A stretch of DNA of 63,956 nucleotides, filler included, from Klebsormidium nitens (lineage: Eukaryota; Plantae; Klebsormidiophyceae), in NCBI GenBank assembly GCA_000708835.1. It is 4 parts of 4 records of this genome, joined end to end, with 100 filler letters (N's around TTAATTAATTAA, not from the genome) between each part and the next. Parts side by side here need not be neighbours in the genome. Positions count along the whole stretch, not along the records: positions 49,681 to 60,958 come from DF238130.1; 3 more parts are not named here. One strand, given 5' to 3'. Made by a program: the position numbers and the translations under genes. Each line of letters begins with the position of its first letter. Positions within the stretch are counted from its first letter, which is position 1. This document shows positions 1-63,956 of the stretch, one piece after another. The notes below the pieces were generated by a model. The model ran no database searches. It had not been told where the DNA came from and saw only the letters and a program-made list of their open reading frames with translations.

Positions 1-1
1 T

Positions 2-185
2 ACCGTCAAATTTGGTGAAGGTTTGATGCTGCTATCGTGCTGGGTAGACGCCATTTTGAGTGTTCAAAAACATGCGCCCCATCATTGAGTCACCGTTTGA
101 ATTGCCCGGTCTCGACGACCGTTGGCAATTTATGCCACGTCAGCATCGAATTTGCCCGGTTTTATAGGTTGGGTGGTGGTTTAAG
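2..185 (+). repeat. Dispersed direct repeat, copy 1 (second copy at 7910-8089)
   Basis: ACCGTCAAATTTGGTGAAGG...GGTGGTTTAAG is nearly identical to 7910-8089, differing by a 4-nt indel and about one substitution. It may extend beyond the window start. Confidence 0.9.
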
Positions 186-1344
186 GTTCGGAAAGTTCAT
201 CGACATCCCAAAAGGCAAGCCACGGTTCTCCGCAGGAGAACTTTTAGCTTGTTACCGTACAACGGCCGTGCCACGTCACTTCACGTGTGCAAAGCAGCCG
301 CGGGTTTGCCTAATAATTGAATTGATCGTTGACCCGAAAGTTGAGACCGAGAAAGTCAACATCGAACAGCCCCCTGCGTAAGATATTTCCGGCAAACCAA
401 CCAGGGTATTCCTCAACTCGACAGTAGCGGTCCTCCCGGTCCTTGCATCCACTTGGACGTAGCGCAAGAGTTGACATCCCTCTAAATATTACGGTTCAGA
501 TTATTCGACCGGGCTGACAAGGGGTTCAGCGTTACCACTTGGGATCTTCGACCCGCCCCTCGAATCTTCAAAAAGCGCCAGAAAAGTGTGGGGGAAAGCG
601 GCCCGATAGCACGACAAACGACGGATGAACGACTGTGATAGCACGACAAAAAGGTCACCTTGTTCAGGTCTGCGTACCGAGAACTTTCTCTGGCCGATGC
701 TTTCGCGGTTCGTCAAACCCAGAAATCAAGCGACCAGCGCCCTCAACGTCGAACCCACAGCAAAGATTGCCGCGTTGCGCGGGAAAGGGTCCACAGGTCG
801 GGCTTAAATCTACCGATCACGTTTTTTGGCTCTTGTCTGCGTGAAGTCAACTCCAATAAACCATATCCGGCTGCTCTTGAGCCTCTCGCGTTACGCCTGT
901 GTATTTTGACGTCGTATACAACATACGACGCACGTTTGGTCAAGAAGCCCTGCACGGTTGACGAAGAAGCAGCGAAGCACGCGCGGCCGGTGCCTGCACA
1001 TCAGGCAGGGCTGACTCTCACTGTCTCAGTCTGTGACTGGCCTGACTCCTGACTCCTGATGTCACTCTCAAGAGTGAATGCCCTGGAAAGGTCACGACTC
1101 GCAGCAGACGGTAGGCGAAAGATCTCTTCGAAGACGAGGGTGAGGGGAAGAGCTCTGAGTACATATACCTAAGCCAAGTCCTTGCCCCCTTCCAAGGTCC
1201 AGAAGTTTGCATTCAAGTATCCACTTTGCACATTGCTCTCTAGCAGATCAAGCTCCTCTCGTCTTTGTTCTTGCTTTGACTTTAAGGCGAACTCCAGCGC
1301 ACCGCCTTGACTCCACCTGAGTTGTTTTCTTCTCCTCCCAAAAG

Positions 1345-2156
1345 ATGGCAGCTACTCTGCTTCAAACGTCCACGTTTTCAGGGACAGTAGCGCCCTTCAC
1401 ATCAGTCAGATCTGCAGCAGCCTCTGTAGCAAGCCAACCAAGATATGCTGTCTGTCTTCCACTTGCTCGGAGTAATTCCGTAAGTGACGCGAGTAAGCAT
1501 ACCACCAGTTCGCAAAGATCTCAAGGTACCTTGCCAGCTTTCCAAAGTACCAATGCTCAGGATATCACGCTTCTAGGAAGCAGTTCAGGCCAAGCCTTTG
1601 AAACGTTCTGGGACAATGTGCTGTCAGAGGGAGAGTCCAAGACAAGAAGCAGAGATGGTGCTGGCGAAGCTTTAGTAGATCAACAAATAACACGGTCCAC
1701 CATCGGGAAGGAGGACTGGCGAGCTGTCAGGAGGGTCGTTGACTTCGACTCCAGAAAGGCAAAGGAACTCAGAAGGAAACTGCGAGAGACAGAGAGCTTC
1801 CATGACACCTTCTATCACAGGCAAGTACCATCTGCTCTGGCCAGTACCATCTGCTCTGGCCACGTGCCGACTATTGTGGAGTCTTGAGTGGCGCCACAAG
1901 TTGCCATACATCTTGTCTTCTACTGAACCAGCAGGTTCTCATGGGTGAGAATTATGTGAATATTTGAGATCAAAGCTCTTGCTGCGTGAGATAGTCTTGC
2001 TTCTGTGGTTCGCTTGTCAAGTTTGTAATGAACGGTGCTGCAGTGCTCTTCAAAGTCTGATGAGCACTCTGAAGAGGGCAGCTCAAAGCGCTGCTAACAA
2101 TACATTGTTTTTACTGCAGTCATGTAGCAGAAATGCTAGCAAATCGCATCGATTGA
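1345..2156 (+). CDS. Small plant-specific, probably plastid-targeted protein (At3g15630/At1g52720-like family); 2 exons 1345-1820 and 2120-2156
   Basis: The N-terminus is Ser/Thr/Ala-rich and transit-peptide-like. The C-terminal KAKELRRKLRETESFHDTFYH resembles the recalled plant motif KAKQLRRK...FHDVMYHSAIASRLAS. Splicing AG|GCAAGT (1821) to TTACTGCAG|T (2119) restores YH-S-HVAEMLANRID*, which matches the pattern S-x-(I/V)-A-x-x-L-A. Confidence 0.7.
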
Positions 2157-3865
2157 CTAGCAGAAGGCCTTCCTGTCCCCTGGGGAGGCCGCTCTTGGAT
2201 CACAGATCTTGCTTTCAGAGGAGTTTTGTTCTCATTACTGTGGTATTGTGTAACTGTAGGAGAGTTCTCTGTAGTTGTAGGGGAGCTTTGACACATAACA
2301 CATGTAGGGCAGCTTAGACAGCTTGTATCTGGTTGGCCGTCACCTTTTCATGACAATCATAGGTCTTGTATGAAAGAGAACGACAGCAATACTTTAGCAG
2401 AGCAGACAGCCCGCTTTTGAAATTGTGTGAGATAACTCGTTCAGATGTCGTGAACAAAACGCGTGAGGGGGATTGTAAATAGTCATTCTTTCAGTTAGAA
2501 TTCACGGGAAGGTCCGGGTAGAGAAATCATAAGAAGTTGCCTTCAGTTTGCTGGAAAGACTAATGATAGCTGACATTATTGACGGCAAAGAGCGCAAAGG
2601 ACATGGGTTTCCACGGAGATAAACAACATTCTCAATAACCTTTGATCAACATGTGTCCTTTTGACATCAGTCATCATAGAGTTGGCCCTTTCCCTTGATG
2701 TTATGGTGCATGTAGAAGGTATCTCTTCTCAAGTGCGAAATATCTAACCCTTCTGAGTGCAAAAGTTCTTTGATTGTTAAGCTCACTGAAATATGGGGGC
2801 ATCCGGCGGGCTTGTCATGTGCACATTGCAAAGTAGCTGCGCAATCTTTTGGCACATACGCAACGAAACAAGCTATCTTGCCTGGCCAAATGTCCAGAGC
2901 TCAGTATTGCATACGGATGTACCCGTTAATCGGAAGGTTAACTGCAATCGTGAAGTGGTCAATCAAAACTTACTACATGTAGCTTGACACACATTGAAGA
3001 CTACGAGACTGACTCGACCTTTGGAAGAAATTGTTTCAATAGTCGACAATAGAAAACTTTACTTTCGGGGCATTGGGGTCCGCCAACAGTCTTACGTACG
3101 CGCATGCTTCGGCTAGCCTGCCAATCATTGCAATTTTAGCCCCTCGATCATTGTTGCTGCGGCATTGCGTTGCTTAAGCGGTGCAGCAAGTAACACTTGC
3201 CAACGCCTAGTGTTGCAGCAACGCCTCGAAACCTTGCGCAACATTGCGCAACGCCCCCGCAACGCCGTGCAACGTCGCTGCAATGAGCGGCTAAAATTCC
3301 GATCTGAGTCACGACTCGGTGCTCATGCAACTTTGTGTTGACGTGGGCCTTGATCCATACATAGTATTATAACAGGTCAAAAAGCATGCAGTTCTTCGGA
3401 CATGTGTGCATGCCAGGATATGCAGGAGTACTAGACCCGCTTGCTCCGCAAACATGCAATAATCGTTTTCGATCAAGCGCCAATATTGTTGGTTGAAGTA
3501 TAGTATCAACGCTTCAAACCGAGGACTTGCACAAGCGCGGGGCATGGGAAGAATCAAACTAGAAGCCATCACAGTCAATGGTCGGTTTCTAGCCTGCTAG
3601 GTAGGTCGGCGGCATGTGGGCCCCCGGCTTTACGAGGGCACAAGGGCGTAATATGCAATATGAATCAAGGTTTTTTACGGTGAATTTGACTCGGACGCCG
3701 CGGGGAGTTTGCATGATCTCAGTGATCGACTCATGTTCATGGTTAATCTGCTTTCTATCCGACTCTAACTGTACGTATGTACGTATTGGCGCCGGGACAA
3801 TTCATTCGGACTTCTAAGTCGCGCCTTTGATTGCAATCTTTATAAAGAGATGCATGATTACCATG

Positions 3866-4206
3866 CACAAGCCACTTATATGAGGTAGCCGAGTTCCGGT
3901 CGATTGGAGGGCGAGTCCGACGATTCTTCCGGTCAATGTCTAGACAATTGGTAGGTGAGTTCTAGACTCGCGACTCGATTTATCGATGGAAAATTCAGAC
4001 GCGCGAAAACTCGGCATTAGGTCGCGGCAGTCTGCGACGACCAAATGCCGAGTTTTCGCGCGTCTGAATTTTCGATCGATCAATCGAATCGCGACCGGAC
4101 GCGAGTCTAGAACTCACCTACCAATTGTCTAGACATTGACCGGAAGAATCGTCGGACTCACCCTCCAATCGACCGGAACTCGGCTACCTCATATAAGTGG
4201 CTTGTG
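3866..4206. repeat. 341-bp foldback (long inverted repeat), MITE-like or hairpin-RNA locus
   Basis: Outer arms are about 107 bp with 1 mismatch and inner arms about 36 bp with 1 mismatch. There is an asymmetric bulge and a tiny loop near 4030. Termini are CACAA...TTGTG with TG on both flanks. Confidence 0.9.
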
Positions 4207-5185
4207 TGGACTCGTATTGACAAAGTCATTGCCAAAGTTTGATCTTTTATGTGTAATTGGCAGACATTTCAAGGCCATGCACATGTAATATGCAGGCGAC
4301 ATGTTTGGTCAGCGAGTCGGGTTCAGTTCGAGCGCCCCTGTACGTAAGCTTGTGCGCTCATTGTGCGTATAAATATGGGCCCATGGGCTTGCAGTGTGCG
4401 AAATAGCACCGTTCAACCATGCAACAATTCAGTGTTGATTGGCACAGCTTGCCGCGATCCTAATGATGCCTCTATCTTGCCGCCTCATATAGCTATGAAT
4501 TTGAAATCGCGCTTTTGTAGATTGTAATTAATGCATGCGATCGCCTTTACCCATCTTTTGTTAAGTTACTTTCATGAGGTGTGAACAGTTCTGTGGTTCG
4601 AAGTAGGTATGTTAAACGCCGATGTATCCTAATTACCGTTATAAGCATCAACGAACTGGAAGACAGTCCCCTTGAAGGACGAACAAGGGACTTATCAAAG
4701 TACGGTTTGCAAAACGCATGATCAATCATGCGTTTTGCAAAGAGAACATCATGGCACAAACTGCGACTACATGCAGTCCGGATGCACGCTGGAATCAAGT
4801 TGTAGGCTACGGCCTGTTCGGACACTCCAAACGACCACAGTTCTTTATAATTCTTCGATCTACCCGTCTTAAGTTTCTCAACAAATGCACCCCCACGCTC
4901 TCGACTGCCATGTGATATTTCTATGCCAAAATCTAGTCTTTGAATCGGTTCCATCGGCCATGAGACCCGGACATCGCCTTTGATCAAACGCTATAAGCAC
5001 AAGCGAAAAGCGAACACTTCGACTCGTATATGGAGACAAGAAGATTCTCAAGCCTACCCTCTGGTCACTTGAAAGGGGCCACACTTCTGTAACCCAATGA
5101 TCAATATCTGTCTTTAGAGACTATACAAAGAACCGGGAGCCGATGCTGAGCCAGCTTCATAAGTGGTTGCGGCATGACACTGAAG

Positions 5186-5341
5186 TTGCAAGTGTAAGGT
5201 AATACACCCGTTCCCGGCGGATGAATGAATCTTGAATCAGATGTCCAGGCTGTCGTGGTACCTTGCAAGTGTAAGGTAATACACCCGTTCCCGGCGGACG
5301 AATGAATCTTGAATCAGATGTCCAGGCTGTCGTGGTACCTT
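5186..5341. repeat. Tandem duplication, 2 x 77 bp
   Basis: TTGCAAGTGTAAGGTAATACACCCG... starts at 5186 and again at 5263, with one substitution. Confidence 0.95.
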
Positions 5342-7909
5342 TCAGCTTTCTTTCCCGTCCTGTGCTCCCACCTGAAATCAACATCTCTGTCTGGTTCAAA
5401 GATGTAAAATCCAGTGCAGACTACAATATGCTGCTCTTGAGAAGGTCCACATACCTGGTCATACTTTGACCCTGACATGGGCCCTCATGCACATAAGGCA
5501 AATGAATCTCTTCTCTGTGAAGACAATCAAGAAGCAGGGCAGATTCGAAATCGACTGCTTCAAAATTCATTAAACCTGATGTGTTGCATGTCAGATCTCA
5601 GTCCTTGGAACTAGTTAAATGGCCGACAGCATCGTACTTACCACTCTATCGTGGCGGCTCCAACCAGGGCTGCGAGTGTCAAAGCTTGAGCGTGGAGCCT
5701 GCATTTACAAGCGAAGGTAAGTGTAATAGCAATCCAATACAAATCAGCTACTTTGATTAGGGTCATCGCACAAGAATGACGCCTTCACAATTCAGAAAGC
5801 CTATGCGCAACCTTTCAATCACCTGCTGGCAACTTTCGTTCAGCTATAGCAAGCACGTGTATCAGAATCACCCACTCTAATGACCTTGTTGGGAGATTTG
5901 ATAGCCTCCGCACACTCCTGCTCCATACCGTCAGGAACTGAGACCAGATAACCGTAATGTTCCCTTTACGTAGGGGCCAGCTCTTCGATCTGTGGGGGGC
6001 TTCATCTTTGTCATTGTCAAAAATTGTAAAAGGAGAAAGGGGCAGTGCAAAAAGCCTACCTTGCATGTATCAGCTTGACACTTGGAGACAAGTGAGGCGA
6101 TTTTCGCAAGTTATAGATGAGAGATCCAGCCACCCCAGTCGCCCAAATGGTGCCTGCAGTACATACTTCCTTTATTGAGATGCCACAAACACAAGACACT
6201 TGCTTGTCAACCAGTAAAAATGAAGTTCTTTGTTTGAGATTGAGAGTCACATGGTGACCAGATCAGGTAGCCATGATAGGCGTATTCTTAGTGTATAGAG
6301 AATAATATAAATACAACCTCCCTGCTTGGGACACAGAACCGCAACCTGCTAAGTATGCTCCGATGACTTCTTGCGAGAATGAGACTGGGTGGTTGACTTT
6401 CATAAGACAATACTCAACCCCTTTAGTAAGCTTGCTAAAAAAACACTTGACAAGCCTTACAGAGAAACGATCCATAGCCCTGTCATAAAAGTACGACAGA
6501 GCAGTTATGAAGGATATGGCAGCCCCCAAGCAAGGCACCGAAAATAACAACACTGAACCCTCACTATCATCTCTCTTGCCGTTTGAATTGATGCAAGTTA
6601 AAACCCCGCAATCGCCTCTTGCCGAGTGAGATGACGCACACGACAACTATAAGATCGCAATATTGGACTGTTTTACACGATTCAGGAATGAGCGACTGAA
6701 CAAATGAACTGCTGTCATCAACCGGTGCCAGGAAAACTTGCCAAACCGGTTTGATAGAAAGTCCACCGGAACACCATCAAGTAAGTAACTCAGATTCAGC
6801 CAGCTGAACCAGTGCCATCAGTTCCCAAACACAATTGTCATCCGGGAAACAAACTAGTCAAACTTGTCATCCGAGAAACAAACTCTAGTTTTGATTATCC
6901 TAAAACCATAAGTTGATCTTGAAAATTAACATCCATTCAAAACATGTGGCCTCATAACTTTTGCATGCGCTCTGCATGACTAGATGCATGTTTTCCTGTA
7001 CAGTAGTTGCCAGCGAACGGCAGAGTACAATCAGCACATACACCATGCATGTTAGCTTGACTCCTTAGGAATGGGCCGCTTACCGACTGCTTGCAACTTG
7101 TGCTCGGTCAGCCATTCCCTGATTTGCTCGATACGTCCCTGGTCATTCTGGTCGCCTCTTTCAGTTGAAGACATAGCTTGCTTAGGCGAGGATCAGAAAT
7201 CTGTACAAAATTTGCACTAATACGTCGTGTCTGGTCAGTCCAAACAGGAAAGGCAAAAAAGTCTTGCACAATGCAGAGATAGTAGTGTTTATCCTTGCAA
7301 GCTGCAGAGATGTTTCAAGTCAAAATCTGAAGGGTTGCTGCCAGCTTTCTTTGAATCCAGGCAGCTCTTCTGTTGCGGCATGAGCTTTTGTGCACAGCAG
7401 CGCTTTAAGCAACCTCAGGTAAAGTGCCTATGTGATTGTGAATGCTGTGACCTTTGCTCCCCTCAGGCTCTGGTTTGCGCTGAAAACTGTACATGAAAAT
7501 AAACATAGCTGGTCCTTCCTCTTCAACTTCAAGTTCAACTTCAAGTTCAATTAAACCACCACCCAACCGGTACATATGGGCCAGCAATGCTGGCCAATTT
7601 CATAACTTGAACTTCACGTGTGAAGTTCAAGTGGCGCTCATGGGGCGCACGCATTTGGCACTGAAATGTAGCATTTGCCCAGCTCATAGCATGCCCAAAT
7701 CATGCTTTTCAGTGGCGGTGTCAAGCTCAGTCGCCACAGAGAGGCCTTGCAAGAAGGCGCCAGGCTTTTCAGCTCTTCAAACCACCAAGAATAGCTCAAA
7801 TAAGCTGTGTGTGGCTTTTTAGGGCTTACAGGCCTTGTTTTTGGCCGTTTGAAGAGCCGGGAAAAGGAGCGCATCTCAACGGGGCCTGTTCCAGGCGAGC
7901 AAGCCTGAC

Positions 7910-8089
7910 ACCGTCAAATTTGGTGAAGGTTTGATGCTGCTATCGTGCTGGGTAGACGCCATTTTGAGTGTTCAAAAACATGCGCCCCATGAGTCACCGT
8001 TTGAATTGCCCGATCTCGACGACCGTTGGCAATTTATGCCACGTCAGCATCGAATTTGCCCGGTTTTATAGGTTGGGTGGTGGTTTAAG
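7910..8089 (+). repeat. Dispersed direct repeat, copy 2, about 460 bp upstream of UVR3
   Basis: Near-identical to 2-185. Confidence 0.9.
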
Positions 8090-8553
8090 TTGTTGCACGG
8101 AACTTTTTGAAAGACTGCACAGCACACGGCCATGTCGCACCGACCGCTCTCAAGAGGAACGCTGTCAGGAATTGCAAGCACCGCCGCCGACCGTCTTGCC
8201 GTTTCTTGTTTGAACGGACCTGGAGAATTAGGCAGACCAAACTGACCGTGAGATCCCGGCATCTCCCGTTCCTTTGAAGCAACGCAACAGTTCGCCCCGA
8301 CTCGGGCCCCCGCGTCCCCGGTTGTGTGACTGTCGCATGCAGACCACGTCGCCATGTACAATCGCAACAGCTGCCAGTGCACCCTGAGCTAACTACCTAT
8401 TTACCTAATAGGCTACCTAGTACCGTACCTAGCTGGAGCTGGAGCCTGGCACTTTCTCCTTGATCACCAAGCTACCCGTGTGGGCGGCATCAAGGAGAGG
8501 AGTCTACAACGACTTCGTTAGGAAAGGGTTGCTGGTCTTAGGGTCGGAGCTCA

Positions 8554-11500
8554 ATGTCTTCGCTCATGTGGTTCCGTAAGGGGCTGCGGCTACACGACAA
8601 CCCCGCCCTGTTGGCGGCCATTGAGGGCGCCAAGCACGTGTACCCTGTCTTCATCCTCGACCCATACTTCCTCCGCCCTGATCCAACCGCGCCCTCACCT
8701 GGTTCCACGCGCGTAGGCATCAACCGGATACAGTTCTTGCTGCAGAGCTTACAGGTGAGGCCACAAAGGCTGCCAGTGCCGCAGGCGCTGAGGTGGTAGC
8801 AGACTGCAATGGGGCCACTCTGCATGAGAAAGGTGCACTTTTTCAGCTGCTTTCGGTGCTTGACTAACTCGACTTTACCACGCTGGTGTGTGGGGGCTGG
8901 TTGACTTTCGTCGGTAAAAACAGGGCCACATATAGCAATGCTGTGATCTTGTGCACCTCATCTGTGAAGCCCCTCCAGATAAGGGGTGTAGGTTCCAGTA
9001 AGGTGCAAGCTGCGAAGGGACCCACCCGACTTTAGGAAAGACGGTGCTCATTGAAAGCTGGGCTGATTGTTCTCCGGTGCTTGCAGGATCTGGACCAGGG
9101 GCTGCAGGCGCGGGGATCGCGGCTGCTCCTTGTCCATGGGGACCCTGTCGAAATTATTCCCAGCATGATCACCCAGGTAAAGCACACCCCCCTGCAGGTT
9201 TGCTAACGGGCAGACTTATCTCTTTTGTTTTGAGGCAAACCAATGAAACTTAGTCAAGTGCCTCAGCTTGTCCATGTATTTGTAGTGGTGGGAGACTGGT
9301 TGTTTGGAACACTGAAGTCTACCCTGTTTGTGCAGTGGCGGGTAAATCGGCTGTGCTTTGAGCGGGACACGGAGCCTTATGCCAAAGAGCGAGACGCGCG
9401 GGTCAAGGTACGCAGCAGACCAGCTGCCAGCTGTTCCAGTTCCTTTTCTGTTCTTGTGACTGTCGGCGATTTTAAGTCGATATCCTTTGCGCAAGTGATA
9501 AGATGGCAGCTGAAAGTTGAAGTTGCAATGAGAACAGCGATCAGCATTGGACCCATGCTCGATAGATGGCTGAGCCGCGTCTGGCCTTGGCTGCAGGAGC
9601 TGGCGGCGGAGCTGGGGATCAAGGAGCTGGTTACGCCGTCCACCCACACCCTGTTTGACCCTGACGAGACCATTGCCCGAGTGAGCCAGCTCAAATGAGT
9701 TACGATGATCGTCCATGTCTTTTCATTGATCTACAAACGGTCCCTCCTCGCACAGGGCACTGCTGAGTAGCCTTAGGCATGGAAGGTTGGTTTCTAGAGC
9801 TTGTCGTTGAGAAGTATTCGGAAGGGGTCAACATGAATGATCAATTTCTCCTGATTCGAGCGCTCTGTTGATCCACTGTGGACGGCCTTGTGATGCTGCT
9901 TCTTCTGACTGTGCCCCGCAGAACAAGGGCCATGTACCCACCAGCTACGGCCAGTTCTGCAAGGCCATCGGCACCCCCGCAGAGCCGCTGGAAGCACCCA
10001 CCAGTATACCTGGGCCAGACCCCGAAAAGAAGGGCATTCCGACTATCAGTGTGCCCACGTTGACGGAGCTGGGCTACGGTGAGAGCGACCAGGTGAGGAG
10101 AGCCTCGCAGGGGAGCTTTCTATTGGGGGCCACTGTCAGCAGTTCGGAAGCTGGCAGTTAAGTGAGAGGGATCCCTCAGGGGCCCAATACCAGCAAGTAA
10201 AACTAGAGCGAAGTTCGAACCAGCGTGTCCGCTAGGACTTGCATCCTAAGCCCCATGTGAGCACTATGAATGCCTGCGGGGGACATATGAAGTACAACGC
10301 TTGCTTCAATCCCGGGTGCTAAGCCGGCGCCTGCCCCCCCATGCAGGAGTTTCTGCAGCAGATTGTTAAGGGGGGCGAAACGGAGGCCCTGGCCCGCCTG
10401 GAGGTCATGATGGCCAAGACGGTGAGCCAAGCGCCGGTCACGCATTTGGTCAGAGTTCAATCCCTTGGCATTTTGGACGAGGGTACGAACGGGAGGTATC
10501 CTGCCCGGCCAACCGCTACGGATCTGGCCGTGCTAAGCTCTTTTGGGTCTCCGCTGCACGGACATCCCTTTGGGGACCGTGCTTCACTTCCGCAGGTCCA
10601 GCGAGGTCCTGTGATCAACGACGAATTCTCGAGTCTCCCGACGCCCTTGATTGTGGTTTTGTACATGCACCATAGTAAGGTCGTTTTGCCGTTGTCGACA
10701 GATGCTTGGTACCTTGACGCCCTCTCCAAATCACCATGTGGCACTGCCATTCACTTCGCTCCTTCCACCTTACCCCACTAGTCGACGCCCTGTCTGTACC
10801 GCTCCTTTTTAATGTTTCTCGGATGCATTCAGGACTGGGTGGCCAAGTTCGAGAAGCCCAAGACGGGTGAGCCCGCACACGCCCTCCCTCCCGTCGCACC
10901 TCAGAGACTTTTGCTGTTGGTATCTCGACGTCCTCCAGGTTTCGGTCAGATCGGTCCAGCGCAAATATCGTGAGCATGATCAGAGGCACAAGGGCGCTCC
11001 GGCTTGGCTGGGGCGCTTAGATGCGGGCGCCTCGCACATTGCGCTTCTGTAAGGTCCGGCTTGGCCCACGTCGCTGAACCCATCCGTCGTTCTCACCTGC
11101 CGCTGGCCTTTCGTTCAGATCCCAGCGCATTTGCCGAGCCCGCCACCACCGTGCTTTCGCCGTACCTCAAGGTACGCGCTCGCTTGCGAATTTTGCGGAG
11201 CACTTGGCACACGTTCGTGTACGCTATTTCCATCATTGCTTCGATCCTTGTTGCAGAAGGCACCGGCTGGACCGGCAAAGAGTTCGAGTCTGCCGCCCTT
11301 GTTTTCTAGCTTAGCCCCTGCGTTGCTCGTATCTGCAGTTTGGCTGCCTCTCCCCACGACTCTTCTACTCGAAGCTGATGGCTATCTACCAGAAGAAAAC
11401 GGGCCACAGCAAACCCCCCCAGTCGCTTGAGGGCCAGGTAACGCCGCTGCCGTGTTTACTGCGCACTGAGATTTTTAAGGCACTCACGAAAAAGCGCGCG

Positions 11501-13866
11501 GCTAACGGTTCCTTTCGCATTCACGCGGAGAAGAGGTTTTCCTCGGTCGCTTCTATAACAAGCTTGAGCCGAGAGAACCCGTGCGCCTTCAAATCTCAAT
11601 CACCACTTGCTTCGTGACTAGGACCGTCGTTTCTTTTGTTTGACCTCGACACGCACCCGCGACTTCAGCCCGTGTCCGCACCGACTCGTTGACCCACTCG
11701 CCCCGTGCGCGGCATGCAGCTGCTGTGGCGCGAGTTTTTCTACACGGTGGGCCACGCCACGCCGCGCTTCGACTGCATGGTGGGCAACTCGCTGTGCAAG
11801 CAGGTGCCCTGGACCGACGACGACGCGCTGCTCGCCGCCTGGCGGGACGCCAAAACAGGGTCAGCACACTAGCTCCGCTGACCCCCGCTCTTCAGGCCTG
11901 ACTTGATCCCGGAGATCTGGGAATATGGATCGTCTCTGCTTGTCTGAGAAGGGCGCGGCTTCTTGAGCTATCTGCGGCGAAAGCCCTCCGTGGCTGTCCA
12001 GTGACTTCCGAGTCTTTTTGCGCGTTGGATGACCGGTCTGCCGTCCTTCATCTCTGCCTATCAGCGGACTGCCAGCCAGCTGCCTCGTTGGTGGTAAAGA
12101 GTCGTCAAAGCTGGGCTCGCGACGGCGCCTGTCCGCCGGCGCGCTGCGTGCCTGACGGCTGCTGTGCTGCTGTGTCGTGCAGGTACCCCTGGATCGACGC
12201 CATTATGACGCAGCTGCGGCAGCAGGGCTGGATGCACCACCTCGCGCGCCACGCCGTCGCCTGCTTCCTCACGCGCGGGGACCTGGTGAGCCCGCATGGC
12301 ACACACAGGGCAGGGCAGCGCTTCTACTAGAACTATCCAAACACTCCGCTTTTTCGTTGCTCTCCTTCTCAGTATGCCGACGTCTAAAGGCTTTTCGGCG
12401 GGGCTCGTTCGTTGCTTTGCTTATTTCCAGCCGGCAGCTTGCCCGCTGGTATTCCTCTCGACAAGCAAGGCCTGAGTCCAAGCGAGGGCCGATGTTATGT
12501 CAGCGTTGCATGCCTGGCTCCCTTCTCCTACTGGCCGTGACGCTGCGGTGGCGCGGTGTGGTGCAGTTTGTGTACTGGGAGAAGGGGCGCGACGTGTTCG
12601 ACCGGCTGCTCATCGACGGCGACTGGTCCATCAACAACGGCAACTGGCTCTGGCTCTCTGCGTCCGCCTTCTTCTCGCAGGTGCGCGCCCCGCACCGCCA
12701 CCGCCGCATCTCGGCACGTGCGATTGTGGCACTCGTCAAACAATCGGCTCTGCTTGTATTCGCCACCAGCGCATGCTGGTCTGCGCTCTGCTGTTTCTCA
12801 CTGCTGTTGCATCGGCTGCTGCTCTGAAAGCCGGAGATGCCCTTCACTGCGGGCGCGCCCATGAATCTTGCACGAGCCTGTCACGACCGCCTTCGGCTGA
12901 CGTTGCGTCCGGTGCGGCGGTGTGCAGTACTTCCGCATTTACTCGCCCATCACATTCGGCCAAAAGTACGACAAGTCCGGCAAGTACATCCGCCGCTTCC
13001 TGCCCGTCCTCAAAGGTGAGCGCACGGCGACGCACCGAGCAGCGCCGTCTCCTGAACCGGCAGTTCTTCTCCTCATGCGAGCTACCGGCGCGAGGGCCTT
13101 CGGTCAAATGCTGAAAGTACTGGCCGGTCAAGATGCGTCGTTCTTTCGCAGGCGGTGTAGAGTCGACCAGGTTGGACAGACACGCTTTGTTAATTTGCCC
13201 TCCGACTGCCCTTGCTGCAGACTTTCCGGCGCAGTACATCTACGAGCCGTGGAAGGCCCCTCTTGATGTGCAGAAGGCGGCCAAGTGCGTTATTGGAGTG
13301 GACTACCCCGGGCCAAGTAAGCCGGTGCAATGACACGAGGCCCTTGCGGCACCCATTGCCGACCCTGAATCATTCTCGATGGACTTACGCCACTTGTTCA
13401 AGTTGGTGCTTGATAGCATCGTATTTTGTGGGACCCCTCTTCCAGCGTGGCTCGCGGCGGAGGTCATGTTGTCAAGTCTCGTGCACGTTCTAGAATGCGC
13501 AGCGAGGAAACGTGCATGAAACGGGGAGACTGTTTGCCTACCGTTGATGGCGCCACTTGTCGGACGGCCCGTTTCGCAAAGCAGCCACGTTGGCGCCTTC
13601 CTGGCCGGTTCACCTTTGACCTGCTCGCGTTGCGTGCAGTCGTGGACCATGCGGAGGCGAGCAAGCAGTGCAAGGAGCGCATGGCGGCCGCGTATGCGCT
13701 GGCCAAGCAGAGCACCGACCTGCCGTCGCAGGAAGCGGTCGAGGAGCTGCGCCGCACGGTGAACCCGGGAGGGGTCAAGCGGAAGGAGCAGTACGGGGCG
13801 GCGGGGAGCATGGCGCCGGCGGGCAAGAAGAGCAAGGGGGACATCAGGAAATACCTCAAGAAGTAG
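8554..13866 (+). CDS. UVR3: (6-4) DNA photolyase, about 15 coding exons
   Basis: Exons read [14 protein letters not shown] (8554-8754), [14 protein letters not shown] (9087-9176), [15 protein letters not shown] (9336-9407), TTVLSPYLK|[54 protein letters not shown]...[18 protein letters not shown], and a basic C-terminus. The HHLARH catalytic motif of (6-4) photolyases is at 12235-12252. All introns are GT-AG. Confidence 0.97.
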
Positions 13867-15515
13867 GGCGGGGTAAAAGTAGCTATGCGCGCGTGCCCCA
13901 GTAGGTTACGCGGGTAGGGTGAGGAGCAGCGTGATGGCATTGCGTGCAGCCATGGGGCTAGCACGCGCACCCGGTCGCAAGCCCTGGCCCGGCGAAGTGG
14001 CTACGATTACCATTGGGCCGGAAGCCGTCATTTTTGCTTTGCGGACAATTCTTTGAAAGCTTTTACTGTGATCAAGATTCAATTGGACAAACATCATTCG
14101 ATGTCACGACTGGTTGAACGTAACTGTCCTGTATATGTAGCCGGAGACCTGTCTGCTCATGCAAACAAGCTCGCAAATTGCGGGTGCTTGAAACTACTGT
14201 AGTTGAGTTGTACGTGGTTACTTTGGACGACTGGAAGCTCCTGGACGTGATGCCTAGATCGAAAAAGACGAGTAATTGGGCCAGCTTGCAAGTTTGGAAC
14301 TCTTGCGAGTGGTGTAATAAAGTGTAAACCCAAGCTGGGATTAAACTAGTATTTTGGTACGGTTTATCATCCAGTTAATAAGTCATCTGAAAGTTCGTTA
14401 CCGTATATTCGCGTGTGAAGTTGACCTGCTAGTGCAAAGCTTCATGAAGTGGAGGAGCCTTTCAATCACAACGCTGTTGTTGCATCTTTGAGATGGAATC
14501 TTATAAGATATGCCTGATGCAATCATCGTTGATCGAGCTCTTCAGAATCAAGACGCGCATTGACATGAGCAAGCTTGCCTGCCGCAACGTGGAAGTTAAT
14601 TAAGAGTTATGCATGATCGCGCGGATCGACAGCTCATATTGAATATACTTTGGTGGTTAATTAAATCATCACATGAGCAGAATTGATATTACTAGCGATT
14701 TAGGCACAATGATACGGCGACGAGATGAACTCAATCGGTTGTCACGCGTTGCCGCCGAGTTCGGATTATATTGAATCAGATTGAGTGCATAATACGGCCA
14801 TGCAAAGTATAGGCACATACCCACAGGATGCTCAATGTAATGCTAAAACTTTTGGGAACACACGAAAGCAGCTACATAGAACATGTGTTTCGGAATTACC
14901 ACTTGGGCGCATTGTGCCGTCTTTACGTACAAGGCCACTGAGGCGTTGTATGTTGCTCCAAACGCTCACAATGAGCACTCTGATGTATCACTACTGGGTA
15001 CTGTTCTGGTGTGCATTCGGGATAAGAGAGCATAGAATAGATGCATGAAGTGTGCACCATGGCCGACAAAAAGCAATTAGTTTGTCCACCAGCGAAAGGT
15101 AGCCAGGTAGGTGTGCTGCTCACTGCTTCGATTCCTCCGGTTCAAAGATTTTGTACCATGCAGCCGAGCATCAAGAAGGAAGGAACGACTTAGCAGTTAA
15201 AAATTCTCAGATGGTTAACACAATTTTGGTTCTTTCTTGCCCGTCAGGCACCACACCATGCGGTGAAATGTGGCACGCGAGACTTCCCTTCCTCAACAAA
15301 CAAGAATGCAATTGTTTGCGAGTAAAAGCGCCGCTACGCGCCAAACGGAAGTCTACCGTCTTGACAAATTTCTTCTGAACGTTTTTGGGGCCCCTGTACA
15401 GCCTACTCCCTTACATCCGCTCCCTTGTACCTGAACCGCTGGCATCCTCCTTTCTAGATTCCATGCTTCTGATGCACCCTCTCTGGAACACTCGTCCAAT
15501 GCCGAGCTTTGACTC

Positions 15516-18372
15516 TTACCGAATGGCATGGTACTGCCCACTGGTTCGTCTTGGGGGGAGCTTCCTCAGGATGTACAGCACCAGTGCAGACGGCACGATC
15601 TCCGTCAGCTGCGGCGAAGCACCCCAAGCCCGTCAGCCAGGTGGCGACACACGACACAAGAGAGCCAGGTAACGAGATACAAGCATCTGGGTCGAACTGT
15701 TGCAGCAAATGAAGGTTGTGGGGCTTGCGTGCTGGTACGTGATTGCTTCATGGACTTCAAGGATCCCGCATGCCGCTCACCGTGTAGTAGATGGCATTCA
15801 GGATGGGATGGTTCAGGACGTCCAGATCCGCCTCCTTGGAGAACGCAGACCAGGCAATCTACACGGTAGAGCCAAGTCGCAGCCAATCAGCCAAAGCCAA
15901 GAGGTTCCTAGCTCCTGTCAAGGAAGTTGATCTGACCCGAGACGGGAGGACACGAAAGCAGACGCTTCTGGCATCATTGCAAGAATCCGTTTTCGAGATG
16001 ATCACAGCAACAACCTACCAGGCTGCCTCCTAACAAAGTGAATCGAAGAAATCGAGGCTCACCATGACGGCACGGATGGTGAAGCAGGTGAAGCAGATGG
16101 CCGTCACGAAACCGACCTGCACCAAGACACGGAGCGTCAGCAAGAGAGCGGGAGAAGGTGTAACTTTGCATCATCACTTTGCTTAAAAGAAAGCGTCACA
16201 AGCGTAACAACACAAGCTGGAATTACACCCGCAGCTGACATCAGCAGTGAGTGAGCAGGCTGGCCCCACCTCCCGCAGCTTCTTTCTCCGACCCTTGGAC
16301 TCGATCGGGAAGCGCCGCAACATGAGGAACAGCCTGCGAAGCCACCACAAAGAGGGTCAAACTTCTGGCCTCAACCTAGGTCCCCTCAAGATTTCTGAGT
16401 GAACCTGGGTGTCACAAGATAATGTCCGCCTGAGGTTGGCAAGATTACACATATGCAGACCAGCCCAGGTCGCGTGTCTGCCTACATGAGAAATTCGTGA
16501 CATGAGCCTATGTGCATTTGCAGTGCATGCTTGCCACTATCCACAAGAGCTGCAGTGACCCATAGGGCAAGAGTCTCACCGTCCTCCGTAGAGCAGGAAG
16601 CCCGAGGCTGCGGCCAGCGACACGACCGCGAAGAAGAGCTTGGCCGCCATGTCGATTTCGCGGTGCAGGCCAGGCTCAAGGTACATCACCACCCAGATCA
16701 GGAACTGCGCAAGAGCCACGCCGAGACAGTTGTGACCAGCTTCTCTTGTCATTCAAAGGTGCGCCAGATATGACCCAGCCTGCATACTTGATGTTTCAAA
16801 AGGGAATCAGAAGTAAAGCTCAAAGCAGCATCTTCGTCGAGGGATGGGGCTCACCTGGACCACGTAGACCGCAGCATTGGTGATCAAGAACGCCGGCCGC
16901 AGGTTGTCGGTTGGAAGGCTCCTGGCCTGCAAATTCAAACATGAAAGTTTGAAACTCCCATTCATCGAACCACCTTCAAGAAACCAACAAAGGCCAAATT
17001 GCCAGGAGGGATGTGCTTCATTTCACATGGACTCTCGATCCATGAAAAACTCAAGCTCTAAACTAGCTGCAGCTGCAGTCTTTGCAAAACCATCCCTGTG
17101 GGCTGCAATGTTTGGCCGCGCCTATCATGGAGATACCGGCAGAGATACGAAGCGTGTATATCCAAGCTGACCTGGTGATAGATCTCGGCCCAGAAAAGGA
17201 CCAACAAAGTATAGGTGGTGAAGAAGAGGAGGCCGGGCAGATCCATGACGATAGCGCCGGCGACCTGCACATACCAACAGCCATGACTACGGGCTGGCGC
17301 GAACTTCGCCCTGGAACAAGCAGGAATTTTGAACAATTCAAGGTCATGCAGCCAGCATAAGTATGTTTTTCACATGGGGGCAAAAGTGGCACAAAGTCGG
17401 CGCGCCTTCTCACAACCAAACAATCAGCATTGGTTGGCAGCTAGTGTACTAGAACCTCAAACAAGAACTCTATGTCTCAAGCACTCCCCTCTACCACAGG
17501 ATACGTGGCATTGCTTGCAGTCTATGGATATTTAGGGGTTTTGACTTGACAACGAGAGTGTGGTAAAAAAGTTTGCTGAACCCCTAACAAAGAAAATGCT
17601 GGATATCACAAAGATGGAAAAAACATTAACAGCCTGCAGCAGCCTCAAGCATAAGCAAGTGCTGGGCAAGGGGCAGAATACATCTACTTGGAGCACCATG
17701 CCTCACCTGGGGTTTCATTTGAGCGACAGCTGGCCGCCAGATGAAGGAGAGGGCTCGTACTGTGTACAAGCAGCAAGATGGAAAAGGTCAACAATTGGCA
17801 TGGCATGGCATTTAGTGCTGGCCCAACTTTTGCAACTTGCTTAAACACAATGCGCATGCATGCATAGTCGTTTTGCCGGGAGCCAGCTTGTGACAGGATC
17901 TTGTTTAGTAGGCCTTCCGAAATGAGGGACATCCTCTCTCAGATACTTAATCATTTGGATTACCTACCTGTATTTACAATGAAGTTCAGCAGATGGAAGA
18001 CCTTCTGAGTTGTCCATCCGTACTCTGGAACACGCAATTGAATGCGGATCAATTGCACCTGTACAAGAAGGAAATGCAGCAAAATTGTCCATATGTTGGA
18101 AGGGATACTTAGTAAGGTCATTTCAAGCTTTAGAGGATCCAAGGCATATCTTTATGCTCGTAAGAGTCCTGCGTGCAAGGAAGATCATTTGTCAGACCAT
18201 AATAAAATCACAGACGTCTCACCAGAGCCACCAGTCCTATCAGCAAGTAAGCCCCTGCCAGAGCGTAAAAGATTCTCGCTTGCCACACGGGCGAGTCATC
18301 CACGTCGTCCCACCAACTTCCGAGTTGCTGGGCCTGTTCGATAGAGACAACGCGCCACCACATCCTCTCCAT
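15516..18372 (-). CDS. Tobamovirus multiplication protein TOM1/TOM3/THH1-like multi-pass membrane protein (DUF1084), about 10 exons
   Basis: Exons read [132 protein letters not shown] and [19 protein letters not shown]...YHAIR*. ATG at 18372, stop at 15516. Confidence 0.93.
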
Positions 18373-19018
18373 GTTCCCTGACCAAAAAGCGTTTCTACCT
18401 GGTTGACCAGGCCCTCCTGTGCCCACACGACTCCTGCTGGGGGCCCTTCCCAAAGCGCCCTACACTACACTGACAGCGGCATTTACCGTATGTAGCAACG
18501 GGTTGCACGATCGTGCTGTCTTGTCGTGCAGAGACGGTCCGCTCCATACATAATATCAATGGAGATTTCTACTGCGGCATCGATTTTGAGCATTTTGCAT
18601 CGGGACTTTTAGAGGTGCGTTTCCTAGCCTTCATACTGAAGTAACAGGCCACTTTTCGACGCACACGATATGAGAAGAAAAGTGCAATGGTTGGTAACAG
18701 GAGTGCTATAGATTCTGGTTTTAATTTCTGTCGTTGTGCATATTACCATGGAAAATGGCTAGGCCGGAACGCTTTTGGGCCCTGGCAGGAAGACTGATAG
18801 CCTATAACTTGTATAAGGAACAGAGGACGAGGGCAGGAAAACTTGGAAAACCTTGTACTTCAAGTTTGGAAAATCTCAAAATTGGTGCGCTGCTGAAGAA
18901 TTGAACGCAGGATTTCAATGGCTGACTGCTGCTGAAAGGCGTGTCTGCATTGTCAAGGTTCTACATTGTGCAGGGCACCTACGGTACCCATTCCGTGTTT
19001 TCCAAGGGTTTCTTTGCA
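18373..19018. promoter_or_regulatory. Short head-to-head intergenic region (probable bidirectional promoter) between the TOM1-like gene and CDKA
   Basis: The start codons diverge only about 650 bp apart. No specific cis-element is established. Confidence 0.45.
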
Positions 19019-21870
<2,852 letters not shown>

Positions 21871-23106
21871 GCCCGAGTCAAAGCGGCCCTTTGTTTTCCG
21901 ATTAGTGTACATATAACCAGATGACCATATCCGATTTGGTCTAGGCGGCGGTCAATCCACAGCTCACATTGGTTTCGAAAACAGATTATCAGCTTCTAAG
22001 GACAACCGTCAACTTCTAGTTGATAGTTGAGCTTGCTGAAAGGTGTTTGCTTTGAGACGTTGAAAGGTCAACAGGTTTCTTGGCAGAGTGCTTTCTAGTA
22101 GCAGCCACCGCCAGTTGTTTACTGTCACAGCTCTGAGGCAGGTCTGCAAAATCCTTAATATTCTCTGAGGTGTGCACAAGGTATATGTGCATGCCGGTAC
22201 TTTACGAGTGCCTTGTAATGCTGACATGTCGACCATGTGACATAAATGAACATCGCATGGAACACTACACTTCCATGTGGTTGACATTGCATGAGCCCTA
22301 CCGCCGATTTGTCAAGAATCCTGGTTTCTTGCCCATTTTGGGGGCCATTGCTATCTCTGCTTGCTAGGTGCACAAATGGACGATCGTTAGCCTCTCTTCA
22401 GACACTCATTAGATTTGAGCCTGCCACTTGATGCCTCCAGGAATTCGGGCAATTTCGTTTATACATGTCAGTGCATGATGTCGTTACTATCAGCTAGTAG
22501 CACTGCAGCATGCCACCATCTGGTACACTGACGGCGGCACATGCATGTGCCAGTACACGACTCTAGAGCTAGCTAGCATGTGCCACAGTACATGTACTAG
22601 CATGCATATGCAGATCTGCCTGCTATAGAGATATGCACACGTCTATGTCCATGAAAAGCGCCCAACATACGTTGAGGATATAGTTGCATGAGCCTGTGCG
22701 TGCGACAGCAGGATCCCATTCTCTATATGCAACCAGATGACACAGTATACGACACGAGCCGACGGTCAATTGTACACCTTACATGATTAGATCGTACAAT
22801 CAGCTTAAAGTTCTAGCCTGGCTCCTTGGCAACAGCTGACCCATGTAGCACGCATTGATCGGCGATCAACAAACTCGGCTTTTTGACACAGCGTTATCAG
22901 AAAATCAGAGGTTCAACATCCAGCTAGCTGTAAACAATCCAATGCATAAATTAATCAACGGACAGAGAGCCGTTTGCAAGCTCTATCCCGTTTTATTTGA
23001 AACAGCTAAGACTCTGTGTATACACACTGACTTATGTACTGAACGGGCTTGGACAATCTGAAACTCCTAAAATGGCGGGCCTGTACCAAAATCGCTGTCA
23101 TATAAC

Positions 23107-26100
23107 TTAGTAGAGCGTGGTGGGCAGTTGCTGCTCGTGTGACCCTACATTCCTGTGCTCGTGCTGTCCCCCAATTGCAGCTCCGCCACGCCCTTCGACC
23201 CACGACCTTGCCTCGCTTCCAGGCTGTGTGACCAACAAAAACAACACGCGCCTAGAGCGTCGTGTATGGGTTGCCTGACAGCACCGGCACTTCGCAGCGG
23301 GCGCCTGTGAACCCGTTGGGGCATTGGCACCCCGTTTGCCCGCTGATAACCAGGGGCGTGCCCCCATTTCTGCATGGGTTTACCGGAGGGGCGGTCGTAG
23401 TGACAGGGGCACCTGAAGCGACGACAAAATGTTACGGGTCAATCCACAGCTCCACCATTGTCCAGCAATCATACAAGCAACGTGAAAGCATCCCTCTAAG
23501 GGACCACCTTCATATTACCCGCTGCAGAAAAAGGGAGTCCAGCACGGACCATCTTCTGGGGGCAACTCAAAATGGGGACGGTCAGGTGCATCCCATCATG
23601 GGTGGCCTCTGGCCTCCTGCGGACTACCCACTCCCTGGACAACCAAACACGACCTGACTGACAGTCCCGTTGCGGGCTCCGGTCTCACCTGTTGCTGCAG
23701 GCGTGCTGGAGGGCGGGGTCAAAGGAGGCCTGGTGCTGGCGGGAGTGGCGCTGGGGGTGACCGCCGGGACCGGGGCGGGGGCGCCCGTGGGCGCGGGAGC
23801 GGGGGCTACGACCTTGGTCGGGGCGGGGGTCACAGGGACAGTGACGGTGGGGCGCGGGGTGACCACTGGGGCGGGGGCGGGGGCCACCGCCGGGGCCACG
23901 GTCTTGGCTGGAGCGGGGGCCACGGCAGGGGCGGGGGCCGGGGCAACGGCGGGGGCGGGAGCAGGACTGAGCGCCGAGAGGGGGGGGCAGCCCAGGAACG
24001 GCTGGTTGAGGGGGGTGACGGCGCCGGGAGCGGTGGTGACGAAGGTGGCGGGGAAGTCGAAGAAGGTGAGGGTGGAGTTCTTGGCAGTGAGGTAGATGTT
24101 GGGGCCGTTGGTGGTCTGCGGAAGAGGGAAGATCGGCACGGGGCGTCAGCATGGCTGTTATTAACTAGTGGAAGCTGCCTGGTACCACGGATGACTGCTA
24201 AAGTCTCCGACAGTACGATCTGGACTTGCAAAGGAAAGGAATGCCGGCAGCAAAAGCTGCAACAGCTACCTTCCCTATCAGTCGCTGTAAGCTGGCATAT
24301 TGTAGGTTCTCATTGGTCCAACCGTACAACTCGCTGATCTGTGCCTTCCGGTGAAATTGCAGCCGTCTTACCACATTTGCGAGCAGAATGTGAATGGATG
24401 TTCGAAGTATTATACATCCAGATCCGGGGCACCTTCAAACACCATCAATAACCTATCAAGGTACTGAAAGAAAATGCGAGCCACACTAGCTGCAAAGGTC
24501 CTCGATATCCGGCCGAACACTACTTGTAGCGGGGAGGGACGTCCATGTAACTGGTCACGTCAACCTCAAACTTTGGCCTCAAAAAAGAGAAATCGGAACA
24601 TTAAACTTGTCAGGCATTGCAGCTATAAGTCTGCGAATGGACTTCTCAAAGCAGTAGACCAGCTTTCAACAGGCCGAAACGGGTTCCGTGAAGTGGATCA
24701 GCCTCGCCACTTTCCCCTCTGTCGAAGCCCCCGGGTCAATGCACCAGCAGAATCCAGAGAGATGGGGGGAATACAACGAAAAGCATGATATTGATGCCCG
24801 AACCCCTGACGGGCTATGCAGAATGTGGGCGACCACAAGAGCAGACTGTGAGGAGACCGAAGAAGCAAAACAAGGCAGGGGGGGAGCAGGCACACAGCAC
24901 GACATACAAGCGAGGAGCTTGGGCGCTGGGAAAGACCAGGCACCAACACAGGTCCTTTTAAGAACAACGATTGATCTGACGTTCTTCAAAGATGCCCCAG
25001 TTGTGCCCTTTCCGCTGTCAGCTGTGCACTTGCAAGGCTTACCGCAGCATTACTCGTTCCTCGGAAGCCGCAGATCTGCGCGGCGGCCTGGTCAACCATG
25101 ACGGCTCCCCCCAGCGGCGCTGTGTTGCCGTTGAAGGTGTTGGGCGTGCCGGGGGTTACCGTGTTGTCAGCCTCACTCAGCAGCAGGTTCCCCGAGTCTA
25201 GCACCTGGATGGCGCCGCCGCTCTGCACACCACACAGGGAGCATGCGTGAGATGGCCAGCACATCGAGCGGCAACACGGGGTGGGTGAAGAGGCACCCCC
25301 CCTCTTGTTTGTAACGAGGGAAGACGATGTTAAATCGCGACCCACCTTGTTTGCGCTCAGCCCAAGCTTTGCCAGTATCATGCTTGCCAATTGTCCTATG
25401 TTTGCAGCTTCAATCTCAAAGCGGGGCTTTGTCTCTCCGTCCTGACCACGTCTCCATCCACGTTTCTGCATCAAGGCTCCCCCGCACTCACCGTGACCGC
25501 TCTGTTATTCGTGAACGTCGAGAAGCCCACGTCCGCCTTGGCGCCGCTCTCCACATCAATGGCACCGCCAAACTGCAGCGCAATGACAATCAACCACGTC
25601 AAGGGGGCAGGCCTGAGCGGCGGCAGCCAGGAAGCCAGGGGGACTCCCCCACCTTACTACAATAGCAAGCATGCACATCAGAGATACGAATGCAGCCAGT
25701 GGACAGCAGGGGCAGGCATTATCGACGGCATGTAGTGGCATGCTGTGCCCAGCCGCCTGGTCAGTGGTAACTCACATTGGCGGTGTTGCCGCTGAAGGAT
25801 CCCCCCCGTACGGTCAGGCTGCCGCTGGAACCGACCACCGCAATGGCCCCGCCCCCGCTCAACTGCACCGCAACCGCAGGATGTGAGCCGCAATCAAAAG
25901 GCACCGCCCAAAACATAAGCCATGTGGTTCAGGCAGCCAAGATTCATGGTGGGGGGCTGCTGGCGAGCACCAACCAAGATACATCACAGCTGTCACCCTT
26001 GTAGAGTGATCCTTCAGGACGGCTGTGCTGCTCACCACTCCCACCGCCTGGTTGTCGGTGAAGACCGGGGAGTCCAGCGCAACAACGCCCGCCACCAGCA

Positions 26101-26941
26101 TGGCCCCCCCGCTGCCATTAGACTGCAACAGAACAGCTGGGGGTCAGGGCACATATGGGGTAGGGGCGCAAGCCAGCGGCTGCTGCGAAAGATCCATAAA
26201 TGCAGATCCTCCAAATGCAGATTGCAAGCCGCCCTGCTGCCTGGGGCAGTCCAGCAGATTTTGGTGGCCCCCACTGCTGAGCGGATGCTCTAGTGACAGT
26301 GCCTGATGCAGCGCCTGGTGGGGCTAGTAGAGCAACAGCAGAGGCTCACCTTCGCGTTACTCAAGGTGAGGGCCGATGCAAAGAGGCTCCCGCCCGCCCT
26401 GACGTTGAAGATGCGAGAGATACCCCCCGCATCAATCGTGTTGCCAGCCCCATCTATGCTAAGGATGGAACTGAGCACCAGCTCGCCCCCGGTCAGAGTG
26501 ATGGGTGCGGTCAGCGTGACAGCACCCCCCTGAGCGACCGCAGTGCGCAGCTCTGCCTCGGTAGCAATAGGCCCTGCACAAAACAAGCACCAACTGCCAT
26601 TGGCACGGGCGGAGTGGACCATAGGGGCGTTTTGCGAACGAAATGAGTGCTCCCCTGAAGCTGCTGCACCAAGCAAAAGCGGGCTCATCCAGAGCGAGGC
26701 GTCACTTTAAGCTTCTCGCAACCAATGCTAAGCCCTCTGTGAGATCGGAGGTAAAACCCGCTCGCCTCTATGAGCGAGTGTCCTCGCTAGCGCCGGCAGC
26801 TAGAAAGCAACCTCCAGAAGGCAGCAGAGCCACTGAATGCAAATGCAACTGCCGTGCTTGCCGCTTACCTGTTACAGCAGCAGCCACAGAGTGCAGCAGG
26901 AGGGACAGAATTGCGATGCCAGCAAGGCCGCAGGCACCCAT
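23107..26941 (-). CDS. Secreted protein: signal peptide, Pmp-like right-handed beta-helix repeats (GGAI/FxxN), and an Ala-Pro/Thr-Pro-rich AGP-like stalk; multi-exon
   Basis: Exon 1 (26941-26869) reads MGACGLAGIAILSLLLHSVAAAVT. Later exons read TIDAGGISRIFNV, GGAMLV..FTDN, GGAIAV..FSGN, GGAIDV..FTNN and GGAIQV..FNGN..GGAVMV. Exon 23690-24130 reads PAPAPAVAPAPAPAVAPAP. The 3' exons (GAPVTTTAPP; PGSEARSW...TTLY*) are tentative. Confidence 0.7.
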
Positions 26942-29469
26942 GGCCCTCTGCTAGGGCACCCCAGGCAGAAAATGGGCCTCTGACAAACCGCAGGGCTGCA
27001 GATGCTTAGATACCCACAGACCTGCAAAGACAAGCAAAAATGAGGCCCATCCCAAGAGCCTCAGCAGAATAGGAGGTAGCACAGGAAAGTTCTGCAGGAA
27101 TTTCAGCTTTAGAAGTTGGAGTGTGCGTTCTGCATGCGGTATGAATCCGTTCTCATCATACATGAGAATGCTGCCAAGATCTGAACGTACACAATAGTGG
27201 CAGTGTAGTCAGATGGTTTTCAAGGCACTTGAATGTTTGAATGAAATATGATGTGAGCTGACCACAAGTTATCGCTGTCGGACGGCACTGACTTAGAAGC
27301 CGCAGCCCTCTTTCAACTTGACAGCTTTCTCTTGGTCAATTTTCTGAAATCTCATGCAAGGAACTCCCTTCTTTTCCAAGAAGCCCACACTGGCTATCTG
27401 CAACAGCAAAATGTGCCGATGTCTGATGTGGGACCATTACCACAAAAAGTGCCCTGCAATGCACATCGTGTCCGTGACGACATGCAGACCACGCGTCAAA
27501 GAGCACGCTCACCTGAAGCCCTTTGCTACCTCTTGCCAGGAGACCGCTGGCAGCGCCTTTGAGATGTTGACGAACGAAAAGCCAGCATGAGTGGTTGACC
27601 GGAAGATACTTACTACACCCTACGTTGCTGCACAATGCACCCCTCCTTTTCTGCGCAGCTCGAAAGTCGCCACAGCTAAACCGTAACGTGCGCCCTTGCA
27701 GTCTCCTTTGACAACACTGTGACTCTGTGCCAGCACGCTGCAGCAGCAGTCCTAGGTTTTCGCTACATATAATACTAGTATTAGTTAGTGTTAAATTGCC
27801 CGCGAAGATGTGGTCCAAAACACCGGGCGAACTCATGTGCCAGCCTGTACCAAGTTCTTGTCGGATCCTCTTTCGGGACGGGGTGCGCTTAGACTAGTCC
27901 GTTCGATCTGCGTACGCTCACACATCGACGGCACAAGAGGCCTCACTGTGTCAGTTGGTGAATCCGGCAAATTCGCAGGGTATCAGAAGTCCCCGCAACA
28001 TGATGAACCCGGTCCTTGGCGGTCAATTGCGGTCCACCTGGCNNNNNNNNNNNNNNNNNNNNNNNNNNNNNNNNNNNNNNNNNNNNTTAATTAATTAANN
28101 NNNNNNNNNNNNNNNNNNNNNNNNNNNNNNNNNNNNNNNNNNTACTCTACATTGGCAAAATGCTCACCGGGACAACTCGATCATCCCGGTGGTATCTATG
28201 ACCAAGCTCTCAAGCATGAAGTGAGGCCCGAAAAGGCACCCGGCCATTTTGTGACGTACATATTATAGTACATCCGCATTTTGACGGTGCCGTACTTCAG
28301 TACCTCAGTCGCCACCGCGGTACGTCGATTCGGATGATTAGTACCGGTACAATCTAGCTCGGTGCTTCATGATCGCCGTAACGAGTAGTACCGTTCAGGT
28401 ACCGTGACCTCTTCCGGCCCTGCCAAGTCATCACCGAACGTGTGGCGGTGTCGAAGTTGCAGAACCCGGGTACAACTCGCGTGCCCTCGGAAATCTCAAG
28501 ACGATGTAAAAGTTCCCCTTTCCTCCTACAAAATATGGTGGCCCCAAAAAATGGCTCCTTTCGCTTTAGCTTCTTCAGTGTCAAATTGAGCTTGGCATAG
28601 CATTTCATCCAAGTCGGGATGACACAGTACAGTCACTCAATGGTTTGGTCCCGCAGTCTACGGGATGTCGGTATCCGGGGCTGAAGCCCTAGCTGACTGT
28701 CGACTGCGGTAGCCCCCCCGGAACCTCCCGTATATAGAGACAGGGCTGGCGGTACCCGCGGAGCCTTGATTCAAAACCGAATTCCCAGCAATAACACTAT
28801 CATGGACCGTATTTTAGACACTGCCCCCAAGCATAGCCCCAAGTGTCGCCGGTGTATCTTGCCTTCTGAAGCTCCTACAATGTCATTGTCAAGGCCCAAT
28901 TTTTGGGCCAAATTCCTACAGAATTGGATAATTTGCAGGAAATGTGTGATATTTTGGGGGCAATATCATACGAGCACTATTGGAGGTACCCACAAACCGC
29001 CGGATATTCGGCACCCGTAAATCGGTCGTACCGTCGTGATTGTGCGGGGCCCGACTACCGCAAATTTGAAACCGGGGAAATTGCCCCGTACCGATTTTGC
29101 ACCGTAGCGGTCCCGTGATGGAGTGACAATGATTCCGATGAACCTCTGATCGGAACTCGAATTGAAATGTCAAGCCAACGTATTCCGATGGTTAAAACGT
29201 CGAATGTAGTCGAAATGTGGAGACCGGATAGACATCGGAATAACGACGTTGGGACCCCCAAGTGGCCGCCGCTTGATGATGGATTTGAGCCGTTCCGAGC
29301 TAGGAAGGTTTTGAATCCACACAGCCTCGGGATTTAGGGAGGGCAGTCGGTTTTTGAATGGGTCGTAAGTAAACGAGCCCTAAGCGGATAATGTTGAGAA
29401 TCCGGCCTACTTATATTTCGACGCGCTGACACTCGGGCGCCAATGTAGCCGAATGGAAGCGGCCGTGTC

Positions 29470-32420
29470 CAATTCGGAGAAAATGGCTAAGGAGGCTTGG
29501 AACGCGTTGGACAAAATGTGACAAGAGCAAGAGTGCAACTCGGAAGGCGGCAATTCCGGCACGAATTCAACACTTTGAAGATGCGGTCCGGTGTGTCCGT
29601 TGGCAGGTCACGTCGCGGGCAGAGCACACAATGGTTACCAAGATTGTTGTTGCTCGTCTTGACCGGACGTAATTCCTGGATGATCCATTTTTGCCGTGCT
29701 TGTTGGGTTGTCTAGCCGACTTGAAATGGTTCGGAACTTGACACCGAGCCTCGACTCCTAAGGGTGAGCCGAGGCTCGGTGGAAGTCACAACTCAGAATT
29801 TGCAAGTGTTTGAGCAAATGCTGTTCGGAGAGCAAGACAGCTCGCTGAACGACGGTGCCATATATTGTCAAGGGTGGCAACTTTGCTGGAAGAGCAAGGG
29901 TAGCCGGGGAAGGCTTCCGTCATGCTTGCCATACAGTGACGCTAGACCGTGGCACTCGGAGATAAAGTCTCGGTCGGTGGCTGGAAAACCGCCAAATCTG
30001 GGAAAAACGGCGTAGATTGCGAAAGCCCGAATCACTTCAAGAGTCATTGTCCAAAAAAGGACCCAGGAGTTGACGAGGGGTTGTCTCTGTTGCTTGAGAA
30101 GGGGGGAAGACCGTGGAAGACCGTGGATTCAATTCCAATACTAGCCAATGGCATGACGAAGGCAAAGAGCTCTAAGTCTTCATCGTCGAAGACGCTTGAG
30201 CAGTGGGAGACCCGAACATCAACTTTGGCCGCCAAGGATCCTCTTGAGGTAGCCGATTTTGGCACCGATTTTGGTATTGCGATGTGAAACGCTGGTGGGT
30301 GAGCAGCTTAAGAATCTCGATGAAGTCCGATTACGCTCCCATATGGCTTTCTTAGGTAAAGAAAGCCATCATGATGAAGGTCGACGTTGTGTTCCACGTG
30401 CGAAGTTTCAATGGACGGGAAGATGATGCACGGGTGGAGGAAAAGCATGTCGGTGGTTTGCCAACCAAGGCAACGTGAGAGGACCGTCGTGCTTGCTCAT
30501 AAGGGAAGCCCATAACCCGGTTCAACGTGGGCTCTGGAGGTTGGTCCCTGGAAGTTACGCCGGGTACGGGATTCTAGCTATGAAGCTAAGATACCGGGCG
30601 CTTGGTTCGTGGTGTAAGAGCAAGATCAAGGCGTTTCAAGATAAGAAATCTACATTTATGTAGGTCTAGCATCATTGATCGAGCAAATCTGAGAGCCATT
30701 TTCAAAAACATGGAGCGCCAGGGAGAGCACAGAAAATTGAAGCACATGGACGTGTGCGGGCGCAATGCCGATGATATCAAAGGGGTAGATAGATGCTTAG
30801 CTACTTTCTTTGACGAGATGTAAAAGCTCCTCGTGTGGTGCAATTGATAAAGCGGCCCAGCGATATTATGGCCCAGCGACATTACGGCTCGCTGAGGTCA
30901 CGGATTCTGGGAGAGCGTGTTGCCACGGTTGGTGTTGCATTCCGGTTAGAAGGTCAAAGATGTGCAAACGCACCGGGTAGGGGAGTGGGTCAACGAAAAT
31001 ATGGCGGCCTTCCTTAGGATAGGAGGGACGGTGCAATGGACTCAAAACGCGGCATTCTTTAGACAAGAGATCTCCGACTCAGCGGTTGAATTGGCGGCTG
31101 AAGAAGATCGGAGACGGGACGCTCGCTTGACTCGGACCGGAGCTGTGGGCGGAAGCGATTTTACGCCATGTCCCAAAAGCGCTTCCCTTCAGGAGTGTGC
31201 TGTAGATCCCGTGCCTTGTTTTTGCTGGGAGAAGCCAAACATTAGCCACTTACGGTGCTTCGGCCACGAGCCGACATCCACGTGCCCAAGAAACGATGAA
31301 AGCGAAACAAATGGCGCTGAATGATGGAGGACTCAGGCTGCTTGCGGCCCTAGTCGTGTGACTCCTCGACTCGGATGATTGTAGGGCTACTCCTACGAGG
31401 GAAGGCCGACAATGAACCCGATGTGGGGCTACTCCTAAAAGGGAGGCCGCCACCAAGAGTGAGATCTTCATGGGGCCCGCGGGCGTGCAAAGTGGCCGCA
31501 ACAGAAGGATACGGCGAGAGACCCGCATGCAAGAGATGGGTGCGCCGAGGCTGAGTGTATTGGGCGGATTTTCAACAAAATGGGGAGCATTCGGAGCCTT
31601 GAGCGTTTTGTTAGCCTCACGGGAAAAGAGTGGCCCTTGACGAAAGTCAATGGATGATGAATACGGCTTTAGTCGAGCAACGGGAACTGGGACTCTTCAA
31701 AATACGGAGGAGGGGAAGCTGCTTCCCATGAAATAGATTGACAGGATCAAGTACGCTTAAAGTCGCGGAGTGCTACAGATTTAGGATTGATGGCGGCTTT
31801 TAGGGTTTTAGGGTTTAGAATACTCGCAAAAGCACAAATTTACTTCGAAAAAGTCTACGCTCTAGTCAGCAAGAAGACGACTTTGCAGGCGCTCCTAGCG
31901 GTGGTTGCGGAACGGTGACTCCGGGAGTTGCATCGGTTGGACGTCAATTTGAACGGCATTTTTCAACAGGGAGTCAAAGGAGATTGTCAAGCAGCCAAGT
32001 AGGGTACGAGCAAGGAGGCCCGAAGTATATTGCCACTTCAACCGCAGTTTGTAGGGATTGTGCCAAACGCCGCATGCTTGGCACATGGGGCTAAAGGATG
32101 AGCTTGGAAACTTTTAAGTTTGTGGTTTCCATCGCAAAGAAATGCTTTTCTCAGGAATGATGAACGGTGAGCGGATTTGTCTCGTGGTCTGGGTAGACGA
32201 CATCCTTGTAGCGGTTTGAGGCGTGGAGTGCATTGCAAAAATGAAGATGTACTTGGCGGAAAAGTTTGACATGCGAGGAAGGCCGTGCACTTTTTGCAAT
32301 CGGAAATTTCTCGCAACCAGGAGGCGCGCACTGCAAAGTTGACGCAGAAGCAGCTGACGTGTGAGTTGCTCGGACGATACGGGTTGGCGAGCGCACGGAT
32401 GAGGAGTCGGTACCCCTTAC
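29470..32420 (+). mobile_element. Heavily decayed Ty1/Copia internal region (gag, integrase and RT remnants)
   Basis: Fragments read AKEAWNAL..FNTLKMRSG (gag), CESPNHFKSHC (zinc knuckle), GEWVNENMAAFL and KPNISHLRCFG (integrase), and LVVWVDDILVA..KFDM..EISRN (RT). There are many stops and frameshifts. Confidence 0.75.
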
Positions 32421-32644
32421 AATTGAAACACGGCGTTGTTGAAAATGACTGATTGAATAATAAAGTTCACACAATATGCGTCGAGTGATCGGATTCCAGC
32501 GGCACTAAAGCTATGTCGCCCGTGTGCTACATGAGACTCACTCAAGTAGAGTCACACTCCTAGTCTAGGTGTATGGGTACTGATATCCTGGTAGGCTCAG
32601 TTGACCACGGATAAGCAAGTCCGAAAGTTATGCGCAAATCCGAA

Positions 32645-33136
32645 TGTTTTATTCGGTGATTATAGTCAGCCGAATTACTATGTAATAAGGGTTTGGCCCG
32701 AGTAAGGGCTAGACTAGTGAGCGTCGGCGTTCGTGTATGGCGGTTGAATGGTTTAAGCGTTAGGCGATTTGGAGGTTAGGCGGTTGAGAGCGACCGTCAG
32801 TGTAAGCCGTAGACAAGGATATCGAAAGCTAAGATTGATTGTGACTGTGAGCTAGGCTAGTGAGCCTAGTCGTGTGTGATTTAGGCTTGTAGGTCTAGTA
32901 GGCTGGTGAGCCTAGTGGACGGGAGAGACCCGTAAGACATATAGTGGTGGAAACCACTGTTCTTATACATCATTCTAAAAGAAGTTTGTTGAGAGAAGGA
33001 AGCGGCTTCTTCGTGTGTTCCTCTTAGGATGCATGGTTGTCATCAATGAGTGATGAGCATGGGTGTCAGACAACGCGATAAAACCCCATGACGAGTATTG
33101 CAACTACACTACGAGTCCTTGTCACGAGTTTCAACA
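32645..33136 (+). mobile_element. Solo Copia LTR with 5-bp TSD CCGAA
   Basis: TGTTTTATTCGG...GAGTTTCAACA is flanked by CCGAA at 32640-32644 and 33137-33141. It is homologous to 37772-38234 and 49214-49580. Confidence 0.9.
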
Positions 33137-33299
33137 CCGAATATCCACGGCTGCAATTAAACCAATTCTTACAGCGGTTACCACTATAAGTTTTTCGGGT
33201 GTAACGCTTCTTTAATCCGAGCGCATTCAACCGCGAATCGCTGACTTAACGGTTATCGTCGAACTCCCTTCAACGTCATCAAGGAGATCGCGCACCCTC

Positions 33300-34250
33300 A
33301 AAGCCCGAATCTCATCACTCCTTCAAACAGTAAAGTCCTATGCAATTCCTATCTCGTTCTTGCATTTTGAACTTCCCCGTTTGTAACGCTTTAATCATGA
33401 TGTCCCCCTTCACGTCCTCCGTCCAGCAGTATGCAAACGCGACCTCCTTGCGTGCCACACGCTCCCGTGCAAAGTGATGAATCACGTTGATGTGCTTCGA
33501 CCGTTGTGAAGCGATCGTGTGCTTTAGAAAGCCTATTGCCCCTTGGTGGTCGCAGTAGATCTACTACGTCCCCAGGAGTCGAACACGAGATTTCCCTCGA
33601 GCTTGTGGAATCACAGCGCCCCCTTCAGCGCTTGCGCTGCGCTCATGTACTCCGCCTCTATTGTTGAGGCCGCCACCGTTGGCTGCAACCTGCTCGACCA
33701 CCTCACCGCTCCCGCGTACATTGAGAAGACGTACCCCGTTGTGGACCGCTTTGTGTTCACGTAACCCGCATGATCCGTGTTGCAATAAGCGATGCGAGCC
33801 TCTCCGCTCCCCCAAAGATTACCCCGTCCTCCGCCGTACCCGCTAGGCAGCGCACAACTTCAAGCGCCGCCCGCCAGTGCTCCTCAGTCGGCCTTGCTCC
33901 AAAGCGCGCAAGCGCGCCCACTGCCTATGCAATATCGGCTACTATTGCCTTGAAGAGCGTCGCGTCCGCCATTGACGTCACGCACCTAAAATTTCCAAAG
34001 AGTCTCATTCAGGCGCATGTGCCAAATGCACTTAAGGTGGCAGACCATGTCGGTCCTCCCTTGCTCGTGTCCCTGCGGCTACTGCATGTAGATCTCCTCC
34101 TCCAGCTCCCTATTGAAGATTGTCGTCTCGACGTCCGGCTGATGCAGCTTTAGGTCGCGCGCTTCGCGACCACCGCCAATAGTGCACGCAAAGTCGTGTG
34201 CTTGCTCACCACGGCATAGACTTCCTCAAACTCAATTCCTGTGACGATTC
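33300..34250 (-). mobile_element. Decayed Copia RT-RNase H fragment
   Basis: The minus strand reads GIEFEEVYAVVSKHTTLRALL, TTGYVFSMYAGAVRWSSRLQPTVAASTIEAEYM and QGAIGFLKHTIASQRSKHINVIHHFARERV. Confidence 0.85.
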
Positions 34251-34991
34251 GTGTGTATTAACTGCATACCGAACTCGCCACAGTATTTTACTCTGCGCCT
34301 ATTGGTGATTCGTTCTGATCGTATACGCATTCCGGGGCCGTTGCGTTCCGTTTTGATCTGTCGCTACATGCCCGGAAGCGGATCACGTGCTACTCTTGAC
34401 AATCTGACACTACCAGTTTATTGCTATGTCATGATTTGACAGCCGAGATGCCGCATACCTCTCAGCATGTACGAGTCTGTGCGTACACTGTATAATGCAT
34501 GGCGTGAATGTTGTGACATTGCTTGCATGAAGTCTGAAGCCGAAGGTCCGCCCTGAAGCTTACCTATTGGAACTACTGGTCTGTTTAGTCTGACTCTACA
34601 TTTCTCTTAGTACCTGGACATGAGGAAATTCCTCGCTTGCGAGCAAGGTTCCAAGTCCATGAACAGGAAGGAGGAGGACACTTCTGTAGTTACAATTTCT
34701 AGAAGAAGGGCGCTCCTCGGTTTCATGGCTGCTGCATAGGCGACAGTAATCTTCCGCTGCATACTCTGATCGCATTACCCTGCTTATAGCTCATAGCTTT
34801 GGGTGAGCGTCACAATTCCCCGCTTTTGCAGGTACCCTTTCGCCACCCGCCGGGACCTAATTTGCTCCACATTTCCAAGACCGTCCCATTTAATCTTGTA
34901 ATTTGGCACTTCATGGGACCCAGCTTAATACCCCTTCCGATTTTTCGACGAGCTTCCAACTCCCATTTTTTAACAAAGACCGCATTTCCTC

Positions 34992-36377
34992 CACATGTCA
35001 CGTACGCGGATCTGCCTGCGTCAAACTCCGCCAAGTTGGCGCAGTGTCAGCGCGGTACCACCGCAGGACCAGTTCATTTATTGTCGTACGGTACCATGAA
35101 TTTTCGGGGTCGTACCATGATGACTACGGGTTGGTACCACGGTGCTGGTACACTCGAACTGCAGTAGCATCGTACTAGTAGTGCACAAGAAATTAGGGTT
35201 CCGAGCAGCGAGCTTAGAGTTGGCAAGCAGACATGGCTTTCAAGCGGCAAAATCGGTTTGGAAAATCAAAACAATGGCTGCGGCAGGCGCTGCTTCCTCA
35301 TTCACGCCGCTCTTCAAGAAGTTGCAAGCAACATTTGTTGACAATCTTGAATGCAAAGAAGCCTTTATTTGGGCTTGAGAAAATCTTTCAAGGTGCTTTT
35401 TCAGCAATTCAAATTTGCAAGCCCCTCAAGACGTTTCTGTATCTCCCCCTTTTTATGCTGGAAGTTGCGTGGAGCTGCTCTCTTAGCTCTCTCAGCTCAT
35501 CTTTTATGGTGGAGCTCAACACAGACATTCCGACACACAGCCACGTCCAGCTTCCCAGCTGGATCTGTGATTTGTACCGGCTAGACTGTACCTACCTACC
35601 TAGTGTTCGCTGGAGTTGCGGGCCGCTCTTGCGTGCCGATGGAGCCCTCACACGAGCCGTAGATGAGCAGACCATTGGATGCTACGAACGGTTGCCAGGT
35701 CCCAGCAGGCCTCGGACTGGTCCGTTGATCCGGATTTCAAATTGTAAAACTGTACTAGTAGGTACGGATTACGGTACCGTAGGTACTACTGGTACTGTAC
35801 AGCGTTCAAACTACGGTATGACCACTGATCACACTCCGATCCTACCTAGGTACCTACCTGGATGTACCGGTACCTACGAAACCAACTTGGTACCTGGGCC
35901 GAAACTCTTAGTCTACGGTACCTAGCTACCGTACGCTAGGTAGGTAAATTGTACCAGGTACCTAGGTACCTACTTTTGGACCTACGGCAGGCTGTTGGTG
36001 GTGCTTTCGACCGGGCACTTTCTACATGCAAACGGAGAACTACAAAACGCCCGGGAAGTTGAATTTCTTCGGGCCGGGGACACCTGTAGCTCTGCAGAGC
36101 CCGAATGTCTCCAAAGAACCACCGAGATTTGCGGATCTCTACGGAGTTTCGAGGAACTTCCGTGCGACCAACACGGTGAGTCTGGGAGACTGTGCACTGA
36201 TTTTGTTGAAACGAGTGCGGTCCCGACGGGCGGAATTTTGTGGTTTGTGTACATGGTACACGGCGGTACCATGCATGGACCGGGGTTGCAGTGTACTGAC
36301 ACTGCAGTACCACCGCGGTAGAACTGCGCCAAACTCCATGAAATTTCACGGTCTCGAATCCGCGTACGTGACATGTG
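34992..36377. mobile_element. Putative non-autonomous DNA transposon (1386 bp) with terminal inverted repeats
   Basis: A perfect 20-bp TIR CACATGTCACGTACGCGGAT lies at 34992-35011 and inverted at 36358-36377, with degenerate similarity for about 55 more bp. Both flanks carry TC (possible 2-bp TSD). The interior is GTAC-rich and has no recognisable transposase. Confidence 0.65.
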
Positions 36378-37771
36378 TCGTCCATCAATATTCTTCATAG
36401 AATACTCTATTCTACTTTAACGGCTTCTTGATAGATCTGCGATTTTGGTGCTCCCCTTTTCCTCGCTTTAGGATGCTCCCCGGCCTTCGGTTCCGCCCGC
36501 TAAGTTAGCGCGGTACCACTCCCGCGGTGCGCGTCATTCCTCTTGGTGGCCGGTGTTTGCATCCCGGCATCCTCTTCTATCTCTTCCGGCTAGGCCCATT
36601 CTTCGCGCACAATCTCAACCTTCCCTCATTTTGGAAGCGCGCATGTCAGGCGCGCGCTCGGCCGCGGCGGTTAAATTGCGGTGAGATTCTACTTTGGGCC
36701 CTTCTGGACCTCCGTAATCTATGCGGCGTGACCCTCTGCCGTTTGGAACCGTACGTCACCGGACATTTATGGTGCAACCTTGCCGTAGGTCGAATACCGC
36801 GGCAATACTACGGTACTCCGAAGGTAAACCGGCCAAAAACCGACGGGTTCGACCAATATCGACTGCCGAGCGTCGGTCTGAAAGTGGTTCCGTCTGGGTG
36901 GGACCTAGGTACAAAAATTGCTGATCGACTCGTGGTATCGAGCCGCGCGACCTGAACTTCGGCTACTGTCCGGTACCTAGCTATCTGTGCCAAATTGTGG
37001 TACCCAGTGACATGGTACGGTACCGCCGTACAAACTAATGTAGCATAGATTTGAAACGCCGCGACAATCGTCGATACATAGACCTGTGCTCTAATTGGCG
37101 ATAGCCACCCCATAAGCAAACACGTGGCAGAAGTACAAATTTACCGTCCAGCTCTAAGGAAAAAAGGCCTTGTACATAGAATTGGCGTCATGCACAGCTC
37201 CCTTCTTTGCCCTTATTGGCCTTATCTAGACAAGGCCTTTTCCCTGGAATAAGAAGGGGAAGAAGGGTAAAGGAGAAGCTATGGCGCTTTTACACCACAA
37301 TTTGAAAGCAAGCGCCGTGGCTTCTTGTCACCTATTAGGAGGAGTTTTTACGACTTTTAGCTTCGAGCAACTTGGGAATCGTTTCATAAAGCATGAAACA
37401 GCATGTGGGTCAGAGGAGGGCTTTGCCGAAGCTTTCTTCATGTAGATCAAAACGTTTAAACGCGTTTTGAAGTTACACTAATCATACCTAGGGTCCGCAG
37501 GTCATACCTAGGTAATCGTCAAATTTTCCTAGGTTTTACTTGGGTACTGGCATGGCATTCTTTCTAGGAACCTCCGGCCGGCAGGTTTGAAACCTACCGA
37601 ATACTTGCCGGAAACCGGCGGCGGACCGACTAAAGTTACGTATTATCTATATTATCTAGGTCGTATCGGGAGATAATTCGGCCTGTACCTAGGTACGGAA
37701 GTCGCCCGATAAATGTCCCGTGACTTAAAATCGGAGCCAAGCTCGACAACCCGGTCTCCCCGATCCCCTCG

Positions 37772-38460
37772 TGTTAGAATTCGGTGATTATAGTCAGCCG
37801 AATTACTATGTGATTAGGATTCGACCCGTGTAAGTATTGGCTAGTGAGCGCCGGCGTGCGTGCACAGCGGTCAGGCGGTTAAACCGTTAGGCGGTTTGGA
37901 GGTTAGGCGGTTGAGAGCGGCCGTCAGTGTAAGCCGTAGATGAGGATATCGAAGGCTAAAATTGAGTGTGACTGTGAGCTAGGCTAGTGAGCCTAGTAGT
38001 GTGTGACTTAGGCTAGTGAGCCTAGTAGGCTTGTGAGCCTAGTGGAACGGGAGAGTCCCGTAAGACTGATAGTGGTGGAACCACTAATGTGATACATCAT
38101 TCTCNNNNNNNNNNNNNNNNNNNNCGGCTGCCATCAATGAGTGATGAGCTTGGGTGCCGAGCAACACGATAATACGATAAGCTCCGATGACGACTAACTC
38201 ACTATACTACGACTCCCTACCATGAGTTTCAACAGGTTATGGGCCCACAACGCTTGGTTGTGAAGAGGGCTTACGGATTCAATTTTTGCTGTCTGAAGGG
38301 CCAAAATTTGAATGCTCGCGCCGGTGAGCTTGTGAGGAAAAGGAGTGGGGGACGTTTGGCTTCTTTGTGTTCATGGGAGAGTGTAGTTGAGATGGCGGGA
38401 GACAAAGACTCTATTCCGCAACTGTGTGATGAGAACTGGTCAACGTGGGAACGTCTAGGA
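37772..38460 (+). mobile_element. Copia 5' LTR (37772-38234), PBS (38235-38246) and gag N-terminal fragment
   Basis: The TGTTAG...TTCAACA LTR is followed immediately by GGTTATGGGCCC (half-tRNAiMet-type PBS), then MAGDKDSIPQLCDENWSTW (Copia gag start), after which the element breaks off. Confidence 0.85.
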
Positions 38461-39404
38461 TTTTTGACACTCCGTCTCCTCTTTTCGTTTCATCGGCCTG
38501 GCTCCTCGTTGTGAGTCCGGAAGACCATCCGTCCAGGCGAGCTGTTGATTGCAGCAGGAGCCCCATCTTCTTGATGCTGTGCATGGGCAAGGAATCACCG
38601 CTCGAGGGGGGACCTGGGCATCCAGAACGAGTTCGTCGATTGGTTGCGCTGCGTGGACCAAGGCTACGAGAGGCGCCCGCATCAAGACGTGGTGGCGACA
38701 TGCTACTTCCACACCCCGGGGCGCTAGAATAGAAGGGGAACGGATCGCACGAGAACGCGCTTTTCCTTCGGGAGGGGTAGCTAACAGCTGTTAACTCAAA
38801 AATAAATTACTCGTAAAGAGTAACTACCCGAGCTAGGCAGAAATTCCGTACGAAAGTAACTTCGCATCAGATTGGTCGGCCAATCTTACAACCGCGTCGA
38901 ACATGAGTGTAAATACAGTCACAGATTTTGGCTTGCTTTATCTCGAACATGACATGCAGGTCGAGCAAAGTCTGCTCAGTCGTAAGACTAGAGGCAAAAA
39001 GTATCGTTTTTAGAAACGGGTCGAAGAGAAACAAACTTTGTAGAGTCATTTCGAGTACAAAGAGAGGCCCGTTCTAGACAAAACACTTGAGAAAAAATGA
39101 AGAGAAACACGACGTGAGTGTCATTAGTTCATGTAGGAGCTTTTTGGAAAGAAAACGCCCTGGGAAGCGCCTCGAGCAATTCGTGTTCCTTTTCCACTCA
39201 TTCGCTCACAAATTGTGCATCGCCGCAACTTTTGTGCATCCATAAAGTTTTCGTGAGCCGTCGGACACTCATGCGCACTTGTATATAGCAGCATGGGATA
39301 GCATTGTGTAGCTTTGCGGAGATAGCCCGCTTTGTTACTCATGGAGTGTCCTGCCGATTAGTTTTGTGTCTCTGTGCTAGTTTGTGAGCCGTTGCGCCTG
39401 TACA
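38450..39404 (+). mobile_element. Possible 3' end and LTR of an unrelated Gypsy element truncating the DNMT-Gypsy
   Basis: HENALFLREG-like end with purine run GGGAGGGG near 38770, then TGTTAA at 38789 and TGTACA at about 39404. Weak. Confidence 0.25.
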
Positions 39405-40705
39405 GAGCCGCGCGCTCTGCGGCGGTGAACGATCTCGAACTCGTACTCCTGAAGGATGTTAGCCCAGCGGGCGTGCATTCCTGTGAGCCTCATGTTCGTC
39501 ATCAGCCACTTCAGAGGCTCGTGATCTGTGATCAGCGTAAAATGTCGGCCAAAGAGGTACCAGCGGAAGACCTGGACTCCCCAGACAGCGGCGAGGCACT
39601 ATCCGTGATAGCTGGAGTAGTTGAGCTGAGTCCGATTGTTGCTACGAGAGGCGTACGCGACAACGTACTCCTTGCCTTCCTCGTCTCTTTGAGCGAGCAC
39701 GGCGCCCAGGCCGGCGCTGCTCCGATCAGCGTGGCGGCTCAAAGGGGAGGTCATACTTCGGTCGCCTGAGGATAGGCGCCTCGGTCAGTTTGACCGTTAA
39801 CTGCTCAAAGGCTTCTTGAGCTTGAGCTGACCATTCCCATGGCACGTCCTTCTGGAGGAGGCGGTTCAGAGGCTCAGCGATGCGGGAGTGATTCCGCACA
39901 TAGCGCCGATAGTAGCCGGCAGTGCCTAAAAAGGCGCGCAGCGTGGACACGTCATGTGGTGCCTGCATCTTGACGATGGCCTCAACCTTCGCCTGCTGCG
40001 GTGCGGTATCGTTGGGTACCACGAAGTAGCCCAGGTACTCGACATCTGACACAGCTAGCCTCACCTTCTTCGGATGACACCGAATCCGTTTGCGGCGCAG
40101 CTGCTCTTGAAGACCGCTCGCAAGTGCACCAAGTGCTCGTCGAACGACTTGTTGAAGATGATCATGTCATCAATGTAGCAGCGGCAGAACTCGAACTGAG
40201 CCCGCAAGGTGGTATCCATCATGCGCTGAAAGAAGGCCGGAGCGTTCTTCAGGCCAAACGGCATCACGACCCATTCAAAGAGTCCCCAAGGTCCCCAGAA
40301 AGCTGTCTTGCAACAGTCTTTCTCATCGATAGCGCCCTGGTGATAGCCCCAACGAAGGTCCAACGTGGTAAACCACGTCGCGCCCTGGAGTTGATCAAAG
40401 ATCTCCTCAGGCGTGGGCAACGGGTAGTGATCCGTGACGCTGACTTTGTTCAGCTCCCAATAGTCTCCGCATGGCCGTTTAAGCATCCAGTTACCGTGCT
40501 CATCCTTCTTAGGAGGCATGGTTGTGGGAAAGGCCCATGGGGACGAGGACGGTCGACTGAATCCGCACTTGATGCGTTCCTCAATGTGCTCATTCAGACT
40601 CTCCTTCTCCGATTGTGACAACCAATACTGATGCCGAAAGATCGGCGTATCGTCAGTGACCGGGATCGAGAACGTCTCCCCCCGGACGGTCGTCATCTCA
40701 GACAT
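39400..40705 (-). pseudogene. Gypsy reverse transcriptase and RNase H (frameshifted)
   Basis: Reads PLPTPEEIFDQL, TLDLRWGYHQ, KTAF, VMPFGLKNAPAFFQR, YIDD, YLGY, RAFLGTAGYYRR, GLGAVLAQ..VVAYASR, TDHEPLKWL and RWANILQEYEFEI. Confidence 0.93.
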
Positions 40706-40718
40706 GCTGTGTGCGAAC

Positions 40719-41241
40719 TGTGACGGCCCGGCGCACTACCACTGTGCTACGGTCGATTAAAAGGTTTTCCAGACGATACCTTTTATCGTTTTCGCCGTAA
40801 TTTATATATTAGTCGGGTTTTATGTGACGGGTTCGGGTTGACCGGGCTCTAATCGTCACACTCTCCCCAACCGACCCCCCGAAGCCGATCTGGGGTGAGC
40901 AACTTCCCAGTAGACCAGAGAGCGGATCAGACCAAAATTTTGCCGAATTTCGGGGGATTTATGCAGATACCAGAAAGTGACCATTCCATTTTTTCAGAAT
41001 TCAGAGTCAGAAATGCGGAATCGTGAGGTTCGAACCCATGATCCTTTGGCCGAAGAAAAGGTGACGTCATCCCGACGTCAACTTGACCTCTGATACCAGT
41101 GTGACGGCCCGACGCACTACCACTGTGCTACGGTCGACGATCAGGTTTTCCAGACGATACCTTTTATCGTTTTTGCCGTAATTTATATATTAGTCGGGTT
41201 TTATGTGACGGGTTAGGGTTGACCAGGCCCTAATCGTCACA
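40719..41241 (-). mobile_element. Complete TRIM (terminal-repeat retrotransposon in miniature), 523 bp
   Basis: Two 142-bp LTRs (40719-40860 and 41100-41241; TGTGACG...CGTCACA; 9 differences by my count). TSD CGAAC at 40714-40718 and 41242-41246. PBS TGGTATCAGAG (tRNAiMet) at 41098-41088 and PPT TTGGGGAGAG at 40870-40861 on the minus strand. Confidence 0.95.
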
Positions 41242-41879
41242 CGAACACCTGAACACGTTATGGAATTCGTCAACAGTTCATGACGCTTTCGCTTCTGGTA
41301 AGGAGTAAGGTGTCCCCCATGTCCCATTCCGTTTCGAACGCATCCTCCTCAGCGGTGGTGGTTCATCATCGGGTTCGAACTCGTCCTCATCATCATCAAT
41401 GAGAGCTGGTGATTCATCATCGGGGTTTGCCACATTAGGCGACGGCTCGCCGTTTTGGGCCGGAGGTAATCCGTTTTTTGGAACTTTCTCCGGAGGCTTG
41501 GGGCTTCGACACAGAAACTTTCTCCAGGGGCGCGTTCAAGGGCTCCACTTTGGGTGCATTCTCCTGCGCGGTGTGCCTGTTCTCACTCTGGGGCTGCTTT
41601 TTGGTAGCTTTCTCCAGAGGATCATGCAGAGGCTTGCCGTTCAAGCGGCTAGCTTCTTTCCCATCTTCGTCTTGAGGCCCCTCTTTCAGGGCTGACTCTG
41701 TCGGCATCGCATTCAGGGTCTTCTTGCGCAAAGCGTTCTTCCGAAATTTACTCGAAGGCCTCGCTTCCGTAGGTTCCCTCGGATCCGTTCCTTCTGACGG
41801 CGTTCCTACTCTCCCCCCCCCTCGCTCAGGTGAAATTCCTGAGGCAGCTGCTGGAAAAAAAGGCTGCCTGGAAGCAATG

Positions 41880-42850
41880 GATGCTGCCAACCAAAAAGTC
41901 GAGGCTGTGCATGTCCATCGTGCTCCTTAGGATCCGTCGCCGGTCGGCCTCAGAGATGGAGAGACAGACGTCAGTGGTCCCGTCCATGAAGCCCATAGCG
42001 CGCTCGCGTTTCAGAGCGGTGGGTTCATCCCAGGAGCCATCAGCTTTCTCGATCATGCTCTGCTGTCCGAACTCGTAGGCATGAGAGCCTCGAACAGTCA
42101 CGAAGGTCGACAGCGCGCGGAGCGGCTGACCAGGCACATTTACAGAGTGCCGGCCAGGAGCAAGCCTTGTGCTTGGCGTTCTGGGCCTTACGGTCTGGCT
42201 CCATAATGCGCTGTACATACTGGTCAGGATCGCGGTGCTTGAACTTCTTTTCGACCATCTCATTCATGAGATTGGACGGCCGCCACCAGATTCGTCCACT
42301 AGCGGCGCAGGCGGTGGGCATAGGAACCAACGGCGACCGCGTCAAACGCGAAGCCGTGCCCTTCACAACATTGTTGAATTCGTCTCGAACGTCATGTTGC
42401 GGGTGATCGATTGCGTCGACGTTTTCGAACAAGTAGGCGCATGGCTTTCCTGGCTAGATCTCGTTGATGAGATGGATAAGTCGGACGGCCTCCCTGAAGA
42501 GGACGGTCCGTGTGTCGCGCAGTCCAAGTGAATGATCTGCGGCGCGGGAAAATCCTTGGCAGGGAAACCCGGCTACTACGAGGTCGGGCCGTCCAAGGCC
42601 GGCCACGTGTCCTCCGCTGATGTGTCGTACATCCTGGGGCAGCTGCTCGACGTCNNNNNNNNNNNNNNNNNNNNCAGCTGAGGATAAAGCGTATGCAGGA
42701 CGGCCAGTCGCCTCATGGCGATCTTTCTGGTCTTAGCGACCGGTTCGCAGGCATAGACTTTGCAAACGGTAGCCCCTTGGCGCAACAGCGCTTCGGTTGT
42801 GGCCATGAGGCCGGAGAACAGCTCCAAGACCATCAAGCCTGGTCCAGGTG
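41880..42850 (-). pseudogene. DNMT3-like C5 cytosine methyltransferase domain within Gypsy pol
   Basis: Motif I VLELFSGL (42821-42804), QDVRHIS, motif IV DLVVAGFPCQGFS (42570-42556), motif VI FENV (42426-42418), motif VIII AHRLRR*WTNL (42319-42287), motif IX ERERAMGF-like and motif X RRRIL.STMD. Two in-frame stops, at least one frameshift and a 20-N gap. Confidence 0.9.
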
Positions 42851-43191
42851 TGGCCAGCTTGTCTTTTAGGCCAACCAGGTTTTGGCTCAGGGGCCGCAGG
42901 TGTTGGTATGCAGGGTTCCGAATCTTAGGAGGGGCCCTGTCTGGAGTGGCTAGCACGCGCATGCTTCGGTCAAAGATATCAGTGATCTCTAGCAGAGCCT
43001 TTGCTTGAAAGGTTGCGATGCGGCTGCGAGCGAACTCAATGTCTTGCGCATTGCACGGGCTCGGAATCCGAGATATTACAGTGCCGACGAGGGCTTGGAG
43101 CACCTGGCCGCCTGGATTGGCAAAGGGAGAATCGTAATCGTCTGGAAACTTGGCGCGCAAGAAGCACTTGCGAGGCGCATGTCCGTCTCCC

Positions 43192-43620
43192 TCAAGGTAG
43201 TATTTGACGCGCTTCATTTCTGAAGCTGGGGTCAAGACCCACGGGTCCAATGATACACATACTAATCAATGTGTCGGCGGCCTGCTGGTTCACAATAACC
43301 ACATGCGCCATGACAGTGACTTCGTCGGCAGTACCAGGGTTCAGCACAAAGCTGACTGGCTCTTTAGTTCGTCCCAACCGCTCGGTCAGGTTACCGGTAG
43401 CGGTGCGGATCATTTGGAATTTGGAGCGATCATGTCGTGTGCGATACCCATAGCTGCAGCGCCCGAGCGAGCAGTGATTACGGCCTCGGCTCTGCTGTCC
43501 AGCAGCAAGTTGTTCAGCGCGCATCCATTGATCAGCATCGCAGGCTTCAGCCCTGAGTTATCAATGCGTGGCAAGCGGTGAAACCCGGCCGTTTGGTCGC
43601 TGTGGTAGCTTCCTGGCCGC
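43192..43620 (-). pseudogene. Gypsy aspartic protease remnant
   Basis: LLLDSRAEAV (DSG motif mutated to DSR), followed by IRTATG..LGRTK..VVIVN..DTLIS. Confidence 0.7.
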
Positions 43621-44269
43621 AAGTGGCTGAGCAGCGCACTGATGTTCGGGTTCTCTGGATTGTACAAGTCCTGAGAGGTAGCAAGCGCGGCTCGAGGCTT
43701 GCCTCGGCGCGTCGGCGCAGTCTGCTCAAGTGTCGGCGCGGGCTGTGGTACACTTGGTTTGTACACCATGCCCTAGCGCGCGGGTGCATCTGCCGGCAGC
43801 TCAGTGAAGTTGGCTGGCAGTGTGTCATCAGTGGCAGTGTTAGGCGCAGACGGCGGTGTCTCAAGGGTCGGCAGCACAGCCTGGTCGTTGGTCGGACCAG
43901 GACCAATCTCAACTGATACCATCTCAGTGGGGACAGGCTCTGGCGTAGCGCGCGCATACGGCTCAGCCTCAAGGACAGGAACCATACCCTCAGGTACTGT
44001 CTTCATTCCAGGCGGCGGCCTGTGCGGCTCGCGCAGGAAGTCCTTTGGGATGAAGCTGAGCGGCATGTTGGACAACGGTCCTCTGAGCCCTTCATCCTTG
44101 TCCACAACCCTCTTGGTGAGTTGTGAGTGCACTGGCGCAACATGGGCGCTTGGCACAGGAACGATCACAGCCTTGCAGGCATTCGGGTTATGATGAGCCT
44201 CCCAGAGCTCCTTGAGCTGCGCCAGGGTACGCTCAGGCATGCCTCGGCTGTCCGTAGCGGGCGCCTAGG

Positions 44270-45693
44270 CAACTCGAGCAGCAGCGGGTCTGGCGCTCTT
44301 AGCGCGGAGCCGCTCTGCAATCAGCTGTGTTATGCGAATCCAGCTTGTGAATATCGCACCACATCTTAGGGGCGCCAGGCCGAGCGACCTCGGCTTGCTT
44401 GTCCGTGCACTGTGCGGCCATGTGGCCGTACTGTAGGCAGTGCCAGCACTGAATCCCTTTCGGATCCTTAGAGCGTGCCCTGGCGTCGGTGCGAGTCGAA
44501 GCTCCCCAAACCATGCGCGACTTCGTGCATTGGGGTCGCTTGTGACCCTCGCAGTTGTGGCAGACTGGCACGGGACGGTGGTCATGCTGATGATGCGCAT
44601 GATTGTGCGACCCTTCCTGCCTTCGGCCATTCGGCCTTGCAGCCGGCGCGGCCTGAGCGGGCGCCTGGCGCGGCTGCCCAGCCTTGGGCTGCATATTGGT
44701 CGTCCACAGGCTGGCAGGCCTGAGTCATGGCGCGGTCAATTTTGATTGCAACCCGGCCCACGAGCTCGATGGTCCATTCCTCAGGCTCCATGGCTGTAGC
44801 GTTCAACTGGCGCGTAACTTCCTCGCCCAAGTGGCGGGGCATAGCTGCTATGAGCTTGAACACGGCCATCACCTTGGGGCGGTCGAGAGCATGCTTCAGT
44901 GCCTGCATGCGCTGTACCGGACTAGCGATAGTCTCCTCGGAGCGTCGCGCAAAATAGCGGAACTCATCCATCCGAGTCGTCGACTTCTCTTGATAAAGCT
45001 TTTCCATCATAGCCCAGAACTTCTCGACCGGCTGATCATAGACCTCTTCATCCACATGCGGCTCCGGCCAAATCGGTTCGATCGCGGCTGCCTTAGCTTC
45101 GGCTGAAAGAGCGTCATAATCGGTCTTCGCCTTTTCATATGCCGTCCTATTCCGCAGATATAAGTCGGCTTGAGCAGCGTTTCGGGTGCGCCGTTCTTCG
45201 CGCATCTCAGGCTCGAGGTGGGCGGCCTGATCGCGCGCCCCCCGGGCTAAGAACTTCATGAGCAGGTTGAACCTGTCATTATCGTTGATAAGCTCGGAAT
45301 TCGGCTTGAGCTTGAGCTCCATCTTGAGCGTCGCATAATTCTGGCGCAAGTGTAAGATACTTGGGCCGTTCGAGAGTCCCGTAAAGAGTCCCGTACCAGC
45401 TGTACATTCAGTAGCGACATGGTGTCTAGTTCGGCTATATCAAACGGCTCGACAAAGGCGGGCGCGCCCGTCGGCAAGTATGATGTGCGCACAAGTTGCG
45501 GTGCAAACTCAGAGTGCCCCGAATTGTACAATGATTCGTGCGGCAAATAAGTGGTCGGACTCGAACTAGTGCCTTGATAATAATCAATTTTATCAAGCAC
45601 AGTGTCACTGTCGAGTCCAATGTTCGGGTCACGATGTGGAAACCGAGGACCACTACGCAGATTGTATCTCCAACTCATGAACGAGAAGGTCAC
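44270..45693 (-). pseudogene. Gypsy gag with zinc knuckles
   Basis: N-terminal RYNLRS, a helical capsid-like segment (44582-45349), CWHCLQYGHMAAQC and CDIHKLDSHNTADC. Confidence 0.7.
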
Positions 45694-45731
45694 TAATTCG
45701 CTCTGCCCGAACTCAACGCCTAATTAGCAGG

Positions 45732-45890
45732 TCCGCGGCCGCCACCTCGGTTAGGGGCGGAACCACGGCCACCACCACGGCTAGGGAGCTGCCCACGGCC
45801 ACCTCCACGAGTAGAAGGGTGCCCACGGCCGCCACCACGGAAGAGGGAGGGGCCACGGCCGCCACGTCCGGATCCTCCCCCCCCGCGCGG
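45732..45890 (-). repeat. 30-bp tandem repeat (about 5 copies) encoding RGG boxes on the minus strand
   Basis: CCACGGCC(G/A)CCACC recurs with a 30-nt period. ORF 45720-45944 reads RGGGRGHPST RGGGRGQLPS RGGGRGSAPN RGGGRGPAN. Confidence 0.75.
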
Positions 45891-46813
45891 GAAACCACGG
45901 TCTCCGCGGTTGGGAACGATAGGACCTGGAAGAGGGATGTGCAAGTGTCGGTCTTATATGAGAAGACTTTTAGATTGGAACGTCTTAAGAACGGTTGTAA
46001 GTGTAAACTTGACAAGCGTGAGCAGGGCTCTCCGCAGAGGCACAAGCTGTAAGACGAAGTCGCCACGAAAGCACTTGTCCGAAATCGATTACTCCGCAGA
46101 GAACCAATGAAGTTTAGAACTTCGTGTCAGTTACTCGACAAGTTTCGAAGTCCTTAGTTGGTAGGGACCAACTGTGAAAGGTCGCAGAAAGCACCTAACG
46201 TCGGAATTTGTGCCTGGAGGGCCTACCTGCGTAGCGCAGCGTCAACTTGACCTGGCTGTTCAGCGTAGTTCGAGACCTGAAGGGCCTCTGACCCTCCAAA
46301 TTCGGACCACACTGGTCGTTAGTCGAATGGCACCGGCGGGTAACACTACTCAACGAAGCTTTCGACAAGCTCTGCAGAAAGCGTCACTCTATGAGTGCAA
46401 ATTTCTGTACTATGACGACTGGCCTGCAGCTGAGTGCTCAGCTCGCTATCGTCCTATCACAAGCAAAGGTGGATTGAGACGGGACACCCTCCGCACGCAG
46501 ACTCTCTAGCGGTTTAAGAGGACATCCACAGGCCTCGCTCCCTTGCAAACGAGTGGGAACTGGTGCGGCTAAGGAGGTGCGAACTAGCAAGCATATATTG
46601 CTGTCCGCGGCAGCCTAACCGAGTTCAAGATCGTTTACCTTTGGGTCACAGACCGAGGTCAGACACGCGCAAAAGAAGCAATGATCGCAACTGCAACTCC
46701 AAGCTAGCATCGTGCTGACAGCAGTGCAACAAAGGACAGCGCAAGGTGCAACGACAGCACACGAGGCAATGTCAGTTGAAGTCGGTCTGTGCACCGGCAC
46801 AATTGTGAATGCG

Positions 46814-47317
46814 TCAGACAATACTCAGATAAGAAACTGAGTCGATGCCCAAGAGAGGGTACCGACCTGCTGCAGGCGTAGCGCCAAGACTGTAACCAAT
46901 GTCGAGAAACTCGTGCAGCTGAGCCAAGTGGGTGGCGCCAATGCCAGAACCGAAGTGGCGCTGGGGCGGCGGCGGCCCTCTGGTGAAGTGGATGCTGGCC
47001 CCGCCCTCAGTCGAACAAGGGCCGGGGTTGGCACGCGCGTGAAGCTGGGCCTTGTGGCGAGCAGCGTCACGATCGTGGGCGAGCTGGTCCGTCTGGCGCT
47101 GCTTGGAGGCGCGCTGGCGCTCGCGGCGAAGCTGGCGGGGGCTCGTCCCAGCTTGGTTGGCAGTTGGTGCAGCAGCGACAAGGCCAGCGTCAGCAAGGGG
47201 CCCCAAGCGGTCGGCGAGGGGTTGGGCACGTGACGGCGGGGCGTCCGCGTACTCGTCCACGTTAATGTCGTCAAACTTGTCGTCTTTGAACAGAGGGTCT
47301 TGGTCAAGCAAAGGCAT
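46814..47317 (-). CDS. Hypothetical protein or exon (acidic N-terminus, basic coiled segment)
   Basis: 167-aa ORF with protein-like composition and a GCAG|GTCGGT donor near 46860. No recognised domain. Confidence 0.3.
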   Translation of the reverse strand: MPLLDQDPLFKDDKFDDINVDEYADAPPSRAQPLADRLGPLADAGLVAAAPTANQAGTSPRQLRRERQRASKQRQTDQLAHDRDAARHKAQLHARANPGPCSTEGGASIHFTRGPPPPQRHFGSGIGATHLAQLHEFLDIGYSLGATPAAGRYPLLGIDSVSYLSIV

Positions 47318-49213
47318 CTAAATCATAGAGCGACATGTTCGACTGTCAGACACGTCTTGCGCCAAGGTTGAACCTGCTCTTAAGGAATGTCCAGTTTAAA
47401 GCAAGTGAGGAAAGAGAGGGTTTCATGAGCTTTTTAAGGCATTATTCAGGACCTGTTTGAACAGTGCTATCCAGTCTGACACTATTACAGAATCTGCTAG
47501 TACATACCAGTGTATTCTGAATCTGGTGCATGTCAGATGATCAGCTGTAGGGCAGAATGATCGCCCCTAGAAACAAAGGCGCTACGGGCGGTGAAGGTGA
47601 CAACTATGAAACAACCCTACCAGGCAAAAATCACAACCTCAAGAGCTACCTACACACCTATTCCAGCAAGAAAATACTGACCCAAAGGTTAAGTTTTGAC
47701 CAAATTTCTAACCCTGTTTTCTGCGTGTCTAGATATGCAAAACAGCGGCGTGTGCTCTATTTACGAGGCGTTAAGCAAGGTTTTGAACAAAACCAAAGCA
47801 ACACTCAGCAGTCCAAGGTAGAGAACAAGTGCACAACTTGCAAGCAATGCAAATTTACTGATGGTGACGAGTCAATTTCCTGAAAAGAAACAATGATCCT
47901 ATGCAAGAGAGTGCAACTTCCTCACGAATCGAACGATTGCAAGCAGGAATGCCCCAAAGGCGCAGCGCAGAACAGCAGTGTACTCTACATATTCTCAGCG
48001 CATACACATCTCAAAACCCCCGCAGGGCTGGCTGCCGACGTACAAGTCAAAACAAACCTTCAAACCATTTTAATATTTTCAAGTTTATAAGTAGGGTTTA
48101 GGTGAGCAAGGCAATGCGCATGAGCGCACTAACGTACACCTGCAGACGCCGCAGCGCCAGCGCCTACTACGCACCGGGACATGGCATACATATGAATGAC
48201 ACGCCCAAAGTGCAAAAATGAGTCTTACCTTGCAATCACAAGAAAGATAAACCCGTCGTGGAAATGCAAAAACAAACGCAAACGAAGCCAAACCACAAGA
48301 TACTCAACCTTGTTGGATGCTTGTGATGCTTGCGTGCTTGCTTTCCTCTGCAGCGGTCCGTCACTGGACCCGCAGCAACTCACTATGCAGCCCGTGGTGG
48401 CTGCAGCGTCGATGCTCCCCCGAAAGAGGCGAGCGTACTTCGCATGATGATGCTCTCCGCTGCTCCCAATGCAGTGGCTGTCAGGACCCTGTGGAACTTT
48501 GTACGAGTACCAACGAGGCACTCGGCTCACAGGGGGTGACAAACAGCAGGCAAACGTAGAGGGAGGAAGCGTCAAAGCGCTTGAAGGTGCTAAGTCATGC
48601 AGGTGAGAGGATGCAAAGGCGTCCGGCCTTGATTGTCACAAGGGAGCGCCGAAACACAACTCGCACAAAGTTGGCGAATAAGTCGAATGTTCCTAGGTTA
48701 TACTCGCTGTCGTCGGAATATCTGAGTCGGGTCTAGAGTCGAAGTCGAGTCACTACGGTCTAGTGGTATCGCGCGAGGTCTACACTAGTAGTCTGAGCCT
48801 ACAGAGTGTAGTCGATGTCGCCATAACCGCCGTGACTGGACGCGTTATCAACCGCCGAAATATGTAGTCATACGGTTGAATTATGATCGTAACGGCCGCG
48901 CGCAAATATCAAGCGCACGCCTGTCAGCAGATATGCAGCGTTTCGAAGCTCAGACTCAGGGGGATCACCCTAGAGCGGCAGGCTTGAACTAGGTGTGGGG
49001 AACAAAGTAGCTTAGGGCCGAGCCCTTACAACAAGGATATATCACGGCATGACAGAGTGAAGAAGACGTCGTCGAAGAAGAGCGACGCAGTGCACTGTTT
49101 GGAGAGCGAGGGTGGCGAGAGTGGAGGCATGGGGGTGACGCCAAAGTCGAAGAAGACAGCCCGCAAGAGGAGCGTGACGAGTTAGAGGCTAGATTGATGC
49201 GTTTGAGTGGGAC

Positions 49214-49580
49214 TGTTAGAATTCGGTTATTATAGTAGCCGAATTACTTTTTGATTAGGGTTCGACCCGTGTAAGGTTTGAACTAGTGAGCGCCGACGTA
49301 CGTCGACGTTCGTGCACGGGATTAGGCGATTAAATCGTTAGGCGGTTTGGAGGTTAGGCGGTTGAAAGCGGCCGTCAGTGTAAGCCTTCGATGAGGATAT
49401 CGAAGGCTAAGATTGAGTGTGACTGTGAGCTAGGCTAGTGAGCCTAGAGTGGTGTGTGATTTAGGCTAGTGAGCCTAGTAGGCTTGTGAGCCTAGTGGAT
49501 CGGGAGAGAACCGTAATACTGATAGTGGTGGAAACCACTAATGTGATATATAATTTTTAGAGAAGTTTGTGGAGAGAAGG
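49214..49580 (+). mobile_element. Third copy of the Copia LTR family (runs into an N-gap)
   Basis: TGTTAGAATTCGG... is homologous to 37772 and 32645. It is preceded by the PPT-like TTGAGTGGGAC. Confidence 0.88.
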
Positions 49581-49696
49581 NNNNNNNNNNNNNNNNNNNN
49601 NNNNNNNNNNNNNNNNNNNNNNNNTTAATTAATTAANNNNNNNNNNNNNNNNNNNNNNNNNNNNNNNNNNNNNNNNNNNNCGGATAAGTGCGCGAC

Positions 49697-50548
49697 TCAG
49701 TATACGATATCGAGCAAAGCAGATAGCAGATACGCCATACGCGCGCGGATACTGGGACGAGTTCGATATGAAGATTCATAGACTCGAATCGTCACATACT
49801 CCTTCAACGATGTCAGAGGTCTCCGCTCGCGTGTGACCACAAAGTGGCCGGGCCGTGTCTGCTTGCACATGTATGCAACAGCTATCGGACGGCTCCTCTC
49901 ATCAGGCAGGTGAAGCACTGTCCACCAGTAGGCTCCGTTCATTGCCTTCACCCACTTGATGTCGGGCGCGTCCGGATCAGTCACTGTGCGCTTCCAGATG
50001 CTGCCCGGTATCGTGAGCCGTTTGGGCCGGACATATCCCCATTTCCTCTCGTAAAACTTATCAAACTTGGGCTGGTGGGCCCGCTGGTCGATATGAAAGG
50101 ACTCGTGTAACAAGGTGACTGCAGCCTCGCTCTCGTCATGCTGAGCAAGGAAGGACGATGGGAGCACAACAACATCATTCAAGGTGTAGGGGAATGCAAA
50201 GTCCATGAAGCTTGCAACCTTGACAAACTTCCAGGCGCGTGCCCTCAATCTCGGGCTACTATTGATGATGGAACGCAGGCGCGACCTTTCGTCCGCAGAG
50301 AAGTTGCGGACTGCCAGCATATATTGCCGGGACATTTGTCCGGGAGACGAGGCTCGCCCACCGCTCCTTGCAAGACATTCAATGGGTTTGTAGGAATTGA
50401 TCAGTTCTTGCACGCTGTGGCTGCAAAAGAGTCGCCTGGCCTCGTCTGGAGTATAGAAGACGGTTCTTGATTTAGGGAGGAGCACTAGCACCAAGCTGAC
50501 AAGCAATGCCGATACAAGCAGCAGGACATCCATGCAACACTGCGACAT
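49697..50548 (-). CDS. Membrane-anchored zincin-like metallopeptidase (HExxH), NCLDV-like
   Basis: N-terminal hydrophobic helix, FPYTLNDVVVLP, TLLHESFHIDQR, TDPD. Intronless. No third zinc ligand is evident. Confidence 0.6.
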   Translation of the reverse strand: MSQCCMDVLLLVSALLVSLVLVLLPKSRTVFYTPDEARRLFCSHSVQELINSYKPIECLARSGGRASSPGQMSRQYMLAVRNFSADERSRLRSIINSSPRLRARAWKFVKVASFMDFAFPYTLNDVVVLPSSFLAQHDESEAAVTLLHESFHIDQRAHQPKFDKFYERKWGYVRPKRLTIPGSIWKRTVTDPDAPDIKWVKAMNGAYWWTVLHLPDERSRPIAVAYMCKQTRPGHFVVTRERRPLTSLKEYVTIRVYESSYRTRPSIRARMAYLLSALLDIVY

Positions 50549-50634
50549 ATATCTACACAGGAACTATGGGCAGAGCCGGTTGAGATGGATTGAACAAACC
50601 TCTATTTACAAGGTCTTTCAACTAGTGCAGAATC

Positions 50635-51640
50635 CTACTTCAAAGCACTATAGTAACCTCCATCCTCATAACGTAAGTGTGCGGCAGGACGCCACATGGG
50701 CCCTGTAGGTCCTGCTCTAGCATCCCATGCATTTTCCTGCCACTTCCAGACCTCTTGGATGATGTCACTCATCCGGTCCCTTGCTCTGTCAAGCACTTCC
50801 TCCAGAATGTTGTAGGACAGTTCAGGTAGCTCACAGTCGTGGTTAGGGAGATCCACGACATTGCCCTCCCACGTACAACCAAAGCTGCCCAGCTCTGGAT
50901 CTTCAATGTGGTTGAAGCACTTGCGCGACCGGCAGTCCGCAGCATGGTCCTGAGAAGCCTTCTGGGCATACCTGAGAGGGTTGAATCAGCAGGAATCAGC
51001 AAAGAACTCTGACTTTATGCGAAACACAGCATAGGATCTGGCCGATGCCCACCCCTGCAACAAAACAACTGCCGCTGACACGAGCAGAGAACATAGCAGA
51101 ACAATTCACACAGCAGGAAGATAAAGCCCTCACCAGAGGTCGCACCCTGGTTTCCCCGCACTTGATGACATTCTTCTCGCACTCTCTCTCCAGATGTTGC
51201 TTCAGCTGCGATGCAGTCATCCTTGTCGAGCACCCCTCCTTGGGACAGTCGACAAAGACAGAGCTCAGCAGCCGGGACACCGCCTTATCTGGATCGTAAG
51301 TGACACCTGTCGTCTGGCACATCAAGCACCTGTTTTGATTGAGGACCGCAGGCCCTTCTGTGTGCTTCTTGCAGATATAGTTGATGACGGTGCATTGCGC
51401 ATTGGCACAGCAAGAGCGCACAACCTCTTCCCCTTGAATGTCCTTACAGACAGCGCATTCCAGGTCTTGCAGTACCGACACGACGCTTTGCTTAGAGAAC
51501 ACATACCCGCCACCCTTCAAGACATCTTCAGAGGGAGCATTGCTGGCTGTGTTGGCCTCTACATCGATGGCGCCTGAGTTTCCCGCAGTGATCTTGAGCG
51601 GAATACTGGCCTTACGCTTGCGCCCTCTTGTAGGATTCAT
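50635..51640 (-). CDS. RING-like plus TRAF-type zinc-finger protein; intron 51133-50972, apparent +1 frameshift near 51152
   Basis: Reads MNPTRGRKRK, CAVC..C..C..H..CLMC and CPKEGC..LKQHLERECEKNVIKC. Removing one A in GGGGAAACCA and splicing CTCTG|GTGAGG..CTCTCAG|G gives CGEPGCDLWYAQKASQDHAADC, continuing to the stop at 50635. Confidence 0.6.
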
Positions 51641-51804
51641 CTTGAGGTGAGACGGGCAAACCTGAAAAGCTGTTTTGTTTGAGTGCCAGTGAATGGGCAT
51701 GTCTCCTGTGTGAGCCTCTTTCCTGGCCCATGAAGCTATGCCCTTGAAGCCACACAAGGCTCTCAGTCACTATTCATCACCTACATGCACCGTCGCTCAC
51801 CTGG

Positions 51805-52005
51805 CTATACCCGCAGGTGAGTCGGATCACCCAAAGACAGCGTCGGTTTGCCGTCGATCCCCCCAGGACACGCACGGGTGAGCCGTCGATCTCTTTGGGA
51901 TACCGGCAGGTGAGTCGCGATCCTTCAAATCACCGTCGATCGCCCGGAGACGCCCACAGGTAAGTCGTCGATCACTTAAGGACACCCCCGGGTGACTCTA
52001 GCTCA
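51805..52005 (+). repeat. Five spaced copies of the motif GGAYAC-N3-5-CRGGTGAGTCGTCGATC in the divergent intergenic region
   Basis: Cores at about 51814, 51875, 51907, 51957 and 51989, plus half-sites CCGTCGATC at about 51851 and 51933. Confidence 0.65.
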
Positions 52006-52291
52006 CTCAATGGAACCACCGCTCACCCCAAGATACCCTAAGGTAACCTGCGGCTCTACGCGCGCGCCGGGCGCATAGCGCCGCAATGGACGGAGCTCGG
52101 GCTGCGCGAGCCGAACTTCAATCCCCCAACCCTGCACAAAATTGCACGATTGCAGCCCAGAAGGCCTTGAGAGAATGCCGAGCACCACAAGAGGAGCTGC
52201 CAGCCTAGTACCATCAGATACCACCGTGCGCCACCATGTTTGAGTAATCAAGAAGCTTTCCTTTCGATGGCAGGCCTCAAACAGGACAAGC

Positions 52292-53389
52292 ATGGGGCAC
52301 GTGAGCGCCCTTCCCTCCGAGGTGCTGAGCATCATTCTCAACAAGGTGGCGACGGACGAGGACAGCCAGGTGCAGGATCTGTGCAGGTCCGAAGCCGTGT
52401 GCAAGGAGTGGAAGGAGGTTGCTCGGGATTCCTGCTGGCATGCGCTACTCAAGAAGTTGCTGGGTCTTTCCGACCCTTGCCGCTGGGACGAGGCTGCTTG
52501 GTTGATCAGCCGCTTCCACAGGGTCAAAGGTGGAAGATTTGCTGCTTCAGCTGCAAAGCAGCTCTTCAAGCTTCACGAGTCTGATCTCCAGCTACTGCAG
52601 CCTGCCAAGCAACGGGTGCGGCAGCACGACACTCAAGTGTTCCTCATCAGGCACTATGATTTTGCCGACCTGCTCAGAGCCGCCCTAGCAAAGTATGGCA
52701 GCGTGGAGCTCTACAGGGAGCACGTCTGGAGGTGCAGCGAGAGGGCAAGCAAGAGGGCCAGCACCGCCTTCCAGAAGGGGGTCGCGCGTCGTGAGCAGGT
52801 TGGCGAAGCACTCAAGTCATTTGACGAGGGGGTGCGTGGCCTGGTTGCCGACGCCGTAGAGAACTACGTGGTCAGGAACCGAGGGACACTGGAGGGCGTG
52901 TTCAGGAGGGCAACAAACATCAGGGAGCGCAGAGAAGACATATCCTCCTTGCTGTCAGAGGGGGGGCTCAAGCTGGAGGACGTGCCTCTGTGCGTGATGT
53001 CCTTCCAGTTGTTTGAAAAGGGCCTTATGGACAGAGGGCGCATCGTGGACGAGTTGGCAAGGCACGTGGCCCTGAGTGAGGGGCTGAAGGCAAGGGGGGT
53101 CGTCTTCAACACCTATTCCACGAGTCTCTGTGCCTGTCGACGCTACGTGCGCTTCTCCGGACAGCTCGCCCCCCTTCTGGATGCTGTCGAGATCCGCGAG
53201 TTCTACAGGTCACGCATGGGCTGCCTCGATGGGGAGAACCAGGCCCGCGCGCTGGCCAGGTGGATGCAAGGGAGGACCGAGCTCGAGATCCTGCAAGATG
53301 CGCCCGAAGCAGTCTGTCAGACAGAAGAGTTTCAGCAGTGCCTGCTCAGGAGGTTTCCCGCGGCAGATGTCTCCGTCAAGAAAGCGTAG
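52292..53389 (+). CDS. F-box protein with XPA-C-terminal-like domain
   Basis: F-box LPSEVLSIILNKV..LCR..VCKEW..VA, then AKQLFKLHESDL..HYDFADL..AALAKYGS..RR..V..AL. Intronless, 365 aa. Confidence 0.65.
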   Translation: MGHVSALPSEVLSIILNKVATDEDSQVQDLCRSEAVCKEWKEVARDSCWHALLKKLLGLSDPCRWDEAAWLISRFHRVKGGRFAASAAKQLFKLHESDLQLLQPAKQRVRQHDTQVFLIRHYDFADLLRAALAKYGSVELYREHVWRCSERASKRASTAFQKGVARREQVGEALKSFDEGVRGLVADAVENYVVRNRGTLEGVFRRATNIRERREDISSLLSEGGLKLEDVPLCVMSFQLFEKGLMDRGRIVDELARHVALSEGLKARGVVFNTYSTSLCACRRYVRFSGQLAPLLDAVEIREFYRSRMGCLDGENQARALARWMQGRTELEILQDAPEAVCQTEEFQQCLLRRFPAADVSVKKA

Positions 53390-53403
53390 CACTTGATAGG
53401 CGC

Positions 53404-54084
53404 ATGTATACCTTCCTGTCCTATGCTGACGGAGAACCTTACCTGTCACGAGCCCGTGAGCTAGTGAAGAGTGCAATTGAACCAGGCAGATTTGACTGCT
53501 CGAGGTTGGCCACCAAGGCCGACCTGGACCCTTTGTTCTGCATAGAAAACCGCAACATACTGTCTGCCAAGAGGGGAGGCGGCCTGTGGCTGTACAAGCC
53601 TTATGTGATCCTGAAGACTCTCCTCTCAATGCAAGAAGGAGACGTGCTGTGCTACTGCGATTCTCTGTACCTGTTTCGGCGCAACTTCCGCCCATACATT
53701 GATGAATGGCTGAAGGACAGCAGCATTGGGCTGGCTCGCAACAAGCCCAACGAGGGATCCTTTTCCGAGCTGGAGTGGACAAAGATGGATTCATATCACA
53801 TCATGGGCGTGAACTTTGAGCATGCATCCAAGACGCCGCAGGTGTGGGGCGGCTTCTTAGTGCTTCGCAAGAGCCTGTTCACGATCCGCTTTGTCTCTGC
53901 GTGGCTGACATACTGCACGGACTATCGCCTGATCAGTGACTGTCCGAGCTCGTTGCCGGACTGTTCGGGCTTCAAAGAGCACCGCCATGACCAGTCCGTT
54001 CTATCCCTCCTCGCCAAACGGTGGGGAATCCGCTTCACCGAGTTCCCCCCCGGCCTTCTGCTCAACCTGCGAAAACCGCAGTAA
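53404..54084 (+). CDS. Soluble GT-A-like glycosyltransferase (bacterial/giant-virus type)
   Basis: Reads RGGGLWLYKPYVI, YCDS, WTK, QVWGGF and EHRHDQSVLSLL. No signal anchor, intronless, starts 14 bp after the F-box stop. Confidence 0.7.
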   Translation: MYTFLSYADGEPYLSRARELVKSAIEPGRFDCSRLATKADLDPLFCIENRNILSAKRGGGLWLYKPYVILKTLLSMQEGDVLCYCDSLYLFRRNFRPYIDEWLKDSSIGLARNKPNEGSFSELEWTKMDSYHIMGVNFEHASKTPQVWGGFLVLRKSLFTIRFVSAWLTYCTDYRLISDCPSSLPDCSGFKEHRHDQSVLSLLAKRWGIRFTEFPPGLLLNLRKPQ

Positions 54085-54097
54085 GACAACCAAGCTA

Positions 54098-54634
54098 CTA
54101 GTAATCACTTCGGACTCTGTTGAAGTTATTTTTGGCTTTGTTATAGTTGACCCCCGCTCCTCGATACGGCGCGCTGTTGCGAGGCCTTGAATTGTTCGAG
54201 ATGCGCCGAAGTGGACCTCCAGAGGGCATCAACCGAATGTTGTTGTGCAGGCGAGGTTTCTGGTTGACGATATGTTCGATTGTGTCATCGTCCATGAGAT
54301 ATCCAGGAATCAACAGCAGTGGAAAGTCTGACTCTTCCTCGCCCTGGCGATTCTGGCGCAATATGATCTCCGCTATCAGGGGTGCCTTTGGAAGGAAATA
54401 ACGCACTGCTTCTGAGATGGACAGAGCTCTCTTGTTGTTTCGGTTGCTCCCCTGATGACCCTTTTCAAGAACAAACGTCTGATTGCCTGTATATCTCAAG
54501 AATTCAAACTCAGCACCGTCCTTCTGCAGAGTCACAATGCTTAGTTTGCATTCTGCATCGGGGACATGCACTGAAGCAATCAGCTCAAGACCGTGTCTTA
54601 TCAGCCCAATCGGATCTGCTTGCAAGTATGCCAT
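54098..54634 (-). CDS. Hypothetical protein (ORFan, Asn/Arg-rich tail)
   Basis: 178-aa intronless ORF tightly packed between its neighbours. Confidence 0.55.
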   Translation of the reverse strand: MAYLQADPIGLIRHGLELIASVHVPDAECKLSIVTLQKDGAEFEFLRYTGNQTFVLEKGHQGSNRNNKRALSISEAVRYFLPKAPLIAEIILRQNRQGEEESDFPLLLIPGYLMDDDTIEHIVNQKPRLHNNIRLMPSGGPLRRISNNSRPRNSAPYRGAGVNYNKAKNNFNRVRSDY

Positions 54635-54656
54635 GTACTACAAGACAAAGGTAAAA

Positions 54657-55607
54657 TCACCTACACTCTCTCTCACAAGTCAGGGCTTTGACGATGAATG
54701 AATTCACGATCAGCGATGCTGACAAGTGCGGCAGGTGGCCGCTTGTGGGCAGTACTTCCAATTCCGAATTGCGAATCGCTCTTGCCATGAATTGGGCAAC
54801 CTCGAGTGGAACGGCAACGTCGTTCTGGCTCTGCAGGATCATGCAAGGCGGGTGCACTTCCGGCAGTATGTGACGCAAGTCGATCCTGAAGATCATGCTG
54901 CAAGTGGCGAGAGCGACATCGGGCCGGATGTGCAGGAGCCCCTCCGTGAACTTGCGGATTGCCGGCTGGTTTGGCTCCCCAATTGCAACGGGGGCGAAGC
55001 CCTTTGCCCAGTCTGTGTAGCCTCTCTCCATCGATGAGAAGAGCCCCCTCAGGTCGTTCTCTGAAAAGCCACCGACGTAGCCCTCCTTCGGATCATTGAG
55101 GTACCTAGGTGAGGATGCAAGAAGCACGATCCTTTCAAAGAGGTGCGGCCGTGTCACGCTTGCCAGAAGGCCGATCATCCCGGAGACGGAATGGCCCACG
55201 AAGGCGCAGGTCTTGATTCCGAGGGCGTCTGCAATGTCAAGGAGATCGCTCGCGTACGCGTCTATTGTCCGGTACCGCTTGAAATCGAACGCCCTGCTCC
55301 CGCGGCTTCTTGCGGAACGGAAGCAGCCAAGGAGAGGCCGTTTCATGTGCCTCTTCTCGAAGCGCTGGAATGCGGCGCTTAGCCCCGCGTCATTGAGATC
55401 GAAGGCGTCGCTCACGGTGCCCACGTAGGTGAGGTTGTAGCTGACGACCTGGAATCCCCGGCGCACCAGGAGCGGCTCGAGCTCCCTCCAGACGCTCCTG
55501 TCCGTCCCAAAACCGTGGCCTAGTAGGACAATGCGCGAGCCCTCATCTCCAGTCACTCTGACGCGGTGCCTCTCCAATATTGATTTTGCGGGGGGCCGTC
55601 TACCCAT
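54657..55607 (-). CDS. KAI2: KAI2/D14-family alpha/beta-hydrolase (karrikin/strigolactone receptor-like), intronless
   Basis: Reads GHGFGTDRSVW, FDFKRY, FVGHSVSGMIG (Ser), SPRYLND..YVGGF, W..GFAP, RPDVAL..IF, NDVAVP (Asp) and GHLPHLS (His). The symbol denotes family membership, not proven orthology. Confidence 0.88.
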   Translation of the reverse strand: MGRRPPAKSILERHRVRVTGDEGSRIVLLGHGFGTDRSVWRELEPLLVRRGFQVVSYNLTYVGTVSDAFDLNDAGLSAAFQRFEKRHMKRPLLGCFRSARSRGSRAFDFKRYRTIDAYASDLLDIADALGIKTCAFVGHSVSGMIGLLASVTRPHLFERIVLLASSPRYLNDPKEGYVGGFSENDLRGLFSSMERGYTDWAKGFAPVAIGEPNQPAIRKFTEGLLHIRPDVALATCSMIFRIDLRHILPEVHPPCMILQSQNDVAVPLEVAQFMARAIRNSELEVLPTSGHLPHLSASLIVNSFIVKALTCERECR

Positions 55608-55623
55608 TGCTCAATACACATGC

Positions 55624-56052
55624 TCAAGAAAGGTGGTCGACCATCTGCTGAAGGAAGGCGTTCAGCTCCGCCTGGTTGTCCTCGTCAACCTCTTCCCACT
55701 GAGCGATGAACGCCTGCTTCTGATCTGCGGGCAGGCCCCTCCATTTGGCAAAGATTACCCTCTGCTTTTCGGCAGGCACCCCAAAAACCGTCAGCTGCTG
55801 CTCTCCAACTGAGAAGACGTCGAGAGGGATGTCTTCAAACGAGTTGCCCAAGACGTCCTTCTTCAGCTCCGGGTTGACGACCTGAGCCCTCCGCTGCCCT
55901 GCATAGGCCCTTGCGCTCCCGTCGTCTAGAACGACCACAGGCGTGTTGGATAGGCCCAGCAGGTTGGTCCTTTGAACGGTCCCAAAATCCTCCACTTCCC
56001 TGACAAATGCACGTGTGCCAGGTGCGACGAGGGGGGTCTGCTCTGATGCCAT
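55624..56052 (-). CDS. Hypothetical protein (ORFan)
   Basis: MASEQTPLV...VDHLS*, about 142 aa, protein-like composition, ending 16 bp upstream of the KAI2-like ATG. Confidence 0.55.
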   Translation of the reverse strand: MASEQTPLVAPGTRAFVREVEDFGTVQRTNLLGLSNTPVVVLDDGSARAYAGQRRAQVVNPELKKDVLGNSFEDIPLDVFSVGEQQLTVFGVPAEKQRVIFAKWRGLPADQKQAFIAQWEEVDEDNQAELNAFLQQMVDHLS

Positions 56053-56418
56053 GTCTGTAGTATACAGGCCACAAATTATTTGAAGGCACAACTCTTGTCA
56101 CTGCACGTGACTGCCCCCTTTGAGAGTGGTGTGTATGCAGACCAAGCAAGACTTCCCATCGATGTTACTGTATCAATGTGCACCACGTTCGACTCGACTG
56201 GCCTTTGAGGCATATGCATCTGACCGCTGTCCGCAAGGGGGGCCGGCCTCTCTGGGACTTTGGCATCTCGTGAACATCTGTCACGGTGTTCACTCGAGTC
56301 TTTTCCAGCAAAGTGAATCGTGACCAGGGGCCCGGTCCACTGTGGACAGATCAACCGATCTGTCGCAGGCGCACCCAGCACCTCTGTAGGAGCGTCAAAG
56401 CCTTTCTCGCAGAGGCGT

Positions 56419-56778
56419 TCAAGGTCTTGGTGGCATGTCGTTGGGTGCAAGCAGCAGCACATCCGGGCCACGAACTGACTCCAACCCATTTCTCATACCA
56501 TCTCTTTTTGATTTCAATGAAGTAGACGCACATGTTGCCAGCCTTGGGAACTGTCTCGAGCTCCTATGAAAGCGGTCCAAACACGGAGCCCATGTTGTCT
56601 GCCCCTTGCACTTTGCAATGCAATCGTTCAAGTACATGCGCTCATCAGCACACACCGGTGAAAGATACGGTGGACAGCGGCATGGGAGAGGATACGGGTC
56701 GACAGGTGTCATGAGCACGCTTGTCATGGTGGCTGCTGACAGCACGAGTGCCCGGATGGATTGCTCAACAGCAGACAT
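56419..56778 (-). CDS. Small secreted Kazal-like protease inhibitor
   Basis: Hydrophobic leader, then CRCPPYLSPVCADERMYLNDCIAKC-x7-C. This is the Kazal cysteine pattern, one residue short between Cys3 and Tyr. Confidence 0.5.
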   Translation of the reverse strand: MSAVEQSIRALVLSAATMTSVLMTPVDPYPLPCRCPPYLSPVCADERMYLNDCIAKCKGQTTWAPCLDRFHRSSRQFPRLATCASTSLKSKRDGMRNGLESVRGPDVLLLAPNDMPPRP

Positions 56779-57409
56779 ACAGATGACCACCATTTTTGCA
56801 CAGGCCACGCACGTCCGCATCATCACATTATGTGGATTTATGGTAACTCTGAGACTACATGGACCATTTGGGCTACCCATACTTCATCCAACGGACGAGA
56901 TCAGCACCGGCATCCTTTTTCCATCTGGAGCAACTCGACCTTGCAGAGAGGGGGGAAATCCCTCAAAAACACGAGCCTATCAAGGAGAAACACCAACAAA
57001 GCAAGGAGCGAAAATGGTTCCGAGACCCGTGCCGAGCCTGCGACCCTTTTGAAAGCAGCTACACTTCATAAAACGACTCCTCTACTGTGCATCTTTTATT
57101 ACCATTTTCGCCCAAACNNNNNNNNNNNNNNNNNNNNGGAATTAACCTATTGAAAAGGTAATCATATAATCGTGAAGGGTCTCTTGAGAGCTACAGAAGC
57201 AGTTCGAGTTGCCCCTGTTGCGCTGCATTGTTGAGGACCTCAGAAACCCACCACCAATTTGCTTGTAAAGCTGTCCCATCTCGCCACATCCTCAAACAAT
57301 AAGGACGGCCAAGATAAACAATAAGGACGGCATCTTGGCCGATTCACGACATACAAGGCACGCGATTTATATAAAAGAGCGCATGTTGGCTCACAACCAC
57401 CCGCAGAGA

Positions 57410-57645
57410 AGGTGTGGAGTCCACCTCAGCCTCACCAGCAGGTGTCTTTTTGAGATCGACGGTCGACTGAGGAGTTTTCATGGGTGTCCGACGGCTCACA
57501 AGCCCACAGGAACGGTGTGGGAAGGTGCGGAGTCCGCGTCAGCCTCTCACCGGCGGGTGGCTTTTTGAGATCGACGGTCGACCGACGAGTTTTCAGTTGT
57601 GTCCGACGGCTCACAGGCCCGCAGAACCGGTGTGGGAAGGTGCGG
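57410..57645. repeat. About 2 x 115-bp tandem repeat with palindromic TCGACGGTCGA core, partial third copy at about 57720
   Basis: TTTTTGAGATCGACGGTCGAC occurs at about 57446 and 57562, and GACGGCTCACA(A/G)GCCC occurs three times. Confidence 0.8.
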
Positions 57646-57853
57646 AAGAGTGACTGGCGGTGAGGGAAGGTGCGTCTGGCTTCACCGCCGGGTGTTATTA
57701 AGTGAACTGAAGTGTGCTTGACGGCTCACAAGCCCGTAAACCCGGTGATGCTGGTGCAAAAGGGTGATTCTTTGCTTTAGAGACTGAGGGTATAGGTGCT
57801 GTGGGTACAAGGAAAGCCATTTCCTTTCAAAGGAACAAAGCACTTTCCCTGCG

Positions 57854-58093
57854 ATGGATAACTCTCAGATCATCTCTCCAACACCGCAGCGGACAATCCC
57901 TGTCGTAGCACTCCAAGCAGAAGCAACCAATACAAGTGCAAAGCAACACATGCTGACAGCAGATAAGCTTTCCTGGCTTTATGCTTCTTTGAGCGTCCTG
58001 GAACGCCACGAGCGGATCACCAAAGAAGAGCCGCTGCGGATTCAGCTGCAAAGGAAACGCCTGCTGCAATTGGCAACCAGAGACCCTGAGTGA
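57854..58093 (+). CDS. Possible small hypothetical protein upstream of dUTPase
   Basis: 79-aa ORF ending 34 bp before the dUTPase ATG. No domain recognised. Confidence 0.3.
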   Translation: MDNSQIISPTPQRTIPVVALQAEATNTSAKQHMLTADKLSWLYASLSVLERHERITKEEPLRIQLQRKRLLQLATRDPE

Positions 58094-58127
58094 GGGCAGC
58101 AGGCCTTTAGCCAAGAGACTGTGATCT

Positions 58128-58964
58128 ATGGAGACAACGCCTACAGACGCCCTGTTGGTGAAGAGGCTTGTTCCAGAGGCAACACTCCCAAAGTGCGCAT
58201 CCCCAGGAGATGCAGGCTATGACCTCAGCGCAGCTGCAGACCAGAGCATCGCATCTGGCAGCTGGGGTCTCGTCAGGACGGGGATATCCATTGCTGTCCC
58301 TGAAGGGACGTACGGGCGCGTCGCTCCACGCTCTGGCCTCGCTATCAAGAACGGTATTGTCGTTGGGGCAGGAGTGGTTGACAGGTAAGACAGGACTGGA
58401 AAGACCTCTCGTGTGTCTCCTGCAACTATGCTGGCGATTGTCGAGGGATGCAGCAGCTGAAGCCAATGGTGAAGATGCATGCAGGTGCATTGGAGGCTCC
58501 TGAAGGTTTTGCCCGCTAGTGCCTCGGTTACTTCAGTGCAGTGCATGGGAGTATGCAGAGCATGCTGAGCCTCTGGTTCCTTTCATTCAGCATACAAACG
58601 CCGGCTACTTGCTGTGCAATCTGAGGATATAGGTGCTGGGCTTAGCAGCTGAGATTGATGAAGCTTCACGGTTTCCAGCTTAGAACTGCATCTTGGAGCA
58701 GAGGTTGTTTGTGAAAGTGTACCTCCTCCCTGTCCTTGTTGCATCCATGCACGCATGAATACATGCCTACTCTTGTGCAGGTCGTACCGGGGGGAGGTTG
58801 GCGTCGTGCTCTTCAATCATGGCCCAGGAACGTTCCAGGTCAGGAAGGGAGACAGGATTGCTCAGCTCATCTTGGAGAAGATTGCCAGCCCGCCAGTCGT
58901 CGAGGTGGAGTCTTTGAGCGTCACACACCGGGGTGCAGGAGGCTTTGGAAGTACAGGGGTTTGA
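58128..58964 (+). CDS. dut: Trimeric dUTPase, 146 aa, one intron (58385-58780)
   Basis: All five motifs are present: AGYDL, PRSG, GVVDR|SYRGE, GDRIAQL and [10 protein letters not shown]. The intron is AG|GTAAGA...TGTGCAG|G in phase 2. Confidence 0.95.
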
Positions 58965-59121
58965 AGCAGCAGGGCTTAGGAAGAAGGGAGGGCAGGCAAA
59001 GCACAAGGATTTCACAGTTTGCAAGAGAGGCTTGCATACATACATATCAGCAAACTAGCCGGGGGTCCAAGACTCTTGTACTACAATCTGTTATAATTTC
59101 TTTCTTCTCCAGGGAAGGAAT

Positions 59122-59542
59122 AATAACACATTAGTAGTACAAAGTTTCCCCTTTGGTCTCCAGTCGCCGATATGTATGTATGTAAGGCCATACCCCCAAA
59201 AGATGTAATATAGTAATTGACTTTTTGGAGAAGAGAATATAACAGATTAGCAGTACAGAGTTTCCCCTTTGGTCTCCAGTCGCCGATATGTATGTATGTA
59301 AGGCCATACCCCCAAAAGATGTAATATAGTAATTGACTTTTTGGAGAAGAGAATATAACAGATTAGCAGTACAGAGTTTCCCCTTTGGTTTCCAATCGCC
59401 GATATGTATGTATGTAAGGCCATACCTGAAAGAGACGCAATATAGTAATTGACCTTTTGAAGAAGAGAACATAACAGATTAGTAGTACAGAGTTTTCCCT
59501 TTGGTTTCCTGTTGCCGATATGTATGTATGTAAGGCCATGCC
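59122..59542. repeat. AT-rich 116-bp tandem array (about 3.6 copies)
   Basis: AGTTTCCCCTTTGG starts at 59143, 59259, 59375 and 59491. Each unit carries (TATG)3. Copies diverge toward the right. Confidence 0.95.
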
Positions 59543-59580
59543 TGGGGGAACAAATGCCAGAAAGCGAAACTGCCACTAAC

Positions 59581-60958
59581 TTAGTCGGAATCACTTGACT
59601 CAAAGTCGGTCTGGTCGTCCTCAGAGTCCGTCTCGCTCTTCTGAACCATGGTGTCTGGCTGGTAGTACGGGTTCAGTAGCCTATTGTTGAACGGCCCCTT
59701 GGGCTTTGGCACGTAGTAGCGTATTACCATGGTTAGGGAGCAATTCACACCCATGAAGTCATAAAGAAAGCCGTCAGAACCCCAGAATTGGAGCGTCATG
59801 CAAGGCAGTTTGCCGATCGGGTGAAAAGGGCGCGGCTGAATCGTCGAAAAGTCAAATCTTGAGTCAGTATAGCCAAGGATTGAAAGCTTAAACTTTGCCA
59901 ATGGGTAGTTGAATGGCTGAAAGGCCCTCGAGCGGTACATGTTGCTCTCAATCTCGGGGATCCTGAGGACCGCATAAGGCAGGCCCGTCAGGTCGTACAT
60001 GCCAGGGGCAATGAGGGTTTGAGCTCCGACGGTGATGCTTGCCCGCCCGACGACGAGTGCGTGATCGTCTGCCAGAGGCGCCCACGAAACCTGATTTGTT
60101 GAGTTGATGACTGAGAAAGCTGGAATGTCAGGGGCGCTCGCAGCAACCAGAGGCACGTTGCCTGAGGCCCCAAAGTCCAATACTAGCCAGTACACGCTCG
60201 ATTGGTCGAGGTACGGTGAGGTCCTCTGGTCGAAAGAGATCGTGGCAAGGCCGCCCGTGCTGGCAATTGCGCTCCCGCTTGCAATGGAGGTCAGGAGCGG
60301 ACCGTTCGGCCCTGTAGGGGCGACCCGCCAAGCAAAGGGCGTGCCGGGTTGTACAACGGCAACTTGCAGATTCTCCAAGATACCTGACGACTGGTCCGAG
60401 AGCAGGCGCAGGGCGTAGTACCGGGAAGGGGGGGCGGGCTGAGGCACCTCCGGTGAGTAGTTTGCATGCAACCACGAGTAGATTGTGGTGGAGACAGGGT
60501 TGGTGATCATCGAATAGAAGCGCTGCGGCTCGGCAGGGTCCGCATAAAAGGAGGAGCCCGCCTTCCTGTGATTGTATGCGAGCTCGTCAAAGCCAATGAT
60601 GTGATTTATGGTCGAATTTGCCATGTCAAAGGAAAAGCGGCGAGGGCAACTGAATTTCAATGTCAGCCGCAGGTTGGTCGGGGCTGACTCGAAGGTGGTT
60701 GTAACCCCCAAGGGATTCAGCACACTGTTGAGGGCGTCAAGCATCGTGGTGTCTGTATGACTTCCCATCGCGACTCTGACCACGTGCGTCGCATTGTCGG
60801 GCGTCGTGAGAGTTAAAGTATTGCTGTTCTCGCTGACTGTAAATTGCGTTCTTGGAATTTGTGCATCCAAAACGTCCACTGAGAACACATTTCGAAATGG
60901 CTCTGCGAAGTCGACCCGGAACTCTGACGGTGTGGGCCAGACGGTTCGGTCGCGGTCC
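59581..60958 (-). CDS. NCLDV penton/minor-capsid-like protein (5' end in the gap)
   Basis: The frame is open up to the gap. N-terminal DRDRTVWPTPSEFRVDFAEPFRNVFSVDVLDAQIPRTQFTV and C-terminal HPIGKLPCMTLQFWGSDGFLYDFMGVNCSLTMVIRY match the recalled pattern of the NCLDV single-jelly-roll penton family. There is a large central insertion. Intronless. Confidence 0.7.
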
Positions 60959-61250
60959 NNNNNNNNNNNNNNNNNNNNNNNNNNNNNNNNNNNNNNNNNN
61001 NNTTAATTAATTAANNNNNNNNNNNNNNNNNNNNNNNNNNNNNNNNNNNNNNNNNNNNCATCACAGATAGACAAGACCAGGTCGAGTCATCTGGATAGAA
61101 CGCCGTACATCAACGGTCTCACAGCGCGCCGTTAAGACGTAACCGCTGTCGTTTCGCTAACAAGCAGCTAACGAAATCCTGACGAGAACGAGGTTAGGCT
61201 TAACCAGACGTAATCGTCACACTAAAGGCCTCAAAGATTCCACGAGCTTT

Positions 61251-63113
61251 GTGCTGCTTGCGTCGACCACTCCAGCCGCCTCCGCCACCCTCCATGAGAC
61301 CCTAGACGCCGGTCAAGCCGTTAGGAGCTGTGCGGCGGTCCACTTTGAAGGCCGAGTCCCCGTCTTCAGCGACATCCGGAGCGTCCCGGCGGCTGTGCCT
61401 CCCTTGCCAAATGCTGGGGGCATGCGAGGAGGCCGCCTCTCCTATGCGGCCAAGCAGGGAGCCGCCGACTTTGCAATCGACTACGGACTCGCCTTCAGCC
61501 TCCGGCCTACAGGGGCATTTGCACGAGGCGGATTCGGCTCGACGTGCATCGGGCGCACATGCGGCGGGAAGGGGGCGGTCTACGCTCGAGGGAGCGAACC
61601 CTTCATCTGGGAGCGGAAGCGAAACCGGGGTGGGGCAGTCATTTGCCGGGGTGGTGGGGGGCACCTTCTGTGCCTGCGGTGCGTGGAGGCCCAGTACGAA
61701 GAGGGGAGCCCCTTTGTTTCGAGCGCGACCGGGGGCCCTGTTCCTCAGCAAGAGCTCTTCACCAAGTACGAAGTGTTTCCCAGTACTCAAGAGCTTCAAG
61801 AGGTACGGTCAGGAGAGACGGGAAGCGAAGGCGGCCACCAATTCTTCGTGCAAAGGAGGGATCTTGCCCCCTGCCCGTACTGCCGTGAGCCCAAGACGGC
61901 CGCTCCGGCGAGGCGCGGTGTCAAGAGAGCGCTTGAAGAGGGGCCCAACCCTCTGGAGCTAGGCACGGTGGCGGTTCTATCGGAGTTGAGTCGAAGCAAG
62001 ATCCCCCCGATTGCAGTTGCCCCCGGCCTTTTCCTTTTGCCTCTGCTCGACGCCCCTAGTGGGCGCCTTCTAGACATTTCTGCCACGGATCGAGGGCTTC
62101 TCAATGTCCCTCGTCTCGTGAAAGTCGACCATATGGGGGGCTTCCGATGCTTGTGCGGTCAGAAGACGTGCCGGGACCACGACATGTCGTTCCTGGAGGC
62201 GACGCGTCTCATGAGCGGCTGGTGGCAAAACGGAGAGGCCATCTTCACGGCCTTTGACGACAGCCGCCCCTTCGTGCGCGAGGTCACCGACGGCGTGCCT
62301 TGGGTGTTGCCGCTAGAACAAGGGGGGTGCCTGGGGGGCACACTCTTTGGGCTTGACGCGGAGGCGTGGAAAGGCGGGCCGCACCTCCGAGTGTTCGTCG
62401 TGAGCAACCCTGGAGAGGAGCCCGTGGTTTGCGTGCTCTGGGGAGAGAATGCGCACTGCAGCGGCGTCGACTGCACGGGTTTTGAGCGGTGCCGGCACCT
62501 TTTGGGGGTGCTCTCGAAGCAAACCTTGCCTCTGATTGAGCGCGCAACTAATGGGGGCGGGAGCCAGACGACACGAACTCTCGCTGAGAGGCGGGCAGAA
62601 AGGGTTGAGCAGCGGGAAGCGGGGACGATGAGGCTCTTGGTCTGTAACGACTCCGCGTGCCGTCGACCCAACTCGAAAGTTGCGTGCACCCACCAAGAAA
62701 CCCTCGAACCCTGGGAGTGTCTTTCGGCTGCGGCGCTTGACATGGGCCACAGCCACAAAAAGATCGACATGAGTCGGGGGGAAGCGAGTGTCACGAGCCT
62801 TTGTGAACGGTGGGGTGAGGAGGGCGTGCGACGGCGGGACAGAGAAAAGCACTTTTGCGCTCCACGACCCGCCGAGTTGCTCTCTCCATGCGGCCGTCCA
62901 TGGCAGCTGGAGAGCAGGAAGGCGTCTCTGACAACGGCGGGGGCGCGCTACGAGATCACTACTCATCGGCGTGTCTGCTGCATCGCTCCTGGGCGAGAGG
63001 CGGCGTGCTGCTCAGTAGCCTACGACGGCCAGGTGCGTCCAAACTCCCTCATCGTACAGATTTCCCCATCGACTTCGTGCGCACTTTTTGTATTGTCGGT
63101 ATGCCGCTTCTGA
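61251..63113 (+). mobile_element. SWIM/Cys-cluster protein, probable N-terminal part of a KDZ (Kyakuja-Dileera-Zisupton)-type transposase
   Basis: CLCGQKTCRDH and CSGVDCTGFERCRH (SWIM-like), C-x4-C-x8-C-x-H, then C..CC...YDGQ followed by a CAG|GTGCGT donor at 63033. No catalytic DDE core inside the window. Confidence 0.45.
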
Positions 63114-63929
63114 AGGTAGCAAAGCATTCTTACTGAGGTAGTCAAACTTGTACTTGGCTTTGACGATGGGCGAAAAGTCTGCTTCGGTCCACAATCCTTG
63201 TCGAGGCTCCAACGGTACCAGGCAACGAAGCATTGACAGTTGTTGTATTGCCTCCTCGCGAAAGATGCGCTCCAACTCTTGTTCACGGCTCTCTAGTTTT
63301 GCTCTAAGGTCAATGCATTCGGGTGGATTGAGACCGGCCAGTACGGCTTGTATCTGGAAGCATCTTCCGAGCTCTGCAAGGTCGTGATAATGTTTGACAA
63401 GCCTCTTTCTTCTTTCCTTGATGACTTTTGCTCGTTGATCCTCTAGAGCAGCGTTGAAGCCCGTTGGACCTCCTCGCTCTCGAACAGCAAGCACTCGCAG
63501 GTCCGACTCTCTCGGATAGAAGCGGGTTCTGTCGAAACCCAAAGGATGAGAAGCCCACTGAAGTGAAGAAAGGTCCTTGATTTGGTACTTTCGTCGCGCC
63601 TCTGCTGTGGTCAAGCAGTCGAGCGCGCGGTGCCATCCAGAATTCACGCAGCTTAAGCAGATTGGCAAGCCTTTATGCGGTTGCATAGGCCATCGCAGTT
63701 CGGTCCAAGCATTATTGCATACTTTGCAACACTCTCGGGGCCAAACGGTCTCAAAATGTAGCGGACCGGATGTGACGCCGCATGGAATGGGAAACTCATG
63801 CATCATCGTTCCGATAGCCGTCTGTGCATCTTTGCAGGTACACGCTGAAGCTGCCAAGTCCGGAAGACCGAGCAAGCCATTCTCAGCGACCACGCTCAAA
63901 GCAGGCGCGAGTTTGTCGTTCAGAGCCAT
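63012..63929 (-). CDS. XPA-like C4 zinc finger plus XPA-C-like protein, possible degenerate F-box at the N-terminus
   Basis: Reads CKVC-x19-CLSC, LTTAEARRKYQIKDL (compare XPA ITKTEAKQEYLLKD) and RFY..ESDL..LA...GG..G. Intronless, 305 aa. Confidence 0.6.
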   Translation of the reverse strand: MALNDKLAPALSVVAENGLLGLPDLAASACTCKDAQTAIGTMMHEFPIPCGVTSGPLHFETVWPRECCKVCNNAWTELRWPMQPHKGLPICLSCVNSGWHRALDCLTTAEARRKYQIKDLSSLQWASHPLGFDRTRFYPRESDLRVLAVRERGGPTGFNAALEDQRAKVIKERRKRLVKHYHDLAELGRCFQIQAVLAGLNPPECIDLRAKLESREQELERIFREEAIQQLSMLRCLVPLEPRQGLWTEADFSPIVKAKYKFDYLSKNALLPSEAAYRQYKKCARSRWGNLYDEGVWTHLAVVGY

Positions 63930-63956
63930 GACAGAGTAGTGTCAGGATCATGAGAT

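Follow-up and report, generated by a model that had tools for sequence, protein, structure and literature searches.

The Klebsormidium nitens scaffold DF238130.1 carries an intact hydrolase gene, KAI2L, that probably belongs to a distinct lineage of its family, carried by giant viruses (Nucleocytoviricota-type) which infect, or formerly infected, Klebsormidium-like streptophyte algae, and that in K. nitens would form part of an endogenous giant-virus element. This reading draws on the identity of the gene and its viral setting taken together. One of the major signalling systems of plants, that of karrikin and strigolactone, has KAI2 and D14 as its receptors, and their family is thought to have reached the plant lineage once, by horizontal transfer from proteobacteria. 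A conserved virus-carried branch at the bacterial/plant junction, residing in endogenous viral DNA of one of the first streptophyte algae to diverge, would introduce a third player into the question of how KAI2 and D14 originated, a question that sequence data by themselves could then test. Such a branch would also be the first indication of algal giant viruses with a gene of the KAI2/D14 signalling type.

The window, i.e., the whole stretch of DNA analysed (63,956 nucleotides, filler included), contains the complete 11.3-kb scaffold at positions 49681-60958. KAI2L and its main elements are located as follows.

54657..55607, minus strand: KAI2L, KAI2/D14/RsbQ-family alpha/beta-hydrolase gene; intact, 316 aa, no intron, ATG start
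55188..55190, minus strand: codon of the catalytic nucleophile Ser140, in a G-H-S-V-S elbow (invariant column and codon reading)
54819..54821, minus strand: codon of the catalytic Asp263 (invariant column and codon reading)
54735..54737, minus strand: codon of the catalytic His291 (invariant column and codon reading)
55293..55409, minus strand: insert peculiar to the clade (residues 67-105), placed after strand beta4 and before helix alphaB (pLDDT <50)

The preliminary description had reported an intact, intronless ORF of 316 residues with a full Ser-Asp-His triad, lying 16 and 22 bp from the flanking ORFs. The ORF, the alignment and the codons agree with this: Ser140, Asp263 and His291 occupy invariant columns of a 31-sequence alignment, the three codons were confirmed directly in the DNA, and the same distances were measured to the neighbouring ORFs (the gap to 55624..56091 is 16 bp and that to 54098..54634 is 22 bp). 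In a phmmer comparison with PDB sequences, KAI2L matched KAI2, D14 and DAD2 proteins at 8e-72 to 1e-63 and Bacillus subtilis RsbQ at 1.8e-49, and HTL chains also fell between these extremes. The Pfam families matched are Abhydrolase_1 and Abhydrolase_6, and in NCBIfam the enol-lactonases, BioH and related enzymes are matched weakly, short of the cut-off. The similarity is far beyond chance, and KAI2L is a genuine member of the D14/KAI2/RsbQ ('DKR') family.

The AF2 model of KAI2L has a mean pLDDT of 87.4, with values above 95 in the core. Its predicted fold is closely like that of D14 and KAI2 and includes the four-helix lid (helices 183-195, 197-209, 214-225 and 229-241; pLDDT >95), with Foldseek TM-scores of 0.93-0.95, normalised to the target, against D14/KAI2 structures. 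The best match in both sequence and fold is 7ukb, a plant hydrolase obtained by ancestral reconstruction. The fold, the lid and the Ser-His-Asp triad are common to KAI2L and the streptophyte KAI2, D14 and DLK2 proteins (4ih1, 4ih4, 3vxk, 6azb), to which KAI2L is 37-43% identical. In contrast to these proteins, KAI2L carries a basic insert of 34-39 residues and two smaller length differences, is free of introns and linked to viral genes, and falls outside the crown clade in maximum-likelihood (ML) placement.

The insert is found in every member of the KAI2L clade and in no streptophyte or bacterial homologue compared. Across the clade it spans 34-39 residues, of which 8-11 are Lys or Arg, and its sequence is variable (2 of 46 columns conserved); within the clade, conservation extends to 111 of the 252 columns of the core. 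Alignment with streptophyte and bacterial homologues revealed a further clade-only residue at position 50. The possibility that residues 67-105 are an unspliced in-frame intron was considered and rejected, because every close relative has an insert of differing sequence at that point and the annotators' model retains the segment.

The genes and other features surrounding KAI2L on DF238130.1 are the following.

49697..50548, minus strand: 283-aa ORF with no family match in Pfam, NCBIfam or PHROGs
50996..51757, minus strand: ORF weakly matching the TRAF-type zinc finger (Pfam zf-TRAF, E = 0.0014; curated cut-off not reached)
52292..53389, plus strand: F-box-like protein gene (Pfam F-box-like, 3.8e-07)
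53260..54084, plus strand: conserved neighbour, 274-aa ORF (probable ATG at 53404), with relatives in L005 and L007-L009
54098..54634, minus strand: 178-aa ORF in a variable stretch, with no homologue in any collinear locus
55624..56091, minus strand: conserved upstream neighbour, 155-aa ORF (142 aa from its probable ATG start), with relatives in L005-L009
56419..56880, minus strand: ORF weakly matching Kazal-type inhibitors (Pfam Kazal_2, E = 0.00077; cut-off not reached), partly conserved in L005
57118..57137: gap in the scaffold, 20 N
57408..57646: tandem repeat (2.1 copies of 115 bp)
58128..58964, plus strand: dUTPase gene of two predicted exons (exon 1, 58128-58384; GT..AG intron, 58385-58780; exon 2, 58781-58964)
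59114..59539: AT-rich tandem repeat (3.7 copies of 116 bp), of which part is conserved where L007-L009 end
59581..60958, minus strand: capsid-vertex (penton variant, DUF5901) gene, its 5' end cut by the scaffold edge

The claim that KAI2L lies in a giant-virus-like gene block held up in the comparison with its relatives. The block contains a virion gene, the penton variant, and KAI2L relatives adjoin genes for TBP, DNA ligase, mRNA triphosphatase and SNF2 helicase. The penton-variant gene matches Pfam DUF5901 at 4.9e-65 and chain P1v1 of PDB entry 8h2i at 5.9e-15, the latter being the unique-vertex penton variant of the chlorovirus PBCV-1 (PMC9617893). Its relatives are 480-496 aa long, and the annotated K. 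nitens model reaches the scaffold end. The contigs that carry these penton relatives also encode Bro-N, ThyX, HNH, SWIB, DUF5767 and P8_CR proteins.

KAI2L-bearing gene orders recur across independent assemblies from at least four sample series and are of two kinds. The first, in which DUF5901 is followed, after intervening genes, by the 155-aa ORF, KAI2L and, farther on, the F-box gene, is seen in the window, in L005-L009 and in L095, the last of which has an F-box-like gene in the same relative position as that of the window. The second runs from a kinase through one further gene to TBP, DNA ligase and KAI2L, with ABC1 beyond and mRNA triphosphatase nearby, and is carried by L001-L003 and by a second K. 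nitens scaffold, DF237743.1. The arrays are compact, with 17 genes in 14.7 kb in L001. The 11-21-kb stretches of the KAI2L-bearing contigs contained no major capsid protein, family-B DNA polymerase, A32 packaging ATPase or VLTF3 gene, the stretch of L001 being part of a 36.7-kb contig.

A scan of IMG/VR with the family alignment yielded no clade member and a single 33% match, in a UViG that derives from the genome of an isolate, and a scan of the same collection with the penton protein alone gave no match. No clade member appeared in the JGI metagenome scan, in which four longer matches came from an unrelated low-GC organism and had no insert. Since neither collection contains clade members, no recognised free virus genome with KAI2L was found. 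Consistent with the earlier statement that no described virus-borne KAI2 or D14 was known, we found no virus-borne member of the D14/KAI2/RsbQ type in the literature searched, BFVD, IMG/VR or the JGI metagenome collection, and the virus-associated KAI2L branch is apparently new to the literature. The giant-virus alpha/beta-hydrolases in BFVD (Satyrvirus, Yasminevirus, EhV-86 and others) are virus-encoded and have a general fold like that of KAI2L, but are only 9-18% identical to it, superimpose with TM-scores of at most 0.72 (query-normalised), and none is of the D14/KAI2/RsbQ type. Some of the Logan and ENA contigs with KAI2L could be algal insertions rather than virions.

The immediate neighbours were compared across the collinear loci. 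The 155-aa ORF shows 86-90% protein identity in L005-L009 (dN/dS 0.11-0.13) and the 274-aa ORF 73-88% identity in L005 and L007-L009 (dN/dS 0.13-0.19). The 155-aa ORF has no family match in Pfam, NCBIfam or PHROGs, and the 274-aa ORF has none in these databases or among PDB sequences. The latter had been called a viral-type glycosyltransferase, a label that could not be upheld because the protein lacks any family or PDB match and its single-sequence AF2 model is unusable (mean pLDDT 33). The 178-aa ORF on the other side of KAI2L, previously counted as an ORFan gene, is without counterpart in the collinear relatives, in which the matching stretch varies from ~116 bp in L005 to ~2.8 kb in L007-L009, and it is probably not a conserved gene. 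The F-box neighbour was considered as a MAX2-like partner and rejected, as PDB gives weak generic F-box matches and none to MAX2/D3.

The two ORF pieces of the dUTPase gene cover positions 2-70 and 67-129 of the Pfam dUTPase profile. The intron between them has canonical splice sites, the annotators' spliced 146-aa model has exactly the length that the intron implies, and the dUTPase genes of L007-L009 are interrupted at the same point. Introns of spliceosomal type occur in nucleus-dependent giant viruses. Such an intron would also fit a host-processed gene.

Between copies, dN/dS is 0.07-0.19 for KAI2L and two unrelated neighbouring ORFs. The KAI2L copies have evolved under purifying selection, and the pattern would fit divergence in replicating viruses rather than decay after insertion. 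The K. nitens genome itself holds one intact and one broken KAI2L. The broken copy, on DF237743.1, stands beside TBP and DNA ligase, is split between two frames with a stop, and has a gene model that includes a DDE_3 transposase domain. DF238130.1 has no host flank, and the probable integration of its intact copy is argued from this second locus and from the literature. Giant endogenous viral elements (GEVEs) of the methylated type have been reported for the same genome (PMC12344493; PMC11244446); the accessible portions of the text and supplements of these papers contain no mention of KAI2L or DF238130.1.

A separate host KAI2, for which the preliminary description had advised a search, is present on a different, large scaffold. 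This canonical protein of K. nitens/flaccidum, kfl00006_0340, shares family and genome with KAI2L but is far more plant-like, being 57.3% identical to AtKAI2 (PMC5490202), compared with 39-40% for KAI2L. By eye, in a trimmed alignment, it is ~45% identical to KAI2L, and bacterial homologues are 41-49% identical.

When the canonical host gene was sought with the Chlorokybus protein, all matches were of RsbQ type, and cluster look-ups led to a hornwort, a fern, palms, grasses and bacteria. The trees and computed comparisons were made without kfl00006_0340. The insert-bearing clade is monophyletic, with 99% neighbour-joining (NJ) bootstrap support. For ML placement, custom code with a BLOSUM62-derived rate matrix was applied to NJ backbones, which is not a full tree search, and in the second run the internal root of the clade was taken from the last NJ join. 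The best edges for the clade lie where bacteria and streptophytes join and not within crown streptophyte KAI2/D14, whose internal edges are 9-14 lnL units worse (RELL ≤2%). In the first run, the best attachment was beside Chlorokybus and a transcriptome sequence of probably algal source. The edge beside a Dongia/Dongiaceae/Terriglobia group scored 0.9-1.8 lnL units below the best, and edges deep within bacterial groups were 4-13 lnL units worse.

GHGFGTD, GHSVS, PRY and WxxGFAP had been described as plant-type rather than RsbQ-type, and DV and GHLPH as D14-like. Neither assignment survived comparison: each of the four signatures is also the majority state among 43 bacterial homologues, DV and GHLPH are common bacterial states, and the profile-HMM scores of KAI2L are equal for the streptophyte and bacterial sets. 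Among the streptophyte sequences sampled, 94% have one extra residue between the catalytic Asp and His (the 23-residue state); no clade or bacterial sequence has it. Because the canonical KAI2 of Klebsormidium, examined by eye, also lacks the extra residue, this state marks Phragmoplastophyta-type KAI2 only. The clade combines the bacterial Asp-His length with common bacterial residues at positions 264 and 294. Its closest full-length match outside the clade is a bacterial protein, P0123 (49%), and the best genome matches outside the clade, at 38-44%, come from several phyla, with no donor group standing out.

The evolutionary source of the clade may be an early-diverging alga, a bacterium, or a virus lineage acting as go-between. 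That a giant virus took the gene from its streptophyte algal host was the view of the preliminary description; strong divergence and gain of the insert would then have followed. All known settings of the clade point to Klebsormidium-like hosts, the first ML run placed the clade beside Chlorokybus and the probably algal sequence, the top match in sequence and fold, 7ukb, reconstructs an ancestral plant hydrolase, and the Asp-His marker is compatible with an early-diverging algal donor. As first argued, however, capture of a host signalling hydrolase is not supported, given family-wide signatures, equal HMM affinity for plant and bacterial sets, disfavoured crown-streptophyte edges and a distinct host KAI2 that is no closer to KAI2L than bacterial homologues are; we consider an algal origin possible, at somewhat less than an even chance. 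Direct acquisition of a proteobacterial RsbQ-type hydrolase by the virus lineage, independent of the transfer that founded plant KAI2, seems to us just as possible. The small likelihood penalty of the Dongia/Dongiaceae/Terriglobia edge, the bacterial identity of P0123 and the bacterial states in the Asp-His region all agree with it, and fungi offer documented independent transfers of such hydrolases into eukaryotes (bioRxiv 10.1101/2025.03.14.642314); the poor likelihood of deep bacterial positions, the absence of the insert from every bacterial sequence and the lack of a prominent donor group speak against it. More speculatively, the virus lineage could have carried the gene, or received it early on, in the bacterium-to-alga transfer from which karrikin/strigolactone-type perception arose in plants, leaving an old, selectively maintained branch at the meeting point of RsbQ and KAI2, a scenario that we regard as a long shot.

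Two further explanations concern the viral setting and the function rather than the source. It is highly improbable that KAI2L is an ordinary host paralogue, or that the scaffold is chimeric or contaminant and its viral neighbourhood an artefact. The scaffold is indeed short, unplaced and interrupted by a 20-N gap, and the adjoining dUTPase gene has a nuclear-type intron, but the gene order is repeated in independent assemblies, the spacing of KAI2L and its neighbours is tight, a virion protein gene shares the scaffold, the K. nitens genome has a second, decayed copy that adjoins TBP and DNA ligase, GEVEs have been published for K. nitens, and the host has a KAI2 of its own. A general esterase- or lipase-type auxiliary viral enzyme, unrelated to butenolide-type signals, is the less remote of these two explanations, though still unlikely. 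It would accord with the many generic alpha/beta-hydrolases of giant viruses, the weak NCBIfam matches, the lack of a nearby MAX2 or RsbP partner and the absence of SMXL targets from algae. The catalogued viral hydrolases, however, superimpose poorly on KAI2L, which resembles D14/KAI2 down to the lid, and the pocket-forming and lid regions are strongly conserved across the family.

For the giant-virus branch represented by KAI2L, we tentatively propose a mechanism that, taken alone, falls a little short of an even chance. During infection, the triad beneath the four-helix lid would bind and hydrolyse a small butenolide-like or related ester signal, and the enzyme might in this way sense or remove a signal of the host or the environment. 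Such ligand activity is suggested by family membership, as the plant and bacterial relatives act in this manner. The basic, flexible insert may serve a virus-specific contact or localisation function, and the integrated K. nitens copy would most likely be silent cargo rather than a working host receptor.

Known systems resemble this arrangement in part. Bacterial RsbQ-type proteins (1wom and proteobacterial homologues) have equal profile affinity and up to 44-49% identity to KAI2L, but none of those compared carries an insert. P0123 is encoded directly upstream of a histidine kinase, whereas KAI2L has no adjacent signalling partner: an RsbQ-style pairing with an RsbP-type phosphatase or sensor kinase was looked for and not found, the neighbours being unannotated ORFs, the F-box gene and virus genes, and no partner typical of KAI2 (MAX2) or RsbQ (RsbP) lies near KAI2L on the scaffold. 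The CpD14-like (CDL) hydrolases that fungi acquired from actinobacteria (bioRxiv 10.1101/2025.03.14.642314) are a precedent for the independent horizontal spread of pre-adapted butenolide-type hydrolases; unlike KAI2L, they belong to another alpha/beta-hydrolase lineage, have another lid and involve no virus.

The public gene model is chimeric: KAI2L is fused with the upstream 155-aa ORF, which hides its N-terminus; residues 67-105 are retained. The genome also contains the second, broken KAI2L, and studies that count 'algal KAI2' from annotated proteomes can miscount or misplace virus-derived copies.

The KAI2/D14/RsbQ-family hydrolase ORF (KAI2L) is located on scaffold DF238130.1 of K. nitens NIES-2285 (GCA_000708835.1), which is contained in the window in its entirety (49681-60958; 11,278 bases, including a single gap of 20 N).

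54657..55607, minus strand: KAI2L ORF, 316 aa, ATG start, separated from the adjoining ORFs by 16 bp and 22 bp
55624..56091, minus strand: 155-aa ORF
53260..54084, plus strand: 274-aa ORF

The preliminary description of an intact 316-aa KAI2/D14-type ORF with its catalytic triad, spaced at these same distances from its neighbors, was borne out by the reading frame, the PDB matches, the invariant residues and the modeled fold. KAI2L matches the Pfam domains Abhydrolase_1 and Abhydrolase_6, and a search of PDB sequences returned KAI2, D14, DAD2 and HTL (8e-72 to 1e-45) as well as B. subtilis RsbQ (1.8e-49). Alignments of 19 and 31 family members show no variation at the triad residues Ser140, Asp263 and His291, the codons of which were read directly in the window DNA. 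The AlphaFold2 model, for which the 31-sequence alignment was the input (mean pLDDT 87.4; core >95), contains four lid helices (residues 183-241). Every one of the model's top structural matches is a D14/KAI2 protein (target-normalized TM 0.93-0.95, 37-43% identity), the first being 7ukb, a reconstructed ancestral plant α/β-hydrolase.

In the PDB sequence search, the solved relatives align to KAI2L in two stretches, leaving residues 67-105 unmatched. An unspliced in-frame intron was ruled out for this segment because all close relatives likewise carry an insert in this position. Among the clade members, the insert comprises 34-39 residues and is basic (8-11 Lys+Arg vs 2-6 Asp+Glu). Its sequence is variable, with 2 of 46 columns conserved in the clade alignment compared with 111 of 252 in the core, and none of the aligned streptophyte or bacterial homologs possesses it. 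The insert is located between strand β4 and helix αB, where AlphaFold2 confidence is low. It behaves like a flexible basic loop and is a marker of the clade.

Word-indexed and exhaustive protein searches yielded few insert-bearing relatives (proteins P0001, P0003-P0005, P0007-P0012, P0019, P0300 and K. nitens P0182), at 45-87% identity; the remaining matches, plant or bacterial, are ~35-49% identical to KAI2L. The insert-bearing clade is monophyletic (99% NJ bootstrap), and its members occupy two gene neighborhoods, contexts A and B.

Context A, gene order: DUF5901 ... 155-aa ORF - KAI2L - variable stretch - 274-aa ORF - F-box-like
Context A, carriers: the window; contigs L005/6 and L007-9 (SRR14092358-60), with 77-90% DNA identity to the window; contig L095 (ERZ25039498), which also has an SNF2 helicase
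Context B, gene order: protein kinase - x - TBP - DNA ligase - KAI2L - ... - ABC1, with mRNA triphosphatase and a TnpB-like gene nearby
Context B, carriers: contigs L001/2 (SRR16630549/50) and L003 (ERZ25039476); the second K. nitens scaffold, DF237743.1

In the window, the DUF5901 gene (Pfam 4.9e-65) matches chain P1v1 of PDB 8h2i (5.9e-15), the penton-protein variant that builds the unique, spike-bearing vertex of chlorovirus PBCV-1 (PMC9617893). Two contigs with the closest relatives of this gene carry, respectively, Bro-N, ThyX, HNH endonuclease and helicase (L099), and Glyco_transf_25, ABC1, SWIB, DUF5767 and P8_CR (L101). The gene arrays are compact (17 genes in 14.7 kb in L001), and GC content is 52-55% throughout. 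Taken together, the neighborhoods, the penton-variant homolog, the virus-type contigs, the compactness and the GC content support a giant-virus (Nucleocytoviricota-type) origin of the window block; none of the KAI2L-carrying contigs examined showed a complete set of viral hallmark genes. The block most likely belongs to an endogenous giant-virus element, although scaffold DF238130.1 itself has no host flank. Giant-virus endogenization in K. nitens has been published, with methylation enriched on the virus-derived genes in one of the two reports (PMC12344493; PMC11244446).

Several features of these contigs merit mention. An F-box-like gene holds the place two genes from KAI2L in context A (window 52292-53389; L095 12316-13368). 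KAI2 and D14 signaling runs through an F-box protein; the context-A protein has generic F-box similarity only (best E = 0.043), and neither an LRR nor a MAX2-like part was found in it. Contig L099, compact and of giant-virus type, encodes a hybrid histidine kinase (3812-6082; HisKA, HATPase_c and response-regulator receiver) adjoining ThyX, HNH endonuclease, Bro-N and the gene most closely related to the window capsid-vertex gene. The TnpB-like gene (Cas12f1-like_TNB) on the virus-type contig L003, which carries a context-B copy, lies at 17343-19103. The series SRR14092358-60 contains at least three distinct context-A copies (87%, 77% and 72% identical to the window protein), which suggests either that one genome harbors several related insertions or that several related viruses were present in one sample.

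In comparisons of the window with its context-A relatives, KAI2L has a dN/dS of 0.10-0.19, the 155-aa ORF one of 0.11-0.13 and the 274-aa ORF one of 0.13-0.19; for the context-B pair of KAI2L genes, the ratio is 0.07. Purifying selection that is uniform across the hydrolase and two unrelated ORFs is a better fit to divergence in replicating viruses than to decay following insertion. KAI2L is intact in the window, L005, L001, L003 and L095, and is interrupted by one in-frame stop in L007. The second K. nitens copy (L010, DF237743.1), 82% identical to the L001 protein, is split between two frames and has one stop; a DDE_3 transposase domain also forms part of its public model. This broken copy is flanked by a TBP/DNA-ligase model on one side and an ABC1 model on the other (7571-16219, in a stretch with 2,915 N). 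The ligase and ABC1 genes of L003 were called in pieces, as was the DUF5901 gene of L095, in two.

The canonical KAI2 of K. nitens, kfl00006_0340, is encoded on a different scaffold (Bythell-Douglas et al. supplement, PMC5490202). Given that it is 57.3% identical to Arabidopsis KAI2 (PMC5490202), compared with 39-40% for KAI2L in structural alignments, the genome has a separate and much more plant-like host KAI2. By eye and with low precision, kfl00006_0340 and KAI2L are ~45% identical over ~247 positions of the column-trimmed published alignment, the host protein being no closer to KAI2L than other streptophyte or bacterial homologs are.

The motifs of KAI2L had been read as plant-type rather than RsbQ-type, and a capture from the host had been proposed. 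However, each of these signatures is shared by most of 43 bacterial homologs: by per-column counts, H31, G32, W200 and Y169 occur in 43/43, F33 in 36/43 and R168 in 35/43. Likewise, Val/Ile following the catalytic Asp and His following GHLP, taken as D14-like, are the usual bacterial states. The clade scores equally against a profile HMM of 19 crown streptophyte sequences (279-302 bits) and one of 19 bacterial sequences (278-310 bits). The bacterial genome collection contains at least 598 relatives, the best at 41-44% identity, and the most identical full-length match outside the clade (P0123, 49%) sits in a bacterial two-component/RND neighborhood. Phylogenetic placement did not bear out the plant-type reading either. 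Using our own ML code (BLOSUM62-derived reversible rate matrix, four gamma categories, RELL resampling) with ML branch lengths on three fixed NJ backbones, which omit kfl00006_0340, we attached the clade to each edge in turn. On all three, the best placement is outside crown streptophytes, at or beside the branch dividing bacteria from crown streptophyte KAI2/D14 (likelihood weight 0.67 on the clean backbone); with basal taxa included, the best edges adjoin Chlorokybus, one Dongia sequence and a Leptophrys-transcriptome sequence.

The clade may stem from an early-diverging alga by an old capture or from bacteria by direct capture, or a virus lineage may have acted as go-between. Relative to the best edges, placement inside crown streptophytes costs 9-14 lnL units (RELL 2% or less), deep bacterial placement 4-13 units, and attachment next to a Dongia/Dongiaceae/Terriglobia group just 0.9-1.8 units. 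The length of the Asp-His stretch agrees with this result: one extra residue between the catalytic Asp and His is present in 94% of sampled streptophytes and in no bacterial or clade sequence. The stretch has 23 residues in Chara, Coleochaete and land plants, 22 in the clade and bacteria, and 21 in kfl00006_0340 (counted by eye, with low precision). This marker excludes a Phragmoplastophyta-type KAI2 as the source, but not an early-diverging alga, with which it is compatible because kfl00006_0340 is itself short here.

Two Chlorokybus proteins, P0121 ('D14a') and P0285 ('D14'), have Ala for His before the nucleophile Ser and Gly for Arg in P-R-Y. Their nearest relatives outside Chlorokybus are RsbQ-type (~42%), which places them, too, in the unstable basal part of the family tree.

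A D14/KAI2/RsbQ-type fold with triad and lid intact, as modeled, is kept by selection in virus-type genomes. By analogy with KAI2, D14 and RsbQ, KAI2L would bind and hydrolyze a small butenolide-like or related ester under the lid, and might thereby sense or remove a signal in the course of infection; the basic insert could provide a virus-specific contact or localization. The copy that integrated into the K. nitens genome is probably silent cargo. In the literature, a KAI2-MAX2 module is described as possible in streptophyte algae and SMXL targets as absent; because of this absence, a simple decoy of the plant pathway is not established in K. nitens.

GEVEs of K. nitens as such are already known (PMC12344493; PMC11244446); new here is the virus-associated, insert-bearing branch of the D14/KAI2/RsbQ family. 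Our literature search found no paper joining KAI2, strigolactone or karrikin with giant-virus terms, and a preprint on independent transfers of such hydrolases (bioRxiv 10.1101/2025.03.14.642314) does not mention viruses. Among predicted viral protein structures (BFVD), only generic α/β-hydrolases were found (9-18% identity to KAI2L), and IMG/VR and the JGI metagenome collection yielded no clade members. The sole IMG/VR family match, an RsbQ-like gene (33% identical) at 10001-10753 of a 64-kb UViG from an isolate genome (IMGVR_UViG_649633106_000001, L004), is presumably in a prophage region or bacterial flank. Four JGI metagenome contigs of ~30% GC (L110, L111, L112 and L130) carry an RsbQ-like gene, unrelated to the virus clade and without the insert, the frame of which is interrupted under the standard code. 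L112 has just 4 ORFs of at least 120 aa in 18.7 kb, and a reassigned stop codon is suggested for the source organism of these contigs.

The public model P0002 (523 aa) is chimeric, being made up of residues 14-151 of the 155-aa ORF, residues 54-312 of KAI2L and downstream sequence; because of the junction at residue 54, it lacks the first 53 residues of KAI2L, the oxyanion-hole motif included. The models of the F-box gene (551 aa) and of the leftmost genes (442 aa) also resemble fusions of neighboring ORFs. Three further features were delineated in the block.

58128-58964: dUTPase, with one canonical GT..AG intron (58385-58780, 396 nt)
59114-59539: tandem repeat, 116 bp x 3.7, AT-rich, ~42% GC
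57408-57646: tandem repeat, 115 bp x 2.1

A broken dUTPase was rejected, as the single canonical intron accounts for the split: searched separately, the exons match Pfam profile positions 2-70 and 67-129, and the annotators' 146-aa model has the exact length that the intron implies. The dUTPase of L007-9 is split at the same place, with the intervening sequence conserved in neither content nor length; given this common position, the intron seems older than the divergence of the copies. In L007-9, part of the 116-bp array is conserved at the contig ends, where it lies downstream of the dUTPase.
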